IMG/VR virus record: IMGVR_UViG_3300038393_001148
Source: a virus
Taxonomy: Duplodnaviria; Heunggongvirae; Uroviricota; Caudoviricetes
Length of the DNA stretch: 64,000 nt
Reading direction: 5' to 3' (one strand)
The translations under genes and the position numbers were made by a program. Shown one piece after another: positions 1-64,000 of this stretch. Under the pieces are notes generated by a model. That model made no database searches. It was not told the origin of the DNA and worked only from the letters and a program-made list of their open reading frames with translations. Numbering within the stretch: position 1 is the stretch's first letter; each line of letters begins with the position of its first letter.

Positions 1-193
1 AATAATTTGGCCCGACCGAATAGCCTAGCTCCTCGCAGGCTGCAAGCGTGGTCGCTACGATCTCGTGCTGATGAACCCCATAGCCGGGGCAGAGCGGATC
101 GAAGAGGAGCCGCCATTGTTCGTCCTCCCCCCAGAGCAGCCAGGCGTTGGTATGCCTAGCATCGCTGCCTGTGGTGACGTAGTAGTAGTTCAT
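1..193 (-). CDS. Partial small protein whose C-terminus runs off the window. The N-terminus carries the Trp-rich module (WLLWGEDEQWRLLF) seen in the zinc-ribbon family.
   Basis: Minus-strand ATG at 193 overlaps the stop of gene 190..474 (ATGA). The translation MNYYYVTTGSDARHTNAWLLWGEDEQWRLLFDP resembles the N-termini of 190..474 and 1213..1515. The track ORF 65..451(+) on the opposite strand is judged spurious. Confidence 0.45.
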   Translation of the reverse strand, partial: MNYYYVTTGSDARHTNAWLLWGEDEQWRLLFDPLCPGYGVHQHEIVATTLAACEELGYSVGPNY

Positions 194-474
194 GGCTTGC
201 ACTCCGGGCAGAGGTATTCCGCATCCCAGGCTTGGAACGTGGCCTCGCAGCTTCCGCAAAAACGGTCCGGGATCTTGGGCTCGATGGTCCGCCAATCGGT
301 GTCCCGATACTTGCTCGGGGGATCGGCATTAAGCTGGAGATTCCCATTGCTGTGCCGGACGTTCCATAATTCTTGCTGCTCGTCCCAGAACAGCGTCCAC
401 GATTTGTCTAGACACTCGCAGAGACGCGGACGCTTGTCCTCGTCATCGTAGATCCACTCGGGAAGCTCCCCCAT
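190..474 (-). CDS. Zinc-ribbon family paralog (W-rich N-terminal module plus C-terminal CGSC-x11-EYLCPECK)
   Basis: Track ORF of 94 aa with WDEQQELW and a C-terminal four-Cys ribbon. It is paralogous to its neighbours. Confidence 0.6.
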   Translation of the reverse strand: MGELPEWIYDDEDKRPRLCECLDKSWTLFWDEQQELWNVRHSNGNLQLNADPPSKYRDTDWRTIEPKIPDRFCGSCEATFQAWDAEYLCPECKP

Positions 475-515
475 AGCCCTAGCAGATTACCAGGAACAAT
501 ATCTACTTACAAGTC

Positions 516-671
516 CTAGTTCAATCCCAACAGGAGGATGACGACACCGGTCGAGCAGATGACGCCTGCCACGAGAGATGAAGCATGCCCACCGCTACGG
601 AAGTAGTGGTGGAAGTTCAACGCGGCGAAGGCCGCATTTAGCATGATGAAGATGTTTGCGAGGAAGAACAT
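516..671 (-). CDS. 51-aa hydrophobic membrane peptide, missed by the 60-aa ORF cutoff
   Basis: Hand translation of the minus strand gives MFFLANIFIMLNAAFAALNFHHYFRSGGHASSLVAGVICSTGVVILLLGLN*, which contains two hydrophobic stretches. Confidence 0.35.
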   Translation of the reverse strand: MFFLANIFIMLNAAFAALNFHHYFRSGGHASSLVAGVICSTGVVILLLGLN

Positions 672-685
672 AGCCGCTAACTCTA

Positions 686-973
686 TCAGGAACAATAACT
701 ACAATCAAGTCGGCATGAATGACAGAGATAGTCCGCGTTGATGGCGTAGATGATGCCTTCGCAGTTGGCGCAGGCTCGATGAGGAATGACGCTGACGTTG
801 GCCTGCCACTGATCGTACTGGATCCCTACGCTAGTGCGGACGGTGTTGGGATCGTCGCGCTCATGCCACATGTGCCAGCCCTGCCAGGACTCGTCGTACC
901 AGATGACCAACCAGTAGTCCCTGATCCCAGATCGGACCTTGGCGCAGTAGGTCTGAGAACGGTCACGCTCCAT
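686..973 (-). CDS. Zinc-ribbon family paralog (WYDESWQGW ... CANCEGIIYAINADYLCHSCR)
   Basis: Track ORF 686..1075. An internal Met (MERDRSQ...) at 973 removes the overlap with the upstream gene and matches the length of the other paralogs. Confidence 0.55.
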   Translation of the reverse strand: MERDRSQTYCAKVRSGIRDYWLVIWYDESWQGWHMWHERDDPNTVRTSVGIQYDQWQANVSVIPHRACANCEGIIYAINADYLCHSCRLDCSYCS

Positions 974-1220
974 CTCTGCACCTCGGACAGAGATAGTCGA
1001 GGAAGCTTGGCCCGCCACACTCTGCGCACTGGAGCCAGAGCCAGTGGAGCGGGCTGAAGTTCGCGGCCTTAACATAGTCGTCAGCTAGCAGGCCGGGATG
1101 CCAATCGCGGTCCAGAGCGTGCCGCCCGGGACTTCTACACGAACTCCAGTGCCAACGCTCAGCTACCTTCCACATCATCACGAATTCGCTGCCGTAGTGA
1201 TAGAAGCGACAGTCATCCAT
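963..1220 (-). CDS. Zinc-ribbon family paralog (CAECGGPSFLDYLCPRCR)
   Basis: Track ORF of 85 aa. The C-terminal motif is nearly identical to those of 1213..1515 and 1525..1845. Confidence 0.6.
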   Translation of the reverse strand: MDDCRFYHYGSEFVMMWKVAERWHWSSCRSPGRHALDRDWHPGLLADDYVKAANFSPLHWLWLQCAECGGPSFLDYLCPRCRDGA

Positions 1221-1515
1221 GGCGGCAGCCCTTGCATAGATAATCCAGGAACGATGGCTCCTCGCACTCGGCGCAGACGGGCCATGATAATGGACAACCG
1301 CTGTCGATGATCTTCCAATCCTTCAGGAAGGAATCCAACTCTAACTCTCCCGAGGAGAAGGGCTCATCGGGAGCCAGCGAGCACGCCAGCCCCAGGCCCT
1401 CCTCGTCGTTATAGGCCCATAGCTCCTGGTCGTCATCCCACCAGATGAGATAGCAGCGCCCGATGCGCCGTTCTCGGACAACGCCTTCGAAGCTATGAGG
1501 GAGGAGCCAGCCCAT
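1213..1515 (-). CDS. Zinc-ribbon family paralog (YLIWWDDDQELW ... CAECEEPSFLDYLCKGCR)
   Basis: Track ORF of 100 aa. It has both the W-rich N-terminal module and the canonical ribbon. Confidence 0.65.
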   Translation of the reverse strand: MGWLLPHSFEGVVRERRIGRCYLIWWDDDQELWAYNDEEGLGLACSLAPDEPFSSGELELDSFLKDWKIIDSGCPLSWPVCAECEEPSFLDYLCKGCRHG

Positions 1516-1524
1516 CGCCCTACA

Positions 1525-1845
1525 TTAGCGGGCAGAATATTTCACGTCAAGCCTGCATCGTTGACAGAGATAGTCTAGGAACGATGGCTCAGCACATTCC
1601 GCGCAGCGCGGCCAGGGCACCGGACAACTGCGCTCTACCTCCACGAAGCCGCTCCTGCGCATCTCGGTGAGGTTGAGGCAGATATATTGGCCCCGGTCGG
1701 TCCGCAGGGTTTTGGAGTTGTCGTTCTCCATCACGTCCCTGACCCAGTGATAGCCGGAGATCTTCCGCTGCTTGGCGCTGAGCCGATGGCTCATCATGAG
1801 ATAAACATCGTCCCGAGGATGATAGAGCAGACGGCCGTCAGTCAT
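1525..1845 (-). CDS. Zinc-ribbon family paralog (CAECAEPSFLDYLCQRCR)
   Basis: Track ORF of 106 aa. The DNA of the C-terminal motif (gagccatcgttcctagactatctctg) is almost identical to that of 1213..1515. Confidence 0.65.
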   Translation of the reverse strand: MTDGRLLYHPRDDVYLMMSHRLSAKQRKISGYHWVRDVMENDNSKTLRTDRGQYICLNLTEMRRSGFVEVERSCPVPWPRCAECAEPSFLDYLCQRCRLDVKYSAR

Positions 1846-1963
1846 CCCGCCTCCGAATGCGCAGATAGAGGGCGCGCAGCAACCGGGCGCAGCCGTAGGC
1901 CAACGCCGCAGCGGCGCTCAGCACGAGGATCCCGATGGCCCAAAAGGCAAGGAAGTTGACCAT
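1838..1963 (-). CDS. 41-aa hydrophobic peptide (MVNFLAFWAIGILVLSAAAALAYGCARLLRALYLRIRRRDD), below the ORF cutoff
   Basis: Hand translation. Its TGA stop overlaps the ATG of gene 1525..1845 (ATGA coupling). It has a single TM-like helix followed by a basic tail. Confidence 0.3.
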   Translation of the reverse strand: MVNFLAFWAIGILVLSAAAALAYGCARLLRALYLRIRRRDD

Positions 1964-2011
1964 GGCCCCGAGCACATTAGCAGGGAGAATATGTTCTGGC
2001 AAGCCTACACA

Positions 2012-2149
2012 TCACAGAGACCTAGATCCGATGGCAAACCACAGGATGCCAAGGGCTACAGGGATGAATAGCCACGGCCAGGTGACGCAGGCCGCAATGA
2101 TGCAGAGGAGAATGATGATGAAGAGGGGTGTATCTTCGGTTGGCCACAT
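2012..2149 (-). CDS. Small two-TM membrane protein (MWPTEDTPLFIIILLCIIAACVTWPWLFIPVALGILWFAIGSRSL)
   Basis: Track ORF 2012..2242. Its first 31 codons are a translation of the tandem 12-bp DNA repeats, so the internal Met at 2149 is preferred as the start. Confidence 0.35.
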   Translation of the reverse strand: MWPTEDTPLFIIILLCIIAACVTWPWLFIPVALGILWFAIGSRSL

Positions 2150-2171
2150 GGTCTCAGAGTACCACACGGTT

Positions 2172-2228
2172 GCCTTGTAGCCTTGTAGAGTCCCTTCAGA
2201 GACCCTTGTAGAGACCCTTGTAGAGTAC
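2172..2228. repeat. Five tandem copies of a 9–13 bp unit CCTTGTAGAG(A/T)(C/A)C at the edge of the divergent control region
   Basis: Read directly: gccttgtag / ccttgtagagtc / ccttcagagac / ccttgtagagac / ccttgtagagtac. Confidence 0.6.
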
Positions 2229-2708
2229 CAGACCACCCTCAAAAGCGCTCACCTTATGCGCGCGTATAGGCATAGCACTCGACCCAAGGCATAGGCTATG
2301 CCTCGTCTCAATGCTATTAACAACCTGCAATACATTATTGCACTTGGCTTAGTAGAGCCAAATCAAACGACATTCTCCCAGGGCCAGGTAAGGATTTAAT
2401 AGTAACCTAGCCTGATCATATAGGCCATTAGCATCCCATACCACAAGAGGATGGCCTACACCTCGGTCATACACATACATCAAGCCCCATGTCCTATGCG
2501 TTGACTCGACATAAGGCCTATGACAAGAAGCGGAGGGCCCGAGAAAGGAGGCTCATTTGTTGCGGTAGGGTGATAGCCCTTCCGGCAGCGGTTTGTAATT
2601 TTCAACTTTCTTGCTATGGGTCCTTGCATTGGGTAACAGACCGGGATTGAGATTCCCTACACTTTAGGAGTCCCTATGGGAACCCGAGAGGACGGGTCCT
2701 CTGCGGTA

Positions 2709-2736
2709 TTGACAGAGAATATTGCGTCTGTATCAC
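2709..2736 (+). promoter_or_regulatory. Candidate sigma70-like promoter TTGACA-N16-TATCAC
   Basis: TTGACAgagaatattgcgtctgTATCAC. It shares the TTGACAGA(G/T)A -35 context with the promoters at 2768, 3997, 6239 and 6714. Confidence 0.35.
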
Positions 2737-2767
2737 ATCCCGTGCAGGGTCCCATATCTGATGGAAC

Positions 2768-2796
2768 TTGACAGATAAGGTCCCTTCGGGTATCAT
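2768..2796 (+). promoter_or_regulatory. Candidate promoter TTGACA-N17-TATCAT. The ATG of gene 2803 lies 6 nt downstream of the -10, which implies a leaderless mRNA.
   Basis: TTGACAgataaggtcccttcgggTATCATaggcatATG. Confidence 0.45.
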
Positions 2797-2802
2797 AGGC
2801 AT

Positions 2803-2988
2803 ATGCGCGTTCGTATCAGCTACACAGTAGACGTGGATGATCAATTCCGACGCGAAATCAATCGCTGGTATGGCCGCCCTGGGCTCGCCAGCCGCGAGGA
2901 GGTCAAGCGCTGGTTTGAGCGGAACGGCTCCTCAATGAACGATGATCTATCCCTTCAGGCCGACGCCGACGAACGCGACGAAGAATGA
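2803..2988 (+). CDS. Hypothetical 61-aa acidic protein, first gene of the rightward early block
   Basis: Track ORF. It sits immediately after the leaderless promoter, and its stop overlaps the next start. Confidence 0.4.
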   Translation: MRVRISYTVDVDDQFRREINRWYGRPGLASREEVKRWFERNGSSMNDDLSLQADADERDEE

Positions 2989-3239
2989 CTACCCCATATC
3001 GTATCGCCTGTCGTCATGGGCATGAGGCCTCCGTTCATCGAAACGGTCTATGCGTTCACTGCCTTATTGAGGGGAAGAACGAGCGAGCGTTTTATCTCTA
3101 CGAGGACGGACGACGACGGCAGATTTTTACTAATCATGGGGAAATGATTCCCCTTCCCGTCTTTACTCGTTGCGCCGAATGCAATGAGTTCGTTGACGAG
3201 GAGGGGGATTATCTCTGCCCCGGATGCCGTTATGGATAA
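2985..3239 (+). CDS. Double zinc-binding protein (CRHGHE...CVHC plus CAECNEFVDEEGDYLCPGCR). Paralog of 4956..5216.
   Basis: Track ORF of 84 aa. It aligns along its full length with 4956..5216. Confidence 0.65.
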   Translation: MTTPYRIACRHGHEASVHRNGLCVHCLIEGKNERAFYLYEDGRRRQIFTNHGEMIPLPVFTRCAECNEFVDEEGDYLCPGCRYG

Positions 3240-3549
3240 CGCCTGGCTCCTCATCCTTCGAGGAGAGGAAGAGAATTACCACCGTTGGATCTGCGTCTGG
3301 TACGAGAACGACATGTTCTGGGATAGCTACATGAATCCCAAGGCGGACACCATTCAATCCTTTCCCGAGGGCACAAGCGGCTATGAGTCCCTGCCAGAAT
3401 ATGACTCCAGCTTCAAGGTGATTCCCAACGCCTCTCCTCTCCCCGTGGGCGTCTGCGGGGGATGCGAAAGCCCCGCCCTCTTGGGCGACTATCTGTGTAA
3501 GAAATGTAGAGCGTCTAATGACGAGGACTCTGCTAGGCTGACGCCATGA
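3232..3549 (+). CDS. Zinc-ribbon family paralog (WICVWYENDMFWDSY ... CGGCESPALLGDYLCKKCR)
   Basis: Track ORF 3184..3549. The internal Met at 3232 gives the W-rich N-terminus and removes most of the overlap. Confidence 0.6.
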   Translation: MDNAWLLILRGEEENYHRWICVWYENDMFWDSYMNPKADTIQSFPEGTSGYESLPEYDSSFKVIPNASPLPVGVCGGCESPALLGDYLCKKCRASNDEDSARLTP

Positions 3550-3830
3550 TCCGGGTACGAATCGTGGGCTTGGCGGCAGGCGGCAAGACGCCCTTCGACG
3601 GGAAGTTCCTCAAGGAGTACGACCCGGGACGCGACGGCGTGGATCCCGATGGGAGCCCCATGCTCGCGCATATCGTCTGCACCGACGATCCCGAGCAGGC
3701 GCTCGTACTCGAAGATCTCGCGGCGCTGCACGAACTGTGGACGCGCGTAGACCCGCGCCGTCCCACTCGGCCGGACGGCAAGCCCAACATGCCGCTGACG
3801 GCGTTCACGGTCGCAACGGAGCAGGCGTGA
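3546..3830 (+). CDS. Hypothetical 94-aa protein
   Basis: Track ORF, start/stop coupled to 3549. Confidence 0.4.
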   Translation: MIRVRIVGLAAGGKTPFDGKFLKEYDPGRDGVDPDGSPMLAHIVCTDDPEQALVLEDLAALHELWTRVDPRRPTRPDGKPNMPLTAFTVATEQA

Positions 3831-3996
3831 CCTGGAAGATCGATGGGCTGGACGAGGGAGAGTTTCTAACCCTCTGGCAGCTTCGCTATCTGCGGGCGGA
3901 CGGGACGCCCTGGCCGGGGATCCATCTGGCGCGGCTGATGACGGCCATCACGATCCTGCGCGGCGCTCATCCCGAGCGGCTTGTTCCTTACCATCC

Positions 3997-4025
3997 TTGA
4001 CAGAGAATTTTCATCTCAGTAAGGT
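3997..4025 (+). promoter_or_regulatory. Candidate promoter TTGACA-N17-TAAGGT. The ATG of gene 4032 lies 7 nt downstream (leaderless).
   Basis: TTGACAgagaattttcatctcagTAAGGTgagtccATG. The same -10 hexamer TAAGGT occurs at 6737. Confidence 0.45.
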
Positions 4026-4031
4026 GAGTCC

Positions 4032-4301
4032 ATGACTGATCGAGCGAAAGAGCGCGACGGGGTTTACTGCGGTAGTCCCGGAGCGATCCGCGCGGCAGCA
4101 ACGGCGTATCCCGGCGCAGATTCGGCAAAGCTTGCCGACGCACTAATCGCGTCTCACCATCCCGTCCTTGGGCTGGATCGGTCGGTGTGTCTCCGTGACA
4201 TCATCGAAGCGTTAGACAAGGAAGCTGGCATGGGCTTCGGCGACCCGGATGACCCGTTCTGGTATGTGGCGAGGTTCCTGGAGCGCAAGTTCAATGGCTG
4301 A
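4032..4301 (+). CDS. Hypothetical 89-aa protein
   Basis: Track ORF directly downstream of the leaderless promoter. Confidence 0.45.
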   Translation: MTDRAKERDGVYCGSPGAIRAAATAYPGADSAKLADALIASHHPVLGLDRSVCLRDIIEALDKEAGMGFGDPDDPFWYVARFLERKFNG

Positions 4302-4611
4302 GACGCCGATGTTCGATGGAACGCCATATGCCGGGTCCCTCTGGCGGGACTATAACGATCATATCTTCCGCCTAGACAGGATCACCGAAGATTTGTCTCG
4401 GCGAGCCTCCGACGAAAAATTCGGCCTGGAGCCTTTGCTGACCCTCCACGGGACGATGATGTATTGCCCCGACTGGTGCCAGGATCCCCGGCATGCCGAT
4501 GGGCAGCCCTACGAGACCTGGGCGCTGCCCAAGGATCTGCCGAGCGGCGAGATCTTCGGCTGGTCCCTCATGTGGATGAACAATGGACCGTCGAGCCATG
4601 ACTCGGATTAG
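4294..4611 (+). CDS. Hypothetical 105-aa protein
   Basis: Track ORF 4249..4611. The internal Met (MAETPMF) overlaps the upstream stop (ATGGCTGA). Confidence 0.45.
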   Translation: MAETPMFDGTPYAGSLWRDYNDHIFRLDRITEDLSRRASDEKFGLEPLLTLHGTMMYCPDWCQDPRHADGQPYETWALPKDLPSGEIFGWSLMWMNNGPSSHDSD

Positions 4612-4623
4612 CGAGCTAGGACA

Positions 4624-4962
4624 TTGATGGACGATCATCCCAACAACAACGTCAGAGGTGGCCTGGGCATCCTCAAGGATGCGCAAGATCAACGCTGGCA
4701 GCATATAGGAATGCGGGTCCTCGGACCCGCCGAGCGTCTTGACATCTTCTGCCTGTTGGATAATGACGATGGCTGTCAGACCAAGTTCGTCCAACCACAC
4801 GATCCCTGGCTGGACAGCCTAGTGGCTTTTGTTCCGTCCATGCGCGACATGAGTTGTTGCGATAGGTGCGGTGGATGGTGGAATAAGAGAATGTTTGACT
4901 GGCTGAATGCCCCGGATTATATGTGCCCATTTTGTCGTTACGACCTTGACGACCAATGGTAG
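4624..4962 (+). CDS. Zinc-ribbon family variant (CCDRCGGWW...DYMCPFCRYD)
   Basis: Track ORF of 112 aa with the family signature at its C-terminus. Confidence 0.55.
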   Translation: MMDDHPNNNVRGGLGILKDAQDQRWQHIGMRVLGPAERLDIFCLLDNDDGCQTKFVQPHDPWLDSLVAFVPSMRDMSCCDRCGGWWNKRMFDWLNAPDYMCPFCRYDLDDQW

Positions 4963-5216
4963 GCATCCGGGGAAAAGACTACATAATCTCGTGCCGCCAT
5001 GGGCACGAGGATACTCTCCATCAAGCCGGAGATTGCAGAGAATGTCTTAAGCGTGGCCGCAAGGAATCCGCTTTCCGCCTCTGGAAAGACGGAACGATAG
5101 AGACTTACTATGATCAGCCATTGCCTCCCATGTGCCGCTGCGCAGAGTGCGACAAGTTCATCGCGGCCAGCGATGATTATCTCTGCGAAGACTGTAGAGT
5201 CCAGGTGGATAGATGA
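4956..5216 (+). CDS. Double zinc-binding protein (CRHGHE...CRECL plus CAECDKFIAASDDYLCEDCR). Paralog of 2985..3239.
   Basis: Track ORF of 86 aa. Confidence 0.65.
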   Translation: MVGIRGKDYIISCRHGHEDTLHQAGDCRECLKRGRKESAFRLWKDGTIETYYDQPLPPMCRCAECDKFIAASDDYLCEDCRVQVDR

Positions 5217-5419
5217 ATATCTGTTCCCTCTGCCATAACGAAGTGATTATCAGGACGCTTCCGGCGAGCGGGGTCATGATCGAGGAATGCCGGACGTGCA
5301 AGACGGCAACGAACTGGCATACGCATACAAAAATGAACTGCACGCGCCTCTGTCATTGCGGCAAGGGCATTTGGCAAGACGACTATCTATGCTGCTGGTG
5401 TCGGAGCGAACATGACTAA
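5213..5419 (+). CDS. Double zinc-ribbon protein (CSLCHNE...CRTCK ... CHCGKGIWQDDYLCCWCR). Upstream partner of cassette copy 1.
   Basis: Track ORF of 68 aa. Confidence 0.55.
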   Translation: MNICSLCHNEVIIRTLPASGVMIEECRTCKTATNWHTHTKMNCTRLCHCGKGIWQDDYLCCWCRSEHD

Positions 5420-5705
5420 CGAAGAATTCATCGCGGCGGCTGAGTACTACAGGTGCCCGTTCTTCGCCAAGAGCGACCCGTGGGCAGCGACCTGGCTCGT
5501 GCGCTGGAACGGAACAGAATGGGAAGAATCCCGCTCTGATAAAGATGGCCTGCTTAAGGACGAGTTCTCCCCAATGGGCGGCATCAGCCACTTCACACTC
5601 CGATGCTGGGAGTTAGCGTGGAAAGATAGATTCCTGTTCTACAACCAGCCCGCTAGGCCTATTGCCGAGGACCTTTATGAGCACATGAGATCGGTGGACC
5701 CTTGA
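5412..5705 (+). CDS. 'MTNEEFIA...RPARPIAEDLYEHMR' family protein, copy 1
   Basis: Track ORF of 97 aa. It shares its N-terminus and C-terminal motif with 5953..6243 and its C-terminal motif with 7588..7890. Confidence 0.6.
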   Translation: MTNEEFIAAAEYYRCPFFAKSDPWAATWLVRWNGTEWEESRSDKDGLLKDEFSPMGGISHFTLRCWELAWKDRFLFYNQPARPIAEDLYEHMRSVDP

Positions 5706-5953
5706 TGGACATTGATCCGGGCCGCTGGTGCGGCGAATGCCGAATTCTGGCCTGCACACCGGGAGATTATCTCTGCAAGCACTGTCGGCTGGACGATGGC
5801 GCACCCATCGTCCAGTGGTGGATGAATGGGGCGATGAAGGGCGTCTACGCGGAGGTATATTTTCTCTCGAATTACGAGGGTAAGAATTATGTCTGCGAGA
5901 CGAAGCCTCCGCATAGGGTGTACGCTGTCGGGCCTACGGGGATCAAACGCTGA
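5702..5953 (+). CDS. Protein with the zinc ribbon at its N-terminus (CGECRILACTPGDYLCKHCR)
   Basis: Track ORF of 83 aa. Confidence 0.55.
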   Translation: MMDIDPGRWCGECRILACTPGDYLCKHCRLDDGAPIVQWWMNGAMKGVYAEVYFLSNYEGKNYVCETKPPHRVYAVGPTGIKR

Positions 5954-6243
5954 TGACTAACGAAGAATTTATCGCTGATGCCAAGTTTTACAAACGCTCG
6001 TTTTACGCTAAGAGCCACAGGCGAAGTGGAACCTGGCTTCTCCAGTGGAAGGAGGGCGAAGGTTGGCAAGAACGCGAAATAAGACGGGACGAGTGGGTAT
6101 CGGCCACGACCATTAACCACTTTTTCACCACTCCGGACAATGATTGGAAACTATCCTGGGCCGACGATACTCTGATCTATGATCGACCTGCCAGGCCCAC
6201 GGCTGAAGACTGGTATGAACACATGAGACTAAGGGACCCTTGA
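5953..6243 (+). CDS. 'MTNEEFIA...RPARPTAEDWYEHMR' family protein, copy 2
   Basis: Track ORF of 96 aa. It is a tandem paralog of 5412..5705. Confidence 0.6.
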   Translation: MTNEEFIADAKFYKRSFYAKSHRRSGTWLLQWKEGEGWQEREIRRDEWVSATTINHFFTTPDNDWKLSWADDTLIYDRPARPTAEDWYEHMRLRDP

Positions 6244-6267
6244 CAGGGGCCCTTGCGCAAAATATTC
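6239..6267 (+). promoter_or_regulatory. Candidate promoter TTGACA-N17-TATTCT
   Basis: TTGACAggggcccttgcgcaaaaTATTCT. It overlaps the stop of 5953..6243, and gene 6289 begins 21 nt downstream. Confidence 0.35.
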
Positions 6268-6288
6268 TGATCCGGTAGGATCCGCCGC

Positions 6289-6492
6289 ATGGCTACTTAC
6301 AAGAAGGTCATCAACCTCCAGCCCGGCGACCAGATCATCCGGGACCCGAGCATCCGCTTTCCGGATCTCCGGTTCTTGGGAACGGTGGAGCAGGTCATCG
6401 CCCTCGGCGATGACGCGGACACGTTCGAGATCAAGCTCCAGCCTTCCGGATCCTTCAAGCGCCCGGCCAAGCATCTCCTGGAGGTGCAGTAG
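6289..6492 (+). CDS. Hypothetical 67-aa protein
   Basis: Track ORF. Confidence 0.4.
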   Translation: MATYKKVINLQPGDQIIRDPSIRFPDLRFLGTVEQVIALGDDADTFEIKLQPSGSFKRPAKHLLEVQ

Positions 6493-6711
6493 ATGGCCCG
6501 CACCAGGGACGAGTGGGTGCAGGCCATGGGCGAGGACGTGAAGCTGATCAACTACTACCTGCGTCTACGCCGCGAGGATGAGGAGCCCACCGCGCTCTCC
6601 TTCGCCATGGCCCTCAAGGAGGCCCGGCGACTTCAGTCCGATATCTATCGCTATGCCCACGATATCTACGGGATTAGCAAGGAAGACATCGACGCGGAGC
6701 GCCCGCTATGA
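6493..6711 (+). CDS. Hypothetical 72-aa protein
   Basis: Track ORF directly abutting the gene at 6492. Confidence 0.4.
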   Translation: MARTRDEWVQAMGEDVKLINYYLRLRREDEEPTALSFAMALKEARRLQSDIYRYAHDIYGISKEDIDAERPL

Positions 6712-6713
6712 AG

Positions 6714-6742
6714 TTGACACACCTCACTTAGCCTGGTAAGGT
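6714..6742 (+). promoter_or_regulatory. Candidate promoter TTGACA-N17-TAAGGT. The ATG of gene 6750 lies 7 nt downstream (leaderless).
   Basis: TTGACAcacctcacttagcctggTAAGGTagaagtcATG. This is the same geometry as at 3997. Confidence 0.45.
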
Positions 6743-6749
6743 AGAAGTC

Positions 6750-7073
6750 ATGGATCTACAGAATCTACGGCTTGCTTACACCAAGGGGCAGCGAGCCGCG
6801 TTGAAGCTCCTACTGGAGGATCCGCGCCTGCCCGAGGACGCCAAGGAATTGGTGCTCGAACATCATGGCTACACCGAGGCCATGATCGCGGAGATGGAGG
6901 CTCCTCAATATTCTTCTGAGGAACTTGAGGCCATCGCCCATGTGGAAGAGCGCATCAGGGAGGACGGCGCTCATAGCGTCTCCGGATGCCCGCGCTATTG
7001 CCGCGCCATGTGCCAATATCGGAAGACGATTAAGGAGCTTGAAGCGAAGGGCTGGAAGCCTACAAGTCAATGA
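6750..7073 (+). CDS. Hypothetical 107-aa protein
   Basis: Track ORF downstream of the leaderless promoter. Confidence 0.45.
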   Translation: MDLQNLRLAYTKGQRAALKLLLEDPRLPEDAKELVLEHHGYTEAMIAEMEAPQYSSEELEAIAHVEERIREDGAHSVSGCPRYCRAMCQYRKTIKELEAKGWKPTSQ

Positions 7074-7315
7074 CCTTCCGACACAAAGATAACAAAGAGT
7101 CCCGATGGGAATGGCTGCCCGAGATCTCGGCGCTGAAGGTTGTTGATGGGCCACGAGCGGGCGAAATTATCGGCAACGGTCAATACACGCAGAAATATAT
7201 CTCACAGTACATCGAGTCCGGCGTCTGGATCGAAGTGTATCAATTCCGTTGCGCTAACTGCGATGCAGGAGTGGGAGAACTCGACTATCTATGTCGGAAG
7301 TGCCGAGATGTCTAG
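7070..7315 (+). CDS. Zinc-ribbon family paralog (CANCDAGVGELDYLCRKCRDV)
   Basis: Track ORF of 81 aa. Confidence 0.6.
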   Translation: MTFRHKDNKESRWEWLPEISALKVVDGPRAGEIIGNGQYTQKYISQYIESGVWIEVYQFRCANCDAGVGELDYLCRKCRDV

Positions 7316-7333
7316 AGGCGAATATACAGGACA

Positions 7334-7591
7334 ATGGGGATCATGATGTACTGCCCACTCTGCGGAGTCGCAAGTAGGGATGGTATCGGACGCCCCTGGT
7401 GCCAACGACACGCTCTACACGGATATAAGCAGCCCAAGCTCTATAACCCTGATACGGGAGAAGCATGGTTCCCGTGCGCAGAGTGCGGTAAGACACGAGA
7501 GATCATCCTTGGCGGGGCCGTCCACGCCATCTCCAAGGTTCCCGATGATGATTATCTATGCGTCACTTGTCGTAGGAAATTCGATTCATGA
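7334..7591 (+). CDS. Double zinc-ribbon protein (CPLCG...CQRH ... CAECGK...DDDYLCVTCRR). Upstream partner of cassette copy 3.
   Basis: Track ORF of 85 aa. Confidence 0.6.
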   Translation: MGIMMYCPLCGVASRDGIGRPWCQRHALHGYKQPKLYNPDTGEAWFPCAECGKTREIILGGAVHAISKVPDDDYLCVTCRRKFDS

Positions 7592-7890
7592 ATAAGTCTC
7601 AACTCCTTGGATACACCTTCTTCACAGGTGACTCAAAACGATATATCATCCTTGAATGCAGCCCTCCCCATCCTGGCATGATAGAGGTGTACGGATGTCT
7701 TCCAGGGACGCTTCAACCAAATTTGCACGGCGATCATTCTCCCTGGGAAATCGACACATTGGTTAATTGCTTTAAACAATACCCCTGGACGATGGATGTC
7801 TTTGGATTTGGACTTGAGTATATTTATCCCCTCCGTCCTACCGCAGAGCAATTTTACGAAATGCTGAGAAGATCCGATGCTCTCGCATGA
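7588..7890 (+). CDS. '...RPTAEQFYEMLR' family protein, copy 3. Its C-terminal motif is shared with 5412..5705 and 5953..6243.
   Basis: Track ORF of 100 aa. Confidence 0.55.
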   Translation: MNKSQLLGYTFFTGDSKRYIILECSPPHPGMIEVYGCLPGTLQPNLHGDHSPWEIDTLVNCFKQYPWTMDVFGFGLEYIYPLRPTAEQFYEMLRRSDALA

Positions 7891-7970
7891 AGAGACATAG
7901 GATTGCCGCCCAGGGAGATTATTTGTGCGGAACCTGCCGCGTGCTTGACGAGAATATTTCGCCCTGGTAA
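7887..7970 (+). CDS. 27-aa micro-ORF carrying the family signature (MKRHRIAAQGDYLCGTCRVLDENISPW). It is either a degenerate relic or a functional mini-copy.
   Basis: Hand translation. Its ATG overlaps the stop of 7588..7890 (ATGA). Confidence 0.3.
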   Translation: MKRHRIAAQGDYLCGTCRVLDENISPW

Positions 7971-7980
7971 CCTTGGCGCA

Positions 7981-8340
7981 ATGCCCTACGTTTCTTACGC
8001 CAAGATGGTCTCGCCTGGTCGGACTAGCGTCTATCATATCGCAGAACGTTATGTCGGTCGGACTCGCTGGTCCCCGTGCTGCGGGGCTCATAACTACGGA
8101 CAAAGAATCTCTCTTCGAGACCTTACTGAGTCGGATGCCTCTCTCAGGGAGTGCAAGCAATGCGCTCAGATCATCTTAAAGCGTCGATCAGCTATTGACA
8201 AGCTTATAGGTCCAACGGGAACCTCAAAGCTGGTCCTTATGGATCTTGAAAGGGCCGTGGACGAATACGACATGGCAGATACCGTCTTCGGCCACGTCGT
8301 CAAGGACATTGTGTTGAAGCACTATCATCAGGAGGAATAG
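7981..8340 (+). CDS. Hypothetical Cys-rich protein (CCGAHNYG...CKQCAQ)
   Basis: Track ORF 7903..8340. An internal Met is preferred because the 5' part overlaps the micro-ORF in another frame. Confidence 0.35.
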   Translation: MPYVSYAKMVSPGRTSVYHIAERYVGRTRWSPCCGAHNYGQRISLRDLTESDASLRECKQCAQIILKRRSAIDKLIGPTGTSKLVLMDLERAVDEYDMADTVFGHVVKDIVLKHYHQEE

Positions 8341-8663
8341 TGCCTTTCACAGTTACCGGGTCCACGCGGGTCTATCGACATCAGGTCATTAGTTCTGGAA
8401 AGACTGTACATGTCGAAATCGAGATCAGCGATGCCCAAGTCTACGCTTGGCACGCCCAACTAGAAGCTGAGCGTGAAGCTCGCCTAAGGGAAGACGCTAC
8501 CTCCATCTGTAGCGACTGCGAAAGCCGTCCTAGTCAAGATGGAGACTACCTTTGCAAAGAGTGTCGTGACCTGCTAGACTACGTTCCTCCCGAGCCTGTG
8601 ATAGATGAGCTAGAGAAGCTTCGTCTTGAGGCTATGGAAGAAGGATATAGGTCTGCCATATGA
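8340..8663 (+). CDS. Zinc-ribbon family paralog (CSDCESRPSQDGDYLCKECRDLL)
   Basis: Track ORF of 107 aa. Confidence 0.55.
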   Translation: MPFTVTGSTRVYRHQVISSGKTVHVEIEISDAQVYAWHAQLEAEREARLREDATSICSDCESRPSQDGDYLCKECRDLLDYVPPEPVIDELEKLRLEAMEEGYRSAI

Positions 8664-8789
8664 AAATCCAACGAATCAGAAACACCAAGACTTTCGCCTT
8701 TCGCGTCACCACGAAGAAGGGCACCAAGGTCATCTCCCGACATCGGCTGAAGCTGCGCACTCCGAAGCTTCCTCCAAAGAGGAGGCAAG

Positions 8790-9161
8790 ATGGCTACGGA
8801 GGCTGACGTTCTCCCCGGTTCGGTATGGGAGTACAAGGACACCCAGGTGCAGGTCGAGGTGGTGAAGCGAAACGGAAATTTGGGTACTTGGCGGGTAACG
8901 TCATATCCAACCTACCCCTTATACGACGGAAAGTATTGGTACACCGGCAATACTGTTTCAAGTCTTGTCCGTAATGCGTATTTAGTTCAAGATGATCCTC
9001 AAGAAGGTGAGCTAACCGATCTTGACGTTATGAATTATCACGTCGCTGATAGCCCCGTGAAGAGGATTTCCCGTTCTCGCGGAGACTTCATTATCCATTT
9101 AGAGGACGCAATCCTAATCGCGTCAGGCCTGAAGCTTAAACTGGTGAAGGACGATGAGTAA
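8790..9161 (+). CDS. Hypothetical 123-aa protein
   Basis: Track ORF with a strong Shine-Dalgarno sequence (AAGAGGAGG) 5 nt upstream. Confidence 0.5.
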   Translation: MATEADVLPGSVWEYKDTQVQVEVVKRNGNLGTWRVTSYPTYPLYDGKYWYTGNTVSSLVRNAYLVQDDPQEGELTDLDVMNYHVADSPVKRISRSRGDFIIHLEDAILIASGLKLKLVKDDE

Positions 9162-9336
9162 GGTAATCCAAGAGGGAAACACCCTCAAGCTGAGGGGCCA
9201 AGGCTTTGGCACCATGACAGAGGCCGGTTCCGGCGAGAAGCAACTCATGAGCCTTATCTCTGCCATCGGCGTGACCTCCCCGGAAGAGAAGCAGGAGTGG
9301 ATGAATGGGTTTATTCCGCCGACGAGAGAAGACTGA
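9154..9336 (+). CDS. Hypothetical 60-aa protein
   Basis: Track ORF, coupled to the flanking genes. Confidence 0.3.
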   Translation: MSKVIQEGNTLKLRGQGFGTMTEAGSGEKQLMSLISAIGVTSPEEKQEWMNGFIPPTRED

Positions 9337-9679
9337 GGAGCTACGGATGAGATATCCAGCAGACTTGGCTGCCGAGTGGTATATGGAATCGGTTAATGCG
9401 CAGCCTGATGACCATAAGAGGTGGACTCGGGTCTTTATTCAGATCCGCCGCCCCGGTCGTGATAGTGTTTGCGACTTTGGGTCCGTGGACATTCGAGATC
9501 CCTCCTTTGAAACAAATTACAAGGAACTTGTGAATAAAGCACGGAAGCGTGTGGACCTACTAATAAGTTTCACTGGCGATGGAGAGCCACCAGAAGGTAT
9601 CTGCGCCGAATGCGGCGGGGACGCTTCAGCCAACGATTTCCTCTGCGAGACCTGTAGGAAGTCAGCCTCCGCAATATAA
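9305..9679 (+). CDS. Zinc-ribbon family paralog (CAECGGDASANDFLCETCRK)
   Basis: Track ORF of 124 aa. Confidence 0.55.
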   Translation: MGLFRRREKTEELRMRYPADLAAEWYMESVNAQPDDHKRWTRVFIQIRRPGRDSVCDFGSVDIRDPSFETNYKELVNKARKRVDLLISFTGDGEPPEGICAECGGDASANDFLCETCRKSASAI

Positions 9680-9686
9680 TCTTTGT

Positions 9687-10115
9687 ATGCCTTGGGAAGA
9701 CGTAGCACAGCCATCTGACATTACCGTCCATCGCCCTAATCCAGAGATGGATCCTTTCTACGATGGGCGAGGCGGGAACGACTATGAGGGTTTCCGAGGA
9801 AGAATCCCCCTAATCTACAACCCGCGAGAACGTCAGATTTGGACCGGCGAGCCCAACTGGTTTCACCATGACACCATCGAACATCATGGGCTTACCTCTA
9901 GCCAGTCGAGTCGTTATAATTATGATACGGCCTACCATGGATACTTTAATGGCGGGCCTGAGTGGGGCAGGGGAGAGCTAAGGTGGTATAATACTCCCCC
10001 CGAACCGGGGGCGCACGAGAACGTTGTTAATGCTCTAACCCAGGCTGGCTATCAGGTTAATCCCCAGACTCAAGCAGACGACCTAGAGAACGACGATCTC
10101 TGGGAAGACGACTAG
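9687..10115 (+). CDS. Hypothetical protein rich in W, Y and G, starting MPWEDVAQ
   Basis: Track ORF 9579..10115. The internal Met lies just after the upstream stop. Confidence 0.4.
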   Translation: MPWEDVAQPSDITVHRPNPEMDPFYDGRGGNDYEGFRGRIPLIYNPRERQIWTGEPNWFHHDTIEHHGLTSSQSSRYNYDTAYHGYFNGGPEWGRGELRWYNTPPEPGAHENVVNALTQAGYQVNPQTQADDLENDDLWEDD

Positions 10116-10151
10116 ACACGAAAAGGTCTGTTTGCTAGCCTTTCAGGCTGA

Positions 10152-10676
10152 ATGCCTGATAAGCCGCTACTACTACTTGATGTTGACGGAGTGCTGTGTC
10201 CCTTCGAAGGGATGATGCGCTATGAGAAGGCCGCTGGCCTAGATGTGGAAGGGATCCCCGGCTTCGAATGGAGCGAGTGGGGATGCGTTTTCTGGCGCAA
10301 GGAGAACGCTGAGCGCGTCCGCCGTCTCGCCCAATCCTTCGAGATCCATTGGTGTACGGGATGGTGCGAGGACGCCAACGAGATTATCTCTCCGCTCCAT
10401 GGCCTCCCCTCCTTCCCGGTCGTCCCGCTAGAGACAGCCTCCTATCTCGGCCAACACGACATCCACTGGAAGCACTCTGCTATCGAAGAATATGTCGGGG
10501 ATCGCCCCTACGCCTTTATCGATGACGACATCACTCATAAGGGCGTAGAGTACGCCGAGAGACGCGGCGTCCCGACGCTGTGGGTCCATACCCGCCCGAG
10601 CGAGGGCATTCTCGATAAACATGTCGAGAAGCTTGAAGAATTCGCGCGTCTTTGCGAGAATGTTTCCGATGCCTAA
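10152..10676 (+). CDS. HAD-superfamily phosphatase-like protein
   Basis: Motif I LLLDVDGVL (DxDGxL) and motif IV FIDDD are read in the translation. Confidence 0.65.
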   Translation: MPDKPLLLLDVDGVLCPFEGMMRYEKAAGLDVEGIPGFEWSEWGCVFWRKENAERVRRLAQSFEIHWCTGWCEDANEIISPLHGLPSFPVVPLETASYLGQHDIHWKHSAIEEYVGDRPYAFIDDDITHKGVEYAERRGVPTLWVHTRPSEGILDKHVEKLEEFARLCENVSDA

Positions 10677-11121
10677 CCCGCCCTTCGGCCTCCCGGCCAC
10701 GCTTGATTCGGCCATCGAGGTCTGGAAGCACCGCAACCTCACCAAGGAGCAGCGGGCGCAGTTCAAGGATAAAAAGCTGATACGGATTGCCTACCCGTAT
10801 CAGCCCATGGGAAACTATATCGGCTCCCCCCGCGCGACTGGCAGCCGCCCTTGGTACCCGCACCCGCATGAGGTGCGACCATGTTGCTGGGATGTCAAGG
10901 CAACATCCGTCAATTTCTTTACCTGGACCTGGCATAACCACTGCCGCACCGCCCGCCATGTAGCCCACCTATTCGACGTGAGCGAGGTCGAGCTACGTCG
11001 TCATGTGGGAATAAAGTCGGCCCCGTCACACTGTTCATGCGGGCGTTTCCGGCCCAAGGCCGACTATTTGTGCGGAAAGTGTCGAGAGAAGTTCCTTGAC
11101 ACCGAAATTTTGGACAAGTAG
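10669..11121 (+). CDS. Zinc-ribbon family paralog (CSCGRFRPKADYLCGKCREKF)
   Basis: Track ORF 10621..11121. The Met at 10669 (MPNPPF) overlaps the stop of the HAD gene. Confidence 0.55.
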   Translation: MPNPPFGLPATLDSAIEVWKHRNLTKEQRAQFKDKKLIRIAYPYQPMGNYIGSPRATGSRPWYPHPHEVRPCCWDVKATSVNFFTWTWHNHCRTARHVAHLFDVSEVELRRHVGIKSAPSHCSCGRFRPKADYLCGKCREKFLDTEILDK

Positions 11122-11131
11122 GCTTGTCACC

Positions 11132-12091
11132 ATGACAAAACAGAGTAGTACCAAGTTCTATGCCCTAGCCGTGCTCACCGTGGTTGGTGTGATCGTGGCG
11201 CTGTGGCTGTTCTTCTCATGGATCGGCGCATTCCAGAACCCCAAGCCGGGGAACGTTGGCATCTGCCAGCACACCGGGTGGAAGGGTTCGGGCACCTGCG
11301 GTGTCCTCCCGGCCGGTTCCAAGAAGAAGAACATCGGCATCCAGAACGAGCTTCGCAACCTGCCGATCACTCAGCGAAATTACTTGCTGACGGCAGACGC
11401 GGCTCGCTCGGATTCCAAGAACGTCGATAACGTGGTCCTCCCGACCGCTGACGGCGTGCGCGTGGGGATCGAGGGACAGGCGTTGTTCACCCTGGACGGC
11501 GATCCCAACAAGGCGCTGAGCTTCTACAAGAAGTTCTACCAGTTCAGCCCTTGGACCAGCAACGGATGGTCGTCCTGGCTGGACGTTCGCTTCCGTCCCA
11601 TCCTTGAGAACGCTCTACGTGAGGAAGTCGGCGGATATAACTGCACCGATCTCAACCCGTCCTGCGTGGCAATCAAGGGCGGCGCTGCGAATGGGACGAA
11701 GGCCAATGCCAATATCTCGCTCATCCAGGGCCGGATCGCGGACCAGCTTCGTCAGGATCTCAAGGACCGTCTCGGCGAGGAGTATTTCGTCAATGTACAG
11801 TTCCAGTTGACGAAGGTGACTCTTCCGGGCCTTCAGGACGAAATCGACCGCTACAACGCGGCGAAGGCGTCCCAGGCCACTGCGCAGGCCCGTGCAGAGC
11901 AGGTCAAGCAGGTCGCCATCGGCGAGCGCCAGGCTGCCGAGGAGAAGGCCAAGGGCATCCGTGCCCTGAACGAGGCCTACAAGAACTCCACGACCAAGGC
12001 ACAGATCGACGCCATCGCGGCCCTCCCGCGTAACCTCCAGACTCTCGTCCTCGGCGGGAGCGGAACCGGGCTCACGAAGCTCATCAAGTAG
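11132..12091 (+). CDS. SPFH/band-7-like membrane protein
   Basis: It has an N-terminal TM helix (FYALAVLTVVGVIVALWLFF). The central domain and the A/E/K/Q-rich C-terminal tail ending ...RNLQTLVLGG resemble prohibitin/HflC-type proteins. Track ORF 11096..12091. Confidence 0.5.
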   Translation: MTKQSSTKFYALAVLTVVGVIVALWLFFSWIGAFQNPKPGNVGICQHTGWKGSGTCGVLPAGSKKKNIGIQNELRNLPITQRNYLLTADAARSDSKNVDNVVLPTADGVRVGIEGQALFTLDGDPNKALSFYKKFYQFSPWTSNGWSSWLDVRFRPILENALREEVGGYNCTDLNPSCVAIKGGAANGTKANANISLIQGRIADQLRQDLKDRLGEEYFVNVQFQLTKVTLPGLQDEIDRYNAAKASQATAQARAEQVKQVAIGERQAAEEKAKGIRALNEAYKNSTTKAQIDAIAALPRNLQTLVLGGSGTGLTKLIK

Positions 12092-12098
12092 TACAACT

Positions 12099-12141
12099 AG
12101 GGCGAACGGTTCTGGGGAGGGTTCGATTCCCTCCCGCCCTA
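12099..12141 (+). other. tRNA-like minihelix: a T-arm (GAGGG-TTCGATT-CCCTC) stacked on a 6–7 bp acceptor-like stem (AGGGCGA/CCGCCCT). It lies 8 nt after the stop of the SPFH gene.
   Basis: Read directly: tAGGGCGAacggttctgGGGAGGGTTCGATTCCCTCCCGCCCTaa. The T-loop GTTCGATTCC is canonical, but the element is too short (43 nt) to be a complete tRNA. Confidence 0.45.
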
Positions 12142-12183
12142 ATATGACTAAGTACCTGACAATTCAAACTCAGGACGGCCAGG

Positions 12184-12564
12184 ATGCCTGAGCGATGGGA
12201 GCAGAAGACCACTAAGACACCGGGCCCGCGTCGGCAGATCACGCTGGACATCGGCGAGCGCTCGATTACATCCTTGCTCACGGGTGAGAAGGCCGACCGC
12301 ATCTGGATCACCGAGAACGACGATGGCTCCTACGGTCTGCACGCCACCACCCCGGTGGGCGTGACCCGCGCCGCTGGCGTCAAGCCGGTCTCTGACGTTG
12401 TGGTCGAGTGCATGAACGAACTGGTTGACAGCATCAACGCCAACCTGGACGAGATGCCGCAGCCGGTGCTCGACACGCTCGACAGGGTGACCGAGCGCTA
12501 CCTCAACTACAACGGCGAGGTCGCCGAGGCCAACGCTTCTGACGACGATCCGGAGTGTAGGTAA
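12184..12564 (+). CDS. Hypothetical 126-aa acidic protein
   Basis: Track ORF. Confidence 0.45.
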   Translation: MPERWEQKTTKTPGPRRQITLDIGERSITSLLTGEKADRIWITENDDGSYGLHATTPVGVTRAAGVKPVSDVVVECMNELVDSINANLDEMPQPVLDTLDRVTERYLNYNGEVAEANASDDDPECR

Positions 12565-12565
12565 T

Positions 12566-12850
12566 ATGCAGCGCCTAGCAGAAACGGCACTCTTCTTGTT
12601 CGTCATCTTCATGGTGATCCTCTTCCTGGCCTGGCTCTATGACCGGGCTCGGAAGCAGATCCGGTGGACTGTCGTCCGGGAAGAGACGGACGCTTTTACC
12701 GAGTTTTGGATCGCCAAGGGACGCCAGCGCAAGCATATTGGTCGCGCCCGAGTGGAGGCCGATAACTACGACGAGCACCTAGCGGAGCTAGAGGCCGAGG
12801 CCGAGGACCAGCGCGACAGACGCAATCAGGCCGAGTCGGCGCTACCGTGA
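12566..12850 (+). CDS. Hypothetical protein with an N-terminal TM helix
   Basis: Track ORF. The N-terminus reads LFLFVIFMVILFLAWLY. Confidence 0.45.
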   Translation: MQRLAETALFLFVIFMVILFLAWLYDRARKQIRWTVVREETDAFTEFWIAKGRQRKHIGRARVEADNYDEHLAELEAEAEDQRDRRNQAESALP

Positions 12851-13320
12851 CCATGCGGATTCCTGACGGGATCCCCGACATCCCTCCGTACCACATAGAA
12901 GAGAGAATTATGCTTGGAGAATTGAAGTTCGATTTCAGTCGCACCGAGATCATGGAGCGAGTGAAGGAAAACCGCGATAAGCATGCTGAAGAATTCGCTG
13001 TCGCGCTGAAGGGCTACTACCTGGAGGTTCAGGAGCAGCTTGAGAAGATCGCTGAGGAGGCGCAGAAGGCTTCCGTAAAGGCGGGCAAGGAGAAGGACCC
13101 CAAGTCTCTCACCTACTCCGTCAATGCGCGTAAGCCCGAGGATCACACCGGCGACTACGACCGGATTCTCGATATGCTTCGCCTGGCGAAGAACGAGAAC
13201 ATCGAACTGGACGAGCAGGAGTTCGCCCAGTACGTCCGCGACGAATGGGCCTGGAAGCAGCGCTTCACCGAGACCTCCTCTACCTATCTCTCCAAGTTCG
13301 GAACGAGGATCAGCGGATGA
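12847..13320 (+). CDS. Hypothetical coiled-coil protein (157 aa)
   Basis: Track ORF. Confidence 0.45.
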   Translation: MTMRIPDGIPDIPPYHIEERIMLGELKFDFSRTEIMERVKENRDKHAEEFAVALKGYYLEVQEQLEKIAEEAQKASVKAGKEKDPKSLTYSVNARKPEDHTGDYDRILDMLRLAKNENIELDEQEFAQYVRDEWAWKQRFTETSSTYLSKFGTRISG

Positions 13321-13505
13321 CGGTGAGGGATATGTCGCTGACGGAGATGTCTCCAAAGAAGATCCGCCTTCTTAGGGACTTCGGTCCTTATTCGAAGGGG
13401 GAGGTGGGGGATCTCTACAAGAGAGATGATGAACTCGCCTGGGTATATTTTGATGGGGATGACAAGCGCATCCTCTTCCACGACGAATACGAAGACGTGA
13501 AGTGA
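13317..13505 (+). CDS. Hypothetical 62-aa protein
   Basis: Track ORF 13245..13505. The Met at 13317 overlaps the upstream stop (ATGA). Confidence 0.35.
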   Translation: MTVRDMSLTEMSPKKIRLLRDFGPYSKGEVGDLYKRDDELAWVYFDGDDKRILFHDEYEDVK

Positions 13506-13690
13506 GCCAGATTTCTATTGTGGTGACCCTGAAGAAGGGAGCCAGCGTTGCCGCCGTACAGACGGGGCTGCGCAACGCCGGATTTGATCAGAAGCTCGCA
13601 ACCGACACCAGCTTCTATGGGACCATCGATGAGGACCAGTACAGGAACCTCGCGGTGATCACGGGTATTGATTCCGTCAAGCCCATGTGA
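13502..13690 (+). CDS. Hypothetical 62-aa protein
   Basis: Track ORF. Confidence 0.35.
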   Translation: MSQISIVVTLKKGASVAAVQTGLRNAGFDQKLATDTSFYGTIDEDQYRNLAVITGIDSVKPM

Positions 13691-14115
13691 TGTTCCCTGC
13701 TTCTGACACGGTATATGGCCTGCCTGTAGCGAAACTACAGGCAGGCGATTCCATTATCGGCCAGGATGATAGAGAATATCTGATCGAAGAAATAACGCCT
13801 CGTTGGGCCAACGCCCGCACGCGCGCAGAGGCCTCATTGACTGGTGACCTATTGACCGGCTTTGACATTAAGGCGCTTGATGTCAACGGGCTCGCGGTAA
13901 AGACCTTCATCGCGAAGAATGCCCGTCTCAACGCGATTAAACGACGCATCGATGACGAAGACGCCGAACGCCTCTTCGGAATTAAGGTGTGTCTTGAGTG
14001 CGAAGAGATGCGTTCAATCGCTCGTTACTGGGCCGACGACGACTATATCTGCAAAGTGTGTAGGGGGGACACTCATGAAACGGAAGCTTCATTTCAACCG
14101 CGCCAGCCACGATAG
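13687..14115 (+). CDS. Zinc-ribbon family paralog (CLECEEMRSIARYWADDDYICKVCRGD), directly upstream of the AAA+ ATPase
   Basis: Track ORF of 142 aa. Confidence 0.55.
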   Translation: MMFPASDTVYGLPVAKLQAGDSIIGQDDREYLIEEITPRWANARTRAEASLTGDLLTGFDIKALDVNGLAVKTFIAKNARLNAIKRRIDDEDAERLFGIKVCLECEEMRSIARYWADDDYICKVCRGDTHETEASFQPRQPR

Positions 14116-14116
14116 T

Positions 14117-15121
14117 ATGGAGGTTGCGGAGTATTTCGCCGCAATGTCTAATAAGCTGGAGTTTAACCATACGCAAAGGGCAGGCTGGGCGACGGATTTT
14201 AAGAATCTCGACCATCTTCCCTTTCAGGTGGCATCCCATCGCGGAGATGGTTATTGCTATGCGCTCTGCCATGAAGAGCACTTTGTAGCGCTTTACTATC
14301 TCAGCAACGGGACCGTTTGGCTTACCGTTGCTGCTCGAACTGCCGACCATCTTAGTAACTTCCAAAGTCTCAAGGATGCTGTGCCTGAGGCTAAGCACGA
14401 AGATGATCGCGTGGTATTCAAGTTCTGGGTCCAGACGCAGAACGGCCCAAGCAACTCAAACCGCAAGCTCGAAGCCCCAACCTGGGACGAGATCCGCGAT
14501 AACTACTCTGGGCTTATTCTTCCCGAGCTTGACACCCTTATGCAGGCTAAGGATGGCGAGGAGCTACGGGATGGGCGACTGCATCTCTGGCGTGGTGCTC
14601 CGGGAACCGGGAAGACCTACGCCATCCGAGCGATGGCCCGCGCCTGGCAGGATTGGTGCGATTTCCATTTCGTAGTGGACCCCGACCAGTTTTTTGGGCA
14701 CGGAGCCGACTACATGATGAAGGTCATCATGAGTGGGAGCGAGGACCGCTGGAAGATCTTGGTATTGGAGGACTCTGGCGAGTTGCTTGCCGCCGACGCG
14801 AAGCAACAAGCAGGCCAAGGGCTTTCCCGCTTGCTCAACGTGGTAGACGGGGTTCTCGGCCAAGGCCTGAAGCTAATGGTTCTGGTGACCACGAACGAGG
14901 ATCTTCAGGTTCTCCACGAAGCCGTCACGAGGAACGGGCGCTGCGCGTCCTGTCTCGCCTTCGATCCGCTGACGGGGCAGGAGGCCCGCGAGTGGCTTCG
15001 CGCCCGCGACTATAAGGGCGCAGTCCCAAGTCGGGAGGCCTCGGTATCTGAGCTTTATGCCATCCTCAAGGGTGAAGAACTAGAAACACAGAGCCCACGG
15101 AAAGCTATCGGCTTCGCCTAG
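14117..15121 (+). CDS. Classical-clade AAA+ ATPase
   Basis: Walker A GAPGTGKT and Walker B ILVLEDSGE are read in the translation. The LLNVVDG and VLVTTNEDLQ...RNGR sensor/arginine-finger region also matches. Track ORF 13919..15121, with the start taken after the upstream stop (an alternative start is at 14075). Confidence 0.7.
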   Translation: MEVAEYFAAMSNKLEFNHTQRAGWATDFKNLDHLPFQVASHRGDGYCYALCHEEHFVALYYLSNGTVWLTVAARTADHLSNFQSLKDAVPEAKHEDDRVVFKFWVQTQNGPSNSNRKLEAPTWDEIRDNYSGLILPELDTLMQAKDGEELRDGRLHLWRGAPGTGKTYAIRAMARAWQDWCDFHFVVDPDQFFGHGADYMMKVIMSGSEDRWKILVLEDSGELLAADAKQQAGQGLSRLLNVVDGVLGQGLKLMVLVTTNEDLQVLHEAVTRNGRCASCLAFDPLTGQEAREWLRARDYKGAVPSREASVSELYAILKGEELETQSPRKAIGFA

Positions 15122-15157
15122 CTTGCAACCCACGTAAGACCCTGGTACGCTACACAC

Positions 15158-15511
15158 ATGAGTAAGAAGGTCCCCCAGTCCACGCTCACTCCTTTGACCG
15201 AAGAGCAGATCAAGGAGCTTGCGCTCGGCATCTTCCGCAACGAGATCTTCACGGATCGGCACATCGATCCGCAGGACGCTCCGAGCATGCTCCGCAGCGT
15301 GTTCATGCCGCTGGGCTTTTTGGGGCGCAAGGAGATCCTGCACATGCAGCGCAAGCAACGTCCGGGGCTCTTCTACGCGCGCATGGATAAGGCGGGGCCT
15401 CGGAGCATCAACGGGTATCCGATGTTTTTCGAACTGAGCATGGCCTCTGAGGAAGATGCCGCCAAGGTCTGGGAAGAATATTCCCGCCTAGACAAGGCTG
15501 TGGAAGACTGA
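15158..15511 (+). CDS. Hypothetical 117-aa protein
   Basis: Track ORF. Confidence 0.45.
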   Translation: MSKKVPQSTLTPLTEEQIKELALGIFRNEIFTDRHIDPQDAPSMLRSVFMPLGFLGRKEILHMQRKQRPGLFYARMDKAGPRSINGYPMFFELSMASEEDAAKVWEEYSRLDKAVED

Positions 15512-15949
15512 TACACTTTGAGATGAGCACGACGCCCATCATCTATGGACCGCTACCTTTGAGTCGCTAGTGGAGCAAAATCCTGTCGAGGGAAAGTAGC
15601 TATGAGCCTATGCGGATAAGTGTGTTAGACTCACGCTCTTAGGATGTGGCCGATCTTCGGATCTCTGTAGGTGGCGGTGGCCGCAAGGCGCTCTGCCGTA
15701 TCTGGTATAAAGCCAGGTCTTTTATTAGAGTCGGTATCCTTCGGGAGTCCGAATACGAGAGAGTTCGGTAAAGGTGCGGATAGAAATTAGGTGCGCAACT
15801 AATCCTATCCTATTAGTACTGTCAATAGATTGTTTCTGATACGAAGCCTCTGGCGGACTATCATCTAACAAATGAGACGGGAAATCCATAATTCAGGTTC
15901 TATATCGATGCAGGATTGGACCCCTGCGACCTGACGCGCTCTACTCTTT

Positions 15950-16135
15950 ATGTTTAAAACACTGTTGATCAACCACGCAATGGATCGCCCGCGAGCGGAT
16001 AGAGAGTTTCTTGAGGCCGTTGAGATCGCCCTTAACGAGCCGCCCGAAGATTACTACGTGTATGACGTACAATACGCCTGTATAGGTCATCTTCAGCGAG
16101 CGCTCATCATCTACAGCAAGATCCCGGTGTCATGA
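15950..16135 (+). CDS. Small protein (61 aa) ending ...ALIIYSKIPVS. Tandem paralog of 16132..16310.
   Basis: Track ORF. Confidence 0.4.
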   Translation: MFKTLLINHAMDRPRADREFLEAVEIALNEPPEDYYVYDVQYACIGHLQRALIIYSKIPVS

Positions 16136-16310
16136 GAGTAAATCACATCGTGGCCTCCAGTTCGTATGAGTTTCAAGTCGCGATTAACCAAGCACTAAAC
16201 AGCATTCCTTTCGGCCTATTTGTCCAAGAGGTCAAATATGCGGCTGCCTCTAAGGCATCAAACACCGAATATTCCGCGCTGATTATCTACGGCGACATTC
16301 CTGTCACCTA
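16132..16310 (+). CDS. Small protein (58 aa, MRVNHIVASSSYEF...ALIIYGDIPVT). Paralog of 15950..16135. Missed by the ORF cutoff.
   Basis: Hand translation. The ATGA overlap with the upstream stop and the shared C-terminal motif support it. Confidence 0.35.
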
Positions 16311-16316
16311 AATAAT

Positions 16317-16685
16317 GTGGCAACGGCGCGCTATGAAGTTCTCATCCCTAAAGTAGACAACCTAGGATCTCCCCTCCGGGATCTAGCATCTCCCGCGCTT
16401 GCATATATCACGCAGGCGCTTCAAGTCACTACGGCTCATATCGAACTAGGCCGCTCCGTCTATTGGGGTGGCCGCACAGAGCCCTTCGACGCCCTCGTCT
16501 TCACCGCCGAAGACAACCCCCAGGCCGACTCTTCCGCCAAGCAGCTTGGAGCCTACATTGGCGATGTAGCCAATCAGGATGTCATCCTTGTTTCCAAGGA
16601 CGGCAAGGCCGGTCTGCAATCCTGGCCGATAAAGAATAATCAGTATCGTCCCGGTGAAACAGCGGAACCTACTGCATTAGCTTAG
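16317..16685 (+). CDS. Hypothetical 122-aa protein
   Basis: Track ORF. Confidence 0.45.
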   Translation: MATARYEVLIPKVDNLGSPLRDLASPALAYITQALQVTTAHIELGRSVYWGGRTEPFDALVFTAEDNPQADSSAKQLGAYIGDVANQDVILVSKDGKAGLQSWPIKNNQYRPGETAEPTALA

Positions 16686-16718
16686 TTTCCTAGCCACCCG
16701 ACTTGGTTAAGAGTTAGG

Positions 16719-17030
16719 ATGGCTTACTTTGGAACGACAAGCGCGCTAGGTTCAAACGGGACCGTTACTATTGGACCGCGCCCTACCGACCGTGCCGATT
16801 ATCTATCGGGCATGGTCTTTGCCGATCAGGCTGGCACGATCTTTATCGAGCAGTCTGGGGACGGCCAGAACTGGGACCTCTCTACCTCTCACCCGGTGGT
16901 TGCTAACACCGGCCAAGGCTTTACCGAGCCTCTATATGGGCCGTACGTTCGCGTCCGCTATGTGAACGGTCCTACGGCTCAGGGAGCGCTACGGATCTTC
17001 GCCCGTTACACCTCGGCTGGAGACTCTTAA
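16719..17030 (+). CDS. Hypothetical 103-aa protein
   Basis: Track ORF. Confidence 0.45.
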   Translation: MAYFGTTSALGSNGTVTIGPRPTDRADYLSGMVFADQAGTIFIEQSGDGQNWDLSTSHPVVANTGQGFTEPLYGPYVRVRYVNGPTAQGALRIFARYTSAGDS

Positions 17031-20000
17031 TGCAGTGCGCCGATTGCGGCCATATTTGGACAGGTCCGGGATATGATCAAGAAATTCACTCAAGTTGTCC
17101 TCAATGCGGGTCATACCGCACTCAAGTCTCTCCGACGCATTCGGAAATAGAGATGAGGAACATGCCCGCGCCGGGAGAAGAGGATATGGGCGGGAACCCT
17201 TTGAAGGAGGGGATCCTTGCCGATGGCGGTTGGCAGAACCGCATGAAGCGAGATGAGTCATTCGCCAGCCTCAAGAAGAAGGCAATGGATGATTTTGATT
17301 GGGACGACGATGACGATATGGGTAATGCAGAGAACCCGTATCAACCCTATGAGACGCAAGAGCCTTATATTCACTCTCGTTTCATCGTCACCCCTAACGG
17401 TCAACTCCTGACTCCCAGCGAGCAACTTATGGCTGAAAAAGGTCCTGATCGAGTTTTCCATGAGGACATCGCCAACGAGCATGGGATCCCCAACTTCACC
17501 CAGGGCCACTCGCTCGGAACAGCCCTCAGCGATGGGACCGTTCACTTCGACGCGGGCAACGCATCGGGGCTCGACCCACAGACCTTGGCCTCGCTTGTGC
17601 ATCAACATTTTCCGAACCACCACCTCGATCCAAACAGCATCGCCGCTGCGCCCGCCAGCCAAGAAGAGCGCTTTGGTCTAGATAGACTCCCTTATACACC
17701 CCAAGAGCGTAATCAGTTGAACTTCGGAGACAAGCAGCGTCAGGAGCAACAGGCCGTTGACCAGCGGGGCGGCCGTCCCTTCAACTACTATGACAATCCT
17801 TACTTTAATCGTGGTGGATCTACTCGCGACCGCATGTATCTTCCTTGGTCGCTCGATACTGCAAAGATTGCAGCAGACTTCGATGTTGAACAAGTAATCC
17901 CGGCTGGTCCTCATACCGAGGAAGTAGATGTAGGAGAAGCCAACCCGCTGATCCTCCAGCACGACGATCCTAACGTGGTCGGGGACGCCAAGACCCGTCT
18001 GGAATCGGCGACCAAGACCTCATTCCTTCCGATGCTTCTCGGCCTCGCCGGTGGGGCACTAGGGGCGGAAGCGCTCGGGGGAGCGGCGGCGGGTCGCATC
18101 GGAGGGTCCTTGGCCGGTCACCTCGTGGGACGAGCCCTAGAAGGCGGTCCGGGCGGCGGAAACGCGGCCCTCAATGGCCCTTCGGAGGTCCAGCAGTCGT
18201 GGGACACGCTGTCATCTATCAAAGAGGCAGACTGGGCGCGTGACACTGGCAACTGGCTTAAGGACAACGTAACCACCCCGGCGCATAATACAATCTATAA
18301 GCTCATGGGAAGCCCCTTCGATGGCGGTTCGACGTTTGATCGAAACTACGAACGATACCTACGTCAGGGTATTCCGCCCTCCGAGGCGCGAGATCGTGCC
18401 GCGTTGGATGCTGGCACGATCACGCCAGAGCAATTCCAGCAGCGACAGCAATATCATCAGGAGCGACAGCTAAATAGTATTCCGACAGCCGACATGACTT
18501 GGGATGATCCACGCAACGCCGCCTTCTCCATCCATGAGCGCCTAGCGTATGATCACCCGTCTTCAAATCCCGGATACGACGACACGGACGATCCGGGGGA
18601 CGTGGACCAGCATGAGCATAACGATGGCGATCACACCAACTTCGATGACGACATCGACAGCGCTGGTGGATCCGATGGCTTCGATGTAAATTCTGAGCTT
18701 GGACAGGCGTTTGTCAACGCTCTTCCTTCGCTCATGAAGTACTATGACTCGCCGGAGTCTGGTAAGGACGATCCTGCTATCGCCAGCCTAGTCGAGGCGA
18801 TGGAGCGCGAGATGCCAGGGATGATCGGCGCGCAACCTTCTGATGATGATCTTAGGATGATCGATGAGGTTAAGGGTGGACATCAGGACGATAGCCAAAT
18901 TCCTCCGGGACATACGGCGGCAGGCGTTCCCGGAATCGGAATGGCTCCGGGCACCCAAACCTTAGCTCCGGTCGGACCTAACAATTCGATCAACCCGATG
19001 TCCCAGGGCTCATGCCCTCATTGCGGAGCTATGGTCACCCCTGGTCAGGGGGTATGCCCGCAATGCAACTCAGCCGTGAGTCCGATGCAGCAGGGCGCTA
19101 CGGCAGTTAATCCACAAGCTCCTGTAGGTCCCGCAGGGCAGGCTATGCAACCGGTTATGGCGGCTAACCAGGGTCCTCACAACCCTGAGCAGTTCCAGGC
19201 CGTCATGCAGTATCTCCAGCAGGAAGGTCGGGACGAACTTATTCCCGACCTTATTGAACATCCTGAAAACTATGGGGATATTCTAGCGGAGATTCAGGGT
19301 AAGAGCCAGCCGCCAAATCCCGATCCAGATCCGGGTCCAGCACCGCCTATGGATCCATCGATGATGATGCAGCAGGGGATGCCTTCGGGAGGAGGAGGTA
19401 TGCCTCCCCAGGGTATGCCGATGCAGGGCCGCGCAGGAGGAATCGGTTCACGTATGGAGATCGATCTTCCGTGCCCGCACTGCCATAAGACCGGAGGAGT
19501 CGGTTATTACCCATCGAGCCAAGATTGTCAGTGCCGAAATTGCGGTTACGAATTCCCCGCAGGTAATGACCAAGGGCGAGAGCAGCAAATGGATGTAGAA
19601 GATTACCGAAGCCCGGAAGGACTCGAACCCGCACCGGCAGGGCTCGGACCCATCCACCAAGGAGCGGCAGATCCGGTCACTCCTCCATGCCCGAAGTGTG
19701 GCTCTCACACCACCGGTATCATCACCGACTCCGGTCAGGCTCAGTGCTCCAACTGCAATCACAAGTGGCAGACCAACGTTGAGGTCCAGGGAGAGAAGAC
19801 TCCCGTGCAGCCGAAGGCCAGCGCAGAGAATCCTTGGGTCACTCAGGACGGCCAGCCGCTTGTTGTAGGACAAGAGTATGAGATGTACTCGTCCAAGTAT
19901 GATGTTCCGGACGTTGTGAAGATTACTGCGGTCAAGCCCAACTCGATTGAGTACACGTTGACCGGAGCCTATGGCCTAGAGCACCGGACAGCGGTGACTC

Positions 20001-20740
20001 GTGAAGAGGCGCAGTTGGATGGACTCAGCTTTGTTTCCTCCGATGGCGCGGACGATATGGCTCCGGATACAAACCTCAATGAGCAGCAGCCCAACGATCA
20101 GATGCAGGTTCCGGCCGAGACCCATCAGGCTAACAGCGAGTCCGATGTTTGGTTACTGGTTTATCACTATGGGCTGGACGAGCGAACCGCCCGCGAGGTA
20201 TTAGCTGACCCCAAGACTCAGGGAATCGTCCAGCAGTGGAAGCAGGGTATCCCCGACGTTCAGACAGAACCGGGGCGCTCGATGCTCGATGAGTCGCCCT
20301 GGGATTTCCAAAACCGGAGGATGAAGGCCGCCCAGGCTCCGGGAAACGAAATAGACCCACAGGTTCTTCCTCATTTTCAGCAGGCATTCCAGCATGCTCG
20401 GCAAAATGGCGTAGATCAGGCTCACCAATTCCTACTTCAGAACCTACAACGGTACGATCCTCGACGGGCTACGAGCCTGGCTGATGACTGGCGAGCAAAG
20501 TATGACCGTCTCTTCGGCAACGGCGGGCCTATGGGCGAGCCTAATTTCGCTCCCAACGACGTTGGACCAAACGTACTTAAAATGGCGGGCAAGAAGTTCA
20601 CCCCGATGGAGCAGCGCGAATTCATCGATGAGCCGGGCAAGGCCCGCAATGCAGAGAAGCTAGACCTAGAAGGCACCCACTACACAGAAAGCCGCACCCA
20701 TAGCCTCCTAGATGATTCGTATTTCCTCTTTGGTCTATAA
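17030..20740 (+). CDS. Giant 1236-aa protein with four C-x2-C...C-x2-C zinc ribbons, acidic and P/Q-rich linkers and a glycine-zipper hydrophobic segment. Function unknown; it could be an internal virion or ejection protein.
   Basis: Ribbons read in the translation are CADC...CPQCGS, CPHCGAMV...CPQCNS, CPHCHKTGG...CRNCGY and CPKCGSH...CSNCNH. The glycine zipper is LLGLAGGALGAEALGGAAAGRIGGSLAG. Confidence 0.6.
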   Translation: MQCADCGHIWTGPGYDQEIHSSCPQCGSYRTQVSPTHSEIEMRNMPAPGEEDMGGNPLKEGILADGGWQNRMKRDESFASLKKKAMDDFDWDDDDDMGNAENPYQPYETQEPYIHSRFIVTPNGQLLTPSEQLMAEKGPDRVFHEDIANEHGIPNFTQGHSLGTALSDGTVHFDAGNASGLDPQTLASLVHQHFPNHHLDPNSIAAAPASQEERFGLDRLPYTPQERNQLNFGDKQRQEQQAVDQRGGRPFNYYDNPYFNRGGSTRDRMYLPWSLDTAKIAADFDVEQVIPAGPHTEEVDVGEANPLILQHDDPNVVGDAKTRLESATKTSFLPMLLGLAGGALGAEALGGAAAGRIGGSLAGHLVGRALEGGPGGGNAALNGPSEVQQSWDTLSSIKEADWARDTGNWLKDNVTTPAHNTIYKLMGSPFDGGSTFDRNYERYLRQGIPPSEARDRAALDAGTITPEQFQQRQQYHQERQLNSIPTADMTWDDPRNAAFSIHERLAYDHPSSNPGYDDTDDPGDVDQHEHNDGDHTNFDDDIDSAGGSDGFDVNSELGQAFVNALPSLMKYYDSPESGKDDPAIASLVEAMEREMPGMIGAQPSDDDLRMIDEVKGGHQDDSQIPPGHTAAGVPGIGMAPGTQTLAPVGPNNSINPMSQGSCPHCGAMVTPGQGVCPQCNSAVSPMQQGATAVNPQAPVGPAGQAMQPVMAANQGPHNPEQFQAVMQYLQQEGRDELIPDLIEHPENYGDILAEIQGKSQPPNPDPDPGPAPPMDPSMMMQQGMPSGGGGMPPQGMPMQGRAGGIGSRMEIDLPCPHCHKTGGVGYYPSSQDCQCRNCGYEFPAGNDQGREQQMDVEDYRSPEGLEPAPAGLGPIHQGAADPVTPPCPKCGSHTTGIITDSGQAQCSNCNHKWQTNVEVQGEKTPVQPKASAENPWVTQDGQPLVVGQEYEMYSSKYDVPDVVKITAVKPNSIEYTLTGAYGLEHRTAVTREEAQLDGLSFVSSDGADDMAPDTNLNEQQPNDQMQVPAETHQANSESDVWLLVYHYGLDERTAREVLADPKTQGIVQQWKQGIPDVQTEPGRSMLDESPWDFQNRRMKAAQAPGNEIDPQVLPHFQQAFQHARQNGVDQAHQFLLQNLQRYDPRRATSLADDWRAKYDRLFGNGGPMGEPNFAPNDVGPNVLKMAGKKFTPMEQREFIDEPGKARNAEKLDLEGTHYTESRTHSLLDDSYFLFGL

Positions 20741-20791
20741 CAAGCCAGAGTGTTACTTTAATCTTCCACTGAACCGAGAATAAAGAATAGA

Positions 20792-21586
20792 ATGCTTTAC
20801 GCAAAAAGAACAGTCCGTTGCTCCGCTGCTAACATGACGCGCGAGGCTGCCCAGAAGTCACTTAAGAAGAACTTCTCTGAGGCCGAGCTTTTAGATCTTA
20901 AGCGTCAGGGGAACCAATGGGTGGCGACCCTGCTTGAGCCCAAGCAGGCCGAATTCCCTCCCAAGAAGGATGATTCCGATAGCGCGCCCGAAGGCAACCC
21001 ATTCTCAGAAGACAAGAGCGACTCAGACTCCGGAGATTCCGGAGACGACTCGTCATCGAACGATGGCCCGCCATCCGATGACTCTAAGGGTCCAAAGCCT
21101 CCTAAGGAAGATGGATCGAAGGGCGAAAAGGGCGAGCTAGCCGCCGTTCTCGATCTCATCACCCAGATCGCCGACAAGCTAGGAATCGTCCCTGGCGGCG
21201 ACCCGATGGCTCCCGGAGCAGAGGATCCAATGGCGGACCCGATGGCTGGCCCGCCCGCGCCTCCTGCGGGACCTCCCGGTGCCGGTGGCCCTCCGGGTCC
21301 AGGTCACGGCAATGAGATCCTTCATCGTACAAAGCTAAAGCCCGGCGAAACTCCTCCAGGAGGAACGCCCATTGGTGCCCCAGCTTTCGCGAGTACACAA
21401 AGCTCTGAGCATGAGCAGTTGGCTCGCATGGCTTCGTTCGACGCCTTTGACGACACCCCTGGCAAGTCCATTAGGCAGGCTCACGATGAGCTAACCGCGC
21501 TTTATGGACCGCATGGATTCGCTGTCCGTCAAATTAAGCGCGTCGAGGGTGGCCGTCGTCTTGCCGCCAAACTCTCCAGAAAGTAA
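20792..21586 (+). CDS. Low-complexity acidic Ser/Asp/Pro-rich protein (264 aa)
   Basis: Track ORF. Confidence 0.5.
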   Translation: MLYAKRTVRCSAANMTREAAQKSLKKNFSEAELLDLKRQGNQWVATLLEPKQAEFPPKKDDSDSAPEGNPFSEDKSDSDSGDSGDDSSSNDGPPSDDSKGPKPPKEDGSKGEKGELAAVLDLITQIADKLGIVPGGDPMAPGAEDPMADPMAGPPAPPAGPPGAGGPPGPGHGNEILHRTKLKPGETPPGGTPIGAPAFASTQSSEHEQLARMASFDAFDDTPGKSIRQAHDELTALYGPHGFAVRQIKRVEGGRRLAAKLSRK

Positions 21587-21591
21587 CCCGC

Positions 21592-21762
21592 ATGGCAAAC
21601 GAGCAAACGATAACGGAGGAGTTCAACCGCCTCCGGGGTCGAATGTGCGGTCTAATCGAGAGTTTCGGCCTCCCGGAGAAGCAAGAGCGCGGGGCTATCA
21701 ATACCCTAAAGTCCTTGAGCTACGACGCCCAAAAGGCGATCACTGAGTCGCTGAAGGACTAA
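21592..21762 (+). CDS. 56-aa helical protein (MANEQTITEEFNRLRGRMCGLIESF...), below the ORF cutoff
   Basis: Hand translation. It is followed immediately by the strong terminator at 21773. Confidence 0.3.
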   Translation: MANEQTITEEFNRLRGRMCGLIESFGLPEKQERGAINTLKSLSYDAQKAITESLKD

Positions 21763-21772
21763 ACAACCACAA

Positions 21773-21825
21773 GAGAGGGAATGCTAGGGCAATGTATATG
21801 GTCCTAGCATCCCTCTTTTTATTTG
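21773..21825. terminator. Bidirectional rho-independent terminator between convergent genes
   Basis: A 13–14 bp perfect stem (GAGAGGGAATGCTAGG / CCTAGCATCCCTCT) is followed by TTTTTATTT. Confidence 0.65.
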
Positions 21826-21834
21826 TGGTGTTGG

Positions 21835-22170
21835 TTATACTGATTCTGATATGCTAGCCCGACATTTCGGACACAAGTAATCTGAGGAGTCGGGGTTTTC
21901 GGCTTCGCAGTTGCCACAGACTCTCCGGGAAAGTAGGATCCATACCCCATCGGCGGATCTTTGGGGCCACCACCTCACTTTCCACCTAATAGGTGATTCG
22001 TGAAACGGCGACGACGACGACTCGATGCGGTCAGCGTGCCAATATTCAAAGCCCCCCTCGGTGCGCTCGCGGCTTTTGAATTCCCATAGTGCCCACTGCA
22101 CATCGGAATTCTCGTACCTCCAGACCTGACCTGGCTTAGGACTCTCGACAGACTCGGCAGAGGTAGTCAT
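21835..22170 (-). CDS. Zinc-ribbon family paralog (CGNCEAENPDSSDYLCPKCRAS)
   Basis: Track ORF of 111 aa. Confidence 0.6.
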   Translation of the reverse strand: MTTSAESVESPKPGQVWRYENSDVQWALWEFKSRERTEGGFEYWHADRIESSSSPFHESPIRWKVRWWPQRSADGVWILLSRRVCGNCEAENPDSSDYLCPKCRASISESV

Positions 22171-22708
22171 CCTTCGCCGCCTCCCTTACTAGCCCGCACT
22201 CAGGACAGTCAATGACCTGTCCGTATTTCTGAATCTTCGTCCCGCAATCAGGACAGGAGGCGCGGATCATCCTCCGTCCGTTCTTGGCCTCGATCTGTTC
22301 CCAAGCCAAAATCGTGACGTGCTTCTTTTCCTTCATGCAGTAGCCCGTGTTGGGCGGGTTCTCTGCAATCGGCTTGGCAACAATACCTTCGGTTGCCTTC
22401 CGCCCATTGGCGAGGTTGATACTTCTTTCCTTACACGCCGACTTTGAACGTCTCTTGGTCGTCAGGCGCTCGACGTAGGCGAAGTTCCATCCTACCCCCT
22501 TCCTTGCGCCCGGCCCGTACCTCTTGAAGAAGAACGAGTAGTACCAGCCGTCCTGATCAGGGCGCATGGTCCAGGCCCCCGCTCCTGCCCGGCCGACAAC
22601 ATAGTTCCAGTGTACGCCGCCAAACGGACCTGGATTATAGAAGTGCGGCGTCTGCTCAGATGCCGACAAAGATACTCGGGGAGCCATGGAGAGCATGGTA
22701 GCAGCCAA
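22136..22708 (-). CDS. Zinc-ribbon family paralog with a double ribbon (CPDCGTKIQKYGQVIDCPECG...DDYLCRVCRES)
   Basis: Track ORF of 190 aa. Confidence 0.6.
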   Translation of the reverse strand: MAATMLSMAPRVSLSASEQTPHFYNPGPFGGVHWNYVVGRAGAGAWTMRPDQDGWYYSFFFKRYGPGARKGVGWNFAYVERLTTKRRSKSACKERSINLANGRKATEGIVAKPIAENPPNTGYCMKEKKHVTILAWEQIEAKNGRRMIRASCPDCGTKIQKYGQVIDCPECGLVREAAKDDYLCRVCRES

Positions 22709-22821
22709 TTAGCCGCAGGTCAAGCGAAACAAGCTAAAAATCGCACGTATTCAGTGCCGCGAGGCCAATCGGTTGGAGTTCCACGCTTACTTGTTGGAGC
22801 CCCCGCAGCGTAAGAAGTAGC

Positions 22822-24990
22822 ATGCTTCGCAAATTCGCTTCCCTTGAACAAGCTCAGGTATTATCCCTCAAGGGATCATCCACAAGGCGTCAGGCTTCGC
22901 TAGATAAGATCTCGGAGTTTAGCGACTACCGCACCGAAGACGGCTATCTCTACGCGCGCATTCGCGCGATCTCTTCGAGAGTAAATAAGAATCACGACGG
23001 CTGGCCTTCGGTCGAGCTAGCGGGCGGCGAGGACGTATTCCGCCAGCATCAATCTTCTGAAGGCGGATTCACCGTCGAAGCATCCCGAGGAGCCAAGCAC
23101 GGATTCTCTACCTTTCTTGGGAAGCCCATCTTTGTAGATCATAATAACTCCAACCCCGACCGCGCTCGCGGAGTTATCGTTGACGCCAAGCTGCATGTCG
23201 AGGATCACCGCACGGCCTCGGAATTGGATCCTTATTACGCTTCGGCCCCGGATAACCACATGCCGCCAACGTGGGTGGAGCTTCTCCTGGAAGTTGATGC
23301 TAAGTCCTTTCCTAAGCTCGCCAAGGCCATTGTTGAAGGAAGCAAGGACCCTAAGAAGGGTATCGATGGCTTCTCCATGGGATGCGATGTTGAACGCTCA
23401 GTGTGCAGTATTTGTAAAAATTCTGCCACATCCCCCGACGACTTTTGTAAGCACGTAAAACTCAAGGGAGCGGAATTTGATTGGATTAATCCTAAAAATG
23501 GTCGTAAAGAGTCAAAGAGATCTTATGAAGACTGCTACGGAATCAAGTTCTTTGAAATATCTGCTGTCTTCGATCCGGCAGACGAAACGGCGCTGATCAA
23601 GGAAGTGCGTCATGAAGCTCGGCAAAGTTCTGTACATACCGCAGAGCACCCATTGCCCCAGGCAGACATGATGACGGCTCCCGAATATGTAGACACTCTT
23701 CGGGAGGAAGAAATCTGCCCGGTCTGCGGATCGAACATGGACGAGGGCCATCAATGCGAGGTGTGTGGATACGTCGCCCCTCCTGAGGGACTAGACAACC
23801 CGGACCTCGGTAAGGCCCACGACACCAACGCTTTGCAGGACCCTCAGGACTTAGGCAACCCTGCTGAAAATGTAGATATAACAACCCACCCTAGTACACC
23901 TGATGCGGCACAGCCTACAAACAACCAGATTGCCGCCTCAGTAACAAACGAGATGTCTTGGAGAATTCATCACCCCCGCGTGGCACAGATCAACTCTGTT
24001 GAGCGACCTTTGCAATCTAATCCTCGTCCGGCTACAAACGAGCCGCGAGAGACGGTCATTTCCGACCAGACTAAACCAGTAACCAATCGCACCGCAGCGT
24101 CAATGATTGCGGCTGTTAACCAAGGAGAACCAATGAGCAGCATTAGGACTGCCGCCGATGCTCCAACCGCAGATACTCGCGCAGATAATCGCGTTGATGT
24201 GACCGGCGTTGGCGGTGTAATGGATTCGAGCAATGAGAAGGCCTCAACGCCTGACGTTGACACCGAAGTAGAAGGAAAGGGAGCCGTCACGGACGGTTCG
24301 AACCAAGAGGCTTCAAAGGCTGACCGTCGTGAAGATCTGCCTACGGCAGGCAAGGATTCTGACGACGCTGGCTTTAACAAGGATAAGACAACGGATGACT
24401 CTGGGAAGACTAAGACATTCGATAATTCAAACGAGCCGAACTCTGCCGTTACGAACGAAGCATTTCCTACGGCATCGACGCATGCGGCGGGCGATGACAA
24501 GGCCTACCCAGATGAAGACGGTGGCCTCGCGGGTGGATCGGCTAATAAGGGAACTCAGCCGGTTGATCCGGTAGGCAAGGCCGATGACCGTGTTGATGTT
24601 CTTGACCATGTGACTTCCCCGGAGAACAACTCGGGGAAGACAAAGACCTGGACCGGCACCGATGGCAACGGTGTGACGAAGCAGCAGCCCGCCGTCACCC
24701 GTGAGGTCTTTGCCCCGTGGACTTCTTCAGTGGTGGAAATCCTGAAGATCGCTGACGCGGAGGTCGAGCTTGGCCTTATCGACGCTGAGCAAAAGTATGA
24801 CCGTATCGCCGAGCTAGAGCAGGAGGCTCCGGAGTCCATCGCAGCGACGGCCAAGGTTCTGGCTCGCGTCAAGACCGCTGGCCTCAAGAAGAACGCCGCG
24901 ACCAAGCAGGGTGGCGTAGGCCGTATGCCATCGCTTCGCCAGGCTTCCGCTGCCCGTCAGGATTCTCCTGACGAAGCCGTATTCTGGTAA
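22822..24990 (+). CDS. Putative prohead protease–scaffold fusion (722 aa)
   Basis: It sits upstream of the decoration-like and capsid genes. The N-terminal region has a weak resemblance to HK97-type prohead proteases (GFSMGCDVE). The C-terminal half is a long D/T/N/K-rich low-complexity region ending in a helical tail, as scaffolds do. It also contains the zinc ribbons CSICKN...CKH and CPVCGSN...CEVCG. Confidence 0.45.
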   Translation: MLRKFASLEQAQVLSLKGSSTRRQASLDKISEFSDYRTEDGYLYARIRAISSRVNKNHDGWPSVELAGGEDVFRQHQSSEGGFTVEASRGAKHGFSTFLGKPIFVDHNNSNPDRARGVIVDAKLHVEDHRTASELDPYYASAPDNHMPPTWVELLLEVDAKSFPKLAKAIVEGSKDPKKGIDGFSMGCDVERSVCSICKNSATSPDDFCKHVKLKGAEFDWINPKNGRKESKRSYEDCYGIKFFEISAVFDPADETALIKEVRHEARQSSVHTAEHPLPQADMMTAPEYVDTLREEEICPVCGSNMDEGHQCEVCGYVAPPEGLDNPDLGKAHDTNALQDPQDLGNPAENVDITTHPSTPDAAQPTNNQIAASVTNEMSWRIHHPRVAQINSVERPLQSNPRPATNEPRETVISDQTKPVTNRTAASMIAAVNQGEPMSSIRTAADAPTADTRADNRVDVTGVGGVMDSSNEKASTPDVDTEVEGKGAVTDGSNQEASKADRREDLPTAGKDSDDAGFNKDKTTDDSGKTKTFDNSNEPNSAVTNEAFPTASTHAAGDDKAYPDEDGGLAGGSANKGTQPVDPVGKADDRVDVLDHVTSPENNSGKTKTWTGTDGNGVTKQQPAVTREVFAPWTSSVVEILKIADAEVELGLIDAEQKYDRIAELEQEAPESIAATAKVLARVKTAGLKKNAATKQGGVGRMPSLRQASAARQDSPDEAVFW

Positions 24991-25019
24991 TCAAGCTAGC
25001 TAGTCATAGAAATTTTAAG

Positions 25020-25057
25020 GAAGGCCCTTACTTTTCAGTTTGGGCCTTCTTTATATC
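25020..25057 (+). terminator. Rho-independent terminator after the protease/scaffold gene
   Basis: An 8-bp GC-rich stem (GAAGGCCC / GGGCCTTC) is followed by TTTATATCTAT. Confidence 0.5.
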
Positions 25058-25103
25058 TATGACGGGCCGCATACGCGGACCTAATCACTAATCAAGGAAA
25101 CTG

Positions 25104-25652
25104 ATGCTAAGAATCGGAAATCTCCGTAATAAGTACCAGAAGCGCTTGATTCGTCCGCTGTATGCGCAGACGCAGGCTACGCCCTATGCAGCAGTGCTCG
25201 ATGATTCGCTGAAGGACGCCACAGGCTCCTTTGTCTTCACCGCCAACTCCTTCAAGTACAAGAACGGTCTCGTTCCCGGTACTGTGATGGTTAACCGTGG
25301 AGATAAGGTTACTGTTGCCACTGGTGCTAACCCAGCTTCCGCTGGAGCAGGACCGCTGGCCTTTGGTCTCCTCGCCAACTTCGTTGGTGGAGAACTAAAT
25401 GATCTTGGAGACGAGAATTACGTAGGAGTTTGGCGTGGTCCTGACTCGGTGTACGAGATTCTTGCTCCCGGCTTTGACGACACCGGCCTCTCAGCAGCTT
25501 GGGACGCCTCAACTCAGGGCCTCTCTGTTCCGCTGTACGCAGGAACAGACGGACGCCTCGGCTACAACGCTTCTCCTGGTAACCGCCAGGTCGTTGCTTA
25601 CCTAATCGAGCGCCCATCAGCTTCCCGAATCGTAGTTGACCTAAAGGTATAA
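25104..25652 (+). CDS. Head decoration-like or minor capsid protein (182 aa)
   Basis: It lies between the scaffold and capsid genes, as in the lambda-type order C/Nu3–D–E, and is Gly/Ala-rich. Confidence 0.4.
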   Translation: MLRIGNLRNKYQKRLIRPLYAQTQATPYAAVLDDSLKDATGSFVFTANSFKYKNGLVPGTVMVNRGDKVTVATGANPASAGAGPLAFGLLANFVGGELNDLGDENYVGVWRGPDSVYEILAPGFDDTGLSAAWDASTQGLSVPLYAGTDGRLGYNASPGNRQVVAYLIERPSASRIVVDLKV

Positions 25653-25659
25653 GGTAAAT

Positions 25660-26742
25660 ATGTCTGATTTTGCATTCAGAGGACGCCAGGCAGTTGCCTC
25701 ATCCGACTACGAGGAGAAGCTTAAGGACCTTCCGAAGCTGACGAAGCAGGCGAAGGCTAAGGCGTTGGAGTCGATCCTCGCCGACAAGAAGAACGCCATG
25801 CAGCGCATCGGTCAGGGAATGATCGGTCCTATCCAGATCCGTCTTCGTTACGAGGGAATCGTACGTAACGTTCTGGTCGAGGACACGCTAGAGCGTGGTC
25901 CGCTCATGCCGTATGACATCCTGGACGATCTTGGCCGCGCGTACGTGCTCAACAGCACGGACTCTGAGGTTAAGATTACTCCGTTCGAAGGCAAGCAGGC
26001 CTTCCCGCAGCTATTCCGCATCGCTTCGTTCCCACGAATCCGTAAGGAAGATCTGTACTACCTGCGTGTCAACGCTGTGGAGTACGCACAGGACGAAACC
26101 CGCCAGGCCATCCAGAAGCAGGAGGACGCTCGTCTTATTGTCCTTCTGGAGAACGCGATCACCGACCTTGGAGCAGTCCGAGGCAACGTCGCCGGAATTT
26201 CCAACACCATTGGTGCTGGACAGACCGGTGGTGTCGCAACCGGAATCGCGGCTGGTCCTGCTGGCGCGGTCAACGAGCAGACGGTGCTCATCGGTGCAGG
26301 TAATGCACTAGAGCCGGGCGACTTCTACAACGCGGTCACCCAGATCGAGATCAACCAGCTAGAGGCTTCGCGCGTCCTTGCCCACCCGGCAGATATCCGC
26401 GATCTCTACACCTGGGACATCAACGTCACCGGCTTCCGCTTCAAGGACGAGGTATTCGCTGGAGGAAAGATCACCACCTTCGGTGAGTTCCAGATCCAGA
26501 AGTCGATTATTGTTCCGCAGGGAGAAATCTTCCTAACGGCCGATCCTGAGTTCGTCGGCGTCATGCCAGTCATGTACTCGCTGGATGTCGAGGAGAACCA
26601 TCAGGTCGAGCAGTTCTACAAGGGATGGGTCATGGACGAGCTTATCGGCATGCTTGTGCTGAACGCTCGCGGTCTTGCCCGCATCCTGAAGGCTGGCTCA
26701 ACAGCCGTGCCGGGCAAGCTAGATATCACTGGACTGCAATAA
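25660..26742 (+). CDS. Putative major capsid protein (360 aa)
   Basis: The call rests on its position after the scaffold/decoration genes, its size and the strong terminator that follows. Confidence 0.55.
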   Translation: MSDFAFRGRQAVASSDYEEKLKDLPKLTKQAKAKALESILADKKNAMQRIGQGMIGPIQIRLRYEGIVRNVLVEDTLERGPLMPYDILDDLGRAYVLNSTDSEVKITPFEGKQAFPQLFRIASFPRIRKEDLYYLRVNAVEYAQDETRQAIQKQEDARLIVLLENAITDLGAVRGNVAGISNTIGAGQTGGVATGIAAGPAGAVNEQTVLIGAGNALEPGDFYNAVTQIEINQLEASRVLAHPADIRDLYTWDINVTGFRFKDEVFAGGKITTFGEFQIQKSIIVPQGEIFLTADPEFVGVMPVMYSLDVEENHQVEQFYKGWVMDELIGMLVLNARGLARILKAGSTAVPGKLDITGLQ

Positions 26743-26770
26743 GTCCAGCGGTTAAGGGGATAGACAAAGA

Positions 26771-26808
26771 GAAGGCCCGGCAATCCCTTGCCGGGCCTTC
26801 TCTATTTT
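26771..26808 (+). terminator. Strong rho-independent terminator after the capsid gene
   Basis: A 13-bp perfect stem (GAAGGCCCGGCAA / TTGCCGGGCCTTC) with loop TCCC is followed by TCTATTTTG. Confidence 0.7.
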
Positions 26809-27430
26809 GCAGCGAGCTTCCCCGATCCCTCGCTTGGCTGCATTTCCCCGGTAGGGTCTCAACCATTCGCCATCGGGACGAATGGCCGCTGATCGGAGGG
26901 AAATTCCGGGCGCGTCCGCTAAACAAGTTGAGCCCTTACCGTAGCGGGGCTCCGACGCGATTCCCAATCCCAATATAGCACCGCGCGTTTCGCTGCGGGG
27001 ATACCCATGCCCGTTCTATGCGCAATCCAGCGTTTCCCTGCTACCACAGGTACCGCGCGCTACCAGACTTTATCACGGGTGGTTAGGCCGCTGCTCTCGC
27101 TCGCCCAGTCTTACGGCTCTATTGCATAGCTCAGGACTCTAACCTGTGACGATCCTCACACCGTCGCCCAGCGAGAGCTACAGCTACTTTACGCGATGTC
27201 CTGCGGTCTGTCAACCCATGTTATAGACCCTCCAAGATCTCACCTAACGTCACTCCGGCCTAATAGGTATGGGTTCCCGCCCATGTTTGGTCCTATCAAA
27301 CCTCTATACTCTATCAAGGCACGGATCCTAGCAGGATAGTCCTGAAACGTCAAGGGCTAACTTCCGCCATAGCTCCCGCGAGTAAAGGGTAGCGGTAAAG
27401 TCAAGTGCAATATCGACAAGAAGGAGCTAT

Positions 27431-27997
27431 ATGCCACCTGTAAAGAAAAAGCCCGCTGTGAAGCGGAGCACGCAAAAGTACATCAGGAATGTACGTTTTG
27501 TCCACGTAGGTGTTCGTCTAGGAACTGGACGCCGAATCGATCTTCAGCCTCGCGGAGGACGCGGAGATTGCGCACCAGTTAATAAGGACGAGATGAACGA
27601 TGAGATATTTTTAGGGAATTTGGGAATACTCTTTGAAGTAATCACCGAATCCGAAGCTAAGGACGTAATCAGTAAGCAGACTACGAACCAGCAGACCCTT
27701 CATCCAGCACTGAACCAGTTACGAAACGCAAAGGGCGAGGAGTATCAACGAGGAGTTGTTGTCGAAGAGAATTTTGATGATCAAGGTAAGGTGGTTGCAG
27801 CAGTCACCGACCGAGGATCCATTTCTCGTTTTAAGGCTCCTGGCACGGTTGACCAGCCGCTACCAGATGTCCCACAGGATGTCCGTCCGGAAGAGGTCGC
27901 CGACTGGGTAGCGCGACAGAGTAATGTCGAAGGTCCTGAAGCAGGGATTGCAGGACTTAAGGTAACCAAAGAACAACCCCAAACTACCAAGGAGTAA
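27431..27997 (+). CDS. Hypothetical structural protein with a basic N-terminus (188 aa)
   Basis: Track ORF with a GAAGGAG Shine-Dalgarno sequence. Confidence 0.5.
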   Translation: MPPVKKKPAVKRSTQKYIRNVRFVHVGVRLGTGRRIDLQPRGGRGDCAPVNKDEMNDEIFLGNLGILFEVITESEAKDVISKQTTNQQTLHPALNQLRNAKGEEYQRGVVVEENFDDQGKVVAAVTDRGSISRFKAPGTVDQPLPDVPQDVRPEEVADWVARQSNVEGPEAGIAGLKVTKEQPQTTKE

Positions 27998-28005
27998 CTT
28001 ATAGA

Positions 28006-28389
28006 ATGCCCGATCCATGGCTAGAAGGTGAAGACCTTCAAAAGCACGAAGAAGAAGTAGCAAATCATCCGTTGACGCAGGAAGCTCAGGCGTTGAAGGA
28101 TCAGGAGGACGAGCTTCAGAAGCTCCACGAGGAGCGTCAGGAGCAGGCGGCTAACGAGGTTAGTGGCCTACCGGCTGACGGCGTTGACACCTCCAGCATC
28201 CACCCCGCCGAAGACACCGGCTATTCCGAGAACGTGGCTTCCGGAGGCCAGGGAACCTCGGGAGAGGCCACCGCTCCGGAGCCAGCGGGCAACGTAGATT
28301 CCGATCTACCAACGCAGAAGGAATTGTCCGATCAAGACGAAGAGGCTCCCAAGAAGAGGGCCGCAGCAAAGAAGTCAGACTCGAAGTAG
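28006..28389 (+). CDS. Hypothetical acidic protein (127 aa)
   Basis: Track ORF with an AAGGAG Shine-Dalgarno sequence. Confidence 0.5.
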   Translation: MPDPWLEGEDLQKHEEEVANHPLTQEAQALKDQEDELQKLHEERQEQAANEVSGLPADGVDTSSIHPAEDTGYSENVASGGQGTSGEATAPEPAGNVDSDLPTQKELSDQDEEAPKKRAAAKKSDSK

Positions 28390-28414
28390 TTTTTCGTAAA
28401 ACCAGGGTATCGCC

Positions 28415-28448
28415 GAGGGCCGCTAACCAGCGGCCCTCTTTATTTTCT
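28415..28448 (+). terminator. Rho-independent terminator
   Basis: A 10-bp stem (GAGGGCCGCT / AGCGGCCCTC) with loop AACC is followed by TTTATTTTCTG. Confidence 0.65.
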
Positions 28449-28471
28449 GAAAGCTTCTACAGAAAAGATAG

Positions 28472-28816
28472 ATGAGTGTTCAGCCTGTAAGGATCTCTCA
28501 AACGGCGTGGCGAGGAGCGACGTTCAAGAAGCGCTATGCCGTGCTCCAAAGCGATGGCGTCTCGGCGAAGGATCTGAGCAACTACACGGGTCGGTTTGTC
28601 GTCCTCAACGTCATCACCGGAAACATATTGCTGGACGAAACGACGGAGACCGGAGGCGTCACCCTCACCTCGGACGGAGCCGTTGTTATCACCATCGCGG
28701 ACGAGATCACCGAGACCCTGCCCTGGAACGCGGGCGTCTACAAGCTCTTTCTGACCGACGCTAATGGAGATACCGATCTGGTTCTCCACGGGTCGTTCAA
28801 AGTAAAGAAACAGTAG
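28472..28816 (+). CDS. Hypothetical structural protein (114 aa)
   Basis: Track ORF. Confidence 0.5.
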   Translation: MSVQPVRISQTAWRGATFKKRYAVLQSDGVSAKDLSNYTGRFVVLNVITGNILLDETTETGGVTLTSDGAVVITIADEITETLPWNAGVYKLFLTDANGDTDLVLHGSFKVKKQ

Positions 28817-28859
28817 CCCTACAAGAAAAGCTTAGGCTCCCAGTATTTAAAGTCTGAGC

Positions 28860-29057
28860 ATGCTTCCCACCAAGGAAATTCAAGGCCATCCCTCCGTATC
28901 TACTGGGGCGATGGAGATCACAGTCTGTGCCGAATGCGAGCGTCTACGAACCGTTCTGTTTCTTAGCGGAGATAGATGGTTCTGCACGTCTTGCAAGTCA
29001 GCGGGGAACGCGCGACCTACCCAGGTATTCCTAAACAACCCGACCAAACGGAGATAG
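28860..29057 (+). CDS. Small zinc-ribbon protein (CAECERLRTVLFLSGDRWFCTSCKS). Divergent relative of the family.
   Basis: Track ORF of 65 aa. Confidence 0.45.
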   Translation: MLPTKEIQGHPSVSTGAMEITVCAECERLRTVLFLSGDRWFCTSCKSAGNARPTQVFLNNPTKRR

Positions 29058-29063
29058 CCTTCG

Positions 29064-29498
29064 ATGGCTGAAATTTTCCCGGATGAAGGCCTAGACATCA
29101 TCCTCAACATCTTCCCTAAGGGAGGAACAAACCTAACGACGACGTATCTTGGCCTATTTACGTCGTTTACGGCAACAACGGTGGGTTCAGCGTCTCAGAC
29201 CCGCTCATCATACACGGAATCTGACTATGGTGCATATGCCCGTCAGTCCATCGCCGCTGCCTCGTGGGGAGCGATTGCCGCTGGTACCGGTGGTCGTACA
29301 ACTACGGCTGCACAGGTCACCTTCCCAACCGCGACCGGAGCCGGAACAGTTTCCATCAAGGGATTCTTCCTAGCCAACCAGTTGTCGTCAACCGGTGACA
29401 AGTGCATCTTCGCTGCAAACTTTGATGACAACACTGCGGTTTCTATCGCAACAAACGATATCATCAAGGTTACTCCAACAGTTCAGTACAATAACTAA
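29064..29498 (+). CDS. Hypothetical structural protein (144 aa)
   Basis: Track ORF. Confidence 0.5.
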   Translation: MAEIFPDEGLDIILNIFPKGGTNLTTTYLGLFTSFTATTVGSASQTRSSYTESDYGAYARQSIAAASWGAIAAGTGGRTTTAAQVTFPTATGAGTVSIKGFFLANQLSSTGDKCIFAANFDDNTAVSIATNDIIKVTPTVQYNN

Positions 29499-29508
29499 AT
29501 AGGTAGTT

Positions 29509-29931
29509 ATGGCGGATAACCTTTCAGTCACCCCTGGCGGCGGCGCGACGGTTGCCGCCGATGATGTCGGAGGCATCCTGGTCCAGCGCGTCAAGCCCAC
29601 CTGGGGCGTAGACGGTACGGCTAGCGATGTCACCGTGACGACTCCCTTGCCCGTGCGCGAGCCCGTAAAGGGCAATGCGTTAGGGAAGGGCGGGGTCACC
29701 TCCTCTGGCGCTTCTCAGCCGCTAGTTGCGGCCAATACCAACCGCACGGTCGTGGAGGTCGCCAACGGCAGCGTCAGCGGCATTTGGCTCGCTTTTGGTT
29801 CTTCGGCAGTAGCCGGACAGGGCTCTTACTTGCCCTCGAAGGCTACGGGCTACTGGCCCACGACTGCCGCCGTGAACATCATCATGGAGGCATCGGGGAC
29901 TGCTGGTCCTGTCGGATATACCGAATGGTAG
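29509..29931 (+). CDS. Hypothetical structural protein (140 aa)
   Basis: Track ORF. Confidence 0.5.
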   Translation: MADNLSVTPGGGATVAADDVGGILVQRVKPTWGVDGTASDVTVTTPLPVREPVKGNALGKGGVTSSGASQPLVAANTNRTVVEVANGSVSGIWLAFGSSAVAGQGSYLPSKATGYWPTTAAVNIIMEASGTAGPVGYTEW

Positions 29932-32510
29932 GGCGGCGATCCATAAGTGCCATTCTTGTTGCTGGAGCCATCTTCGGTGGCGCATTGGTCGCTGCGTCAG
30001 GCGGGGGAAACGGCGGGGGTAATCCGACTCCCGGAACCTTCAACCTCCGGATTGATCAGAACGGCGGCGCTTGTACTCGTTCGGCTAGCGCCGTCGCTGA
30101 CGGAACAACGCTCGACAATAATTCGTGCAGCAGTCTTCAAACTGCACTAGCAGCGTGCTCGCCGGGTGACACGATTCTGATGAAGAACACCGGGACGCCC
30201 TACGGAGACCAGTCGATCTCCGCAAGTAAGACTTCGCCTGGATGTACGGTCACGGCCGAGAGCGGCGCGAAGGTCGGCAGTATTAGCACTGGCGGTGCTT
30301 GGTACACGATTGATGGGTTGATTGCCGATATCGGCAGCCGCCACGGCACCGGCTGGAACGTCAGCGGCGACCACATCACCATGAAGAATTTCAAACTCTG
30401 GGGTCCGTATGTGTCGGTCGGTGGCGGCGGATCGAACATCACCTGGCAGGGCGGCGAGCACGGCCAGCCCGGCGTCACGCCGGGGAAGCGCCTGTTCGCG
30501 GACACCGCGTGCCCGACAGCCCCCGACAGCGACCCGTTCCTGCTCGATAGCGCGAGCAATTGGGTGATCGACGGCGTGACATTTGGCCCCAACGATGCCG
30601 ACAAGTCGTTCCCCTCATGTAGCCACATGGAGAATATCTGGATCGGACAGAGCGTCAACAACGTCACGATCAAGAACAGCGTTTTCAAAAGCGGCGACCA
30701 GAGCGGCACGTCGCGAATCTTCATCACATGTAGCGGCACCTGCGTCCGCCCGACGAACATCACGATCTTCAACAACTTCTTCGGAACGCAGTCCTCCGGC
30801 TACACGATCCAGGTCCGCGCCGGGTCGGTCGATAACTGCTCGGGCTACCTAGTGGCCTATAACACGTTCCTGGGTGGAGATAACTCACAGTCCACCGCGT
30901 GCGGCTCATCGGGCTATACCTGGGTCGGCAACCTCAGCAACTTCGTCGGTCAGTGCCGTGGAACCTACATTGACAACGTATGGGTGCGTAATACCAACCC
31001 CGGTTGCAGCGCTTCTGACAAGTGGGTGCAGGACTCCAACGTGTGTGTGTCCTGCTCGAACCCTCACACGTCGATGGGCATTGTCAACGACGCAACGGAC
31101 GACCTTCATCTCTTGTCGTCCTCGCCAGCTATCGACTCCGGGGAGTCCACATATTGCGCATCTCTAGGTAATGGTGACATCGATGGTGGAACCCGACCTA
31201 CCGGCACAATCTGTGACGCGGGGGCCGACGAGTTCGGGGCCACGGCACCGTCTCCTAACGACGCCAACCTCTTCGTCAATACAACGGCGGGTGCCTCTCC
31301 GACACGCTGCGCGGTCGCCTGTCCGTATGACTCAACCAAGGCATACGGGTCGCTCAACGCGGCCTACCAGGCAGCCTCTCCAGGCGACAAGATCCGCGTT
31401 CAAGGCGGCACCTACGCCGCTCAGAGCCTTGCCTGGAAGGCCAGCGCCGCCTCACCCGCTGTGGATATTCAGCCGGTTGCGGGAGCCACGGTCAACCTCG
31501 CCAGCCTCAACATCTCGGGTAGCTGGGTGAGCTTTAAAAACTTCGCTCAGCTAGGTGTGGGCGCAAGCGGTCTGACCATCGGTAACAGTGCGGCCAACCT
31601 CAGCACGATCCCGACCGACATCACCGTCGATGGTGGATCGGGCTATTCCGTCGTGGATGGTCAGTCGGCTACGCAGCCGGTCTTCTACTTCCGGGGAGCC
31701 CAGAACGTGACCCTGAAGAAGCTTGATGTTGGCAATTCCAATAACAACTCCTTGGTCATGGGAGATCAGAACCAAAACTACGGCGGATTGACCAACATCG
31801 TCATGGATCAGGTTGTCTTCCATGACGCTCATAAGGATGTTGGCAACCCGACTCACACGGAATGCTTCTTCGCTCAGGGCATTCAAGGTCTCACGTTGAC
31901 CCGTAGCCGGTTCTTCCGCTGCGTCCCGCAAGACCTGTTCATCACCCGAAACAGCACCGGGCCTGGACCGAGCGATCACATCATTGAAAACAACATCTTC
32001 GAAGCCCCGATGACGGCCGGAAATTCCGCCAACTCGGGGGGATACAGCGTTCAGTTCTTCAACCAGTCCCCCGCGATGACCGTCACCAACATGGTCTTCC
32101 GCCACAACGTGATCGAGGGCGGCATCCTCCTAACGGATAACACCCTCTCCTTCCCGGTCTCTGCCGGATCCCCAACCAAGCTCGTCGGCAACATCATCCT
32201 CGGCGACCAGCTTACGGGTACGGGCCAGGGAGGTTGTAGCCAATCGGGCCAGGGCGTCACCTGGAAGAGCAATGTCATGGTCACCGGGTCGTGCTCGGGC
32301 ACCAACCAGACTTACGCTTCTCTGTCGGCTATCCGTGCCTCTCTGACTGGCCCAACCGGAGATATCGCAGGAAACGATAACTACGTTCCGGCCTCTGGCT
32401 CACTGGTAATTGACAAGGGAGACGCTACGGACTTCCCGACAACGGACCTTCTTGGAATCGCACGCTTCCTCGGAGTAGGTCCCGACGCGGGCCCTTACGA
32501 GGCAGGATAA
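29925..32510 (+). CDS. Parallel beta-helix (pectate-lyase-like) protein with a signal-peptide-like N-terminus. Putative polysaccharide depolymerase or fibre.
   Basis: Track ORF 29784..32510. The Met at 29925 overlaps the upstream stop (ATGGTAG). The N-terminus MVGRRSISAILVAGAIFGGALVAASGGGNGG has a positively charged region followed by a hydrophobic region. Repeated N-x-x-I-x-N beta-helix rungs occur, e.g. NVTIKNSVF, NITIFNNFF, HIIENNIFE and NMVFRHNVIEGG. Confidence 0.6.
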   Translation: MVGRRSISAILVAGAIFGGALVAASGGGNGGGNPTPGTFNLRIDQNGGACTRSASAVADGTTLDNNSCSSLQTALAACSPGDTILMKNTGTPYGDQSISASKTSPGCTVTAESGAKVGSISTGGAWYTIDGLIADIGSRHGTGWNVSGDHITMKNFKLWGPYVSVGGGGSNITWQGGEHGQPGVTPGKRLFADTACPTAPDSDPFLLDSASNWVIDGVTFGPNDADKSFPSCSHMENIWIGQSVNNVTIKNSVFKSGDQSGTSRIFITCSGTCVRPTNITIFNNFFGTQSSGYTIQVRAGSVDNCSGYLVAYNTFLGGDNSQSTACGSSGYTWVGNLSNFVGQCRGTYIDNVWVRNTNPGCSASDKWVQDSNVCVSCSNPHTSMGIVNDATDDLHLLSSSPAIDSGESTYCASLGNGDIDGGTRPTGTICDAGADEFGATAPSPNDANLFVNTTAGASPTRCAVACPYDSTKAYGSLNAAYQAASPGDKIRVQGGTYAAQSLAWKASAASPAVDIQPVAGATVNLASLNISGSWVSFKNFAQLGVGASGLTIGNSAANLSTIPTDITVDGGSGYSVVDGQSATQPVFYFRGAQNVTLKKLDVGNSNNNSLVMGDQNQNYGGLTNIVMDQVVFHDAHKDVGNPTHTECFFAQGIQGLTLTRSRFFRCVPQDLFITRNSTGPGPSDHIIENNIFEAPMTAGNSANSGGYSVQFFNQSPAMTVTNMVFRHNVIEGGILLTDNTLSFPVSAGSPTKLVGNIILGDQLTGTGQGGCSQSGQGVTWKSNVMVTGSCSGTNQTYASLSAIRASLTGPTGDIAGNDNYVPASGSLVIDKGDATDFPTTDLLGIARFLGVGPDAGPYEAG

Positions 32511-32512
32511 CA

Positions 32513-33190
32513 ATGGCTACGGTACAGAGAAGAAATAATGGAGCGGCTGCAACATCAACCACTGTTGCAGTAACGATGTTGAGCCCGCTCACAGTTGGTA
32601 ATGTCATTGCTGTGTGGGTTGTCGCTGGTTCTCAGACAGCCACACTAACAGGTGTATCTGCTGGTACAGATACGGTGACTATTCAGGGTACCACGCAGAC
32701 CAACAACTCATTCAGCACGAAAATCTTCCAAGGACACATGGTCGTAGCTACAGCAGGTCAGTCTACGATCACAGCGACATTTGGTGAGACTCATCCTAAC
32801 AACATCATCGTTGTTCACGAGCTTAGTGGTATCAACACTTCATCTCCACTTGTTGGAGCAGCATTTGGTAATTCCACATCTAACCAGACTACGCCTGTAT
32901 CAGCGGGAGTCACACTTGCTTCTGGGACAGCGACGGCTATCTCGATGCTGATTCCAGCCTTCCCGAAGCCAACTATCACAGCGACCTCTCCGTATACGAT
33001 TCAGCACCCGGTTGTAACAGATGGTGTGTATGCCTATGAGTCAGAAGATGCATTCGGCCTAACCCCAGGCACTCTAGCTGCGGCATGGAGTCAGTCCCCG
33101 GCTGCGTTCTATTCTCTTGGATTCCTCGTATTCAAAGAGATCGCAACGAATACCTACAACAAGACCGGTCTAGGAATAATTGGACCTTAA
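32513..33190 (+). CDS. Thr/Ser-rich beta-rich protein (225 aa)
   Basis: Track ORF. Confidence 0.5.
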   Translation: MATVQRRNNGAAATSTTVAVTMLSPLTVGNVIAVWVVAGSQTATLTGVSAGTDTVTIQGTTQTNNSFSTKIFQGHMVVATAGQSTITATFGETHPNNIIVVHELSGINTSSPLVGAAFGNSTSNQTTPVSAGVTLASGTATAISMLIPAFPKPTITATSPYTIQHPVVTDGVYAYESEDAFGLTPGTLAAAWSQSPAAFYSLGFLVFKEIATNTYNKTGLGIIGP

Positions 33191-33202
33191 GGAGAGAGAG
33201 TA

Positions 33203-33646
33203 ATGGCTGATTTTGTTTTCAATATTGCTAAGGGTAAGGTGAAGTATTATACGGAGCTTCCGGCTGCCAATGATGCCCTAATAGTGATCCCTCTAGAGGC
33301 TACGGGTATAGAGGCGGATACAACACTTAAGGACTACGACGATGTTGCTACTCTTCTCGCTGGTACCTCTAACGAGCAGACGACAATGGGGCGTAAGACT
33401 GCGGCCAGTGTTGTCAACACAGTGGACGATACTAATGATCGTCTAGACACAGATATGGCAGACATAACCTGGACGGCAGCAACAGGTAACGCGCTGGCTT
33501 GCATTATTGTTTGTTACGACCCTGATACAACCACCGGTACAGACTCTAGCCTAATCCCGTTGACTAAGCATGACTTTGCACTCACCCCTGATGGTAGCGA
33601 TATCACGGCCGTGATTGCTACAACAGGTTTCTTTAGGGCAACGTAA
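33203..33646 (+). CDS. Hypothetical protein (147 aa)
   Basis: Track ORF with an AAGGAGAGAG Shine-Dalgarno sequence. Confidence 0.5.
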   Translation: MADFVFNIAKGKVKYYTELPAANDALIVIPLEATGIEADTTLKDYDDVATLLAGTSNEQTTMGRKTAASVVNTVDDTNDRLDTDMADITWTAATGNALACIIVCYDPDTTTGTDSSLIPLTKHDFALTPDGSDITAVIATTGFFRAT

Positions 33647-36600
33647 TGCCTCAGGCAGCGTACGATAGTGCCGTTCTGGCGCTGTCTGGTCTGAACAACT
33701 ATTGGAAACTGACTGAGACTTCCGGTACGTCGTTTACCGACTCGAAGGGCTCCAACGCGCTAGCTGCGGCAGCCTCTCCATCTCGCACTACCGGGCCGGA
33801 CGGAACGGCCTCGGCGATCAACGTCGCCGCGACCACAAACAGCGTCATGGTCGCGGGCACGAACTTCGCGTTCCCGAAGGACCACACGGTCTTCTACTGG
33901 ATGAAGCTCAATAGCCAGTCGGCGGGCGACATGATGGCGTTCGAGTGGGCGACATCATCGTTCACGAACTATGTCCAGAGCGACATCGGCTACTCGTCCG
34001 TTACAGGTAAGTCCGTCTTCAGTGCTTATTACGGAACCGTGACGGGTGCGGCCGCCGAGTTGTGTGACCGCAGCACCTTCGGTACTGGTACCTGGGTCTT
34101 CGTCGCGATCACGACGGATACCACCCTCGGTAACACCAACGAAACCAAGCTGTATGTGAATGGTGTTCACGTCGGTACTGCCAGTGCGGGCTTTCATCAG
34201 ACCCAAACGCCTGGCTCGGGTGCCCTAGGTGTTGGAGGCCGAGCCCAAGGAGGTCGCGGCCTACCGCTTGACGGTGCGCTAAACGGCGTTGGCATCCTCG
34301 GTCGTGTAATGACGACGACCGAGATGACTACGCTCTACCAGCGTATGACTGGAAAGATAGCTGTCAACCAAGTAAGCGAACTTGAGACGGCTCTCCCAAT
34401 CTCGGTTTCACACAGTGGACGAATTCTAGTCGAAGATTGGTCGGGAGACCCTAATGGCTGGAACCACAACGCCTTCCCCGGTATGGTGCGTTCCACAGAC
34501 GGCTCGACCCTGATCTTAGGCTACCAGCACCAGGACCAGCACCAGGGCACGGCGGGAACTGTCAGGATCAGACGTATCGACACCCAGAACGGTTCAACCA
34601 TCGGTTCTCCGTTTGACATCCGTACAGTTCTAGTCGCCGACCCGGACACCAACCTCGCCGATATCTCGCTGTGGCGGATGAGCAATGGCGAGATCGGCAT
34701 CCTGTGGAACGAGAGTTCCACACCAGGAACAGCGAACATCAATACGGTTGTCACCTATAAGGCCGCGTTCTCATCGAATGAAGGCGTAACTTGGGGCACC
34801 CCTATAACTATTACTACGTTCCCGTTTGTGACGAACGGCGCTGGTACTGCGGGTGCCTACGGCATCGCCCCGACCCCGCCCATCGAGCTTGCAGCCGGTA
34901 CCGTCCTAAAAAACGGGTCAACCGTGGCTACAACGACGCAATTGGCCGCTGTCTATGGATACGACGACAAGACTATCCCAGGCACAGCTTCAGCGCCGGG
35001 TTACGTAAAGGTATACAAGTCAACCGACTTTGGCCGTACGTGGTCTTCGCTAAGTACCCCCTTTCCCGCATCCACAACAACATACGACAGTGATGAGACT
35101 GCTCTAAGGCTCCTTAATAACGGCCAAATCCTCTCGATGTCTCGTACGGCGTATTACCCAACTGGCCGAGGTAATGGAACGGCGTACGTACAACGGGCTG
35201 TAACATCAGATGACGGTGGTAGTACGTGGACTACCCCTATCCATGCTCTAGGTAGCGGAGTGGTAGGACAAGTGGGATACGGCGGTCGCCCCGATCTAAT
35301 TCAGACACCTAATGGGGTTCTCTTCGCTCGCTGTCGCGTTATGTCTACGACAGGCACTTCTAGTTATCCCAGCTATCGCAGATCGGACGATAATGGTATA
35401 ACGTGGTCAGCAGGTCGAGACCCGTGGGACCTAGCGCTTGAACGCACTACTAGCCCTGACACAGACGGTACAACGCGAGGAGTTGACGTATATAGCGCCT
35501 CGGCACAACTTCTAGGTTCAAACGATACTATCGCGTTCATCTGGGCAGAAGAGCGTCAAACAGGTACGACTCCTCCCAATAAGGCGGCTATCTACTACCG
35601 CACGCTTGTGCTGCGTACTCAGGCAATTAGTCAGCCGGTAGAAACCGATGTTGCGATGCCTATCAAGGCGGTCAAGACACGGAGTATCGGGCAAGCTATC
35701 GAGACAGACGTAGCGACCGTAATTCCGCGCATTACTTCCGTCAAGAGCGGCAAGGGCGTAATTGGTCGATCTCCGCTCGTTTTTGTTGAGAGCGGAAGCG
35801 GCGTCTCAACGTTTGTAGGATCAGGACCCAAGTCGGTGTCCACCACTAAGTCCGGCGCGGGTATCTCTAGTCTTACAGCAAGCGGGGTCAAGGTATTTAA
35901 TTCCGTAACGTACAGTAAGGCCGGTATCGCCATTGTCGGCCGGGGTCCTATAACCTTCGCTCCTACGGGCTCAGGCGTCTCGACCTTCTCGGCCTCGGGC
36001 ACCAAGACCCTCGGCTCGTCGGTCATCGCCAAGACCGGCGCTGGTGTAACGGCGTTCTCTGCTTCCGGAGTAAAGTTCTATAGCGGCCTAAGCGTCACCT
36101 ACACGAAGTCCGGTAGCGCTGGTCTTGGGCATCTCCAAGTCATCTCGCCGAAGACTGGAGTGGGAGTTCTTCAGTCTATCGCGAGTGGATCGAGCTTTAA
36201 GACCGATGCCTCCATTATTAAATCCGGTGGAGGGCGGGGCGGCACCGGTACGCCGACAGGATGGCTGCTGCTGCTGTCCAACGCTCGCGGGTTCAGCGCC
36301 TCTGGCGTGAAGATCTTCACCAGTGTCTCTCAAGAGACGGCGACGGCGGCGTCCCTGTTCAGCGGCTCGGGCGTCAAGTCAATTTCGTTCACCAAGAGCG
36401 GATCTGGGATCACGAACTTTACCGCTGCGGGTCCTCGGATCTCCCAGACAATACGAACAGGGCGAGGCATCTCGCCGCGCGTCGTCAGCGGATCTCGCAT
36501 CATCCTGCGCACCAAGAGCGGGGCGGCCGCCAGCGATCTAATCGCATCCGGGCCGCGCTTGGCGAATCTCAACAAGACCGGCCTGGGTGCCCTCGTCCCG

Positions 36601-37158
36601 ATGGCGAGCGGATCAAAGACAATTGTCTCGCCAGGATCCACCACCTACAGCAAGACCGGTAGGGCTGTCACCGACCTCACGGCCACGGGCAATGTGAATC
36701 TGGTCAAGACCACGACCGGAATCAGCGTCAGCGCGTTCGCAGCGAGCGGTGTTAAGTCGCTCACCTACACCAAGGTCGGAAGTGGTATTTCCGCATTTGC
36801 AGCCAAGGGTCCGGATTCATTTACGCGCCTGAAGACTGGTGCCGGTGAAGCTGGCATGCGTGCCAGCGGAATGCCTGCGTACGTCTATCATAAGTCTGGA
36901 CTCGGGGCCTCAGATATGCTCGGATCTGGCCTGGCAAGCACAGCCCCGATCACCGTCTCGACCAAGAGCGGAACGGCCATGTTGGCGCGGAGCGTGTCTA
37001 GCCCATCCGTCAAGAAGCATCTCGTTATCACCTATTACGATGGAGCCCTTTACATCCAAACCATCCCACGACTCCATCGCGGAGGCGACGATGTAATCCG
37101 CTCGTACGACGAGAAATATGTCTTGAAACCCGCATATACCGTCACCACCGAAACGTAA
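33646..37158 (+). CDS. BNR/Asp-box (sialidase-like beta-propeller) protein with a C-terminal array of about 18-aa tandem repeats. Putative receptor-binding or glycan-degrading fibre.
   Basis: Four Asp-box matches to S-x-D-x-G-x-T-W are read in the translation: STDFGRTW, SDDGGSTW, SDDNGITW and SSNEGVTW. More than 20 repeats of the form TKSG-G-S-F-ASG-K follow. Confidence 0.65.
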   Translation: MPQAAYDSAVLALSGLNNYWKLTETSGTSFTDSKGSNALAAAASPSRTTGPDGTASAINVAATTNSVMVAGTNFAFPKDHTVFYWMKLNSQSAGDMMAFEWATSSFTNYVQSDIGYSSVTGKSVFSAYYGTVTGAAAELCDRSTFGTGTWVFVAITTDTTLGNTNETKLYVNGVHVGTASAGFHQTQTPGSGALGVGGRAQGGRGLPLDGALNGVGILGRVMTTTEMTTLYQRMTGKIAVNQVSELETALPISVSHSGRILVEDWSGDPNGWNHNAFPGMVRSTDGSTLILGYQHQDQHQGTAGTVRIRRIDTQNGSTIGSPFDIRTVLVADPDTNLADISLWRMSNGEIGILWNESSTPGTANINTVVTYKAAFSSNEGVTWGTPITITTFPFVTNGAGTAGAYGIAPTPPIELAAGTVLKNGSTVATTTQLAAVYGYDDKTIPGTASAPGYVKVYKSTDFGRTWSSLSTPFPASTTTYDSDETALRLLNNGQILSMSRTAYYPTGRGNGTAYVQRAVTSDDGGSTWTTPIHALGSGVVGQVGYGGRPDLIQTPNGVLFARCRVMSTTGTSSYPSYRRSDDNGITWSAGRDPWDLALERTTSPDTDGTTRGVDVYSASAQLLGSNDTIAFIWAEERQTGTTPPNKAAIYYRTLVLRTQAISQPVETDVAMPIKAVKTRSIGQAIETDVATVIPRITSVKSGKGVIGRSPLVFVESGSGVSTFVGSGPKSVSTTKSGAGISSLTASGVKVFNSVTYSKAGIAIVGRGPITFAPTGSGVSTFSASGTKTLGSSVIAKTGAGVTAFSASGVKFYSGLSVTYTKSGSAGLGHLQVISPKTGVGVLQSIASGSSFKTDASIIKSGGGRGGTGTPTGWLLLLSNARGFSASGVKIFTSVSQETATAASLFSGSGVKSISFTKSGSGITNFTAAGPRISQTIRTGRGISPRVVSGSRIILRTKSGAAASDLIASGPRLANLNKTGLGALVPMASGSKTIVSPGSTTYSKTGRAVTDLTATGNVNLVKTTTGISVSAFAASGVKSLTYTKVGSGISAFAAKGPDSFTRLKTGAGEAGMRASGMPAYVYHKSGLGASDMLGSGLASTAPITVSTKSGTAMLARSVSSPSVKKHLVITYYDGALYIQTIPRLHRGGDDVIRSYDEKYVLKPAYTVTTET
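35740..36990 (+). repeat. In-frame coding tandem repeats of about 54 bp (the KSGxGxSxxxASGxK array) within 33646..37158
   Basis: The repeat is read in the translation. It is not a CRISPR array because there are no spacer-like unique segments and it lies inside a continuous ORF. Confidence 0.6.
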
Positions 37159-37167
37159 TAGGCGACC

Positions 37168-38013
37168 ATGCCTTTAGGATACGACGGAGATCAGAGGATC
37201 CTCAACATTGGGGATACGGCAGAATTGTATGCATACCTTTATGATAAGGAGGATGCGCCAGAATCCCCTGACGAGATTCTTGCCGTCTCCTTCATCATCC
37301 AAAAGCCCAACGGAGACCTTTTCACCATTGAGGGCGAGGTGGGGGATGATAACTCCGGGTACCTTCAATTCACCGACACGGATATCGAAGGCAGCTATGT
37401 AGTCGTAGCTCAGTTTACATTGGGCAACGGGTCGATCAAATCAATTCGCAGCGACTTCATTATCGAGAACCCGTTCGCTCCAGATATCCTAACGCTGGAA
37501 GATGAGGTCTCAACTCGCGTTTGGAGGAAGCTCGAAGATCTCTTCGACTCAAGCGACGGCGGGCCGTGGATGAGGGATATGACCCTGGCAGTTTTCAGCC
37601 CATCCCGAGTACAGAATTTCATCGAAGAAGCCTTGTTCGATATTAACGTCTATAACCCGCCCACCCATTTCAACATCGACAAGTTCGCTACGCCGATCAA
37701 TAACAATCCCAACCCGGATATTACCCTCCTGGTGCAGGGAACGCTCATAGCGGTCATCCGCCATCTCATGCGGAGCTACACGGAGCAGCCGTTGCCAACC
37801 GGAGGACAGGTCACGTATGAAGATCGTAGGGATTACTTACAGCGCTGGGGGACGATTTATCAAATCGAGTTCCAGCACTATGACCACCTCGTGAAGATGT
37901 GGAAGAGACAGTTCCTCGGCCTGAATACGTCCAAGCAGCTTATCTCCAACAAATCCGGACGCAACCTTCCCGCTCCTCTGCGTACGCGCGGCATCAATCG
38001 AGGCTACTACTGA
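37168..38013 (+). CDS. Hypothetical structural protein (281 aa)
   Basis: Track ORF. Confidence 0.5.
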   Translation: MPLGYDGDQRILNIGDTAELYAYLYDKEDAPESPDEILAVSFIIQKPNGDLFTIEGEVGDDNSGYLQFTDTDIEGSYVVVAQFTLGNGSIKSIRSDFIIENPFAPDILTLEDEVSTRVWRKLEDLFDSSDGGPWMRDMTLAVFSPSRVQNFIEEALFDINVYNPPTHFNIDKFATPINNNPNPDITLLVQGTLIAVIRHLMRSYTEQPLPTGGQVTYEDRRDYLQRWGTIYQIEFQHYDHLVKMWKRQFLGLNTSKQLISNKSGRNLPAPLRTRGINRGYY

Positions 38014-38726
38014 TGCCGATTTTTATTGGCCGCAGATCCACACGGTTTGTTGGCGAGCCCAACGTCCCTCGGGATGTGGCTCGCCGTCGTCGCTCTACGT
38101 CCGAAATGCTGCACCGGATGGGTACTCCGATGGTCATCAAGCATCGATACAACGATGTCGATTTTCAAAACGGCGAGGCAGTCAAATCTCCCGTCTACGA
38201 CTCGGTTTACGAACAGACTCGCAACCATGACCCTATCTCTCATGGCGTCGGGTATGTCGGAATCGAGCTATCGGACAACGAGTGGTATGACGCCAACGGC
38301 GAGATCGTCGTATCCGAAATAAGTCCTGGTGCGGGCTGGATCCAAGCTCCGAAATATCGCGGGTATGGGCCAGGAACCTTGACCTACATCATCGAGCCGG
38401 ATCGAGCCGAAGACTTCTACAAGTCCACGGTCGGAGGCCCCATCTTCCAGGTACAGAGCGCGCTAGCTATCGCTCCTTGGTGGCCCAACATCAACGACAA
38501 TGACTTGCTCATCAACGTCACGCTGGCGGCAAACGGCGACATCCTCGAAACCCACGAGCGATTTGAAGCTAAGAACGTCAACCCGGTGTCGATGCGAGGG
38601 CTGGATCGGAGAGGCCGCAAGGAGTATGGAGAGTCGTTTGGAAACAGCCATGTGATCAACCAGACCTTCGAGATGGCGCTGATCCCTACCAACGACGTGC
38701 TCTACGAAGTAGAGGTAGATCGCTGA
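38013..38726 (+). CDS. Hypothetical structural protein
   Basis: Track ORF 37899..38726. The Met at 38013 overlaps the upstream stop (TGATG). Confidence 0.5.
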   Translation: MPIFIGRRSTRFVGEPNVPRDVARRRRSTSEMLHRMGTPMVIKHRYNDVDFQNGEAVKSPVYDSVYEQTRNHDPISHGVGYVGIELSDNEWYDANGEIVVSEISPGAGWIQAPKYRGYGPGTLTYIIEPDRAEDFYKSTVGGPIFQVQSALAIAPWWPNINDNDLLINVTLAANGDILETHERFEAKNVNPVSMRGLDRRGRKEYGESFGNSHVINQTFEMALIPTNDVLYEVEVDR

Positions 38727-39088
38727 TGTATGACGACTACCCAGTTAAGCAGCTAGCTTATCAAACAATTCTCGGCGCGGCTGTGGAATTCGCCAACGCC
38801 GACACCCGCAAACCTTACTATCTCGGCGGGGATATTTTTCACACACCCAACACCTTCGATCACTTAGAGCTTCGTTACGACCCGGATCTCGTAAAGTATG
38901 CGATTCAGGACGCTATCGCCCGTCATGGCGAAGTCCGCTCAGAAGAGGAAATCTACCGGCTCTTGGTCGAGATCGTTCGGGATGCCGTTGCGGAAGCGAT
39001 CAAGCACGACCGGGAGTCCGCCGAAGCCTTTTCTGCGTTGATCGTCCATCAGACCCGCAATCAAACCTCTCCCGAATCTTGGTTTTAA
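38726..39088 (+). CDS. Hypothetical neck or head-tail joining protein (120 aa)
   Basis: Track ORF. The call is positional only. Confidence 0.45.
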   Translation: MYDDYPVKQLAYQTILGAAVEFANADTRKPYYLGGDIFHTPNTFDHLELRYDPDLVKYAIQDAIARHGEVRSEEEIYRLLVEIVRDAVAEAIKHDRESAEAFSALIVHQTRNQTSPESWF

Positions 39089-39864
39089 TGCCTCTACTTC
39101 CTGAGCGGACCATCCCCTACAAGAGCTACGTTAAGGCGGCGATAGTCGAGGCTCTGCGAGAAGTCTTTCTCAACCACCCCGATTCGAAGCTCCGGAAAAC
39201 GAAGGTCTCCATCGAGTTTCCCACATCTCAACTTAGTTATCCGGCCATAGTTGTACGCTTCGTAGAGCGTTCTATAGAGAACGCGGGCGTGGGTCATGTG
39301 GAGTTCCTATTCGTGGAGTCAGACGATCCCGTGGCCTTTAAATTCCGCCATTATCTCTACCACGGAGACATTGAATTCGGTGTATATGCGCTGTCGTCGC
39401 TGGATCGAGACCTTATCTCCGACACGCTCGTCCAAACTCTGTCAATGCCGGATATGGCCGAGTACACCGAGAACTTCTTCTCGCGTATCTACTACCCCAT
39501 CAATATCGAAGCCGATCCTAATGGCGCTCCGGGGAGCGACGAGGACCCGCGCAACAAGCACCGCTGGAACTACCTCAACCTGAACACGGACAGGCTCTCC
39601 CCTATGGGAGAGACGCAGACGCCTCAGCCCTGGCTCTCAGAAGACCAACTTGTATACCAATCATCTTACCGGGTCGGAATCATGGGCGAGTTCTATAGCC
39701 TGCCACCTGAAGAAGCGATTGATGGATTCGGAACGGTTCAGAAGGTCAATGTCTATCCTTACCTAGATGGCCTAGAGTCAAGGCCGGAAGGCACGCCAGA
39801 TTCTTCTAGTTGGTCACAAGCAGATAACGCCTACGACGCCAGTCGTGGGGAGTATGACGTGTAA
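39079..39864 (+). CDS. Hypothetical neck or tail-completion protein (261 aa)
   Basis: Track ORF. The call is positional only. Confidence 0.45.
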   Translation: MVLMPLLPERTIPYKSYVKAAIVEALREVFLNHPDSKLRKTKVSIEFPTSQLSYPAIVVRFVERSIENAGVGHVEFLFVESDDPVAFKFRHYLYHGDIEFGVYALSSLDRDLISDTLVQTLSMPDMAEYTENFFSRIYYPINIEADPNGAPGSDEDPRNKHRWNYLNLNTDRLSPMGETQTPQPWLSEDQLVYQSSYRVGIMGEFYSLPPEEAIDGFGTVQKVNVYPYLDGLESRPEGTPDSSSWSQADNAYDASRGEYDV

Positions 39865-39906
39865 CTACAAAAAGCTTGGACGCAACAGGGATAATAATCG
39901 AGAACT

Positions 39907-41409
39907 ATGGCCTCTGCTTACACACCCCCTGGCGTTTACGTCCAAGAGTTATTTTCGCCATCCGTCAATACCATCCTAGCTACTTCAGCCCAGGTCTGCC
40001 TTGTGGGCTTGGCGCAGGGGTATCAGCTAAAGACGGCGCAGCTTACCTTCCCGGCCTCGGGGACGGCCCAAACGATCTCGGCTCCAGCCGGATCCATCTT
40101 CCAAAAGGTTGACACCAACACCTCGTTCGAGAAGGTCCGAGATCTCGTTGACCCGACTGCGGGCACCAACGGTGTCTATGCTGAAGGCGCTGATTTCACC
40201 GCAACGCTATCCAGCGACAAGCTGACCTTTACAATCACGCCGGTCAATGGATCGGGCCTAAAGACCAACGGCGGCGTCCTCGCATTTACCTTCCGCCACG
40301 TTCCCGAGAAGTACTTTGTTGCTACCCGGCTCGACACCCTTGCGGCAGTCGAGGATCGCTACGGCGCAGCCTTCGACACCAGCGGAATCCTGACCCCGCT
40401 CACCGCTGCGGCTACCATCGCCTTTGAAAACGGCGCGCAGAACGTCGTGGTCCAGCCGCTCTTCGAGGTAGACACCGATGCCAATGGCAACGTCACCCGT
40501 CGTCAGCCTGATTCCGGCGACGTTAACGCTTTTGCGACCTTCCAGACCACGCTAGTCGGGCTTCGAGACATCGAAGACATCAACGTGGTCGTCCCGATTT
40601 TCCCATCGGGATTGAACGCTGCCGCTCAACTTCAGCTTATTGAAGCTGCACAGGATCACGTCCGCTATCAGGCGGCCCAGGGACAACTACTTGTCGTCAT
40701 TGCTGGAGAGGATAGTGTGCTCCAGTCAGAGCTACAGGGTCATGCGGCGGCTCTCCGCACTCGTGGAGACACCGAGGCCGAGGCAACTGTGCTGGTATCC
40801 CCCGCACGATTTGGCCGGACCCTTCCTTCTACCGGGGCCAGCATCGTGGTTGGTGGTCAGTATGCCGCAGCAGCTATTGCGGGAATGCTTGCTGCCCGCC
40901 CGGTCTCTACCCCGCTCACCCGCAAGCAGCTATCGGGCTTCCAGACCGTTGAGGATCCCCGCGACAAGGCAGCGAAGGACGCTGACGCTGCCGCAGGTCT
41001 CATGGTTGTTGAGCAGAAGGGCGCTGTCCTCCAGGTCCGCCATGCGCTGACGGTGGATAACACGGCAACAGCACGTCGTGAACTCTCAGTGGTGAGATCC
41101 AAGCACCGGATGATCGACTCGATCCGAAACACGATTGATACGCAGATCATCGGCAACGTGCCTGCGGACGGCAATGCCCCGTTCACCGTGAAGAACGCGG
41201 TGATCGGAGTCCTTGAGGCGCTGCGCTCACGTCGAGACCTTGTGGACTACAAGGGGGTCCAGGCTCGCGTTCTCGCGTCCGATCCGACCACCGTTGAGGT
41301 TCGATTCTCTTACCTCCCAGCGTTCCCACTCAACTACGTCACGATTATCTTCTCGCTGGACTTGACGGATAACACACTAACTACTACAACAACTACGGCT
41401 GCCGTCTAG
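39907..41409 (+). CDS. Tail sheath protein
   Basis: The N-terminus MASAYTPPGVYVQE matches the hallmark (Y.TPGVY.EE) of contractile sheath proteins. At 500 aa it has the right size, and it is followed by a tube-sized gene. Confidence 0.7.
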   Translation: MASAYTPPGVYVQELFSPSVNTILATSAQVCLVGLAQGYQLKTAQLTFPASGTAQTISAPAGSIFQKVDTNTSFEKVRDLVDPTAGTNGVYAEGADFTATLSSDKLTFTITPVNGSGLKTNGGVLAFTFRHVPEKYFVATRLDTLAAVEDRYGAAFDTSGILTPLTAAATIAFENGAQNVVVQPLFEVDTDANGNVTRRQPDSGDVNAFATFQTTLVGLRDIEDINVVVPIFPSGLNAAAQLQLIEAAQDHVRYQAAQGQLLVVIAGEDSVLQSELQGHAAALRTRGDTEAEATVLVSPARFGRTLPSTGASIVVGGQYAAAAIAGMLAARPVSTPLTRKQLSGFQTVEDPRDKAAKDADAAAGLMVVEQKGAVLQVRHALTVDNTATARRELSVVRSKHRMIDSIRNTIDTQIIGNVPADGNAPFTVKNAVIGVLEALRSRRDLVDYKGVQARVLASDPTTVEVRFSYLPAFPLNYVTIIFSLDLTDNTLTTTTTTAAV

Positions 41410-41422
41410 GTAAGAAATAGCA

Positions 41423-42007
41423 ATGGCTGACTCGATTTCAGGTTACTCTCGCGACGTTAGCGGCGCGCGTACCCGTACAGGCGGTTCGGGCTTTACCGCC
41501 TTCTTCTGGCGCTCAAAGCCTATCGGATTTTGCCGACAGATCGCTCACGTTTCTCCGACTCCGGTCGGTCCTGGTCCTACGCCGATCCATCCTTTGGACG
41601 AGCCGTATGCGCTGGAAATCATTACCCCTGCGGCACAGAATCCTGGAACGCTCACGCTTGAGCTTTACGAGTTGTACAACCACAAGGTCTGGGATCACCT
41701 ATCGCTGATCGCAGGCTCGGTTGACCTTGTAAACATTTTTATTGCGGTGGCGGCAGAGACGGATCCGATCACCGTTGTTAAGCTTATTTCTCCTCCGACG
41801 ATTCGTGGCGTGAAGCCATCTCCATATGCGGAGCGCTTCCACAACTGCATTATCTCCAATGTGGAGGACGGGGAGACCATCGAAGTTGGGACAATGGAAG
41901 TCACCAAGCGCATTACAGTCATGTATACGCACATCACGCGAGACGGCGCTGACGCCAACCAGGCGATTGCGCTCCGTGATGGGCGTTCTCTCCCAGTCAA
42001 GTCTTAG
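41423..42007 (+). CDS. Putative tail tube protein (194 aa)
   Basis: It lies immediately downstream of the sheath gene and is of appropriate size. Confidence 0.5.
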   Translation: MADSISGYSRDVSGARTRTGGSGFTAFFWRSKPIGFCRQIAHVSPTPVGPGPTPIHPLDEPYALEIITPAAQNPGTLTLELYELYNHKVWDHLSLIAGSVDLVNIFIAVAAETDPITVVKLISPPTIRGVKPSPYAERFHNCIISNVEDGETIEVGTMEVTKRITVMYTHITRDGADANQAIALRDGRSLPVKS

Positions 42008-42013
42008 TTAAAA

Positions 42014-42568
42014 TTGCCCGTCCCATTTGATGAGTTTCCTCCAGAAGTAGCTCAGTCCGTCGAAGGCCTCATGTGGCTTGGGCATCTCGAAGCCCATGTT
42101 TCTAAATGGGGTCACAACTGGGTTCTACGCACGCTACGTGCGGACGAAGAGCTAGTCGCCTCCCTGATCGCCAAGGAATATCAGGACTCCTTGGGTCAGG
42201 TCAAGGCGTATGCCTGGGCACACCTGGCAGCGGCTATCGTTGCCGTCGATGGCGACGATAACTACTGTCCATCCATCGGGCCGAACATCCAAGATAATGT
42301 TCGGGCTAAATTCAACTGGATGACCGAGAACTGGTACTGGCCTATCGGAGAGTTCCTATTCGGTCACTACACCGAGCTACTCTCCAAACAGGCCGAGGCG
42401 CTGGACGCCGTAGATTCTTTATCACAACGGAGTCTGCGGACCTCTTGGCCCTCGCGAGACTCCTTGAACGAACAGGGCGACTCTCTGGAAACCTCAACCG
42501 AGTCCAACTCAGGCTTGTCGCCTATCTCATCCGAGCAGATGAAGACGCTCGCGGACAAGCCCGAGTAG
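42014..42568 (+). CDS. Putative tail assembly chaperone (184 aa)
   Basis: It lies between the tube and tape measure genes. Its 3' end overlaps a -1-frame ORF. Confidence 0.4.
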   Translation: MPVPFDEFPPEVAQSVEGLMWLGHLEAHVSKWGHNWVLRTLRADEELVASLIAKEYQDSLGQVKAYAWAHLAAAIVAVDGDDNYCPSIGPNIQDNVRAKFNWMTENWYWPIGEFLFGHYTELLSKQAEALDAVDSLSQRSLRTSWPSRDSLNEQGDSLETSTESNSGLSPISSEQMKTLADKPE

Positions 42569-42726
42569 ACCAATTTAAGGATCATCTCCTCGCAACCCAT
42601 CCGGATATCTACGCCCAGGTCTATGGCGAAGAAGATAATCCGGAAGAGGAAATCATCGAGGAGATCCCTCAGACAGAAGCCGATGTCGAACGTATGATGG
42701 CCGAGCTAGCTCGGCTCGGTGTCTGA
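42445..42726 (+). CDS. The -1-frame extension ORF. It is a candidate frameshift-fused chaperone C-terminus (G/GT-like) or an independent small acidic protein.
   Basis: Its frame is -1 relative to 42014..42568, and there is no in-frame ATG after 42568 until near the end. I found no canonical X-XXY-YYZ slippery heptamer in the overlap. Confidence 0.3.
   Translation: MALARLLERTGRLSGNLNRVQLRLVAYLIRADEDARGQARVDQFKDHLLATHPDIYAQVYGEEDNPEEEIIEEIPQTEADVERMMAELARLGV
42701..42716. terminator. Perfect 16-bp palindrome GCCGAGCTAGCTCGGC between convergent genes. It could be a bidirectional terminator or an operator.
   Basis: Read directly. Confidence 0.4.
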
Positions 42727-42867
42727 TTTGACGGCCGTATATGCGGTCAAGGTCAGGACAACGCCTATAAGCAGCATGGACAACGCCAAGTAGATGTCGC
42801 CCCACCACCACGCCTGACTGAGCGCCGTCACGCAGCCACAGATCCAGCCCGCGATTAGAAGTCGCAT
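42708..42867 (-). CDS. 53-aa two-TM membrane peptide (MRLLIAGWICGCVTALSQAWWWGDIYLALSMLLIGVVLTLTAYTAVK...). Last gene of the antisense cassette.
   Basis: Hand translation. Its start is embedded in the 3' end of 42855..43037. Confidence 0.35.
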
Positions 42868-43037
42868 GGCTCCCCGGTCTTAGCAGCGGCGCTGTCAAGC
42901 AGGTTTTGCAGGCCCTCGGCGAGGTCCTGGTGGCCGTCAGCCCGCAGCGCCGCCACGTTCTTCGCGCCCTCGCGGAGCGCATTGGCGCGCTGCTCGTCCG
43001 TAAGCGGGCTGTCGCTTCGCTGGGAAGGCGATGACAT
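42855..43037 (-). CDS. Hypothetical 60-aa helical protein
   Basis: Track ORF. Confidence 0.35.
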   Translation of the reverse strand: MSSPSQRSDSPLTDEQRANALREGAKNVAALRADGHQDLAEGLQNLLDSAAAKTGEPCDF

Positions 43038-43130
43038 CTAGGAGCGCCCCGCCAGCCACAGACAGCCAGCAGCCAGCATCAGGTTCGGTACCGCCAACAC
43101 CACGGCGACGATCAGATCGCTCGTCATCAT
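43035..43130 (-). CDS. About 30-aa hydrophobic peptide (MMTSDLIVAVVLAVPNLMLAAGCLWLAGRS)
   Basis: Hand translation. Its ATG overlaps the stop of the HTH gene (ATGATGA). Confidence 0.3.
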
Positions 43131-43432
43131 GCGTTCTCTCCTGTCTGGGTTCTCGGTCGCTTTCCGGTCTTTACGCTCGTGTCCGGGAGCCAGTCCTTGG
43201 GGTCGTAGCCCATCGCCTTGAGGTAACGCTCAGCCCGCAGACGATTCATGCTCAAGTTTCGCGCCTCGTAGCGCACCGTCTCGCCAGCGGCGTTCGCCTT
43301 GAACTGGGGCGAGATCCGCTGGGTGCTCACGACACGGCCGACGCTGGAGTGATGAACGTTCAAGCGGCGGGCAAGCTCGCGGATGCTGAGGCCAGACTCG
43401 TGAAACGCGCGGCGGATCGCCTCGACCGGCAC
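43127..43432 (-). CDS. Helix-turn-helix DNA-binding regulator (101 aa)
   Basis: The motif LSIRELARRLNVHHSSVGRVV is a classic HTH. The gene is transcribed antisense to the flanking tail genes. Confidence 0.55.
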   Translation of the reverse strand: MPVEAIRRAFHESGLSIRELARRLNVHHSSVGRVVSTQRISPQFKANAAGETVRYEARNLSMNRLRAERYLKAMGYDPKDWLPDTSVKTGKRPRTQTGENA

Positions 43433-43568
43433 GCTCTCTCATGCAAGACCCGTGGGGTAGCCACCGGCCGTGTGGTTTGGGTCTGGGGTTACGTAGCTAT
43501 CGGATTGCTGGGAATCCATCAGACTCACCAGGGAGACCCATTGTGATTGGAGCCGTAGTAGGGAAGCT

Positions 43569-43588
43569 TATCGAGGATCCACTCGATA
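43569..43588. promoter_or_regulatory. 20-bp palindrome TATCGAG-GATCCA-CTCGATA in the divergent region between the HTH gene and the tape measure gene. Candidate operator.
   Basis: Read directly. It lies about 135 bp upstream of the HTH gene start. Confidence 0.4.
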
Positions 43589-43666
43589 GGCCTGAAAATA
43601 AAATCGATCATAGGCGGTAGTATACCCTTGTTTGCCCTTTTGTCAAGTCCGGTCACATAAGATTCG

Positions 43667-45871
43667 ATGGCAGAAGAGAATGATCCTGGCAGCATCAGAG
43701 TACAGCTAAGCCTTCTTTCGGCCCAGGATACCCAGGCCGCGCAGCAGCTTGCCGCCTCCCTTGGAGAAATCTCCAAGATGTTCCAGGCGCTTAAGGCTAC
43801 CGACTTTCAGGACACGGCCAAGAAGATGGGCCAACTGCATGCTCAGATGGTCCGTGATACCGAGCGTCTTCAACAGCAACAGCAACAACTTATGAGCGGC
43901 GGTGGAGCTTCAACCATCGACAAAGTTAAGGGTTTCTTTGGGCGGGGGAAGTCGGACGAGACTATTGCGGATAACTTGCGCGATACGGCACGGCAAAACC
44001 GAGACGAAGCTGCCAGAAAAGAGGAAGAGCGCAAGGAGCGCGAGCGCGTCCGCATTGAGAATCTTACCGAGCAACAGCACAGGGCAGATCAGATGCGTCG
44101 GGCTGCCAAGCTTCCCAATGTAGGTGAAGGGAATTATATGAAGGACGGCAAAGAGGTTATTCCCTGGTTCAACCGCATCGAGCCTCTTGTCGGCGAACCA
44201 ACGGGCTTCCGTATTCCCCGCTTCGGTGAACTTAACGCGCAGGACTACTTTAACATCCTCCGCGACAGCCGAATGAAGAAGGCGCTTGAGGCGCAGAGCG
44301 CAGGAGATATTGCCGGGGCTGACCGGATTGGTGGTCAGGCCGCCCGCCTCCAGCAAGTGTCAGATATCGTCGGATATGGATATGCCGCGCGGAACCTCTT
44401 CCAGCGCGCCGGGAACTATATGGCGGGTCAGGGATTCAGCATTCGAGGGATGCGAGATGCCGGATCCGCTCTTGGGTTCCGTAGGGACTCGAACGCCCTC
44501 TCCGACATCTTTGGCATGCAGACTCCCTTCTCCCAAGCCGGAGCGGAAGGCTTCCGTCAGTCTATGGATATTCAAAGACTGCGCTTTTCGGCAGGAATCA
44601 ATAAGGAACAGGCCGCACAGATTGTGTCTGCCTCGGCAGCGGCCGGGTTCTCAGGCGGTGCTCGTCAGGACATCGCCACCCAATTCATGGGACCTCTCTT
44701 CCGCCAGTTTGGCGTAGACCCGCAAAACCTCATTCCCTTTACCCAAGTCCTGCGCACGGGAACGGCTAGCGTCCAAGACCTACATAAGGAGCTTGCCAGC
44801 TTGGGCGAAACCGCTAGAGCCGCAAGGCTTGATGTCAATGCCATGGCGCAAGCCCTCGCCCAGTCGGGAGAGGCCGCTCAAGCAGCGGGAGGCAACTACA
44901 TGTCCGGCGTGAGCTTCGGACGCCAGTTTTCCACCGCCTATGGCCTATCTCCAAACGTGGGCAATCAATTACTCCAGAATCCCTTTGTCCAGGCACAGCT
45001 AGGCGCGAGCACAGGGTTGCCAGCGTTTGCGCAGGCGTCTCTTCCAGGCTCGGTAAAGAGTCAGGCACTTTCCGCCTCAGCCAAAATGCTCTATCGAGCC
45101 TTCGCGGGCTCCTTAGGGACCCAAGGAAGACGGGTAGCGATCAAAGACGCCCAAGGCAACACCATCGGTTACGAGACTGGAGCCAATCCCGCGATGGCTG
45201 CCGCAGCTTCGCAGCTTGGAATGAATGCGGACGAGCTTCAAAAACTCCTCAATGGTCAAGACTTCGGCAGTCGCATGGGCGCGGCGCAGTCTGCTGTCAA
45301 TGCCTATAACGATGCCGGGGCGGCGATGTCTAACCGATCAGATGCGGGCCTGCGCTGGGCGCACTCCCAGGGCTATCGGGTCAATGCACAGGGCGAAGTC
45401 CTTGCCCCAATGAGCGTCGGATCCGGGCGCGGCTCGTCAGGAGGGATCCGATGGCGTGTCAACAGGGGCTTGACGGAGGAAATGCAGAAGCGTTCTTCGG
45501 CTACGGCGATGGATATCTTGAGTGGCAACGGTGGGGCACACGTCGGATGGGACGAAGTAGCCAAATTGGCGCGTCAAGCGGGAGTATCTGCCGATGACCT
45601 CAAGGAGGCTCACGGTAAGAAAACCATCAAGGCTCAGGTTGAGGAGGTCCGCCGCCTACTTGGCGACAAGTCTGCCGAGCAACAGGCTCAAGCGCTGGTC
45701 GCCTTCACCGGCCCCGCCGCGAAGTTCTTCAAGGCGCTGGTCAACAAGAATGGCGGTTGGGACCAATTCGGCGGACAGCCAAACGCCCTAGCCGCCTCGT
45801 CGTCTGGACCATCTCCTCTCAGCAATCAAGGGAACTCTGGCCTTAGCGGCTTTGACACCCCCGGTCCATAA
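43667..45871 (+). CDS. Putative tape measure protein (734 aa)
   Basis: It follows the tube and chaperone genes. It has a Q-rich coiled-coil N-terminus and is Ala/Gly-rich and long. Confidence 0.55.
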   Translation: MAEENDPGSIRVQLSLLSAQDTQAAQQLAASLGEISKMFQALKATDFQDTAKKMGQLHAQMVRDTERLQQQQQQLMSGGGASTIDKVKGFFGRGKSDETIADNLRDTARQNRDEAARKEEERKERERVRIENLTEQQHRADQMRRAAKLPNVGEGNYMKDGKEVIPWFNRIEPLVGEPTGFRIPRFGELNAQDYFNILRDSRMKKALEAQSAGDIAGADRIGGQAARLQQVSDIVGYGYAARNLFQRAGNYMAGQGFSIRGMRDAGSALGFRRDSNALSDIFGMQTPFSQAGAEGFRQSMDIQRLRFSAGINKEQAAQIVSASAAAGFSGGARQDIATQFMGPLFRQFGVDPQNLIPFTQVLRTGTASVQDLHKELASLGETARAARLDVNAMAQALAQSGEAAQAAGGNYMSGVSFGRQFSTAYGLSPNVGNQLLQNPFVQAQLGASTGLPAFAQASLPGSVKSQALSASAKMLYRAFAGSLGTQGRRVAIKDAQGNTIGYETGANPAMAAAASQLGMNADELQKLLNGQDFGSRMGAAQSAVNAYNDAGAAMSNRSDAGLRWAHSQGYRVNAQGEVLAPMSVGSGRGSSGGIRWRVNRGLTEEMQKRSSATAMDILSGNGGAHVGWDEVAKLARQAGVSADDLKEAHGKKTIKAQVEEVRRLLGDKSAEQQAQALVAFTGPAAKFFKALVNKNGGWDQFGGQPNALAASSSGPSPLSNQGNSGLSGFDTPGP

Positions 45872-46659
45872 TGTCTCATAGCCTTATCTTTTCTCATCCT
45901 GACGTAGATGCGGATATCGGATCCCTGACGATAACGACCGGCATGAACCGCGTAAGCTGGGCATACAACTTGAACACCCAGGCGTATCCGACATACGCGG
46001 GAGAGGTCGTGCAAATACTATCATGTAATATCGACAATCTTCAAATTGAAGGAGATGTCCGGTCGTACGCAGAAATGGAGGCCATCTATCGATGGTTCCT
46101 CCTCTACATGCAGAAGGCCACCCAGGGTGCGGGAGGAGACTCGTATGTGGAAAAGGCGGTTAAGCTGGAATACCCTCATCGAGGATGGACGATGTTTATT
46201 AAGCCGATCCAACTCCCAGCGCTGCGCTATGGCCGAGATGTCGTCGTCCCTTCCTGGTCGATGCAGGCGCACGTCGTTAACCCTGATCCAGAACAAGCAG
46301 AACTTAGTATTGATAATGCTGTCGGAGTCGCAGGACAGATCGAGAACTTCGAAGCTCGCGTCAGCGCCGATATCGGCTTCCGTCGAAGCAACCCATTTTC
46401 CGACCCACTGGCAACGATTACCCAAGAAGAGAACAAGCTCTACCCCGGAGCCAGTGATATTGCAGGGATCAAGGTCCAGGGATCTGGTCAGGCGGCTGGA
46501 GACCTTGGTGTGGCTCTCCAGGGTCTTGCCAAGCAGATGCAGAGTATGTTCGAGGCCCTGATGAGCGGCGATGTCAAGGACTTGATCCAGTCCTCAGATG
46601 TTGGGAGTAAGCCAGCGACCTCCACAGGCTCATCGTCAGAGCAGACTAAGACGCCTTAG
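45871..46659 (+). CDS. Putative distal tail or baseplate hub-associated protein (262 aa)
   Basis: The call is positional. Its start overlaps the tape measure stop (ATAATG). Confidence 0.45.
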   Translation: MSHSLIFSHPDVDADIGSLTITTGMNRVSWAYNLNTQAYPTYAGEVVQILSCNIDNLQIEGDVRSYAEMEAIYRWFLLYMQKATQGAGGDSYVEKAVKLEYPHRGWTMFIKPIQLPALRYGRDVVVPSWSMQAHVVNPDPEQAELSIDNAVGVAGQIENFEARVSADIGFRRSNPFSDPLATITQEENKLYPGASDIAGIKVQGSGQAAGDLGVALQGLAKQMQSMFEALMSGDVKDLIQSSDVGSKPATSTGSSSEQTKTP

Positions 46660-46690
46660 GAAACCACTTGCGCCGTCAGGTAATACCTGC

Positions 46691-47425
46691 ATGGCAGCCT
46701 GGCAATATAACTTCCCCGGAGAAACAGCCCCGGTCGTCGGCACCGACCAAGGGTACTACGTTAATCACCCTAACGTTCCGACTCGCTATACCGCGAACGC
46801 CGACAACAGCATCGGCTATCTAGAGGACCAGGACGGAAAGCGCCTGCACCTGTGGATTACGGACATTGAGATGAACTTCCAGGTCTCTGGACAATACGCT
46901 CAGTCCCACCGCTATCGGCAATGGTATCCGCGCAACTTCGTCCAGCCTCGGGTGATGATCCAGGGCCAGGTTGCAAATGAAGCCGATTACGGAAACCTTG
47001 CAGAGTTTATCCGCATCACCCAACGCAAGGCGCTGAGGTGGGCAAGTGCGGATGACCATATGTGGTCTACCAACCTTCATATTTCATCGGGCGGTATACA
47101 GAACCACCGGCGTCAAGGGCACTCACTTAACGGCCATATTCTCAACATCCAGCGTACGGCCGAGCGATGGGTTAATGCTCCCACGTTCCAGTTCGAATTC
47201 GTCGTCGTGACCGCAGCCGCAGGCCTATATCACACCCAAAGTACGGATGCCTCTGGAGCTAAGAATAAGATTGCTAAGTACATGGATCCGATGGCGCAGC
47301 AGGTGAACAACACGGCGCGCAACGGTCAGTCCATCGACTGGATACGAGATCCCGATAACGGTCCGGCCGGACAAGGCGGAAGCGGAGTAGCGGGCTATAG
47401 CAAGGGCGAAGGGAAGCCGGACTAA
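46691..47425 (+). CDS. Putative baseplate or tail protein
   Basis: Track ORF 46598..47425. The first Met after the upstream stop is preferred. Confidence 0.45.
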   Translation: MAAWQYNFPGETAPVVGTDQGYYVNHPNVPTRYTANADNSIGYLEDQDGKRLHLWITDIEMNFQVSGQYAQSHRYRQWYPRNFVQPRVMIQGQVANEADYGNLAEFIRITQRKALRWASADDHMWSTNLHISSGGIQNHRRQGHSLNGHILNIQRTAERWVNAPTFQFEFVVVTAAAGLYHTQSTDASGAKNKIAKYMDPMAQQVNNTARNGQSIDWIRDPDNGPAGQGGSGVAGYSKGEGKPD

Positions 47426-50100
47426 TGCGGCGATTGGTGTACAGCCCCAAAGCATATGTCTACATTCAAACCGACTCCGGGACCTACAACATCTCGGACT
47501 TGGTGGTATCCGGAAGCGTTCATCGAAAGGTCAATCAGGTTAGCACCGCCGAGGTTACCTTCCAGAATCCAAACCGTACCTTCACGCAACCGGGCAATCC
47601 GACGTTTCGCCCGATGGACAAGATTACGATCTTCCTTCAGCGGCTTCCGGGGTTCCCGGTCCAGTCGTTCACGGGGTACTTGGATCAGACGCCGTACTAT
47701 CAGATGTACCCAGGTACATGTACGCTTCGCGCCTCTTGTACGTTGAAGCGTCTTCAGTATACGTATTTCGATCCGGGACTACCATTCGTCATCAACTTCC
47801 TGGCACGCTATGGCTGGCTTACGGATGGTAACGGGACGATCCAGAATCCGAAAAAGCCCGGTACCAAGCCCGTCGATGAGGCCCAGGCAGCACAGTCGGC
47901 GTCCATGGCAGACCTAATGTTCGCCTCCCTCAAGCACATCGCCGGATGGGACCCCGACCTGATCTTCATCGAACAGCTTCCAACTTCGCTGACGGATCGA
48001 ATCCACGAAATCTACTTCGCCCTCCACGAGAGCGCCGATGCCGCATCGGAAGATTTCAAACAATGGCTGAAGGACTACATCGGCGCAGGGTCGGTAGGCG
48101 GTGGCGGAACGGCTCCTTCGGGGACGCCTTCCGGACCTGTCAAAGAACTTAAGAATATCGTTCCTATCGTCGTTGACGCAGCCGAAAAGAATGGCATACC
48201 AGCGGAGCTACCCCTCGCCGTTATTGGTCTGGAGACGGGCTACGGGGTCAACATGCACAACCCTCGCTCTGACGCCAATGGATGGTTTCAATGGACTCGT
48301 GGTTCATTCGGCCCGTCAGAGAACGCGGGCTGCCCCGGATCCTGGGCAAAGTGCGGGCATCCGGCCACTCTGAAGTACTCAGATAACGACGACCTTGGGA
48401 TTGCCTCAAACGGCTTCGCGTACGCAGCCAAGTTGGCCGCTAATAAGAATCCATCCTTCAGGCGCAACCTCCAAGAATGGGCAATGTATATTCAGGGAGT
48501 CACCCTGAGTAACAACCCGCTCTACGGCACGTTTAACGCTGAGGTAGAAAAGGCTAAGGGCTATATCTCGTCCTATGGCGGTACCAGCGCGAAGGCCAAG
48601 GCGTCCTCGGTAGAAGATCAGCAAAAGGGCGGCAAGGAGGGCGTGGATACGCAGACCAAATCTGGAGATCCCGCCGCCACAAGCGACCCTTCTCAGACTA
48701 AGAGCGTGACAATCTATGCACCGATCAAGGGCAACGTTCACTACGGTCGTGGATGGCATCAGGCGACCGAGGGCGGTCCTATTGAGCAGACCAGTACTTC
48801 GGGACATATCCACTGGCACTCTGGCATAGACGCTGGGGTACCGGCTGGCACGCCGTGTATCGCACCATGCGATGGAGAAATCACCCTCTCGACTCCCACA
48901 TGGTCGGACGGAGGAATGATCCATTTTAAGTTCACCGAGCAAACGGGAGACATCAACGCTGGCACGATCATCGGTTGGGGCCACGTCCAAGCAACGGGCC
49001 TGCACCCCGTTGGTAAGGTGAAGGGCGGAACACAAATCGCCCTCAGTGGCAATCCGGGTGGTGGGCCTCACGTCCACTTCATCCAGCGAAACGACGGAAC
49101 GGACGGCACCGGGGACGGCAATACCGACCCCTTGTCATTGTTGAAGGCCTTGCAGAAGGGCGAAACGGCTCCGACCGACGCCTCGGATCCGGGTTCCGGT
49201 GGCCCGGACTCCACCGGCTTTGGAGACGCCCTAGCGGCGGCTAAGACTGCATCGGTCTTTACCACACTGAATTTCCCCCAGGCCGTCTCAGCGGCCGAAT
49301 CTCTCGTGTTGCGCGGCGACGATGCGCGTGGTCGATCATTGATGAACGATCAGCCACTACTTCCATTTATCGAGCAACTAGCCAAGGGTTCGTTGCGGTC
49401 ATTCATGACCTTGCCTAACGGAGATTTCTTTTCCTTCCACCCAGATTATTTTGGAGCCTTCAACACCGCTCCTTACTGGGAGATTGATGACATCGAAGTC
49501 CTTGAAGGCAATATCGACCTCACGGACGAGGCGCTGATCACCCACGTCTTCGTGACCGGGGCTACGCTGCCGAGCCAGCAGATCGACATCACCCGAAAGC
49601 TAAACACCCATGGCGTAGTGAATGTCCTGAACGCGGGGACGGCTGATTTCCTGAATACCGACCCCAAGGAGGCCAAGAAGACCAACGAGCAGGGCGACAC
49701 TAAGGAGAAGGACTTGACCCCGTTCCTGGGCTCGATAGACGCCTCTATCGCATTCCTGACCCGCTACGGCACGCGGCCTTATGTCGAGGATGCTCCGTTC
49801 ATCCGCTCCCATATCTTTGAGACCTTCTACGCCTACCAGACATTTATGTTGGCCTGGGCGAGGCAGTTCATGACGACCTTTAGCTTCACCTTTATGCCGG
49901 AGATATACCCCGGAGGGCTAGTGAAGTTTAAGGATCACGATATCCAGATGTACGTAGACGAAGTACACCATTCCTGGGATTACTCGTCGGGCTTCACCAC
50001 CCAAGCCAATCTCTCGGCTCCTTCTTCCACCGGAACGAACAAGAGCATCTCAAGAGGCATGGTCCGCGCGATGAGCCAGAAGGGTCTAGGGGATCAGTGA
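47425..50100 (+). CDS. Tail-associated lysin with lytic transglycosylase (SLT-like) and M23 peptidase-like domains (891 aa)
   Basis: The SLT-like segment is ...AVIGLETGYGVNMHNPRSDANGWFQW.... The M23-like segment is HIHWHSGIDAG...GGPHVHF (HxxxD...HxH). Confidence 0.65.
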   Translation: MRRLVYSPKAYVYIQTDSGTYNISDLVVSGSVHRKVNQVSTAEVTFQNPNRTFTQPGNPTFRPMDKITIFLQRLPGFPVQSFTGYLDQTPYYQMYPGTCTLRASCTLKRLQYTYFDPGLPFVINFLARYGWLTDGNGTIQNPKKPGTKPVDEAQAAQSASMADLMFASLKHIAGWDPDLIFIEQLPTSLTDRIHEIYFALHESADAASEDFKQWLKDYIGAGSVGGGGTAPSGTPSGPVKELKNIVPIVVDAAEKNGIPAELPLAVIGLETGYGVNMHNPRSDANGWFQWTRGSFGPSENAGCPGSWAKCGHPATLKYSDNDDLGIASNGFAYAAKLAANKNPSFRRNLQEWAMYIQGVTLSNNPLYGTFNAEVEKAKGYISSYGGTSAKAKASSVEDQQKGGKEGVDTQTKSGDPAATSDPSQTKSVTIYAPIKGNVHYGRGWHQATEGGPIEQTSTSGHIHWHSGIDAGVPAGTPCIAPCDGEITLSTPTWSDGGMIHFKFTEQTGDINAGTIIGWGHVQATGLHPVGKVKGGTQIALSGNPGGGPHVHFIQRNDGTDGTGDGNTDPLSLLKALQKGETAPTDASDPGSGGPDSTGFGDALAAAKTASVFTTLNFPQAVSAAESLVLRGDDARGRSLMNDQPLLPFIEQLAKGSLRSFMTLPNGDFFSFHPDYFGAFNTAPYWEIDDIEVLEGNIDLTDEALITHVFVTGATLPSQQIDITRKLNTHGVVNVLNAGTADFLNTDPKEAKKTNEQGDTKEKDLTPFLGSIDASIAFLTRYGTRPYVEDAPFIRSHIFETFYAYQTFMLAWARQFMTTFSFTFMPEIYPGGLVKFKDHDIQMYVDEVHHSWDYSSGFTTQANLSAPSSTGTNKSISRGMVRAMSQKGLGDQ

Positions 50101-50585
50101 GCCTAGGCAAGCAATGGATGGAGGTTACCCACGTCTATCCTCCTAACAAGGAGGTCGCCGGAACGCTGCGCGATGGTGGGACCGTTGCCGTTTCGCTCTT
50201 CGAGGTCCCGTCAGGATTTCGGTGGCCCATCGAAGGAGAAATATGGACCATTGAGCGGGATCGCCTCGATAACACCCAATGGGTATTAGGCAATCGAGTC
50301 CATCATCAACTTCTGGACCACGAACTTGCCATCACGGATATGAGTCCGGGAGAGATGCGCCTTGACGCCACCTCGGTCGTAGATCGGAATGGCAGGCAAA
50401 TACTCAACACCGAGAGCCCTCTACGAGAGTTCAACACAGCAGGGAAGACCAGTGCCCAGATTGACGCCTTGTTCTCGTCCGTCCCGCCAAACGGCACTTT
50501 TATTTCGGATCCGACCAATAAATTACTCCTAATCAGGCAAGCTGGGAAGTGGAATAAGACAGCCATTCTAACCACTATTGCCTAG
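50097..50585 (+). CDS. Putative baseplate spike or hub accessory protein (162 aa)
   Basis: The call is positional. Confidence 0.4.
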   Translation: MSLGKQWMEVTHVYPPNKEVAGTLRDGGTVAVSLFEVPSGFRWPIEGEIWTIERDRLDNTQWVLGNRVHHQLLDHELAITDMSPGEMRLDATSVVDRNGRQILNTESPLREFNTAGKTSAQIDALFSSVPPNGTFISDPTNKLLLIRQAGKWNKTAILTTIA

Positions 50586-50607
50586 GGCTGCGCTCTTGTA
50601 ATCTCTG

Positions 50608-51084
50608 ATGAGTTGGTCGCTGCAAGTAAATAATGGAGATTTGGTTCTAAACGGGGCTCAATTTGGGACCGTTACGGATGAAAATAAACTTGTGCAGGAT
50701 TTTCGTCATTTCATCTTAGAAAAGATGGGGACTGACCCATCCTATCCATGGTATGGATCCTTGCTTGATGGAGGCGTAAAGCCCAACGGACAGGTGGTTG
50801 AATCCGTAATCGCAGGCACCGACTGGGGCCACCTCAAGCTGCGCATCGAAGCCGAAATTCGTCGTATCGCCAGCCTCTACCAGAATCAACAGGTCGAACG
50901 AGCAAAGCGAGATCGCGACCGCTACAACCGCTCCACGCTCTCGCTCGGGGAGGTTCTCGCCGCTGTGAATTCGATTGACTTCTCCCAGAACGCAGACGCT
51001 CTTACTATCACCATCCACCTTCAAAGCGGACGCGACAACAACCCAGTTGTAGCCCTTGACCTTCCCCCAGTAATCACACGTTAA
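50608..51084 (+). CDS. Putative gp25/GPW-like baseplate wedge protein (158 aa)
   Basis: The call rests on size and position. Confidence 0.4.
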   Translation: MSWSLQVNNGDLVLNGAQFGTVTDENKLVQDFRHFILEKMGTDPSYPWYGSLLDGGVKPNGQVVESVIAGTDWGHLKLRIEAEIRRIASLYQNQQVERAKRDRDRYNRSTLSLGEVLAAVNSIDFSQNADALTITIHLQSGRDNNPVVALDLPPVITR

Positions 51085-51085
51085 T

Positions 51086-53182
51086 ATGGCTCTCACTCAG
51101 CAAGAACTAGCTGCACAAATGCTCGCCCAGCTTCGCTTGCTGGACCCTTCGGTTTCGGCCGAGGTGGGGACGCCCGAGCGTAAGATCCTTGACACGGTAG
51201 CTCAGGCGCTCTCGGACGCGCAAGTCGATCTCGTCCAGCTTTCGGGGGCCTTAGATATCGATTCCAAGGTAGGGTCCAAGCTAGATAACTTCCTAGCCTT
51301 GTTCGGATTCGGTCGTCAAAAGGCCGTTGCCGCTAGCGGGTTCGTGTCCTTCGGGCGAACATCCCCTTCGACTCAAGACATCCGGATCCCAGCCGGAACC
51401 CAGGTCATTGCCCCAAACCAATCATCAAGCCTGGTTTCCGCAGACACCCTTCAGAACGTCGTATTCGAGACGACGTTCGACACCACCCTACTTGCCGGAC
51501 AGACTAGTGTTGCTGCCCCAGTGAGGGCAATGCTCACCGGGTCTATCGGCAACGTAGCCGCAAATAAGATCACCCTGTTTGCAGCAAACCCTGTCTACGG
51601 CATCCACACGGTCAATAACGAAGCGGCCATCTCGGGAGGAGTCGATCAGGAAGATGACGACCAACTTAAGGTCCGATTCAAGAACACCGTCTTCCGAAAC
51701 CTCGCTGGCACCCAAGACCAATATATCGCTATTGCCGCCTCAGCAGCGACGACTACCAAGGTAAACGTTGTCGGCCCGATCTCCCGGTACCGGGAATACA
51801 TTCAGGTACCTCCCGTAGACGACAACTCCGCGTATGACGTGGACAGTGATGGATCGCCGGATCTGGGCCTCGGTACGGTTGGCGAGTACACCACCGCTAT
51901 GTCAACTGTTCCCTACTCTAAACACATTTATTCAAACGTTCCTAACTTCATCTCTAACGGTCAGAATGGCTCTAGCTCAGTCTTCTGGCGCGAGGGATTT
52001 GATTGGCGGATGAACGTTCTGTCTTCGGCCAAGGATCGCGGTGATACGCGACGTTTTGCCGCTACGAATATCGACGTGAGCGCCGCCAACGCACCTTTCC
52101 GTCCTAATATCACGTTCACCAACGTCTACACGGGTACAAACGATGACGTGGTAGCCATCCGGCCAGGAGACACCTTGCTGTTCGAGCATAGTTACATGTC
52201 TCAGGCTTCGCGAAATAACTTCGACATAAATGTTACAAATTGCGTTGATGTATATGTTGATGGAGCGAACGAGGTGGTTGGTTCTACCATCTTCCCTTCA
52301 CCCGGTGCCTCGACTACCGCAGCCATCGTTAATACAGCCACGAGTAAATACTATCAACAGAATTATCGACTCGCGGGTCAACCTACAACACTCCCGACCC
52401 TGGGCTATCTCCTATTTCCTCTGTACTGGCAGCCGGTAGTTGATCTCCCTGAACAGATCATCATCTCAACTACGACCGACACCTCAATTTTCTACCTCGG
52501 CGAACACTACTTCCTCGCCGAGGATGTCACCGAACTTCGGGGAACGATCCGCGCTCGCAACGGAATCCTATGGAACCCCAATGCTAATGGAGCAACCTCG
52601 CCGTCCGACGTTGCCAGAACTGGGCTCTCACTTAACGAATTCCCAGCCGGGACTTCGGTTGCTGTGGATAATTATGTCTACGACCGCAACATCGTAGACC
52701 TTCAAGGCAATCTTGAGGCTTCTAAGCAGGTTACCACCGATGTCCTCGTCCATCGTGCCAAGCTCCGTTACTTCAAGCTTGACATCACCGTCATGTATGG
52801 ATCCGGAGCGAATACAGCGGCAACCAACAACGCAATCCGTATTGCAGTAAATAATTACTTTCAATCTCAGTATTTTGGCAACGTTATCCAGCTATCTGAC
52901 TTACTACAGGCGATCCACTCCGTCTCTGGCGTGGACAACGTGAGATGGTCCTCTGACTTGCCCAATTCGGTCGCTACGACGAGAGTCGCTGAGACGAGTC
53001 AGATGGGAGTCGAATTGGGCACGAATTTTTCATCAGATTTCTTCGTCAAGGATGATGAGCTTCCGCGCTTGTCTGAAGCTTTGAGTTCAGGTGACGAGTC
53101 AGGGGTCGCTAATAGACAGTGGGCCGCAGTGCCAGGAATTCTTATTAGGGCGCGAGCACAGAACTCGTGGCAGAGGTCGTAA
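51086..53182 (+). CDS. Putative baseplate J-like protein (698 aa)
   Basis: It lies immediately after the gp25-like gene, as in P2 and Mu-like baseplates. No motif was verified. Confidence 0.4.
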   Translation: MALTQQELAAQMLAQLRLLDPSVSAEVGTPERKILDTVAQALSDAQVDLVQLSGALDIDSKVGSKLDNFLALFGFGRQKAVAASGFVSFGRTSPSTQDIRIPAGTQVIAPNQSSSLVSADTLQNVVFETTFDTTLLAGQTSVAAPVRAMLTGSIGNVAANKITLFAANPVYGIHTVNNEAAISGGVDQEDDDQLKVRFKNTVFRNLAGTQDQYIAIAASAATTTKVNVVGPISRYREYIQVPPVDDNSAYDVDSDGSPDLGLGTVGEYTTAMSTVPYSKHIYSNVPNFISNGQNGSSSVFWREGFDWRMNVLSSAKDRGDTRRFAATNIDVSAANAPFRPNITFTNVYTGTNDDVVAIRPGDTLLFEHSYMSQASRNNFDINVTNCVDVYVDGANEVVGSTIFPSPGASTTAAIVNTATSKYYQQNYRLAGQPTTLPTLGYLLFPLYWQPVVDLPEQIIISTTTDTSIFYLGEHYFLAEDVTELRGTIRARNGILWNPNANGATSPSDVARTGLSLNEFPAGTSVAVDNYVYDRNIVDLQGNLEASKQVTTDVLVHRAKLRYFKLDITVMYGSGANTAATNNAIRIAVNNYFQSQYFGNVIQLSDLLQAIHSVSGVDNVRWSSDLPNSVATTRVAETSQMGVELGTNFSSDFFVKDDELPRLSEALSSGDESGVANRQWAAVPGILIRARAQNSWQRS

Positions 53183-55060
53183 ATGGCGACAATCGGCATC
53201 CCCGGATATTCAGATGTCGTTAGACAGTCGTTCCTGGTCGAGTCCCTTGGCGGGCCAAAGGACACCTTTTACTACCTCGACCGCTTCCCGAACGAGATCT
53301 ATAACAAGTCGCCCGACTCGCATCTCTACAAGTTCATGCGAACTCTCCTGGGCGAGGCGGGAGTCAACTGGATCAAGAAGGATTATCTCCAGGCTCGCAT
53401 CTCCTTGGAGGAAATGGGTCTTGACTCCTTCGATTTGGATCGCTTCTTCGGATCCCCGTTTGCCTTCGGACGCATTATCGATGAGACCTTCGATCAGGCC
53501 CCGGATGGTGTTCTCGACAAGGATGCCTGGGAAGAGATCCGAGCTAAGAACGCCCGCTACCGCAACCGCGCGCTGGATTACGTCAACGGAGCGCGAGCCG
53601 GAAACACGCCATTCGGTATGCGTCTTACGGCTAAGGCGGGGCTCGGCCATGATGTCGAGATTATCGAGAACTACAAATACCTCTTTGACGTGCGCTCTGA
53701 TGATCCTCTGGGCCTGGACAAACATGGGCAGACTGATTCGACCGGAGAGTTTGTTGTCGTTCCCCGACGTACCATCAGCCAGTCCGAGACGCAATCCATC
53801 AGCATCATCGGCGAGCCCTTTCTCCCCAATGCTGGGAGCTTCCGCCTAGTCTATAACGGTTCCCCATCAGACGGCACTTACTCGTACTTCGACGGGACCA
53901 GCACATTATCCTTTACCGACATCCCTTGGAACGCTACAAGGGATCATGTCCGTCTGGCACTAGAACGTATTGATGCGGTTGGAGAAGGAAACGTCAAGGT
54001 CGAGGGCGGCCCTCTACCTAATTTCCCGGTATTTATTACTTTCCAGAATGAACTAGCAGATTGGGATGTCCCGCAGCTTGAGTCAGTGAACAACCTTGCA
54101 TACAACGACATCAATGGAAATCCGTTAAGTAACAATGTCGTCATCTTCATCGAAACGCTTGTGGGCGGTCAAGATGCGAGCGACGAGGTTGTGTCTATCG
54201 CTCCTAAGGATCAGTATACCCTACAACAGGCCTTGGACAGGATCCGCCCGCAGACTACCATTCCAACCCTGTACACCGGCAAGGGAACCAAGAAGGTTAC
54301 AACGTGGAATCAGGTGGATTCCACGTCCGAATACACCGAGGTGGTCAGGTTTGTCACCGGTTCGCCTACGATAGATTGGCCGGTGCCCTCCCCTTCTAAG
54401 CCTTACAATTGGATCGAAGCTAAGAAGGAAAAGGAGGCTCCACGAATTCAAAACGACCTTCAGTATCATTATTCTGCGTTTCATAATATCTCGAAGGTCA
54501 CCGCTTCGTCTGTCGCCGCCACCGCAGACGACATCTCTGTTGCGGACAAAGCACTAGCGAACTATGCCGAGCCGCTGTTTATCACCGCATCAAAGGAGAT
54601 CAACGGAACCGGCGTATCCATGATTAACGGAATCTATCCTACCGACTATGCCCAGTTGCCGGGAGCGCCGCAGATCCAATATTCTTCCGACAATTTCTGG
54701 GCCTCAGCCGAACGAAGCGACGACGAATGGTTAACTATCCACTTCCCATTCGTCAAGTGTGTTAACTATATCTCATTCGATATTCTCAAGGTCCCGGTAC
54801 AAATAGACATCGAATATGACATCTTAGACTCAGGAGAGACTGAAGAATGGCATCCCGCGCAGCCGGTCGGGCCGTTCTCCAACATCCTTTATCCATCGAT
54901 GGATGAATCAAATGTCTGGGCTTCGCTAGGGCTTTCCTTTGTTGATTTAAAGAGCCAGCTTCCATGGTCCCGGGCGCTGAGGATCGGATTTACCCGTCTA
55001 CGATCATATGATGATCAGATTAAAGTTAAAAACCTTAGAGCAGGAAGAAATATCGGATAA
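53183..55060 (+). CDS. Putative baseplate wedge or tail fibre protein (625 aa)
   Basis: Track ORF, translationally coupled to its neighbour. Confidence 0.45.
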   Translation: MATIGIPGYSDVVRQSFLVESLGGPKDTFYYLDRFPNEIYNKSPDSHLYKFMRTLLGEAGVNWIKKDYLQARISLEEMGLDSFDLDRFFGSPFAFGRIIDETFDQAPDGVLDKDAWEEIRAKNARYRNRALDYVNGARAGNTPFGMRLTAKAGLGHDVEIIENYKYLFDVRSDDPLGLDKHGQTDSTGEFVVVPRRTISQSETQSISIIGEPFLPNAGSFRLVYNGSPSDGTYSYFDGTSTLSFTDIPWNATRDHVRLALERIDAVGEGNVKVEGGPLPNFPVFITFQNELADWDVPQLESVNNLAYNDINGNPLSNNVVIFIETLVGGQDASDEVVSIAPKDQYTLQQALDRIRPQTTIPTLYTGKGTKKVTTWNQVDSTSEYTEVVRFVTGSPTIDWPVPSPSKPYNWIEAKKEKEAPRIQNDLQYHYSAFHNISKVTASSVAATADDISVADKALANYAEPLFITASKEINGTGVSMINGIYPTDYAQLPGAPQIQYSSDNFWASAERSDDEWLTIHFPFVKCVNYISFDILKVPVQIDIEYDILDSGETEEWHPAQPVGPFSNILYPSMDESNVWASLGLSFVDLKSQLPWSRALRIGFTRLRSYDDQIKVKNLRAGRNIG

Positions 55061-57192
55061 TGGATAGATTTGTCCCCGACATCACCTTCCGTCATACGCT
55101 GCTGAGCGGAATCGAATTATCCTTTAATGACACCCAAGGCTCCCAGGCCCTTCCCGCATTTGCTTATCGAACCTTTGCTCTGCCAACCAATTATCTTAGG
55201 ACAAATTTGGTCCCCGATATCACGGGCGTTCAGATTTGTGCAGACACACGCAATGGGTTCTCGGCTAACATCACGTTAGATGTCAACGAACTTGGCTATT
55301 GGACGAATCTGGTTCAAGGCAGCTACTCAGACGTAATTGGAGCGGAGAAGGAGTGGCTTCCGATCTTCTTCAACAGACCCGTCACCCTTCCGGCCGAGTA
55401 TGTGAATAGACAGTTCAGGATCGGAGTCCAGTCGGATGATCCGGTCTACTTCGAATCTGGTGGGCTGGCCTTTAAGCTCATGACGTTCACGGCCGACTCG
55501 GGAGAAGACTTCCTCTCCAACCAGTATCGATCGATAGTTCGGCGGTCTAAGGCCAACAGCTTTGCCAGCTTCACTTCCGACACCAATTCGTTTTGGTACT
55601 CCAAGCCAAATCCTTCAAAATATGCCGTAGAGTCGCTCTACTTTGACGTTCGCCCCAACCCGCATACAACTACTTACGCGGTCGCCAATGAAGCTATCGA
55701 TCCAAACGTTGATTCTGACGTTCTTGACGGAGGATATGTCAACTACACAAGCAGCACTATCGTCACAGATGATGAGTTGGGCCACGCCTGGGAGAACAGC
55801 AAGAATCCTTCAACCAACGGCACGGCGTATAGATACTTTGGATGGTATCCCGCTCCCAACGATCCTCGCAACATTTCTGTTACTTCCGGAGAAGAAGTAT
55901 TTCTCCGCGTGTCACAGAAGGTCGTTGCACCGGGACCGGGAACTACGTCCTTCCGACTGGCTCCGCTCTGGCTCCGCGCGAATGGCACGGACTACGTTGG
56001 CACCGTCCTAGCCACATCGAATAGTCCGACAACGGATAGTTGGGTCGAACTCACGGGGCGGACGGTCGCTCCCTCGGACGCCGTAGGCGTAGCCATCGCG
56101 GCCATCTACACCTGGACCCCGGCTTCGGGATCGAACCTCGTTGTCCGTATCACCCGAGGGCAGATCCTCACCAATCCTGGTCCTGATGATCCAGAATTTG
56201 CAGTAGGAAATATGGCCGGGTATGTCTGGGCCGGGGCTCCTACGCTTTCGCCCACCCTAAAGGCAACCTTGAACCCTAATGACACCCCAGCGGTCATTGA
56301 CCGGGTTCTCATCGATCCAATCACCCCAGGCGTCTATTTCAACCTGTACTACTCGAACGAGGGAGATCCAGGGGTCTCTGATTCGGATTGGGAGTCCAAG
56401 CTGTGGACCCCGGTATACCAAACATATCGCGCCGACCGGCGCGAAGAGCACATGTTGCCCGAACCGATCAAGGCCCGCTACGTCAAGATCGAATTCTCTC
56501 ATCTCCAGGCGCAGCATTATTCTCCAGGCACCTTTTCCCAAGCTACCCGCTACAAGAAGCATCCAAAGTGGGTTCTCGATTACTTCCTGACCCGTCTGGA
56601 CGCTGAGCAAACTACCGGAGACGCCTTTGTGGCGTCCCAGGTCAGGGTGGTATACAACGCGCTTCAGCTTGGATATGACTATTACCTAGATGACCTTCAT
56701 CAGACCGCAGATACGCCAACGACTCAAGAGCTAGAGAATTTCCTTCGAGCGGGAGACGCACCATCCTCGACTATCGATCAGGACACGCTGAATCGCGTTC
56801 GCTTGGGCCTAGATCCATACACACAGCAACCGGCTGAACGTATCACGGGTCTGGAATTTCTCATCTCGGCCTTTGCTCAGGACACTCTTACTAAGAACTA
56901 CCCCGTTGAACAGAAGAACCCAGCTAAGGCCATCACCGATCAAGTCTCGCAGCTTAACCGTGAGTCCTTGATAGTAGAGCAGAACTTCCCGGTCATGTTC
57001 TTTTACGTGACCTGTCGCCATAAGTATCGAGAGCTAGAGGCTAATTTCGAACAGGATCGCGCCTACTTCGTGGGCATCCGCGAGCTTGCCTTTGTCCGTG
57101 ATCAATACACCACGGCGTCCGACCAAGGGACCTACATCGAAAACCTCACGGATTTCACGAATGTTATTCGTAATGATTTTATTGAAAGCTAA
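55060..57192 (+). CDS. Putative tail fibre or baseplate protein (710 aa)
   Basis: Track ORF. Confidence 0.45.
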   Translation: MDRFVPDITFRHTLLSGIELSFNDTQGSQALPAFAYRTFALPTNYLRTNLVPDITGVQICADTRNGFSANITLDVNELGYWTNLVQGSYSDVIGAEKEWLPIFFNRPVTLPAEYVNRQFRIGVQSDDPVYFESGGLAFKLMTFTADSGEDFLSNQYRSIVRRSKANSFASFTSDTNSFWYSKPNPSKYAVESLYFDVRPNPHTTTYAVANEAIDPNVDSDVLDGGYVNYTSSTIVTDDELGHAWENSKNPSTNGTAYRYFGWYPAPNDPRNISVTSGEEVFLRVSQKVVAPGPGTTSFRLAPLWLRANGTDYVGTVLATSNSPTTDSWVELTGRTVAPSDAVGVAIAAIYTWTPASGSNLVVRITRGQILTNPGPDDPEFAVGNMAGYVWAGAPTLSPTLKATLNPNDTPAVIDRVLIDPITPGVYFNLYYSNEGDPGVSDSDWESKLWTPVYQTYRADRREEHMLPEPIKARYVKIEFSHLQAQHYSPGTFSQATRYKKHPKWVLDYFLTRLDAEQTTGDAFVASQVRVVYNALQLGYDYYLDDLHQTADTPTTQELENFLRAGDAPSSTIDQDTLNRVRLGLDPYTQQPAERITGLEFLISAFAQDTLTKNYPVEQKNPAKAITDQVSQLNRESLIVEQNFPVMFFYVTCRHKYRELEANFEQDRAYFVGIRELAFVRDQYTTASDQGTYIENLTDFTNVIRNDFIES

Positions 57193-59318
57193 TGTCTATC
57201 GCGATCTCTGAAAATTTCGACAACCCTTTGGGACAATACGTCAACTACGACGCTGCAATTGTCGAAGTAGATGATTTACGAGCCCGCACGCATACGGACA
57301 TTAGGTCGTTCTATCATGACACGATTACTCGGCCTATCGAGCTAGTGGATCTATTGGCCGACTCCATGTCCGACCTCAATAATTTGACCATGCTGAATCT
57401 TGAGTCGGACAAGGTTATTCGACCCGCTGAAGGGTGGACGAGCGGGCTCTATGGATCCAACTCATCACTTGGTCGCAGGAACGCGCTTGGACTGTCAGGC
57501 CTGGCTGGAGACGTGCTGTCCACCACGTCGATAAGCACCCCCGTGGATCTATCAACGTACGATGGCGCTGATTGGGTCAGCGTCTCGCTCCCGTCTTTCC
57601 CGGGGGACAAGATCAATCTATCGGTCTCCTACGTAGAATTTACCCAAGGAAGCACGACCCAAAGGCTCTACTTCACTGCCGCAAATCCCGTAACTGGAAA
57701 CCAGGAAGTCAAATGGCCGGTCTCTGCCCTAGGAACGGTTCTTCAACCAGACACGGTGAAATTTAGCTTCACGCTCACGGCTGTCGCGGTGGTCACAATC
57801 GCGGCGCTGCGCGTCCTGCCATCGACGTGGACCCCTACGAAGTTGGATATCGATACCCGCACCGAGCGACTGGTCTCGATTGTGGATCGCGACGGAAGCA
57901 TCCCTACAACAAAGTTCCCGCGCCTGTGGAGACAGAGCGATACCGACATCTTGCCCATCAATAGCAAGATGTCTTGTAATTTTTATAGCGGACATTGCGA
58001 TTTAGATAATTACCTAAAGTTTTACTTCCGAGGAAGAAGGGAGGACTTCCTTACCCAGCTAGACCTCGATGCCACCCTTGTCAGGGACTCAAATGGCAAC
58101 CCGCTCTATGGAAACTCTCAGGAAAACCTTGACAGCTTGAAGCATCAGCCCGATTTCGGACAGGCCGTCTATAACCCCCGGCCCCAAACGGATTTTGACA
58201 CCCAGAGTCAGACCGACCTCGACACCCAGAGTCAGGCGGCCCTCGAACGCCTTCCCGACTCCATCTCGGAATCCTGGATCGAAGTGACGTTGCAATGGGG
58301 TTCCATCGCTCGGCTTACCATCGCAACGACCGAGACTCTTTCCTCGTCTGATCAGTACATCTTCGATCTCGCGGGAGTATTTACCATCAATCAGCAATAT
58401 CTCCTGAACCTCGACCTTCAAGACAACTCTATTTCGGTAAAACTATACGAAATTAGCAGTTCGGGAGAGATTGATTACAACGCGGTATTTGATACGGGGA
58501 CCATCACAGATAGCTTCAAGCTGAAGCGGCGTAAGGGCCGTCTCGGCTGGGATCTCGGGCTGGCTGACGGAGACGCCTGGGTCGGTTCGATTTCTTCGCG
58601 CTCCCAAATGTTCGGAGAAATTATCAGCAACAACTTCGAGTCGATCACTCCTATCGAAGGCTCTCAGCTTATAGTCGGAAGCACACCACCTCAGGTCGTT
58701 GACCGCCAGGTACTTGGTTACCAATCTGCAACTCTCGCGGCGGATCTCTACAACGCTCGTTCAAGCGACGGATCTATGAAGGTTACGGCCCCACCAGGAT
58801 CGGGAATTCAAACTTCGTTCTTTCTCATTGAGGATTTCTTCAACTCGACTATCGAGTTTGACTTTTGGTATCCCTCAGAGGCAGTCGGCCAGAACGTTTT
58901 CCCGGTGGCCTTCCTAGAAGGCGATCAAGGAAGGATCATTCCTCTCACCCTATCAGTTTCTTCAGGAAGTCGTTGGCAGCACTACAAAATTCCGCTGATT
59001 CCCGGAGGCGATGAACAAGCAGGCAACTATAAGTTTGTCATCGCCCAGATCAACGCGACCCAGACGTGGTGGATCGACAACCTGAAAATCTCGCGTAGAG
59101 CCATTAACTGGGCTGGCCGGGCCTCGACAGGAAATGCTTGGAACCAAGACTCTACGTGGGTTGAATTCCAAGACCTCATCAATTCCGAAATTGATGGCGT
59201 CCTCTTCGGGCAGCGGACCCGAATCCTTCAAATTCGAGGCCAATCCCTTGTCCCTGAAGGAAAAATCGACAAGTTTTACATCAATCCTAAGTACGCTCAG
59301 CTAGGACGAGTGCGATGA
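57192..59318 (+). CDS. Putative tail fibre protein (708 aa)
   Basis: Track ORF. Confidence 0.45.
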   Translation: MSIAISENFDNPLGQYVNYDAAIVEVDDLRARTHTDIRSFYHDTITRPIELVDLLADSMSDLNNLTMLNLESDKVIRPAEGWTSGLYGSNSSLGRRNALGLSGLAGDVLSTTSISTPVDLSTYDGADWVSVSLPSFPGDKINLSVSYVEFTQGSTTQRLYFTAANPVTGNQEVKWPVSALGTVLQPDTVKFSFTLTAVAVVTIAALRVLPSTWTPTKLDIDTRTERLVSIVDRDGSIPTTKFPRLWRQSDTDILPINSKMSCNFYSGHCDLDNYLKFYFRGRREDFLTQLDLDATLVRDSNGNPLYGNSQENLDSLKHQPDFGQAVYNPRPQTDFDTQSQTDLDTQSQAALERLPDSISESWIEVTLQWGSIARLTIATTETLSSSDQYIFDLAGVFTINQQYLLNLDLQDNSISVKLYEISSSGEIDYNAVFDTGTITDSFKLKRRKGRLGWDLGLADGDAWVGSISSRSQMFGEIISNNFESITPIEGSQLIVGSTPPQVVDRQVLGYQSATLAADLYNARSSDGSMKVTAPPGSGIQTSFFLIEDFFNSTIEFDFWYPSEAVGQNVFPVAFLEGDQGRIIPLTLSVSSGSRWQHYKIPLIPGGDEQAGNYKFVIAQINATQTWWIDNLKISRRAINWAGRASTGNAWNQDSTWVEFQDLINSEIDGVLFGQRTRILQIRGQSLVPEGKIDKFYINPKYAQLGRVR

Positions 59319-59689
59319 CGGAGGCCTCATTCACCGTCTCGCCAGACGGCGATCCCATTTCGATCTCGACTTCATATGACACATACACGTACGCCCAAAC
59401 TCATCATGAGGTTGATGTAGAATACACCTTCACCGGCAGCTTCGCGGGAGCGAACCCAGTCGAATGGCACTGGGATTTTGGAGATGGCACCGAAGCACTG
59501 GGCCAGGTGGTAACCCACACGTATACCGCTGGTAGTCCGGAGATCCAATGCACTCTCCGGGTGACTGATAGTGCGGGGAAAAAGACGTACGCCTGGGTCA
59601 ACATGATGATGATCGTGCCTGTTATAGATGTCGCGCCACATAATTATCCGAGCAATTTGCTTTATCCGAGCCTTACTACTTATCCATAA
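59315..59689 (+). CDS. PKD-domain protein (124 aa)
   Basis: The sequence WHWDFGDGTEALGQVVTHTYTAGSPEIQCTLRVTDSAGK matches the PKD signature W.FGDG...H.Y...G.Y.V.L.V.D..G. Confidence 0.55.
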   Translation: MTEASFTVSPDGDPISISTSYDTYTYAQTHHEVDVEYTFTGSFAGANPVEWHWDFGDGTEALGQVVTHTYTAGSPEIQCTLRVTDSAGKKTYAWVNMMMIVPVIDVAPHNYPSNLLYPSLTTYP

Positions 59690-59696
59690 AAACTAG

Positions 59697-61154
59697 ATGA
59701 GCTTTGTTCCGAAATCATGGGAGAACAACCCCTCAGTAACCACGCCAATCAGCGCCTCAGCGCTGATGGACTTGGAGCAGCGCGTTTACAACAGCGCGTT
59801 AGCAGACGCAAGATCGTTTACCAACGTCAAAGCCTATGGGGCGACTGGAGACGGAACTACGGACGACACGGCTGCCGTACAGGCTGCCGTCACCGCAGTG
59901 GGCGCGGGCGGGACGGTCTACTTCCCGAAGGGCACTTATTCGCTATCGTCCGCGAGCACCAAGGCAATATCCGTTACCGGCAATATAACCCTCATCGGCG
60001 ACGGGGAATCGAGCGTCCTAAAGCACAGCGGGACGGTCAGCACTGGAGGAAAAAACTTTATCGAGTGCAGCGGGATCGGGAGCCGCTGCGTGTTCAGATC
60101 GCTCAAGATGGTAGGGCCAACACTCTCGGGCTCGTCATCAACTGTTGACAATACAGCCGTCTTTCATTCATCTACAACAACCGGAACCCTGGTTATCAAT
60201 GATTGTTATATTTCTGGCTTTGCTTATAGCGTCCGAACTTGGAGTGGTGGTACTCATCGGGTAGAGGTTTACAACTCCCGAATAGAGGGAGCCAACTTTA
60301 TCACCCCTGGGTCTATGGGATTAGTTATCCCTGGAGCCCTGGGCGCAGAGTTGATCGTTGACAACTGCGACTTCTCCAAGACCGGCGAAACCGCCGACAC
60401 GTTCCACTGCCATTGCATCTACATCTACGAGCCAGTGGCCTTCAGCATTACTCGTTGCCGCTTCGACAACGTGAAGGGCCGGTATTTCCAGTCCTTTAGC
60501 GGCACGGGCACTCCCAAGTACGCCCGTTTCACCGACTGCTGGTTTGGCCCTAATATCCCCGTAGACGTTCAGGGCGTGATCACCAACTCGCAGGTCCCGA
60601 CAATCTTTACCGGTTGCCGCTTCGATCATCCGGGCAGCGCCGTCCAGGTCGAAGGAGATGCTGAATTTAATGGCTGCGTTATGAATGGGGCAGCGGCTAC
60701 GACCTTTTACCCACAGATATCGGTCATCGCGAACGGGGCGCGAATTTCGGTGCGAGGAGGGATTTGGCCGTCAAACAACCAGTTCGTTATCAAACTTGAT
60801 TCGGCGACCAACGTTCGGCTTAAGGTCTCGGGAGTCCAATTCACGGGTCAAGCCTTCGCGCACATTACGGCGCGCACGGGTAGTTCGGGGTCGCTCATCG
60901 AAGTTGAAGGGTGTTCCTTCTTCGACAACTCCACGGGTGGCCGAGCCATTGAGATCAACGAAGTGGTGACCCTTACCCTCCGTGGAAACCGTTTCCAGAC
61001 GACTAAGGACGCGGTGAACTCCAACCAGGCGGGAGCCACGATCCGGGCGCTGTTCAACGACTTCTCTCAGACCGGTGCCAGCATCGGCGGGACAGCGCCC
61101 ACGACCAAGAAGTACCTCGGGAACTATGGCAGCGTCGGGCTAGCCGACGCCTAG
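59697..61154 (+). CDS. Tailspike/depolymerase-like protein with a pectate-lyase-superfamily beta-helix (485 aa)
   Basis: The N-terminal motif YGATGDGTTDDTAAVQAAV is typical of this superfamily, and repeated beta-helix rungs follow. Confidence 0.6.
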   Translation: MSFVPKSWENNPSVTTPISASALMDLEQRVYNSALADARSFTNVKAYGATGDGTTDDTAAVQAAVTAVGAGGTVYFPKGTYSLSSASTKAISVTGNITLIGDGESSVLKHSGTVSTGGKNFIECSGIGSRCVFRSLKMVGPTLSGSSSTVDNTAVFHSSTTTGTLVINDCYISGFAYSVRTWSGGTHRVEVYNSRIEGANFITPGSMGLVIPGALGAELIVDNCDFSKTGETADTFHCHCIYIYEPVAFSITRCRFDNVKGRYFQSFSGTGTPKYARFTDCWFGPNIPVDVQGVITNSQVPTIFTGCRFDHPGSAVQVEGDAEFNGCVMNGAAATTFYPQISVIANGARISVRGGIWPSNNQFVIKLDSATNVRLKVSGVQFTGQAFAHITARTGSSGSLIEVEGCSFFDNSTGGRAIEINEVVTLTLRGNRFQTTKDAVNSNQAGATIRALFNDFSQTGASIGGTAPTTKKYLGNYGSVGLADA

Positions 61155-63011
61155 AATATATAGCAAATCCTCCGAGGTCATTTGGGCTGACTCGCTCTGG
61201 TCAGAAATAGCCCCCTTGAAAACCTCGTTATGGAATTTCTGCTTCTTTTTTAGGATTTTTAGCTTACGTTCTTCCACCGAATCCGCCATCATGAGCGTGT
61301 AGTAGCGAACCTTGTCATGCTCGGAGGTCACGCGATGGATGCGATTCTGGCGCTGAATATAGGTGGACCACTTCCAGGGAAGGTCGTAGTGGATCACGAC
61401 CGACGCCTGCTCAAGGGATATCGAGTCGCTTCCCTTGTCAGATGATAGAAATACGCGCACGAAATTTTCGTTCGTGAAATAGTCCTGAGCCTTTTGCTTC
61501 TCCTTGGCCGTTCCCTCATACGTCACGTAGGGGACCAACCAATCATTTAGGTGCTTTTCTAGGATCGGAAGCAAGGTGGCCGAATAGGACGAGAAGATGA
61601 CGACCTTCTCATTCGGATGGGTCTCTAGGAGAAGTTCCTTTAGTGTCTGGAGCTTGGTATGGGCATCGTCATTTAGTTTTCTCGTCAGGATCCTTTGAAG
61701 CTCTAGGGCCACCTCTGATCCCGCCTTCTGAGAAATAATCCCCAGATCCCAGGCCTCCCGTAACGAGGCGGAATTGCTCACCATCGATGGGGCGTTACAG
61801 AGCATCTGCATAACCTGAAGAAACCCGAAGACGCCCTGTGTATCAAAGTAGTCCCGATCTATAACCTTCTTCTTGGCCTCCTCGGCTAGAAGGTTATAGA
61901 TCGCTCGATCCCCCTTATCCCAGTCGATGTAATACGGCTCCTCGATCACCTGAGGAAATTGAGCCGAGATCTCGGGGGAATCCTTATCTACTTGATGGGT
62001 GATATGGGCAGCCTTCAACCCCATCTTGTCTAGGTTTTGCCAAACCTGGGGCTCGTAACTAAACGGGTTATAGCTCTGGACGTATTCATCTCGGAAGTCA
62101 TTGATCTTCCCGTAGACCGAGGGATCTAAGAGGCGAACGCAGTTGTACCAGTCCTCAGGGCCGTTCTCGATGGGGGTCGCTGATAGCATGTACTGCCGCA
62201 GGTCGGCGGGGCGTTCAGCCGAAAGATCGACTTTCGTATAGAGACACTTCCGGATCGATTTGTAAAGCTGGGTCTTGCGCGACTTCAACTTCGTTGGCAT
62301 CTCATCCCAAATAATCAGAACCCTCTTTTGAAACAGAGGAAGTAAATGGGCTTGGTCGATGCGGAACTTCTCATAATTGGTAATGACGACGTTCGGACTC
62401 GCTGGGTCTTCAAGAAGGCCAGCAAGGGCTTCGTGTCGGCGTTTCTGTGGGCCATCCAACACCAGCGAATCGATATCGGCCAGCCGCTTGAGGGTACGTT
62501 GCGTATTAACCTTGTTATGTGCCTTCACGACAACCCACGCAACGTCGAAGTCACCAAGATCCGCATGGTATTTGAGTAGGGAAGCAGCCAACACGGTCTT
62601 TCCCGTTCCCGTGCTCCACATTGCCACCCCCGCCTTTTGATCCTTCAAGAAGTTATATCCCTGAAGCTGATAAGGCAGAAAGCCCTTCGTCGTTCCCGGC
62701 AAGGAAGACAGGATCTCGACTTGGGGCTTTTCGTTAAGCCGCTCATAGCTCTTTAAGATCTCTGTCGGCTCCTCAGCGAAGATCACGATGTAGTCAAGCT
62801 CCTCGGCTCGCTTAGTAAAATCCTGAAGCTTATTGGGACTCAACAGTCGATGGTTGCCGATCATGTCTTTGAAGTCCAGAAGGAAGCTGGACCCTAGACT
62901 TTGAACGAGCCATTGACCCGGAAAGTCTTCATGCTCTTCCAGGATCAGGTAATCGCCCGGCCGATCAGAGTCGGTGATCACCTTCATCATCTCCTGGTCG
63001 AGTAACCTCAC
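61140..63011 (-). CDS. SNF2-family DNA-dependent ATPase/helicase (623 aa)
   Basis: Motifs read in the translation include LPYQLQGYNFL, Walker A GTGKT, IIWDEMP, LSATPIENGPEDWYNCVRLLDP (motif III region), and C-terminal VVIHYDLPWKWSTYIQRQNRIHRV with LMMADSVEERKL. Confidence 0.8.
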   Translation of the reverse strand: MRLLDQEMMKVITDSDRPGDYLILEEHEDFPGQWLVQSLGSSFLLDFKDMIGNHRLLSPNKLQDFTKRAEELDYIVIFAEEPTEILKSYERLNEKPQVEILSSLPGTTKGFLPYQLQGYNFLKDQKAGVAMWSTGTGKTVLAASLLKYHADLGDFDVAWVVVKAHNKVNTQRTLKRLADIDSLVLDGPQKRRHEALAGLLEDPASPNVVITNYEKFRIDQAHLLPLFQKRVLIIWDEMPTKLKSRKTQLYKSIRKCLYTKVDLSAERPADLRQYMLSATPIENGPEDWYNCVRLLDPSVYGKINDFRDEYVQSYNPFSYEPQVWQNLDKMGLKAAHITHQVDKDSPEISAQFPQVIEEPYYIDWDKGDRAIYNLLAEEAKKKVIDRDYFDTQGVFGFLQVMQMLCNAPSMVSNSASLREAWDLGIISQKAGSEVALELQRILTRKLNDDAHTKLQTLKELLLETHPNEKVVIFSSYSATLLPILEKHLNDWLVPYVTYEGTAKEKQKAQDYFTNENFVRVFLSSDKGSDSISLEQASVVIHYDLPWKWSTYIQRQNRIHRVTSEHDKVRYYTLMMADSVEERKLKILKKKQKFHNEVFKGAISDQSESAQMTSEDLLYILGVG

Positions 63012-63553
63012 TCGATAACTTCAGCTTCTACAACTTCGGTCAAGGCCGCTACGGCTTCGGCGGGGGTCTTCTCTTCCTCTTCTGATTGGGTGAAATCTAC
63101 CTCGCGCCCGGTAGCGCGCAGGAGGTCGGCGGTTCGACCCACGATGGACTCCCAGCGCTCGCGCTCCACAAGCTCCTTCACCGCCTGCATGAACATTTGG
63201 AACTGGATCCTTAGTTCGTCAAGAGCCACATCTTGATTCTCATTCTGGAGCTTCTGAAGCGTCTCGATGACCTTCACCGCATCCTTGGGCTCCACGATGG
63301 CATCGTTATTGATTAGCGCGTCATAGGCCTTTTGGAGCGCCACTTCAAGATAAGTATTCTTAGTGACAAGACGGGTCACGCCCTCTTCATAATTACGTTG
63401 GGCGGCCTGGGCTTCGCGCTCGATGACCTCACGGATGGCCGCATCCTCGTATCCCAAGTGCTTGTCCTTGTGGGAGGCAATCGACTTGCGCGAGATATTG
63501 GCGAACCCGAAGTGGCGTTCGATCTCCGAGTAGGAGAGCCCGGCGATGAGCAT
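63008..63553 (-). CDS. HTH-domain protein with an acidic coiled-coil C-terminus (181 aa). Possible regulator or small-terminase-like protein.
   Basis: The N-terminus GLSYSEIERHFGFANISRKSIASH is HTH-like. The gene is translationally coupled to the SNF2 gene. Confidence 0.45.
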   Translation of the reverse strand: MLIAGLSYSEIERHFGFANISRKSIASHKDKHLGYEDAAIREVIEREAQAAQRNYEEGVTRLVTKNTYLEVALQKAYDALINNDAIVEPKDAVKVIETLQKLQNENQDVALDELRIQFQMFMQAVKELVERERWESIVGRTADLLRATGREVDFTQSEEEEKTPAEAVAALTEVVEAEVIE

Positions 63554-63656
63554 CTTGTCGATCAGCGCCCGATGCTGAGACTGACAGACCTTGCAGCGGG
63601 TCTCGATGATCTGCGGGACCTTGGTGGAAACCGTCGTCCCGTTCTTCTTCTTGGGA

Positions 63657-63980
63657 TCAAATTTGGGAATGTCTACACCTTACGCAGATATAGTCGCTAT
63701 TCGCCATGACGGCAACCTGCTCGCATTCGGGGCACTCTTGAATCTGCGCCCACTCCATTTGCAGTGGGAACTCACTAGGATCCTCGTTGTTCCACGCCGA
63801 GGCGCTCCGACAGTAGTTCTCTAACTCCAATTCGGCCCTGGATGGCGTGTACCACATCGTATCGCCACTTCCAGGATTATTTTTGAAGTAGTCATCGATA
63901 GTGATTGGCTGTCCCATAGTAGTGGGAAGCTCCTGCCATACACCGCCGAGGACTCGCTCATTTTTGATTGCTTGAGCCAT
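63657..63980 (-). CDS. Zinc-ribbon family paralog (CPECEQVAVMANSDYICVRCRHSQI)
   Basis: Track ORF of 107 aa with an AGGGAG Shine-Dalgarno sequence. Confidence 0.6.
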   Translation of the reverse strand: MAQAIKNERVLGGVWQELPTTMGQPITIDDYFKNNPGSGDTMWYTPSRAELELENYCRSASAWNNEDPSEFPLQMEWAQIQECPECEQVAVMANSDYICVRCRHSQI

Positions 63981-64000
63981 TCATCTTACTCCCTGCATTA

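Follow-up and report, generated by a model that had tools for sequence, protein, structure and literature searches.

A family of small, undescribed and unnamed proteins has multiplied in the phage genome studied here, each member carrying the same short four-Cys module on an otherwise variable polypeptide. The family is confined to a single lineage of large, uncultured myoviruses. It expanded through local tandem duplication followed by divergence, inside operons whose small non-structural genes are tightly packed and translationally coupled. The family is very likely real, new and duplicating in place, and its members are probably early accessory protein-binding factors. The window, the whole 64,000-nt stretch that was analysed, belongs to a metagenomic contig of 165 kb from a myovirus.

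The ribbon and its copies

Six-frame translation of the window yields 21 instances of the core of the module, [DNE][YFW][LIMV]C..C[RK], whereas shuffled sequences average 0.07 and never have more than 1, a 300-fold enrichment. The full signature, C-x(1,2)-C-x9-24-DYLC-x2-CR, is present in 20 intact ORFs, besides which there are a half-ribbon remnant and a copy truncated by the window edge. The initial annotation had counted at least 22 copies; the expansion is real, but two of those copies (1..193 and 7887..7970) are incomplete. Its expectation that the motif would survive realignment was borne out in all 20 intact ORFs, at the coordinates listed below: the four Cys are invariant (20/20) and D, Y and R are each at least 90% conserved, in keeping with the near-invariance of Asp, Tyr, Cys and the trailing Arg that it had noted. 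The C-x2-C first knuckle that it gave as invariant holds for most copies but is C-x-C in g5213 and g10669, and its ‘almost every second gene’ describes the arrays at 1–9.7 kb but not the rest of the window.

An independent HMM, trained on 121 non-self ribbons from databases, was run on every one of the 1854 segments between stop codons in the window; it finds 19 copies at E < 1e-3 and g4624 at E 0.019, with noise setting in at E ~0.7. The copies are as follows, with E values from this HMM.

1..193, minus strand: edge-truncated member, of whose 90 aa the window has the N-terminal 64; ribbon off-window
190..474, minus strand: g190, 94 aa, CGSC-x12-EYLCPECK (the only E/K variant), E 8.2e-4; N-terminal region W-rich, sub-family A (sub-family HMM)
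686..973, minus strand: g686, 95 aa, sub-family A, CANC-x12-DYLCHSCR, E 8.6e-9
963..1220, minus strand: g963, 85 aa, sub-family A, CAEC-x9-DYLCPRCR, E 2.7e-11; a called gene in JGI data (P0001)
1213..1515, minus strand: g1213, 100 aa, sub-family A, CAEC-x9-DYLCKGCR, E 2.6e-11
1525..1845, minus strand: g1525, 106 aa, sub-family A, CAEC-x9-DYLCQRCR, E 5.2e-10
2985..3239, plus strand: g2985, 84 aa, CAEC-x11-DYLCPGCRYG, E 5.2e-10; additional N-terminal C-R-H-G-H...CVHC cluster
3232..3549, plus strand: g3232, 105 aa, sub-family A, CGGC-x10-DYLCKKCR, E 4.7e-11
4624..4962, plus strand: g4624, 112 aa, long spacer, CDRC-x18-DYMCPFCR, E 0.019; a called gene (P0019)
4956..5216, plus strand: g4956, 86 aa, CAEC-x11-DYLCEDCR, E 1.3e-10
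5213..5419, plus strand: g5213, 68 aa, 10 Cys, CHC-x9-DYLCCWCR (C-x-C variant), E 3.1e-6
5702..5953, plus strand: g5702, 83 aa, CGEC-x11-DYLCKHCR at residues 10-29, E 1.9e-7
7070..7315, plus strand: g7070, 81 aa, CANC-x10-DYLCRKCR, E 1.3e-8
7334..7591, plus strand: g7334, 85 aa, CAEC-x24-DYLCVTCR, E 5.1e-8; additional N-terminal CPLC...CQRH cluster; orthologue P0086 in another phage
7887..7970, plus strand: half-ribbon, 27 aa, second knuckle only, DYLCGTCR, E 1e-5 for the half; probably a decayed copy
8340..8663, plus strand: g8340, 107 aa, CSDC-x11-DYLCKECR, E 1.2e-9; ribbon internal, followed by a 31-aa acidic tail
9305..9679, plus strand: g9305, 124 aa, CAEC-x10-DFLCETCR, E 1.1e-10
10669..11121, plus strand: g10669, 150 aa, CSC-x9-DYLCGKCR (C-x-C variant), E 1.8e-7; basic, pI 9.5; possible ORF start at 10621
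13687..14115, plus strand: g13687, 142 aa, CLEC-x16-DYICKVCR, E 2.2e-4; directly upstream of a DUF5925+AAA ATPase gene (14117..15121)
21835..22170, minus strand: g21835, 111 aa, CGNC-x11-DYLCPKCR, E 2.3e-10
22136..22708, minus strand: g22136, 190 aa, CPEC-x12-DYLCRVCR, E 2.2e-9; DUF5679 at residues 123-161 (PF18930, E 2.7e-9), then the family ribbon; basic, pI 9.5
63657..63980, minus strand: g63657, 107 aa, CPEC-x12-DYICVRCR, E 2.6e-8; full-length orthologues in other phages

The ribbon of the truncated copy, CAECDEPAYYDYLCRRCR, was verified on the parent contig, where the ORF (locus L001, 10282-10554) ends ...CAECDEPAYYDYLCRRCRT. As annotated, the ribbon of g5702 is N-terminal, the sole such case in the window. 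The ORF at 28860..29057, initially taken for a divergent copy, carries a generic CAEC...WFCTSCK ribbon of which the HMM aligns the first knuckle only (10.6 bits, E 0.03), and its membership is unsupported.

An undescribed family

The view that the ribbon belongs to no named family is upheld by Pfam (best scores 12.9–16.7 bits against cut-offs of at least 27), by PHROGs and NCBIfam, neither of which gave a match, and by a PDB sequence search, which returned generic CxxC matches only. When 1.84 billion representatives were searched exhaustively with HMMER, 212 matched. Among the best 150 of these, 141 are small and fit the strict signature, about 125 of them non-self; the spacer is 9–12 residues in 131 of the 141, and D three residues before Cys3 and R after Cys4 are present in ~99% (139/141), conservation figures that are in part circular, since the matches were selected by a profile containing those residues. 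All 20 database members sampled are metagenomic and either lack a name or are misnamed; automatic annotation labels some family members RpoP/RPC12, S27E or HypA.

The ORFs are short and gene callers differ between contigs on some of them, as might be expected if they were not genes and the motif reflected chance ORFs or a DNA element present in repeated copies. That reading is effectively refuted, its remaining probability being negligible. Besides the excess of the motif over shuffled sequence and the roughly 125 independent relatives with the same architecture, codon positions 1 and 2 of six conserved residues are identical between copies in 90% of comparisons and position 3 in 46%, and all six Arg codons are in use. 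Since the amino acids are conserved while synonymous positions vary freely, the ribbon is not a DNA repeat. Orthologues of individual members are also kept between phages that share only ~50% identity.

Distribution and expansion

The phage is a distant relative of actinobacterial phages such as Rhodococcus phage E3. Four contigs had sufficient context to be judged as relatives, and all four have its core genes, at 34–67% amino acid identity; they carry two (L009), four (L022), three to four (L026) and six (L027) copies of the family, and E3 has none in 97.5 kb, so that related phages do vary in number and repertoire, as had been anticipated. Individual members are conserved across phages (g63657, g7334 and g2985/g4956). 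A specific pattern scan of the genomes of 185,579 species gave only unrelated or out-of-frame matches.

Eight further intact copies lie immediately to the left of the window on the parent contig, and the 84 kb that were examined out of the contig's 165 kb contain at least 29 intact copies; the paralogous expansion first described is thus genuine and larger than claimed. Neighbouring copies are more alike than others (permutation p = 0.009), 15 of 28 copies have their best-matching partner no more than 2.4 kb away, and g2985 and g4956 are paralogues (E 4e-22). Neighbouring genes in the arrays overlap by 1, 4, 8 or 11 nt. At least one copy has probably decayed, to the half-ribbon at 7887..7970, whose start overlaps the stop codon of the preceding gene by 4 nt.

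The copies occupy differing modules: most are in the arrays, g21835 and g22136 form a minus-strand pair within the late structural module, and g63657 sits in the replication module between a DUF7236-like gene and an SNF2 helicase gene. A candidate promoter lies just upstream of 2803..2988, the first gene of the rightward array:

2768..2796, plus strand: sigma70-like promoter candidate, TTGACA-17-TATCAT, 11/12, by consensus match only

Another candidate site is at 6240; sigma70-like consensus matches number 13, against 8.2 expected.

Protein architecture

A typical member is small (60–150 aa) and usually acidic, and its sole conserved part is a 20–30-residue four-Cys module, C-x(1,2)-C-x9-12-D-Y-L-C-x2-C-R, which more than 85% of members carry no further than 12 residues from the C-terminus. 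The remainder is as variable as first described: 149 N-terminal regions fall into 125 unlinked groups, 109 of them singletons, and a profile of an 11-member W-rich sub-family recruits just one outside protein. The median pI is 5.0–5.6, with 61–72% of members below 6 and many below 4.6, and the mean net charge of the ribbon is –1.1 to –1.5; this acidity, of protein and ribbon alike, favours protein contacts over nucleic-acid contacts. Of two AlphaFold models, both of low quality (pLDDT 64 and 43), the better, an AF2 model of g1213, has three N-terminal strands plus the ribbon, and Foldseek returned nothing at E < 1. That the module binds zinc, folds as a ribbon and exposes D, Y, L and R at its surface is therefore a prediction from sequence.

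Possible roles of the family

The explanation that best covers the whole, and that we consider to have an even chance of being right, is a lineage-specific family of early accessory host-interaction factors sharing the ribbon as a handle. The four Cys would bind one Zn2+, and the ribbon would serve as a folding nucleus for proteins of this size. Asp, Tyr and Leu ahead of Cys3 and Arg behind Cys4, all nearly invariant though not ligands, may form a common protein-contact surface, the ‘handle’, while the variable N-terminal parts would set paralogue-specific targets. The genes are presumably transcribed early by host RNA polymerase, and their products may act in takeover or counter-defence.

That the ribbon is such a handle rather than purely a structural staple is plausible at somewhat less than an even chance. 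Ordinary zinc ribbons, too, often have an aromatic or hydrophobic residue ahead of the third Cys, hence the weak Pfam matches to the DZR_2, DZR and Zn_ribbon families, and D-Y-L...R may itself be part of a staple. The ribbon would then be a mere zinc-stabilised fold nucleus, re-used so that very short, fast-evolving polypeptides can fold, with D-Y-L...R as intramolecular packing or salt-bridge residues, no shared partner, and paralogue functions unrelated or absent. This possibility, to which we give a substantial minority weight, is suited by a spacer held to 9–12 residues, as for a beta-hairpin, by the mutually unrelated N-terminal parts and by the spread of copies over early arrays, replication and late modules. 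It accounts less well for the partly circular ~99% conservation of the Asp and Arg, which exceeds that of generic ribbons, in which Cys4 is usually followed by Gly, or for the near-exclusive C-terminal placement, which suggests a positional requirement.

Such placement is also what a recognition tag or adaptor would show, since targeting signals are typically a conserved short terminal module on diverse cargo, as with the capsid-targeting sequences of T4. Some 30 proteins might in this way be delivered to, remodelled by or degraded on schedule by the DUF5925+AAA ATPase or a host Clp-type unfoldase, or packaged by the capsid-packaging apparatus and injected. The ATPase gene that g13687 abuts is conserved in L022 (52% identity; the locus begins inside this gene), and the 4 kb downstream of it contain four family members. 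Adjacency to the ATPase is nevertheless seen for just one of at least 29 copies, Pfam gave no ClpX-zinc-finger match at E ≤ 1, and most copies belong to operons that follow sigma70-like promoters well away from the structural genes, a setting in which virion cargo is not expected; we consider this improbable. Less probable still is a set of nucleic-acid-binding regulators whose ribbons contact DNA or RNA in the manner of TFIIB, TraR/DksA or Ogr-type zinc fingers. Many zinc ribbons do bind nucleic acids, the automatic labels point that way and two members are strongly basic, but the prevailing acidity of proteins and ribbons argues against it, about thirty such regulators in one phage are implausible, and no DNA- or RNA-binding zinc-finger family scored above threshold in Pfam or the PDB.

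Returning to accessory host-interaction factors, the tightly packed small-gene operons behind sigma70-like promoters provide the context for a host-takeover reading. Enki, likewise a small zinc-ribbon phage protein, inhibits the AbiH and Retron defences (bioRxiv 10.1101/2024.06.14.598830) and offers a precedent, the counter-defence activity being Enki's own. By this analogy and from gene context, a takeover or anti-defence role for most members can be suggested tentatively, and on balance is unlikely. The two copies in the late structural module and the one in the replication module sit less easily with early host-interaction factors, as do a few basic members such as g10669 and g22136.

Conservation of the four-cysteine module

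Scanned in all six frames, the 64 kb window has [DNE][YFW][LIMV]-C-x2-C-[RK] at 21 sites, whereas shuffled sequence averages 0.07 and never exceeds 1. The full signature of the ribbon, C-x(1,2)-C-x(9-24)-D-[YF]-[LIM]-C-x2-C-[RK], is carried by 20 intact ORFs, named here by their start coordinates (g190, g1213 and so on). The initial annotation, made from the sequence alone, had listed these ORFs and proposed the motif that unites them. All of the ORFs exist where it placed them, and the motif survives realignment, with D, Y and R at least 90% conserved among the intact window ORFs and all four Cys invariant in 20 of 20 window copies and in 141 of 141 database proteins. An artefactual origin of the family is excluded.

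Circularity was avoided with a control HMM built from 121 database ribbons, none of them from the window phage, and scored against all 1854 stop-to-stop segments of the window. This recovered 19 copies at E < 1e-3, with noise beginning at E ~0.7; the long-spacer copy g4624 scored E 0.019, and the half-ribbon at 7887..7970, a 27-aa ORF that holds the second knuckle only, scored E 1e-5. Between copies, identity over the six conserved residues is 90% at codon positions 1 and 2 and 46% at position 3, with all six Arg codons and five Leu codons in use. The conservation is at the protein level, and the Cys4 module is under purifying selection.

Two of the listed ORFs need comment. The partial ORF 1..193 (-) holds only an N-terminal part, and its ribbon was found on the parent contig. 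The supposed divergent copy at 28860..29057 (+) did not hold up: the family HMM matches this 65-aa ORF at 10.6 bits (E 0.03) over the first knuckle only. Its ribbon, CAEC-x14-WFCTSCK, is generic, and membership of the family is not supported.

The phage and the arrangement of its ribbon genes

By exact protein matches, the window represents about 25.5-89.5 kb of the record (parent contig Ga0395906_0000090, 165,017 bp, from a JGI metagenome). Megablast with 32 kb of the window found no close relative among 50,697 deposited phage records. The following genes were identified by domain or family matches.

10152..10676, + strand, HAD_SAK_2 phosphatase
11096..12091, + strand, SPFH (Band-7) membrane protein
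14117..15121, + strand, DUF5925+AAA ATPase (phrog_33861)
22822..24990, prohead protease
25104..25652, cement protein
25660..26742, major head protein
39907..41409, tail sheath
47425..50100, M23-peptidase tail protein
61140..63011, SNF2 helicase

A replication module extends beyond the right edge of the window, with primase, RNase H, DnaE-type polymerase, RecA, RuvC and a sigma70-region-4 protein. Its tail sheath shares 27-30% identity with the sheaths of large actinobacterial myoviruses (Rhodococcus E3, Gordonia Stormageddon and Mycobacterium cluster C). The window phage is therefore a myovirus, large and uncultured, with an actinobacterium as its probable host. No tRNA genes were found in the 64 kb window; the Mycobacterium cluster C myoviruses, which are distant relatives, carry many.

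The paralogous expansion claimed in the initial annotation is real and was understated. Eight further intact copies lie to the left of the window in the same leftward array, together with the C-terminus of the edge-truncated copy, and there are none in the 10 kb to its right. Over the 84 kb examined, out of 165 kb for the whole phage, the intact copies thus number at least 29. Most are held in two divergently transcribed arrays, whose point of divergence is at ~1.9-2.8 kb. Their genes overlap by 1, 4, 8 or 11 nt, as is typical of translationally coupled phage operons, and two near-consensus candidate promoters accompany them.

2768..2796, + strand, candidate sigma70-type promoter TTGACA-17-TATCAT, just before the first gene of the rightward array
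6240..6268, + strand, candidate sigma70-type promoter TTGACA-17-TATTCT, before 6289..6492

Four copies stand outside the arrays: g13687, directly upstream of the DUF5925+AAA ATPase gene; g63657, in the replication module; and g21835 and g22136 (21835..22708, -), a minus-strand pair in the plus-strand late/head module. This pair, flanked on one side by a 264-aa ORF and on the other by the prohead protease, cement and major head protein genes, is a moron-like insertion.

Similarity is greater between neighbouring copies than between distant ones (permutation p = 0.009), and for 15 of 28 copies the best partner is at most 2.4 kb away. The half-ribbon looks like a decayed copy. Taken together, these features point to birth-and-death turnover by local duplication, with the family growing and decaying in place inside small-gene operons. 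Differences in gene presence among the near-identical contigs of the window phage (L001-L008) proved to be differences in gene calling, the sequences themselves not differing.

A three-member paralogous family without the ribbon (5412..5705, 5953..6243 and 7588..7890, +) is interspersed among these genes. Its members have in common a C-terminal motif, ...RP[IT]AE..YE.[ML]R..D, and lie directly downstream of g5213, g5702 and g7334, respectively. That each adjoins a ribbon gene suggests segmental duplication of a two-gene unit. Kinship of the trio with the W-rich N-terminal region of certain ribbon proteins (see below) was considered, and the matches were not significant (E 0.06-0.12).

Diversity outside the ribbon

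The ribbon is the only part common to the whole family. When 149 N-terminal regions from window and database members were compared, they fell into 125 groups unlinked by BLAST, 109 of them singletons. Two sub-groups stand out within the window phage. One is an 11-member sub-family, W-rich in its N-terminal region, in which [NS]-x-[SC]-P-[LV]-P precedes the ribbon; an iterated profile of the W-rich region recruited just one outside protein. The other consists of two paralogues: g2985 (2985..3239, +) and g4956 (4956..5216, +), which match each other at E 4e-22 and carry an extra C-R-H-G-H-x8-9-C-x2-C cluster. Full-length orthologues exist in other phages for g63657, g7334 and g2985/g4956.

Additional Cys residues are seen in other members: g5213 (5213..5419) has 10 Cys in 68 aa, g7334 (7334..7591) has a CPLC...CQRH cluster, and g22136 (22136..22708) has DUF5679 and a CPDC beside its family ribbon. 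DUF5679 (PF18930; residues 123-161, E 2.7e-9, with the ribbon downstream at 168-188) is the only true domain match among the members. It is a Cys-containing domain of ~40 aa and unknown function, like the ribbon in bearing Cys, but is regarded as a co-occurring domain rather than the family module, since no member other than g22136 matches it.

Comparison with known families and structures

The contention that this is an unnamed family is borne out. Against the Pfam ribbon families DZR_2, DZR, Zn_Ribbon_1, Zn_ribbon_3, Zn_ribbon_8 and Zn_ribbon_15, no match reaches the gathering threshold, the best (DZR_2, Zn_ribbon_15 and others) scoring 12.9-16.7 bits against cut-offs of 25-34; most members match none of them even at E <= 1. 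PHROGs gave no match at E <= 0.01 for all 20 members, NCBIfam none at E <= 0.01 for the 10 members searched, and a sequence search of the PDB returned generic CxxC matches only. Searches of the literature turned up neither an account of the family nor anything about the source samples.

The two Cys knuckles and short spacer of a zinc-ribbon fold are recognisable at the sequence level. There is a general likeness to DZR_2 (PF18912), DZR (PF12773), Zn_Ribbon_1 (PF13240) and Zn_ribbon_3 (PF13248), in which two CxxC knuckles lie ~10-12 residues apart, the third Cys follows an aromatic or hydrophobic residue and the module is ~25 aa long, although the matches to these are sub-threshold (12.9-14.9 bits against 25-27). 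The family differs from such generic ribbons in the Arg of D-Y-L-C-x2-C-R, where they usually carry Gly, in the nearly constant position of the module at the extreme C-terminus, and in being confined to one phage lineage and expanded ~30-fold in one genome.

More specific identities were also examined. A C4 zinc finger of the ClpX, DksA/TraR or TFIIB type, judged by a profile match and a spacing of 17-19 residues between knuckles, is not supported: zf-C4_ClpX and zf-dskA_traR give no match at E <= 1, Zn_Ribbon_TF matches g22136 only (15.7 bits against a cut-off of 29), and the family spacer is 9-12 residues. A homing-endonuclease zinc finger of the I-TevI type is rejected, the one I-TevI_ZnF match being of 11.6 bits, in g10669, and no GIY-YIG or HNH nuclease domain was found in any member. 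WhiB-like (Wbl) proteins are small, four-Cys, metal-binding and common in actinobacterial phages, and phage E3 carries one, gp75. Their hallmarks are C-x(n)-C-x2-C-x5-C spacing, a G[VI]WGG turn and an Fe-S cluster. Inspection of the ribbon family shows none of them, and with no Pfam Whib match at E <= 1 this identity is also rejected.

AlphaFold2 models were of low confidence, with pLDDT 64 for g1213 (9-sequence alignment; only 73-75 in the ribbon region) and 43 for g63657 (5-sequence alignment). Foldseek found nothing in the PDB at E < 1, the eIF2-beta zinc ribbon appearing at E 2.7. Pfam revealed no informative fusions among the longer database members; the STAS-domain protein P0025, a candidate fusion, lacks the exact signature.

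A family of one phage lineage

Searched exhaustively with HMMER, 1.84 billion cluster representatives yielded 212 matches at E <= 1e-3. Of the best 150, 141 have the strict signature in a protein of <260 aa (mostly 60-140 aa), and ~125 of these 141 come from outside the window phage. In the 141 the spacer is 9-12 residues in 131, the ribbon ends at most 12 residues from the C-terminus in >85%, and D, Y, L and R are 93-99% conserved, a figure that is partly circular. All 20 members sampled derive from metagenome assemblies and are unnamed or have spurious automatic names (RpoP, S27E, HypA, rubrerythrin).

With g1213 as query, no match at E <= 1 came from tblastn of the 50,697 phage records, significance being out of reach for so short a module in 2.3 Gb. 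Word-indexed searches of 5.8 billion proteins, which are ineffective for a ~25-aa module, yielded self matches only among 9 candidates with a 20-sequence profile and 3 matches among 20 candidates with a 125-sequence profile. A strict back-translated two-knuckle DNA pattern had no matches in IMG/VR; a looser one matched 11 genome contigs and 1 viral contig. No credible cellular member emerged with the back-translated pattern from one genome per species of 185,579 bacterial and archaeal species, and a cellular family is rejected, the genome matches being DsbA-like CxxC, a ComF-type double ribbon, a Cys-repeat protein or out of frame.

Ribbon genes in contigs of other phages and in the nearest isolate
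Contig or phage; relation to the window phage; ribbon genes
L009; replication module collinear, 39-64% aa identity; 2 copies in 20 kb
L022; AAA+ homologue, 52% identity; 4 copies in 12.5 kb
L026 (158.7 kb contig); homologues of the HAD and 864-aa proteins; 3-4 copies in 20 kb
L027; structural genes 35-67% identical; 6 copies in 10.7 kb
L010; only small proteins in common; 7 copies in 16.5 kb, divergent arrays
Rhodococcus phage E3 (nearest isolate); sheath ~30% identical; 0 copies in 97.5 kb

These copy numbers, set against their absence from E3, make the family a hallmark of one uncultured phage lineage in which the repertoire varies. On sequence evidence it appears to be a new lineage-specific family of known fold, with an expansion unusual for a tailed phage.

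Possible roles of the ribbon proteins

In these proteins a conserved Cys4 module is coupled to N-terminal parts that vary greatly and are mostly acidic. The four Cys would bind one zinc ion and nucleate the fold, and the near-invariant residues that are not ligands may form a common protein-contact surface, with the N-terminal heads giving specificity. The genes may be expressed early, with products that would act on the host. A further reading, which we consider unlikely, is that the DYLC-x2-CR ribbon is a universal docking tag that plugs ~30 effector heads into one conserved hub, whether a machine of the host or the AAA+ ATPase of the phage itself. The system would in that case parallel, in a phage, bacterial polymorphic-toxin systems or giant-virus multigene families, with one handle and many interchangeable warheads, tandemly duplicated in an arms race with the host.

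The main rival to a contact surface is that the ribbon is a purely structural staple. A weaker alternative, in which the ribbon marks proteins for the AAA+ ATPase, Clp protease or the packaging apparatus, draws on a single adjacency, that of g13687 to the AAA+ gene. Binding of nucleic acids by the ribbon is disfavoured by charge: the median pI is 5.6 in the window phage and 5.0 in the database set, members being mostly acidic, and the ribbon itself is net negative on average.

A role in host takeover or anti-defence, put forward in the initial annotation, is plausible by analogy. Enki, a 52-aa zinc-ribbon anti-defence protein of the Autolykiviridae phage 1.080.O, inhibits AbiH and Retron (bioRxiv 10.1101/2024.06.14.598830). 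It is a precedent, likened by description only, for small zinc-ribbon phage proteins able to neutralise host defences, although its tailless vibriophage has just the one gene for it, in contrast to the expanded family of the window phage. Among known anti-defence proteins, the searches of PHROGs and the PDB brought up no match.

Multigene families or arrays are found elsewhere in ASFV (MGF) and the poxviruses (ankyrin), in the hyperplastic regions of T4 and in the host-takeover module of SPO1. The ribbon family is like these in its small accessory genes next to early promoters, in tandem duplication with divergence, in repertoires that differ between relatives and in the joining of a conserved module to a variable remainder. 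However, the arrays of T4 and SPO1 are not known to consist of paralogues, and the ASFV and poxvirus families have other folds. Tailed phages, as far as we are aware, rarely keep large paralogous families, and ~10% of the genes in one family would be unusual. That at least 29 copies, about one-tenth of the genes, are kept in a 165 kb phage points to strong ongoing selection for diversity in one small scaffold.

The family provides a searchable, cleanly defined signature for a block of phage 'dark matter', and deserves a domain model, since automatic pipelines mislabel its members. The ~150 variant N-terminal heads on one constant module are suited to host-takeover and counter-defence screens, and this natural series could also be used to seek a common partner, if any exists.

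Neighbouring genes in the related contigs

The DUF5925+AAA ATPase at 14117..15121 is 52% identical in L022, where four ribbon genes follow it within 4 kb. Both L009 (18287..18595) and the window phage (63657..63980) have a ribbon gene immediately upstream of the gene for the SNF2 helicase; the order of ribbon gene and a conserved 181-aa gene is swapped between the two, and the N-terminal parts of the two ribbon proteins are not orthologous. The HAD_SAK_2 gene at 10152..10676 and the SPFH/Band-7 gene at 11096..12091 sit among ribbon genes, and the former is kept in L026. At 17030..20740 (+) of the window is a 1236-aa protein without a Pfam or PHROG family, whose N-terminal zinc ribbon, MQCADCG-x17-CPQCG, is generic rather than of the DYLC type. 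In L026 (13314..17175), a 730-aa ORF with a Hint_2 (intein-type) domain is followed by one of 548 aa. The single 864-aa protein encoded just beyond the left edge of the window has matches in both, which fits an intein or a split in L026. This contig also carries a Ku homologue (6089..6862).

Follow-up and report, generated by a model that had tools for sequence, protein, structure and literature searches.

A subset of the small zinc-ribbon proteins encoded by an uncultivated tailed phage shares, upstream of the ribbon, a tryptophan/acidic motif that, judging from the sequences, is a conserved beta-hairpin whose similarity between copies exceeds what composition accounts for. The copies were analyzed in a window of 64,000 nucleotides (IMG/VR record IMGVR_UViG_3300038393_001148), and the predicted hairpin, a linker block and a Cys4 ribbon make up one unit of about 95 amino acids that is conserved in other phages. 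We propose that the hairpin would sit within a short antiparallel beta-meander at the centre of this protein, and that its tryptophans would form an aromatic core or cross-strand pairs which, with the zinc site, could hold together a protein whose size does not allow an ordinary hydrophobic core. It would then be a scaffold rather than a swappable head. We consider this structural and family part of the explanation to be quite probable. The functional part is a tentative proposal, and the statement as a whole, namely a Trp-cored hairpin family, expanded in tandem among early genes and binding host or defence proteins, seems to us rather likely.

The hairpin consists of a hydrophobic strand ending in W, Y or F, an acidic or polar turn of 3-6 residues and a second strand that opens with a nearly invariant Trp. 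The linker block, which had escaped the earlier note on this DNA, has the consensus (D/G)W-x-x-(I/L)-x-(N/P)-x-(S/C)-P-(L/I)-(P/W). It is followed by the C-terminal ribbon, C-(A/G)-x-C-x6-9-(D/E)-Y-L-C-x-x-C-R, in which the two knuckles of a zinc ribbon, C-x2-C-x8-13-C-x2-C, are invariant across the aligned members.

Five copies had been listed in the earlier note. Their hairpin peptides lie exactly where it had placed them, all five genes terminate in a Cys4 ribbon, and independent gene calling on the source contig (L001) gave limits in agreement with 190-474, 686-973, 1213-1515 and 3232-3549. Copy A (1-193, minus strand; hairpin AWLLWGEDEQWRLLF at 101-145, with the motif string WLLWGEDEQWRLLF at 101-142 on the minus strand) is truncated by the window edge; the source contig carries the whole gene (L001 10282-10554, 90 aa), whose product ends in CAECDEPAYYDYLCRRCRT. 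Copy B (190-474, minus strand, 94 aa) has its hairpin WTLFWDEQQELWNVRH at 352-399 (motif string WTLFWDEQQELWNV, 358-399, minus strand), its linker block DWRTIEPKIP at 268-297 and its ribbon CGSC...EYLCPECK at 196-258. Copy C (686-973, minus strand, 95 aa) shows the hairpin YWLVIWYDESWQGWHMW at 866-916 (motif string WLVIWYDESWQGWHMW, 866-913, minus strand), the linker block QWQANVSVIP at 782-811 and the ribbon at 710-772. The same order is found in copy D (1213-1515, minus strand, 100 aa), with the hairpin CYLIWWDDDQELWAYN at 1408-1455 (motif string YLIWWDDDQELWAY, 1411-1452, minus strand), the linker block DWKIIDSGCPLSW at 1282-1320 and the ribbon CAECEEPSFLDYLCKGCR at 1222-1275. Copy E (3232-3549, 105 aa) lies on the plus strand, beyond a divergent, putative promoter region, with the hairpin WICVWYENDMFWDSY at 3286-3330 (plus strand), the linker block SFKVIPNASPLP at 3409-3444 and the ribbon at 3454-3510.

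Five is nevertheless too low a count, as about 12-14 paralogs, clustered together, bear the hairpin. The additional ones include 963-1220 and 21835-22170 in the window and, in L001, 10551-10817, 10819-11157, 11854-12138, 12138-12422 and 12419-12730; window positions 1-3549 and L001 10282-12730 thereby form a contiguous run of hairpin-bearing genes. The paralog at 963-1220 (minus strand, 85 aa) carries the hairpin FVMMWKVAERWHW at 1146-1184, the linker block DYVKAANFSPLHW at 1041-1079 and a ribbon at 975-1028, and resembles L001 11854-12138 with a Smith-Waterman z of 5.2. Another, at 1525-1845 (minus strand), has the linker block GFVEVERSCPVPW at 1612-1650 and a ribbon, its N-terminal strand region being atypical and longer. 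The distant paralog at 21835-22170 (minus strand, 111 aa), which figures as P0002 among the family-profile matches, combines a ribbon with a hairpin-like stretch, VWRYENSDVQWALW, at 22084-22125. Altogether, the source phage, a large myovirus of about 165 kb, encodes at least 37 ribbon genes, and the small proteins of this family contain 4.4% Trp vs 1.3% in its large ORFs. Synonymous positions vary freely between neighbouring ribbons, which suggests that the copies are old, under purifying selection and free of recent conversions.

One may ask whether such a resemblance is merely compositional or convergent, since small beta proteins rich in Trp and Asp/Glu often show h-h-h-W, an acidic turn and W. 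We consider this very unlikely, although the five named copies alone provide weak evidence. When their ribbon-stripped N-termini were compared by Smith-Waterman against shuffles that, as in all our shuffle controls, preserved composition, z ranged from 0.5 to 4.5, with most pairs between 0.5 and 2.0, and copies B and D were the only clear pair (z 4.5; BLASTP E 3e-4 over 58 aa, so that the blocks flanking the motif align as well). Copy D reached a higher z, 6.9, with L001 10551-10817. Leave-one-out HMMs gave p = 0.005-0.31, these models, trained on 4-5 local hairpins, having too little power, and similar strings also occur in an unrelated-looking pair of ribbon-less proteins (5490-5528 and 6031-6072). 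Against convergence, the motif keeps a constant position, and an alignment of 21 ribbon-stripped N-termini, nine local and 12 from other metagenomes, displays a Trp column of at least 90%, two further columns (one W/F, one acidic) of at least 70% each, and a second Trp block. These consistent columns bear out the earlier proposal of a second conserved element upstream of the ribbon, common to a subset of the ribbon proteins, for which a lack of consistent columns had been named as the refuting outcome. A hairpin HMM made from external proteins only, with the ribbon columns excluded, matched seven of the nine local copies in register (p 0.0005-0.29), the external set being somewhat biased towards local-like N-termini because the retrieval profile was full-length and included local ones. 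Copy A scored 11.8 with this HMM (p 0.0005) and ranked first in the ORF scan, and copy C was also matched in register; copies B and E were aligned out of register or over strand 1 alone, the latter being the case of copy E, the weakest of the five. When the same HMM was run over 723 six-frame ORF segments from the window and its flank, ribbon-family genes accounted for seven of the 11 top hits (hypergeometric P = 1.8e-8). A regular expression for the motif was given no weight as evidence, since it was composed after inspection of the data.

Relatives outside this phage were reached by exhaustive profile search only, word-indexed protein searches having returned almost solely the phage's own proteins. 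About 20 proteins from outside the phage, 93-113 aa long, were retrieved in this way, and the three blocks recur in nearly every one of them, P0013 (FAMFWYDDETELWRV...EWEILDNPTPLP...CAGCDGPVYFDYLCQECR) being an example. Two of these relatives, P0014 and P0022, are likewise encoded in small-gene arrays, where stretches of 4-5 kb contain 7 and 8 ribbon genes. Among 50,697 phage records, neither blastn with window positions 1-8000 nor tblastn with the gene 1213-1515 gave any match. Likewise, related loci were not found in IMG/VR with the sheath protein as query, nor did the DNA pattern for CAEC...DYLCxxCR match there. In GTDB genomes, the only match to this pattern was an out-of-frame chance one in an Acidobacteriaceae MAG, and it thus gives no clue to the host. 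A literature search returned no relevant report.

The earlier note had viewed these proteins as modular two-domain binders, with a variable aromatic/acidic head on a zinc-ribbon anchor. Spelled out, such a model would have two independent domains, a recognition head shuffled among proteins and an anchor through which every member docks to the same partner. The anchor half of this model has some merit. The ribbon is indeed combinable, as it is found behind at least three other N-terminal types, at N-termini or twice per protein, in the present phage as well as on other contigs of metagenomic origin. Examples are a CRHGHE...CxxC type followed by the ribbon (2985-3239 and 4956-5216), an SH3-like N-terminus followed by the ribbon (L001 11150-11470, and also P0030) and an N-terminal ribbon (5702-5953). 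Moreover, the distance between hairpin and ribbon varies from 36 to 48 residues, and the ribbon is far better conserved than the N-termini. The head half fares less well. Neither in the phage nor in the retrieved metagenomic relatives did we find the hairpin on another domain or without a ribbon; it always comes with the linker block and the ribbon, and the only look-alikes lacking a ribbon (5412-5705 and 5953-6243) matched over no more than 14 columns, with an hhalign probability of 2%. Nor is the hairpin the variable element, since it is the conserved portion of the N-terminus and its Trp residues appear to be structural.

Predicted structures bear on the same question. AlphaFold2 models were of medium confidence (pTM 0.36 for copy D and 0.52 for the other), with the ribbon at a pLDDT of about 90. 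In copy B (model mb1434df11c06, pLDDT 77.7), residues 26-31 and 36-41 form two strands around the turn EQQE, this strand, acidic turn and strand being predicted with a pLDDT of 81-88. The Trp residues of this hairpin are W26, W30 and W37, and that of the linker block is W61. The strands of copy D cover residues 20-25 and 30-36, with a lower confidence than in copy B. Immediately upstream of the ribbon, a conserved Trp-containing segment (the linker block) is likewise modelled as a strand, which suggests a single continuous fold. Altogether, we regard a shuffled head on a docking anchor as unlikely, and favor one three-block unit in which the hairpin would be part of the scaffold.

The two small-gene arrays diverge from a region (2334-2796) in which matches to a sigma-70-like consensus, and these only, point to candidate promoters at 2768-2796 on the plus strand (TTGACA-17-TATCAT) and at 2361-2334 on the minus strand. 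On this sequence evidence, the arrays are probably an early-gene region. The family would have originated there by tandem duplication, and many old and diverged paralogs would have been retained. Most of the copies are acidic, with a pI of 4.3-5.7 and a net charge of -3 to -12. We therefore doubt strongly that they are nucleic-acid-binding regulators, for example early modulators of transcription or translation whose ribbon and exposed Trp would contact DNA or RNA; in addition, no match to a DNA- or RNA-binding family reached significance. A possible role, and the one retained in our three-block explanation, is that these mostly acidic proteins are putative small zinc-stabilized binders that would target proteins of the host or of its defences during takeover, the variable turn, the loops and the N-terminal tail conferring specificity. 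One could go further and imagine a library of putative small binders, each paralog neutralizing a different host factor or defence through a variable contact surface made of the hairpin turn and adjacent loops, an idea that we find rather improbable.

The existence of a conserved N-terminal element is, by itself, a modest piece of family anatomy. The family is nonetheless an unannotated one, devoid of relatives in Pfam, PHROG or the PDB, with a three-block signature, an unusual Trp content and an extreme copy number in one uncultivated myovirus, and it is also present in other uncultivated phages. Should the paralogs turn out to bind host or defence proteins, they would offer a natural scaffold of compact size, from which new functions in takeover or anti-defence could be drawn; if the repertoire reading held, the scaffold would be a new one for natural miniprotein binders, and the genes would form a new class of counter-defence genes present in multiple copies. 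If the paralogs are not binders, the signature would still be useful for annotating small-gene arrays in this group of phages.

No significant match was obtained in Pfam, PHROG, the PDB or fold comparison, and none of 24 members matched PHROG at an HMM E-value of 0.01 or below. The best PDB sequence match was the second half of the RING finger of TRIM25, to the linker block and ribbon (E 0.016). This match spans just the last two ligand pairs, and a RING finger was rejected because its C3HC4 cross-brace involves eight ligands, whereas the phage proteins have just four conserved Cys, with no counterpart of the first (C3H) half. The fingers subdomain of SAD1 and the USP deubiquitinases, in which a Cys4 zinc ribbon caps an antiparallel beta-sheet, was also considered and rejected as an assignment. 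The small beta-rich inhibitor and immunity proteins taken as comparators were AcrIIA7 (8kbi), the anti-Thoeris protein Tad2 (9eib/8wje) and the Tas1 immunity protein (6ox6_B); AcrIIA7 and Tad2 displayed no significant similarity in fold or sequence.

A parallel may be drawn with WW domains and tryptophan-zipper hairpins, very small beta structures stabilized by Trp residues on neighbouring strands, which the phage hairpin resembles. WW domains possess two Trp 20-22 residues apart, a three-stranded sheet and a conserved Pro. The corresponding spacing in the phage proteins is 5-8 residues, across a single turn, and the Pfam WW model matched none of the members, so that a WW domain was discarded. 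Among known zinc ribbons, Pfam DZR, DZR_2 and Zn_Ribbon_1 were rejected as assignments, with about 13-14.5 bits against the 27-bit cut-off of DZR_2 and a best E-value of 0.03 for 30 members; the weak DZR_2 matches (E 0.03-0.1) all lie far under the Pfam gathering scores. The phage proteins differ from these double zinc ribbons in having a single ribbon, and their Trp hairpin and linker block are without a DZR counterpart. The likeness lies in the ribbon itself: DZR and DZR_2, found N-terminally in ComF-type proteins for example, likewise place two CxxC knuckles around a short hairpin, and the ComF-like L018 and L019 (CAECMAKPEAMSADYFCARCR, found by DNA pattern) share with the phage family the second knuckle, (D/x)(Y/F)(L/F)C-x-x-CR.

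An earlier note described five small proteins, encoded at 1-193(-), 190-474(-), 686-973(-), 1213-1515(-) and 3232-3549(+), as sharing a Trp-rich, acidic N-terminal module upstream of a zinc ribbon. All five peptide strings are present at the positions it gave and the complete gene models of four copies agree with independent gene calls. The remaining copy, 1-193(-), crosses the window edge; completed from the source contig (L001 10282-10554, 90 aa), it ends in the ribbon CAECDEPAYYDYLCRRCRT, so that all five are ribbon proteins. Since these small proteins are rich in tryptophan (4.4% versus 1.3% in the phage's large ORFs) and mostly acidic (pI 4.3-5.7 for most), composition is a serious null hypothesis, and every shuffle used as a control kept the same residues. 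Among the five, ribbon-stripped N-termini gave local-alignment z-scores of 0.5-2.0, save for 190-474 versus 1213-1515 (z 4.5; BLASTP E 3e-4 across 58 residues), and leave-one-out HMMs gave p = 0.005-0.31, with one match out of register. Taken alone, the five named copies provide thin evidence. The highest z-scores involve copies that the note had not listed, namely 1213-1515 versus L001 10551-10817 (z 6.9) and, with neither member listed, 963-1220 versus L001 11854-12138 (z 5.2).

Word-indexed searches retrieved almost nothing outside the phage's own proteins. When 1.84 billion representative proteins were searched exhaustively with a profile, 31 matched at E <= 1e-3. Some 20 of these were external; they have 93-113 aa and in most cases the same layout as the local family. 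Examples from other metagenomes are P0013 (...FAMFWYDDETELWRV...EWEILDNPTPLPPLPCAGCDGPVYFDYLCQECR), P0026 (...YWFIWWEDNHWLCF...), P0029 (...LWLLYWEGNRWRS...) and P0014 (...WLVYFEETAWRAY...EWTITDNSSPLP...). The ribbon-stripped alignment of 21 N-termini does contain consistent columns: a Trp conserved in at least 90% as the first residue past a turn, a W/F column closing the strand before it and, within the turn, an acidic column. It also displays a linker block that the note had overlooked, (D/G)W-x-x-I-x-(N/P)-x-(S/C)-P-L-(P/W), directly upstream of the ribbon and found in all five named copies (DWRTIEPKIP, QWQANVSVIP, DWKIIDSGCPLSW, SFKVIPNASPLP and GYSVGPNYSPVP). As an independent test, a hairpin HMM was built from external proteins only, ribbon columns excluded; of nine local copies put to it, seven matched in register (p = 0.0005-0.29, 2000 shuffles each), with some bias towards similarity because the external proteins had been fetched with a profile containing local N-termini. 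Run over all 723 six-frame ORF segments of the window and its left flank (73,915 aa), of which only 28 contain a ribbon, the same HMM placed ribbon-family genes at 7 of its 11 top distinct matches, all seven with the hairpin in register (hypergeometric P = 1.8e-8). Convergence of biased compositions, to which the Trp content and acidity lend some credit, appears improbable beside these columns and in-register matches. The Trp/acidic similarity is confirmed, and extends to further copies.

The AlphaFold2 model of 190-474, computed from a 30-sequence alignment (mean pLDDT 77.7, pTM 0.52), places strands at residues 26-31 (WTLFWD) and 36-41 (LWNVRH), joined by the turn EQQE and followed by strands 46-50 and 61-64 (WRTI, in the linker block) and then the ribbon; pLDDT averages 81-88 across residues 21-50. 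The model of 1213-1515 contains the same strands with lower confidence. From these strand-turn-strand models, the Trp-rich motif is predicted to be a beta-hairpin within a short beta-meander. One unit of about 95 residues recurs, made up of a conserved strand-turn-strand with fixed Trp positions, a conserved linker strand and the Cys4 ribbon; its second Trp lies 36-48 residues before the first Cys. We hold this structural and family description to be probably correct. The Trp residues would have a structural role, in an aromatic core or as cross-strand pairs, and a protein this small would depend on them and on the metal site for folding; variation would lie in the turn, in the loops that lead from the hairpin to the linker block, and in the N-terminal tail.

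About 85 kb of the phage genome holds at least 37 ribbon genes, which for a phage is an extreme paralog expansion: 19-20 are in the window, 9 in its left flank and 9 further ones in L024, a locus of the same phage beyond two large genes. Their CxxC...(D/E)YLCxxCR ribbons (window 190-22708 and 63657-63980; L001 10282-13512; L024 1-6634) go with varied N-termini, and the ribbon itself is combinable. In a second ribbon subfamily, represented at 2985-3239(+) and 4956-5216(+) (53% identity over 38 aa, E 1e-13), it follows an N-terminal motif C-R-H-G-H-E...C-x-x-C that may be an additional metal site, and there is also a YxYEDG-type hairpin; another phage has an orthologue in an unrelated metagenomic array (L010 1716-2003). 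It also follows SH3-like N-termini (L001 11150-11470) and several unrelated ones, the order being reversed in 5702-5953(+), where an N-terminal ribbon WCGECRILACTPGDYLCKHCR precedes some 55 unrelated aa. On other metagenomic contigs (L011, L013, L017 and L022) it is N-terminal, doubled, or placed after long unrelated regions. A different Cys4 ribbon, MQCADCGHIW...SSCPQCGSY, was noticed at the N-terminus of the 1236-aa protein 17030-20740(+), with a sub-threshold HypA match at residues 2-34 and then an acidic stretch.

Given a ribbon so freely combined, the head could be shuffled independently as well, a reading that we find unlikely: hairpin plus linker block was never found without the ribbon in the window, flank and relatives examined. 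The sole ribbon-less look-alikes are the paralogs 5412-5705(+) and 5953-6243(+) (TWLVRWNGTEWEE and TWLLQWKEGEGWQE; 46% identity, E 8e-28; Trp 6-7%), with a hairpin-like TWL(V/L)xW...W and a conserved C-terminus ARPxAEDxYEHMR; no relationship to the ribbon family could be demonstrated, the N-terminal profile match covering 14 columns only with an hhalign probability of 2%. Hairpin-bearing genes are contiguous (window 1-3549 and L001 10282-12730), as would be expected if the subfamily had arisen locally by tandem duplication. The copies are old: where adjacent ribbons share an identical peptide (EPSFLDYLC), most of the synonymous sites differ between them. The earlier interpretation is partly supported: some of the modular ribbon proteins do have a second conserved element upstream of the ribbon, in more copies than the five listed, but as the scaffold hairpin of one conserved unit, and no fusion to other domains was seen.

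The window derives from a 165-kb JGI metagenome contig (3300037420, Ga0395906_0000090) encoding a contractile-tailed phage, with a tail sheath (39907-41409) about 30% identical to those of actinobacteriophage myoviruses, baseplate J (51086-53182), an M23-peptidase tail protein and an SNF2 helicase. A nucleotide search against 50,697 phage records gave no match, and no tRNA genes were found. The 1070-aa protein L001 13804-17016(-), outside the window, has several internal repeats like (R/K)P(W/F)(I/L)YD(H/P)...IHVGP(L/Q)G..H and repeated D(E/D)DLW(K/H)(E/D)AS segments, with no Pfam match on record. The leftmost 7.6 kb of the window is a dense array of genes of 60-130 codons, many with the C-terminal C-x-x-C...(D/E)-Y-L-C-x-x-C-R, running leftward from about 2240 and rightward from about 2800. 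Putative sigma-70-like promoters lie at the divergence point, a consensus match at 2361-2334(-) and TTGACA-17-TATCAT (11/12 consensus bases) at 2768-2796(+). Among the leftward ribbon genes, strongly hydrophobic ORFs of 51-76 aa at 516-671(-), 1838-2002(-) and 2012-2242(-) are likely small membrane proteins. The relatives P0014 and P0022 also stand in arrays, of 7 and 8 ribbon genes per 4-5 kb, several hairpin-type; array and subfamily are therefore both conserved in a phage group. The putative promoters upstream of the divergent arrays, the acidity and the many maintained paralogs lead us to propose, tentatively and as the likeliest role, that these small proteins could be expressed early and bind host or defence proteins. 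Nucleic-acid binding is a much weaker candidate, disfavoured by the strong negative charge.

No family member reached threshold in Pfam, where generic zinc-ribbon models were best (E about 0.03), and none matched PHROG. The best PDB sequence match was to the second half of the RING in TRIM25 (E 0.016), and Foldseek gave at best E 0.29 against BFVD and 0.42 against PDB. We treat the weak Pfam, PDB and Foldseek matches as descriptions of shape and not as family membership. In ComF-like bacterial proteins (L018 6682-6743 and L019 9249-9310), the second knuckle of a double zinc ribbon reads ADYFCARCR, which resembles the phage ribbons and explains their weak DZR_2 matches. The hairpin-ribbon family, as yet unannotated, represents a variant on the zinc-ribbon miniprotein theme.

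Follow-up and report, generated by a model that had tools for sequence, protein, structure and literature searches.

Three pairs of small adjacent genes in a phage genome raise the question of what has been duplicated: the pair as a unit, or only one of its members. A first-pass annotation had described this locus as a triplicated two-gene cassette, in which a double zinc-ribbon gene (ribbon genes A, B and C) is each time followed by a partner gene (P1, P2 and P3). It had suggested that a functional pair was duplicated and is now diverging. We have examined the locus within a 64,000-nucleotide stretch of DNA (hereafter the window) from an uncultivated large myovirus whose longest contig is 165 kb. 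The tail sheath of this phage is about 30% identical to the sheaths of Rhodococcus, Gordonia and Mycobacterium myoviruses, and the ten contigs that bear the locus are all at least 99.4% identical.

Genes of the locus

A summary of the features is presented in Table 1. All six ORFs were found where the first-pass annotation had placed them. Three small ORFs (4956-5216, 5213-5419 and 7334-7591) are missing from the JGI gene calls, as would be expected if some were non-genic and the cassette partly an artefact of ORF finding. The same three are, however, present in the Logan gene calls. All of them carry, close to the stop and in the correct frame, the family motif described below, whose synonymous codons vary freely from paralog to paralog. 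Each start has a Shine-Dalgarno-like site ahead of it (GGTGG in the case of gene A), and the sole indel in the six ORFs, a 6-nt deletion at 5552-5557 of P1 in one population variant, is in frame. We regard an artefact as extremely unlikely.

Table 1. Features of the locus and zinc-tail genes of the window
Feature	Coordinates	Strand	Description
Leftward array, zinc-tail genes	190..1845	-	190-474, 686-1075, 963-1220, 1213-1515, 1525-1845
Rightward array, zinc-tail genes, upstream part	2985..5216	+	2985-3239, 3184/3232-3549, 4627-4962, 4956-5216
Ribbon gene A	5213..5419	+	68 aa; two zinc sites; overlaps P1 by 8 nt
P1	5412..5705	+	97 aa; no Cys-based site
Ribbon gene B	5702..5953	+	82-83 aa (ATG at 5705); -1 frame relative to P1
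P2	5953..6243	+	96 aa; tandem paralog of P1; ends ...RDP (stop)
Sigma-70-like promoter match	6240..6268	+	TTGACA-17-TATTCT; 10/12 positions; consensus match only
Rightward array, zinc-tail genes, further part	7070..14115	+	7070-7315, 8340-8663, 9305-9679, 10621/10669-11121, 13690-14115
Ribbon gene C	7334..7591	+	85 aa (82 aa from 7343); overlaps P3 by ATGA
P3	7588..7890	+	100 aa; distant relative of P1/P2 through C-terminal motif LRPTAEQFYEMLRR only
Orphan zinc-tail remnant	7818..7970	+	-1 frame relative to P3; ends ...IRCSRMKRHRIAAQGDYLCGTCRVLDENISPW (stop)
Zinc-tail genes by the head-protease gene	21835..22708	-	21835-22170, 22136-22708

P1 and P2 are tandem paralogs, as had been proposed: they align from end to end with 46% identity (E = 8e-27) and have MTNEEFIA and PARPxAEDxYEHMR in common. 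The RPARP form of the second motif that had been ascribed to both is found in P2, while P1 has QPARP. With dN at 0.44, dS is saturated, and synonymous differences occur in 18 of the 46 codons for identical residues; the duplication is thus old, with selection acting on the genes at the protein level. P3 had been taken for a third, more divergent copy. This applies to its C-terminal part, whereas for the N-terminal half we found no evidence of relationship: pairwise matches to P1 and P2 (E = 2e-4 and 3e-6) cover the C-terminal 22-48 residues only. P3 is nevertheless the best non-self match of an HMM built from P1 and P2 among 870 ORF segments of the window (E = 0.007), and the relationship suggested by these alignments is real but weak. 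The description of a duplicated and diverging gene family therefore holds for the partners, with P3 as a distant third member.

The fold predicted for P1 consists of a helix, six strands and a C-terminal helix (AEDLYEHMR), in an AF2 monomer model with a pLDDT of 46. P1 has no match in Pfam, PHROG, NCBIfam or PADLOC. A deep HMMER search with the partners returned only P1, P2 and P3 themselves, and no homolog of the partner family was found among 1.84e9 protein representatives or 5.8e9 clusters. The sigma-70-like match overlaps the stop of P2 and falls within the 45-nt gap ahead of the next gene.

The three ribbon ORFs are all Cys-rich, but the label of double zinc ribbon fits only genes A and C, which have two sites each; gene B has a single module. 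Gene A combines an N-terminal CxxC-x18-CxxC site (C4, C7, C26, C29) with a divergent C-terminal zinc tail (C43/C47/C49 ... C60/C61/C63, the latter in DDYLCCWCR). In gene C a first site of the form CPLC-x12-C-x2-H (C7, C10, C23, H26/H29) is followed by a tail (C48, C51, C76, C79) with an unusually long loop of 24 residues, CAEC-x24-DYLCVTCR. The module of gene B, PGRWCGEC-x10-DYLCKHCR, is canonical and is located at the N-terminus (residues 9-27). The full motif of four Cys, D-Y-L and Arg occurs in genes B and C, in the latter with its 24-residue loop. Gene C scores 27.3 bits against the tail HMM (E = 9e-8), with the alignment in two pieces; gene A reaches just 6.6 bits (E = 0.28), its first knuckle being CxC/CxxxC, and by its sequence would be a marginal member of the zinc-tail family. 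Three residues follow the motif Arg in gene A and four in gene C.

A family of zinc-tail genes

The module CxxC-x6-10-DYLCxxCR is found in 21 ORFs of the window, and in 29 with the 2.9 kb upstream included. It is a C4 module of about 25-30 residues that almost always lies 1-16 residues from the C-terminus, on small proteins whose heads (N-terminal parts) are unrelated or barely related to each other. In gene B (53 residues after the module) and 8340-8663 (30 residues) it is away from the extreme C-terminus. Upstream of the window the leftward array goes on for another eight genes (L003:1-2931). Two genes of the rightward array, 2985-3239 and 4956-5216, are paralogs with 45% identity; two others, 10621/10669-11121 and 13690-14115, have tailed orthologs in relatives. 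The product of 22136-22708 consists of DUF5679 plus a tail, and is conserved in the relatives L024 and L027.

Across the members the motif Asp is encoded by 13 GAT and 15 GAC codons, the first Cys by 18 TGC and 11 TGT, and the Arg by all six of its codons. Such free synonymous variation indicates that the motif is kept at the protein level and not by recent DNA homogenisation. In an AF2 model of the tail (pLDDT 78) a knuckle is followed by a helix. No match at the curated cut-off or at significance was found for the family in Pfam, PHROG, NCBIfam or the PDB, and it is previously undescribed. Nor was a toxin-antitoxin or defence pair matched in Pfam, NCBIfam or PADLOC at the family curated cut-off. 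The C-terminal module is also multicopy on other contigs (10 copies in L024, 4 within 4.6 kb in L017, and further ones in L025, L027, L022 and L014), and the tail HMM matches 18 and 11 ORFs in two sets of other contigs. As in the window, L024 contains tandem paralogous tail genes.

What was duplicated

If the pair had been copied as a unit, a ribbon+partner functional module would have been triplicated and its ribbon genes would have evolved much faster than the partners. Pairwise comparison of genes A, B and C aligns only the 8-residue DYLCxxCR knuckle (E = 0.07, 3e-4 and 0.03), a feature of the whole family, and their architectures are unlike: a double site with a degenerate tail in A, an extension behind an N-terminal tail in B, and a 24-residue insert in the tail of C. 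P1 and P2, by contrast, retain their 46% identity. The P1 and P2 regions resemble each other from ATGACTAACGAAGAATT, with the ATG, to GACCCTTGA, with the stop; these are the limits of the P genes, and the repeat thus comprises only the partner gene. An all-against-all search found no further similar pair within the region.

The adjacency of each partner to a preceding ribbon gene is real. Ribbon genes, however, make up 12 of the 39 genes of the rightward array and 10 of the 24 in its dense sub-array. With about one third of the small genes carrying a zinc tail, a zinc neighbour is largely expected. A permutation test of ribbon genes preceding all three partners gives p = 0.024 for the 39-gene array and p = 0.058 for the dense sub-array, rising to 0.09-0.18 when the tandem pair P1/P2 is counted as one event. 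Given the density of ribbon genes, the adjacency is weakly significant at best. Still, p = 0.024 for the full array is not negligible, and partners and ribbon genes may to some extent be truly linked. The partner starts also overlap or abut the stops of the zinc genes by 8, 1 and 4 nt, which is compatible with translational coupling, although such overlaps are usual throughout the array.

Conserved synteny of the pair in related genomes had been proposed as a check. None of the relatives carries a partner gene, although the syntenic one, L024, has a set of ten zinc tails. Taken together, the knuckle-only similarity of the ribbon genes, an adjacency of weak significance at best and the partnerless relatives do not support a conserved functional pair duplicated together, and we consider triplication as a unit improbable. 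The locus is best read as a tandem duplicate pair with one distant relative, and not as a triplicated cassette. The reading that we favour, and think likely to be correct, is of a fast-evolving zinc-tail array that contains the tandem pair P1/P2. Single genes of such an array would be duplicated in tandem and then diverge; the three ribbon genes would be distinct members of the family that were not co-duplicated, placed next to the partners mainly by the density of the family.

Zinc modules downstream of the partners

Only two zinc modules are not located at the 3' end of a gene: those 60 nt past P1 (in gene B) and 27 nt past P3 (in the remnant), both in the -1 frame. This position suggests that the partners originated as zinc-tail genes and became separated from their tails. 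From the preceding stop to DYLC the distances are 60 nt and 27 nt, compared with 165-386 nt for the other 11 members of the array; that the two shortest distances are exactly those after partners has a rank probability of 1/78. An ATG at 7887, which shares the sequence ATGA with the stop of P3, would give a peptide of 27 aa from the remnant, and the remnant sequence is identical across nine assemblies. In the remnant, Met replaces the second Cys of the first knuckle, yet it scores 19.7 bits (E = 2.1e-5) against a tail HMM from whose training set it was absent.

One explanation is gene fission, in which the partners would be N-terminal domains of zinc-tail proteins cut from their tails by -1 frameshift mutation. 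The loss of one zinc ligand in the remnant is what decay predicts. Gene B is the only one of the 29 family members with an N-terminal module, and its lead-in PGRWC resembles the linkers that precede intact tails (PLSWPVC, PVPWPRC, KLPWLKC). P1 and P2 have a TWLVRW-x4-W hairpin like that of about ten intact members. This hairpin is, however, all that hhalign covers between the partner profiles and those of intact N-terminal domains (10 residues, P = 0.14), and the best phmmer match of a partner to a tail-bearing N-terminal domain in the set of 29 has E = 0.03. Gene B further carries an extension of 53-54 aa after its module, including a W-hairpin-like IVQWWMNGAMKGVYAEVY, that is absent from intact members. 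P1 and P2 stop on the same GACCCTTGA, but downstream of P2 there is no zinc module, and no fused homolog was found in any database searched. On balance fission is a tentative explanation, less likely to be right than wrong, and the same grade applies to its specific form, in which a single gene once comprised P1 and the beginning of gene B, and another one P3 and the 7917 remnant. The halves may in that case still act as a non-covalent pair, in the order partner then ribbon, opposite to that of the first-pass annotation.

The -1 frame of both modules, which begin no more than 60 nt from the stop, could instead reflect programmed ribosomal frameshifting that joins P1 to the gene B module and P3 to the remnant, giving a mixture of tail-less and tailed proteins like the phage tail chaperones G/GT. 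P1 ends in C-CCU-UGA, where a P-site tRNA-Pro could re-pair on CCC at the waiting stop. Neither overlap, however, contains a zero-frame slippery heptamer of the form X XXY YYZ (5600-5705 and 7780-7890 were searched), and the first knuckle of the remnant is one Cys short. P2 ends in the same way as P1, yet its -1 frame offers just 13 codons of non-tail sequence. Frameshifting is very unlikely on this evidence.

Possible roles of the array

A conserved ribbon+partner module as first described is not supported, and would matter little. The zinc-tail family, for its part, has reached at least 29 copies in a single phage and is multicopy in uncultivated phages related to it. Where a virus meets the defences or the core machinery of its host, expansions of this kind are usual. 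Judging only from gene size, position and orientation, the array would consist of early genes. Our best guess is that zinc-tail proteins are early host-takeover or anti-defence effectors, in which the variable head would confer target specificity and the constant tail would be a common handle on one macromolecule, which could be a hub protein (RNA polymerase, for example) or a nucleic acid. A common binding target is suggested by just the conservation of the non-ligand residues D, Y, L and R and a non-significant fold match of the modelled tail to TraR (E = 0.25). The partners may be tail-less members of the same programme, their tails probably cut off by frameshift.

Taken further, the tail could be an address tag that docks some thirty effector heads on one hub, with the partners as fission products that work with the separate tail that follows (P1 with gene B, P3 with the 27-aa half-knuckle peptide). 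We think this unlikely; if true, modular effectors of a phage would have been caught in mid-split. In any case, a 25-residue handle common to many heads is a simple experimental entry point, and the locus illustrates how an ORFan such as the partner family may arise, by frameshift truncation and then tandem duplication.

Comparison with known systems

Matches to generic zinc ribbons in Pfam recur, with 13-17 bits against gathering thresholds of 25-29. Generic ribbons (DZR_2, DZR, Zn_ribbon_15, Zn_Ribbon_1, and those of bL32 and archaeal CPxCG proteins) likewise have two CxxC knuckles 6-25 residues apart, but lack the conserved D-Y-L, the terminal Arg and the extreme C-terminal location of the zinc tail.

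DksA and TraR, which bind in the secondary channel of RNA polymerase and are encoded by phages and plasmids as well, share with the zinc tail a small C4 site; in both, a helix starts at the second CxxC, which follows a hydrophobic residue (LCxxC). The best fold match of the tail model is RNA polymerase-bound TraR (6n57_M; probability 0.90, TM 0.54), and is non-significant. The DksA/TraR zinc finger has a loop of 17 residues between its knuckles, whereas that of the zinc tail is 6-10 residues, with 13-16 from first to third Cys in typical members. There was no Pfam match to zf-dskA_traR at E <=1 or <=0.1, and no coiled coil was recognised here. On spacing, Pfam and fold E-value, membership of the DksA/TraR family was rejected.

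In the multigene families (MGFs) of ASFV and the ankyrin/F-box arrays of giant viruses, arrays located towards one end of a genome block likewise undergo tandem duplication, divergence, truncation and loss, and the members are strain-specific with homologs absent elsewhere. Those families belong to eukaryotic viruses and have other folds.

In Bacillus phage G, the proteins gp32/34/35/37 have an N-terminal ribbon (CPIC ... C-x3-4-C) followed by a helical domain ending in KENDRYL, in contrast to the C-terminal module, DYLCxxCR signature and unrelated heads of the zinc tails. Run over 85 kb of phage G (L029, L030), the tail HMM gives no match. Zinc tails were thus rejected as members of the phage G ZnR family, and constitute a different one. 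What the two have in common is a large phage with dozens of small C4-module paralogs clustered in arrays: phage G contains about 35 ZnR copies, a lineage-specific expansion for which Iyer et al. (2021, Viruses 13:63, PMC7824862) suggest a role as specific transcription factors or as structural proteins that bind DNA.

A zinc-tail multigene family

The principal feature of this region is a new, clade-specific multigene family with a small group of ORFan paralogs embedded in it. Its members carry a zinc module, the zinc tail, with the consensus CxxC-x6-10-D-Y-L-C-x-x-C-R. A six-frame scan for [YFW][LMIV]CxxCR identified 20 ORFs in the window, nearly all with the motif 1-16 residues before the stop, and a 21st family member has K in place of the final R. 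The near-identical contig L003 extends the locus by 2.9 kb 5' of the window, where eight further leftward genes are found, all eight with the module at their end; the window and these 2.9 kb together hold 29 copies in 67 kb. All copies retain the four cysteines, and D, Y and R are each kept in at least 90% of them. Synonymous codons of the motif vary freely among the copies, which argues that conservation acts on the protein and that the copies are old. It also indicates that three ORFs absent from the JGI gene calls (4956-5216, 5213-5419 and 7334-7591) are real genes.

The leftward array (L003:1-2931 and window 190-1845, minus strand) consists of 13 consecutive small genes, and all 13 products end in the tail. 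About ten N-terminal domains of the family, most of them encoded in this array, have in common an hhhW-x5-7-W hairpin and a [SC]P[LV]P linker ahead of the tail. Between the leftward and rightward arrays, positions 2197-2279 are indel-polymorphic in the same-phage variant L008, where one nucleotide is inserted and stretches of ~11 and ~17 nt are deleted. Of the sigma-70-like promoter candidates on the plus strand, the two that match the consensus best lie at 2768-2796 (11/12), immediately ahead of the genes that open the rightward array, and at 6240-6268 (10/12), overlapping the stop of P2. A paralog pair distinct from the partner genes treated below, 2985-3239 and 4956-5216 (45% identity, E 1.5e-20), is separated by ~1.7 kb of other genes; besides the zinc tail, both members have an N-terminal C-x-H-x-H ... 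CxxC site.

The partner genes

The first-pass annotation had described a triplicated two-gene cassette, in which a ribbon gene (A, B or C) is followed by a partner gene (P1, P2 or P3), as a functional pair. All six ORFs are present at the proposed coordinates in the plus orientation, in a densely packed rightward array where starts overlap the preceding stops by 1-8 nt.

Coordinates of the genes discussed and of a conserved neighbouring block
Feature	Coordinates	Strand	Product or content
Gene A (before P1)	5213-5419	+	
P1	5412-5705	+	97 aa
Gene B (before P2)	5702-5953	+	
P2	5953-6243	+	96 aa
Gene C (before P3)	7334-7591	+	
P3	7588-7890	+	100 aa
Orphan zinc module	7818-7970	+	ends in IRCSRMKRHRIAAQGDYLCGTCRVLDENISPW at the stop; follows P3
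Conserved block	10152-15121		in order: HAD_SAK_2 phosphatase-like, zinc-tail gene, Band_7 protein, several small genes, zinc-tail gene 13690-14115, DUF5925+AAA ATPase

P1 and P2 are paralogs, as had been proposed, and align over their full length with 46% identity (E 8e-27). With dN at 0.44, dS saturated and synonymous differences in 18 of the 46 codons for identical residues, their duplication is old and has been maintained by selection on the protein. Their DNA similarity runs from the ATG (ATGACTAACGAAGAATT) to the stop (GACCCTTGA). The description of P3 as a third, divergent copy holds for its C-terminal part but finds no support in the N-terminal two-thirds. Alignments are restricted to the C-terminal 22-48 residues (E 2e-4 with P1, 3e-6 with P2), and P3 is the top non-self match (E 0.007, ~30 residues aligned) of a P1+P2 HMM among 870 ORF segments of the window. 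On these matches P3 is probably a distant relative of P1 and P2.

The sole indel within the six ORFs is a 6-nt in-frame deletion in P1 (5552-5557) in one JGI assembly, predicting 95 rather than 97 aa; it falls in a loop that is also variable between P1 and P2. An AF2 model of P1 from a 3-sequence alignment is of unusable confidence (pLDDT 46); it suggests six strands flanked by two helices, the C-terminal one spanning the conserved motif. The partner motif AEDxYEHMR was considered as a degenerate DYLCxxCR knuckle and rejected on inspection of the sequences, the D-to-R spacing being one residue off and zero ligand residues remaining.

The partners are an ORFan family. In a word-indexed search of 5.8e9 clusters, P1 matched nothing but a strain variant of itself (98% identity). 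When a three-partner profile was run with full HMMER against 1.84e9 representatives, the three proteins alone were returned, apart from a few long repetitive proteins that matched in several short stretches and were judged spurious.

Ribbon genes and the adjacency of the pairs

Genes A, B and C are not copies of one another. Pairwise BLASTP aligns the eight residues DYLCxxCR alone, or at most 16 around them, and the architectures differ, so that the earlier label of double zinc ribbon suits two of the three. In gene A the first knuckle is degenerate and a further CxxC-x18-CxxC site lies near the N-terminus. Gene C combines a C-C-C-H site with a module containing a 24-residue loop. Gene B contains one module only, placed at the extreme N-terminus and followed by 53-54 residues.

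A ribbon gene does precede each partner, in three cases of three. This adjacency is nevertheless mostly to be expected from how dense the family is: by the most complete gene calls, the module is present in 12 of the 39 rightward-array genes and in 10 of the 24 that form the dense part. The permutation probability that all three partners are preceded by a ribbon gene is p = 0.024 with 39 genes and 0.058 with 24; with the tandem P1/P2 counted as one event, p is 0.09-0.18. A triplicated functional cassette is thus unsupported: the ribbon genes share the knuckle only, and the similarity of P1 and P2 is confined to the partner gene.

Modules downstream of the partners

Measured from the stop of the gene before it, the D of DYLC lies 165-386 nt away in 11 rightward-array modules. 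The two shortest distances both follow partners, 60 nt to the module of gene B after P1 and 27 nt to the orphan module after P3, and in each case the module is read in the -1 frame of the preceding partner. Within the family an N-terminal module is unique to gene B, where it is introduced by PGRWC, a sequence similar to the linker ahead of the tail in intact members. The orphan has lost the second Cys of its first knuckle but is still recognised by the tail HMM when left out of the training set (E 2e-5); at 7887 there is an ATG that shares bases with the P3 stop. Both junctions are identical across 8-9 assemblies, so this layout is not an assembly error. Programmed -1 frameshifting could be envisaged from the frame, but the absence of a slippery heptamer at both junctions argues against it.

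The ORFan partners are possibly derived from the zinc-tail family. On the simplest reading of these distances, frames and module remnants, a frameshift severed the tails of ancestral zinc-tail genes, and the partners are what these genes became. We hold it to be a doubtful one, because hhalign of the partners against intact W-hairpin N-domains aligned the 10-residue W-hairpin alone (P 0.14, not significant), P1 and P2 stop identically, P2 has no tail downstream, and no fused partner-tail homolog is known. The gene after the orphan tail, 7981-8340, has the cysteine pattern CC-x22-25-CxxC and lies outside the DYLC family.

Distribution in the phage population and in relatives

The phage is assigned by its sequence to the myoviruses, with genes for tail sheath, baseplate wedge, head protease and tail fibres. 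The sheath has just 27-30% identity to those of Rhodococcus phage E3 and Gordonia and Mycobacterium myoviruses, and at nucleotide level (megablast of 4900-8400) none of 50,697 phage records matched. The same phage was assembled from at least 10 JGI and Logan samples (longest contig 165 kb). Every copy, the ten independently assembled contigs that span the locus among them, shows at least 99.4% identity, which rules out a population-level dN/dS.

A word-indexed search with the tail alignment found the phage's own proteins only, and no related loci were found in IMG/VR for P1 and the HAD gene. The DNA pattern for CAEC-x6-9-DYLCxxCR had 0 matches in IMG/VR and one in GTDB genomes, which was out of frame and treated as spurious. 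From the IMG/VR results the phage is taken to be absent from that collection. Six of the ten matches in metagenomes were also out of frame; these contigs (L015, L016, L018, L019, L021 and L023; GC 0.61, one from an Acidobacteriaceae MAG) are without an in-frame protein motif, and the matches are probably due to chance or to a conserved unrelated gene. In-frame C-terminal tails occur in multiple copies on metagenome contigs, four in 4.6 kb of L017, three on L022 and two on L014, and two of these proteins have extended similarity to window genes.

With the nearby HAD_SAK_2 gene as anchor, we identified the relative L024, a syntenic contig whose core proteins are 40-80% identical to those of the window. 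It has 10 tails, 8 of them within 6 kb upstream of the HAD gene and including tandem paralogs; the more distant relatives L025 and L027 have 3-4 each. Tail-bearing genes with conserved orthologs in relatives are 10669-11121, 13690-14115 and 22136-22708. The cassette fails the test of synteny in relatives, since these relatives and the tail-bearing metagenome contigs keep the zinc-tail family and the loci examined have neither a partner homolog nor the partner motif.

The block at 10152-15121 is syntenic in L024 and largely so in L025. Gene 22136-22708 (minus strand, 186-190 aa) combines DUF5679 (E 2.7e-9) with a zinc tail; it lies divergent beside the head-protease-like gene 22822-24990 and is conserved in L024 (60% identity) and L027, and tblastn against the 50,697 isolated phages gave no match. 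The 1236-aa protein of 17030-20740, without a PHROG match, has an 851-aa homolog in L024 with which it shares several blocks of 44-72% identity, suggesting a modular, variable protein.

Possible functions

Twenty proteins (the six of the proposed cassettes and 14 more zinc-tail members) were compared with Pfam and PHROG, and none matched at the curated cut-off or significance except for DUF5679 in 22136-22708; ten of them, compared also with NCBIfam and PADLOC, gave none. In an AF2 model of the tail from a 15-sequence alignment (pLDDT 78), a short loop separates the knuckle from a second CxxC, with which a helix begins. Searches of the PDB by sequence and with Foldseek gave nothing significant, the sequence matches being generic knuckles. 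The best fold match of the model, to TraR on E. coli RNA polymerase (E 0.25), may be taken as a lead, not a result.

The retention of D, Y, L and R on otherwise unrelated heads suggests a shared interaction surface. As a working model, the family might comprise early effectors of host interaction in which the heads vary and the zinc handle is constant; the partners would be tail-less derivatives of these. The cassette as first proposed is of moderate to low interest; somewhat more lies in the zinc-tail family and the possible origin of the partners by gene fission.

Comparison with known phages

No such tail occurs within the initial 50 kb of Rhodococcus phage E3, so the expansion is not found in this sampled actinobacterial myovirus. 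Nearest among published cases is Bacillus phage G, in which ~35 zinc ribbons form a lineage-specific expansion (PMC7824862). Four ZnR proteins of phage G, considered as members of the same family, proved unrelated: their CPIC ribbon is N-terminal, their C-terminal helix carries KENDRYL, and the tail HMM does not recognise them. The zinc ribbons of phage G and the zinc tails described here are analogous expansions of different families.
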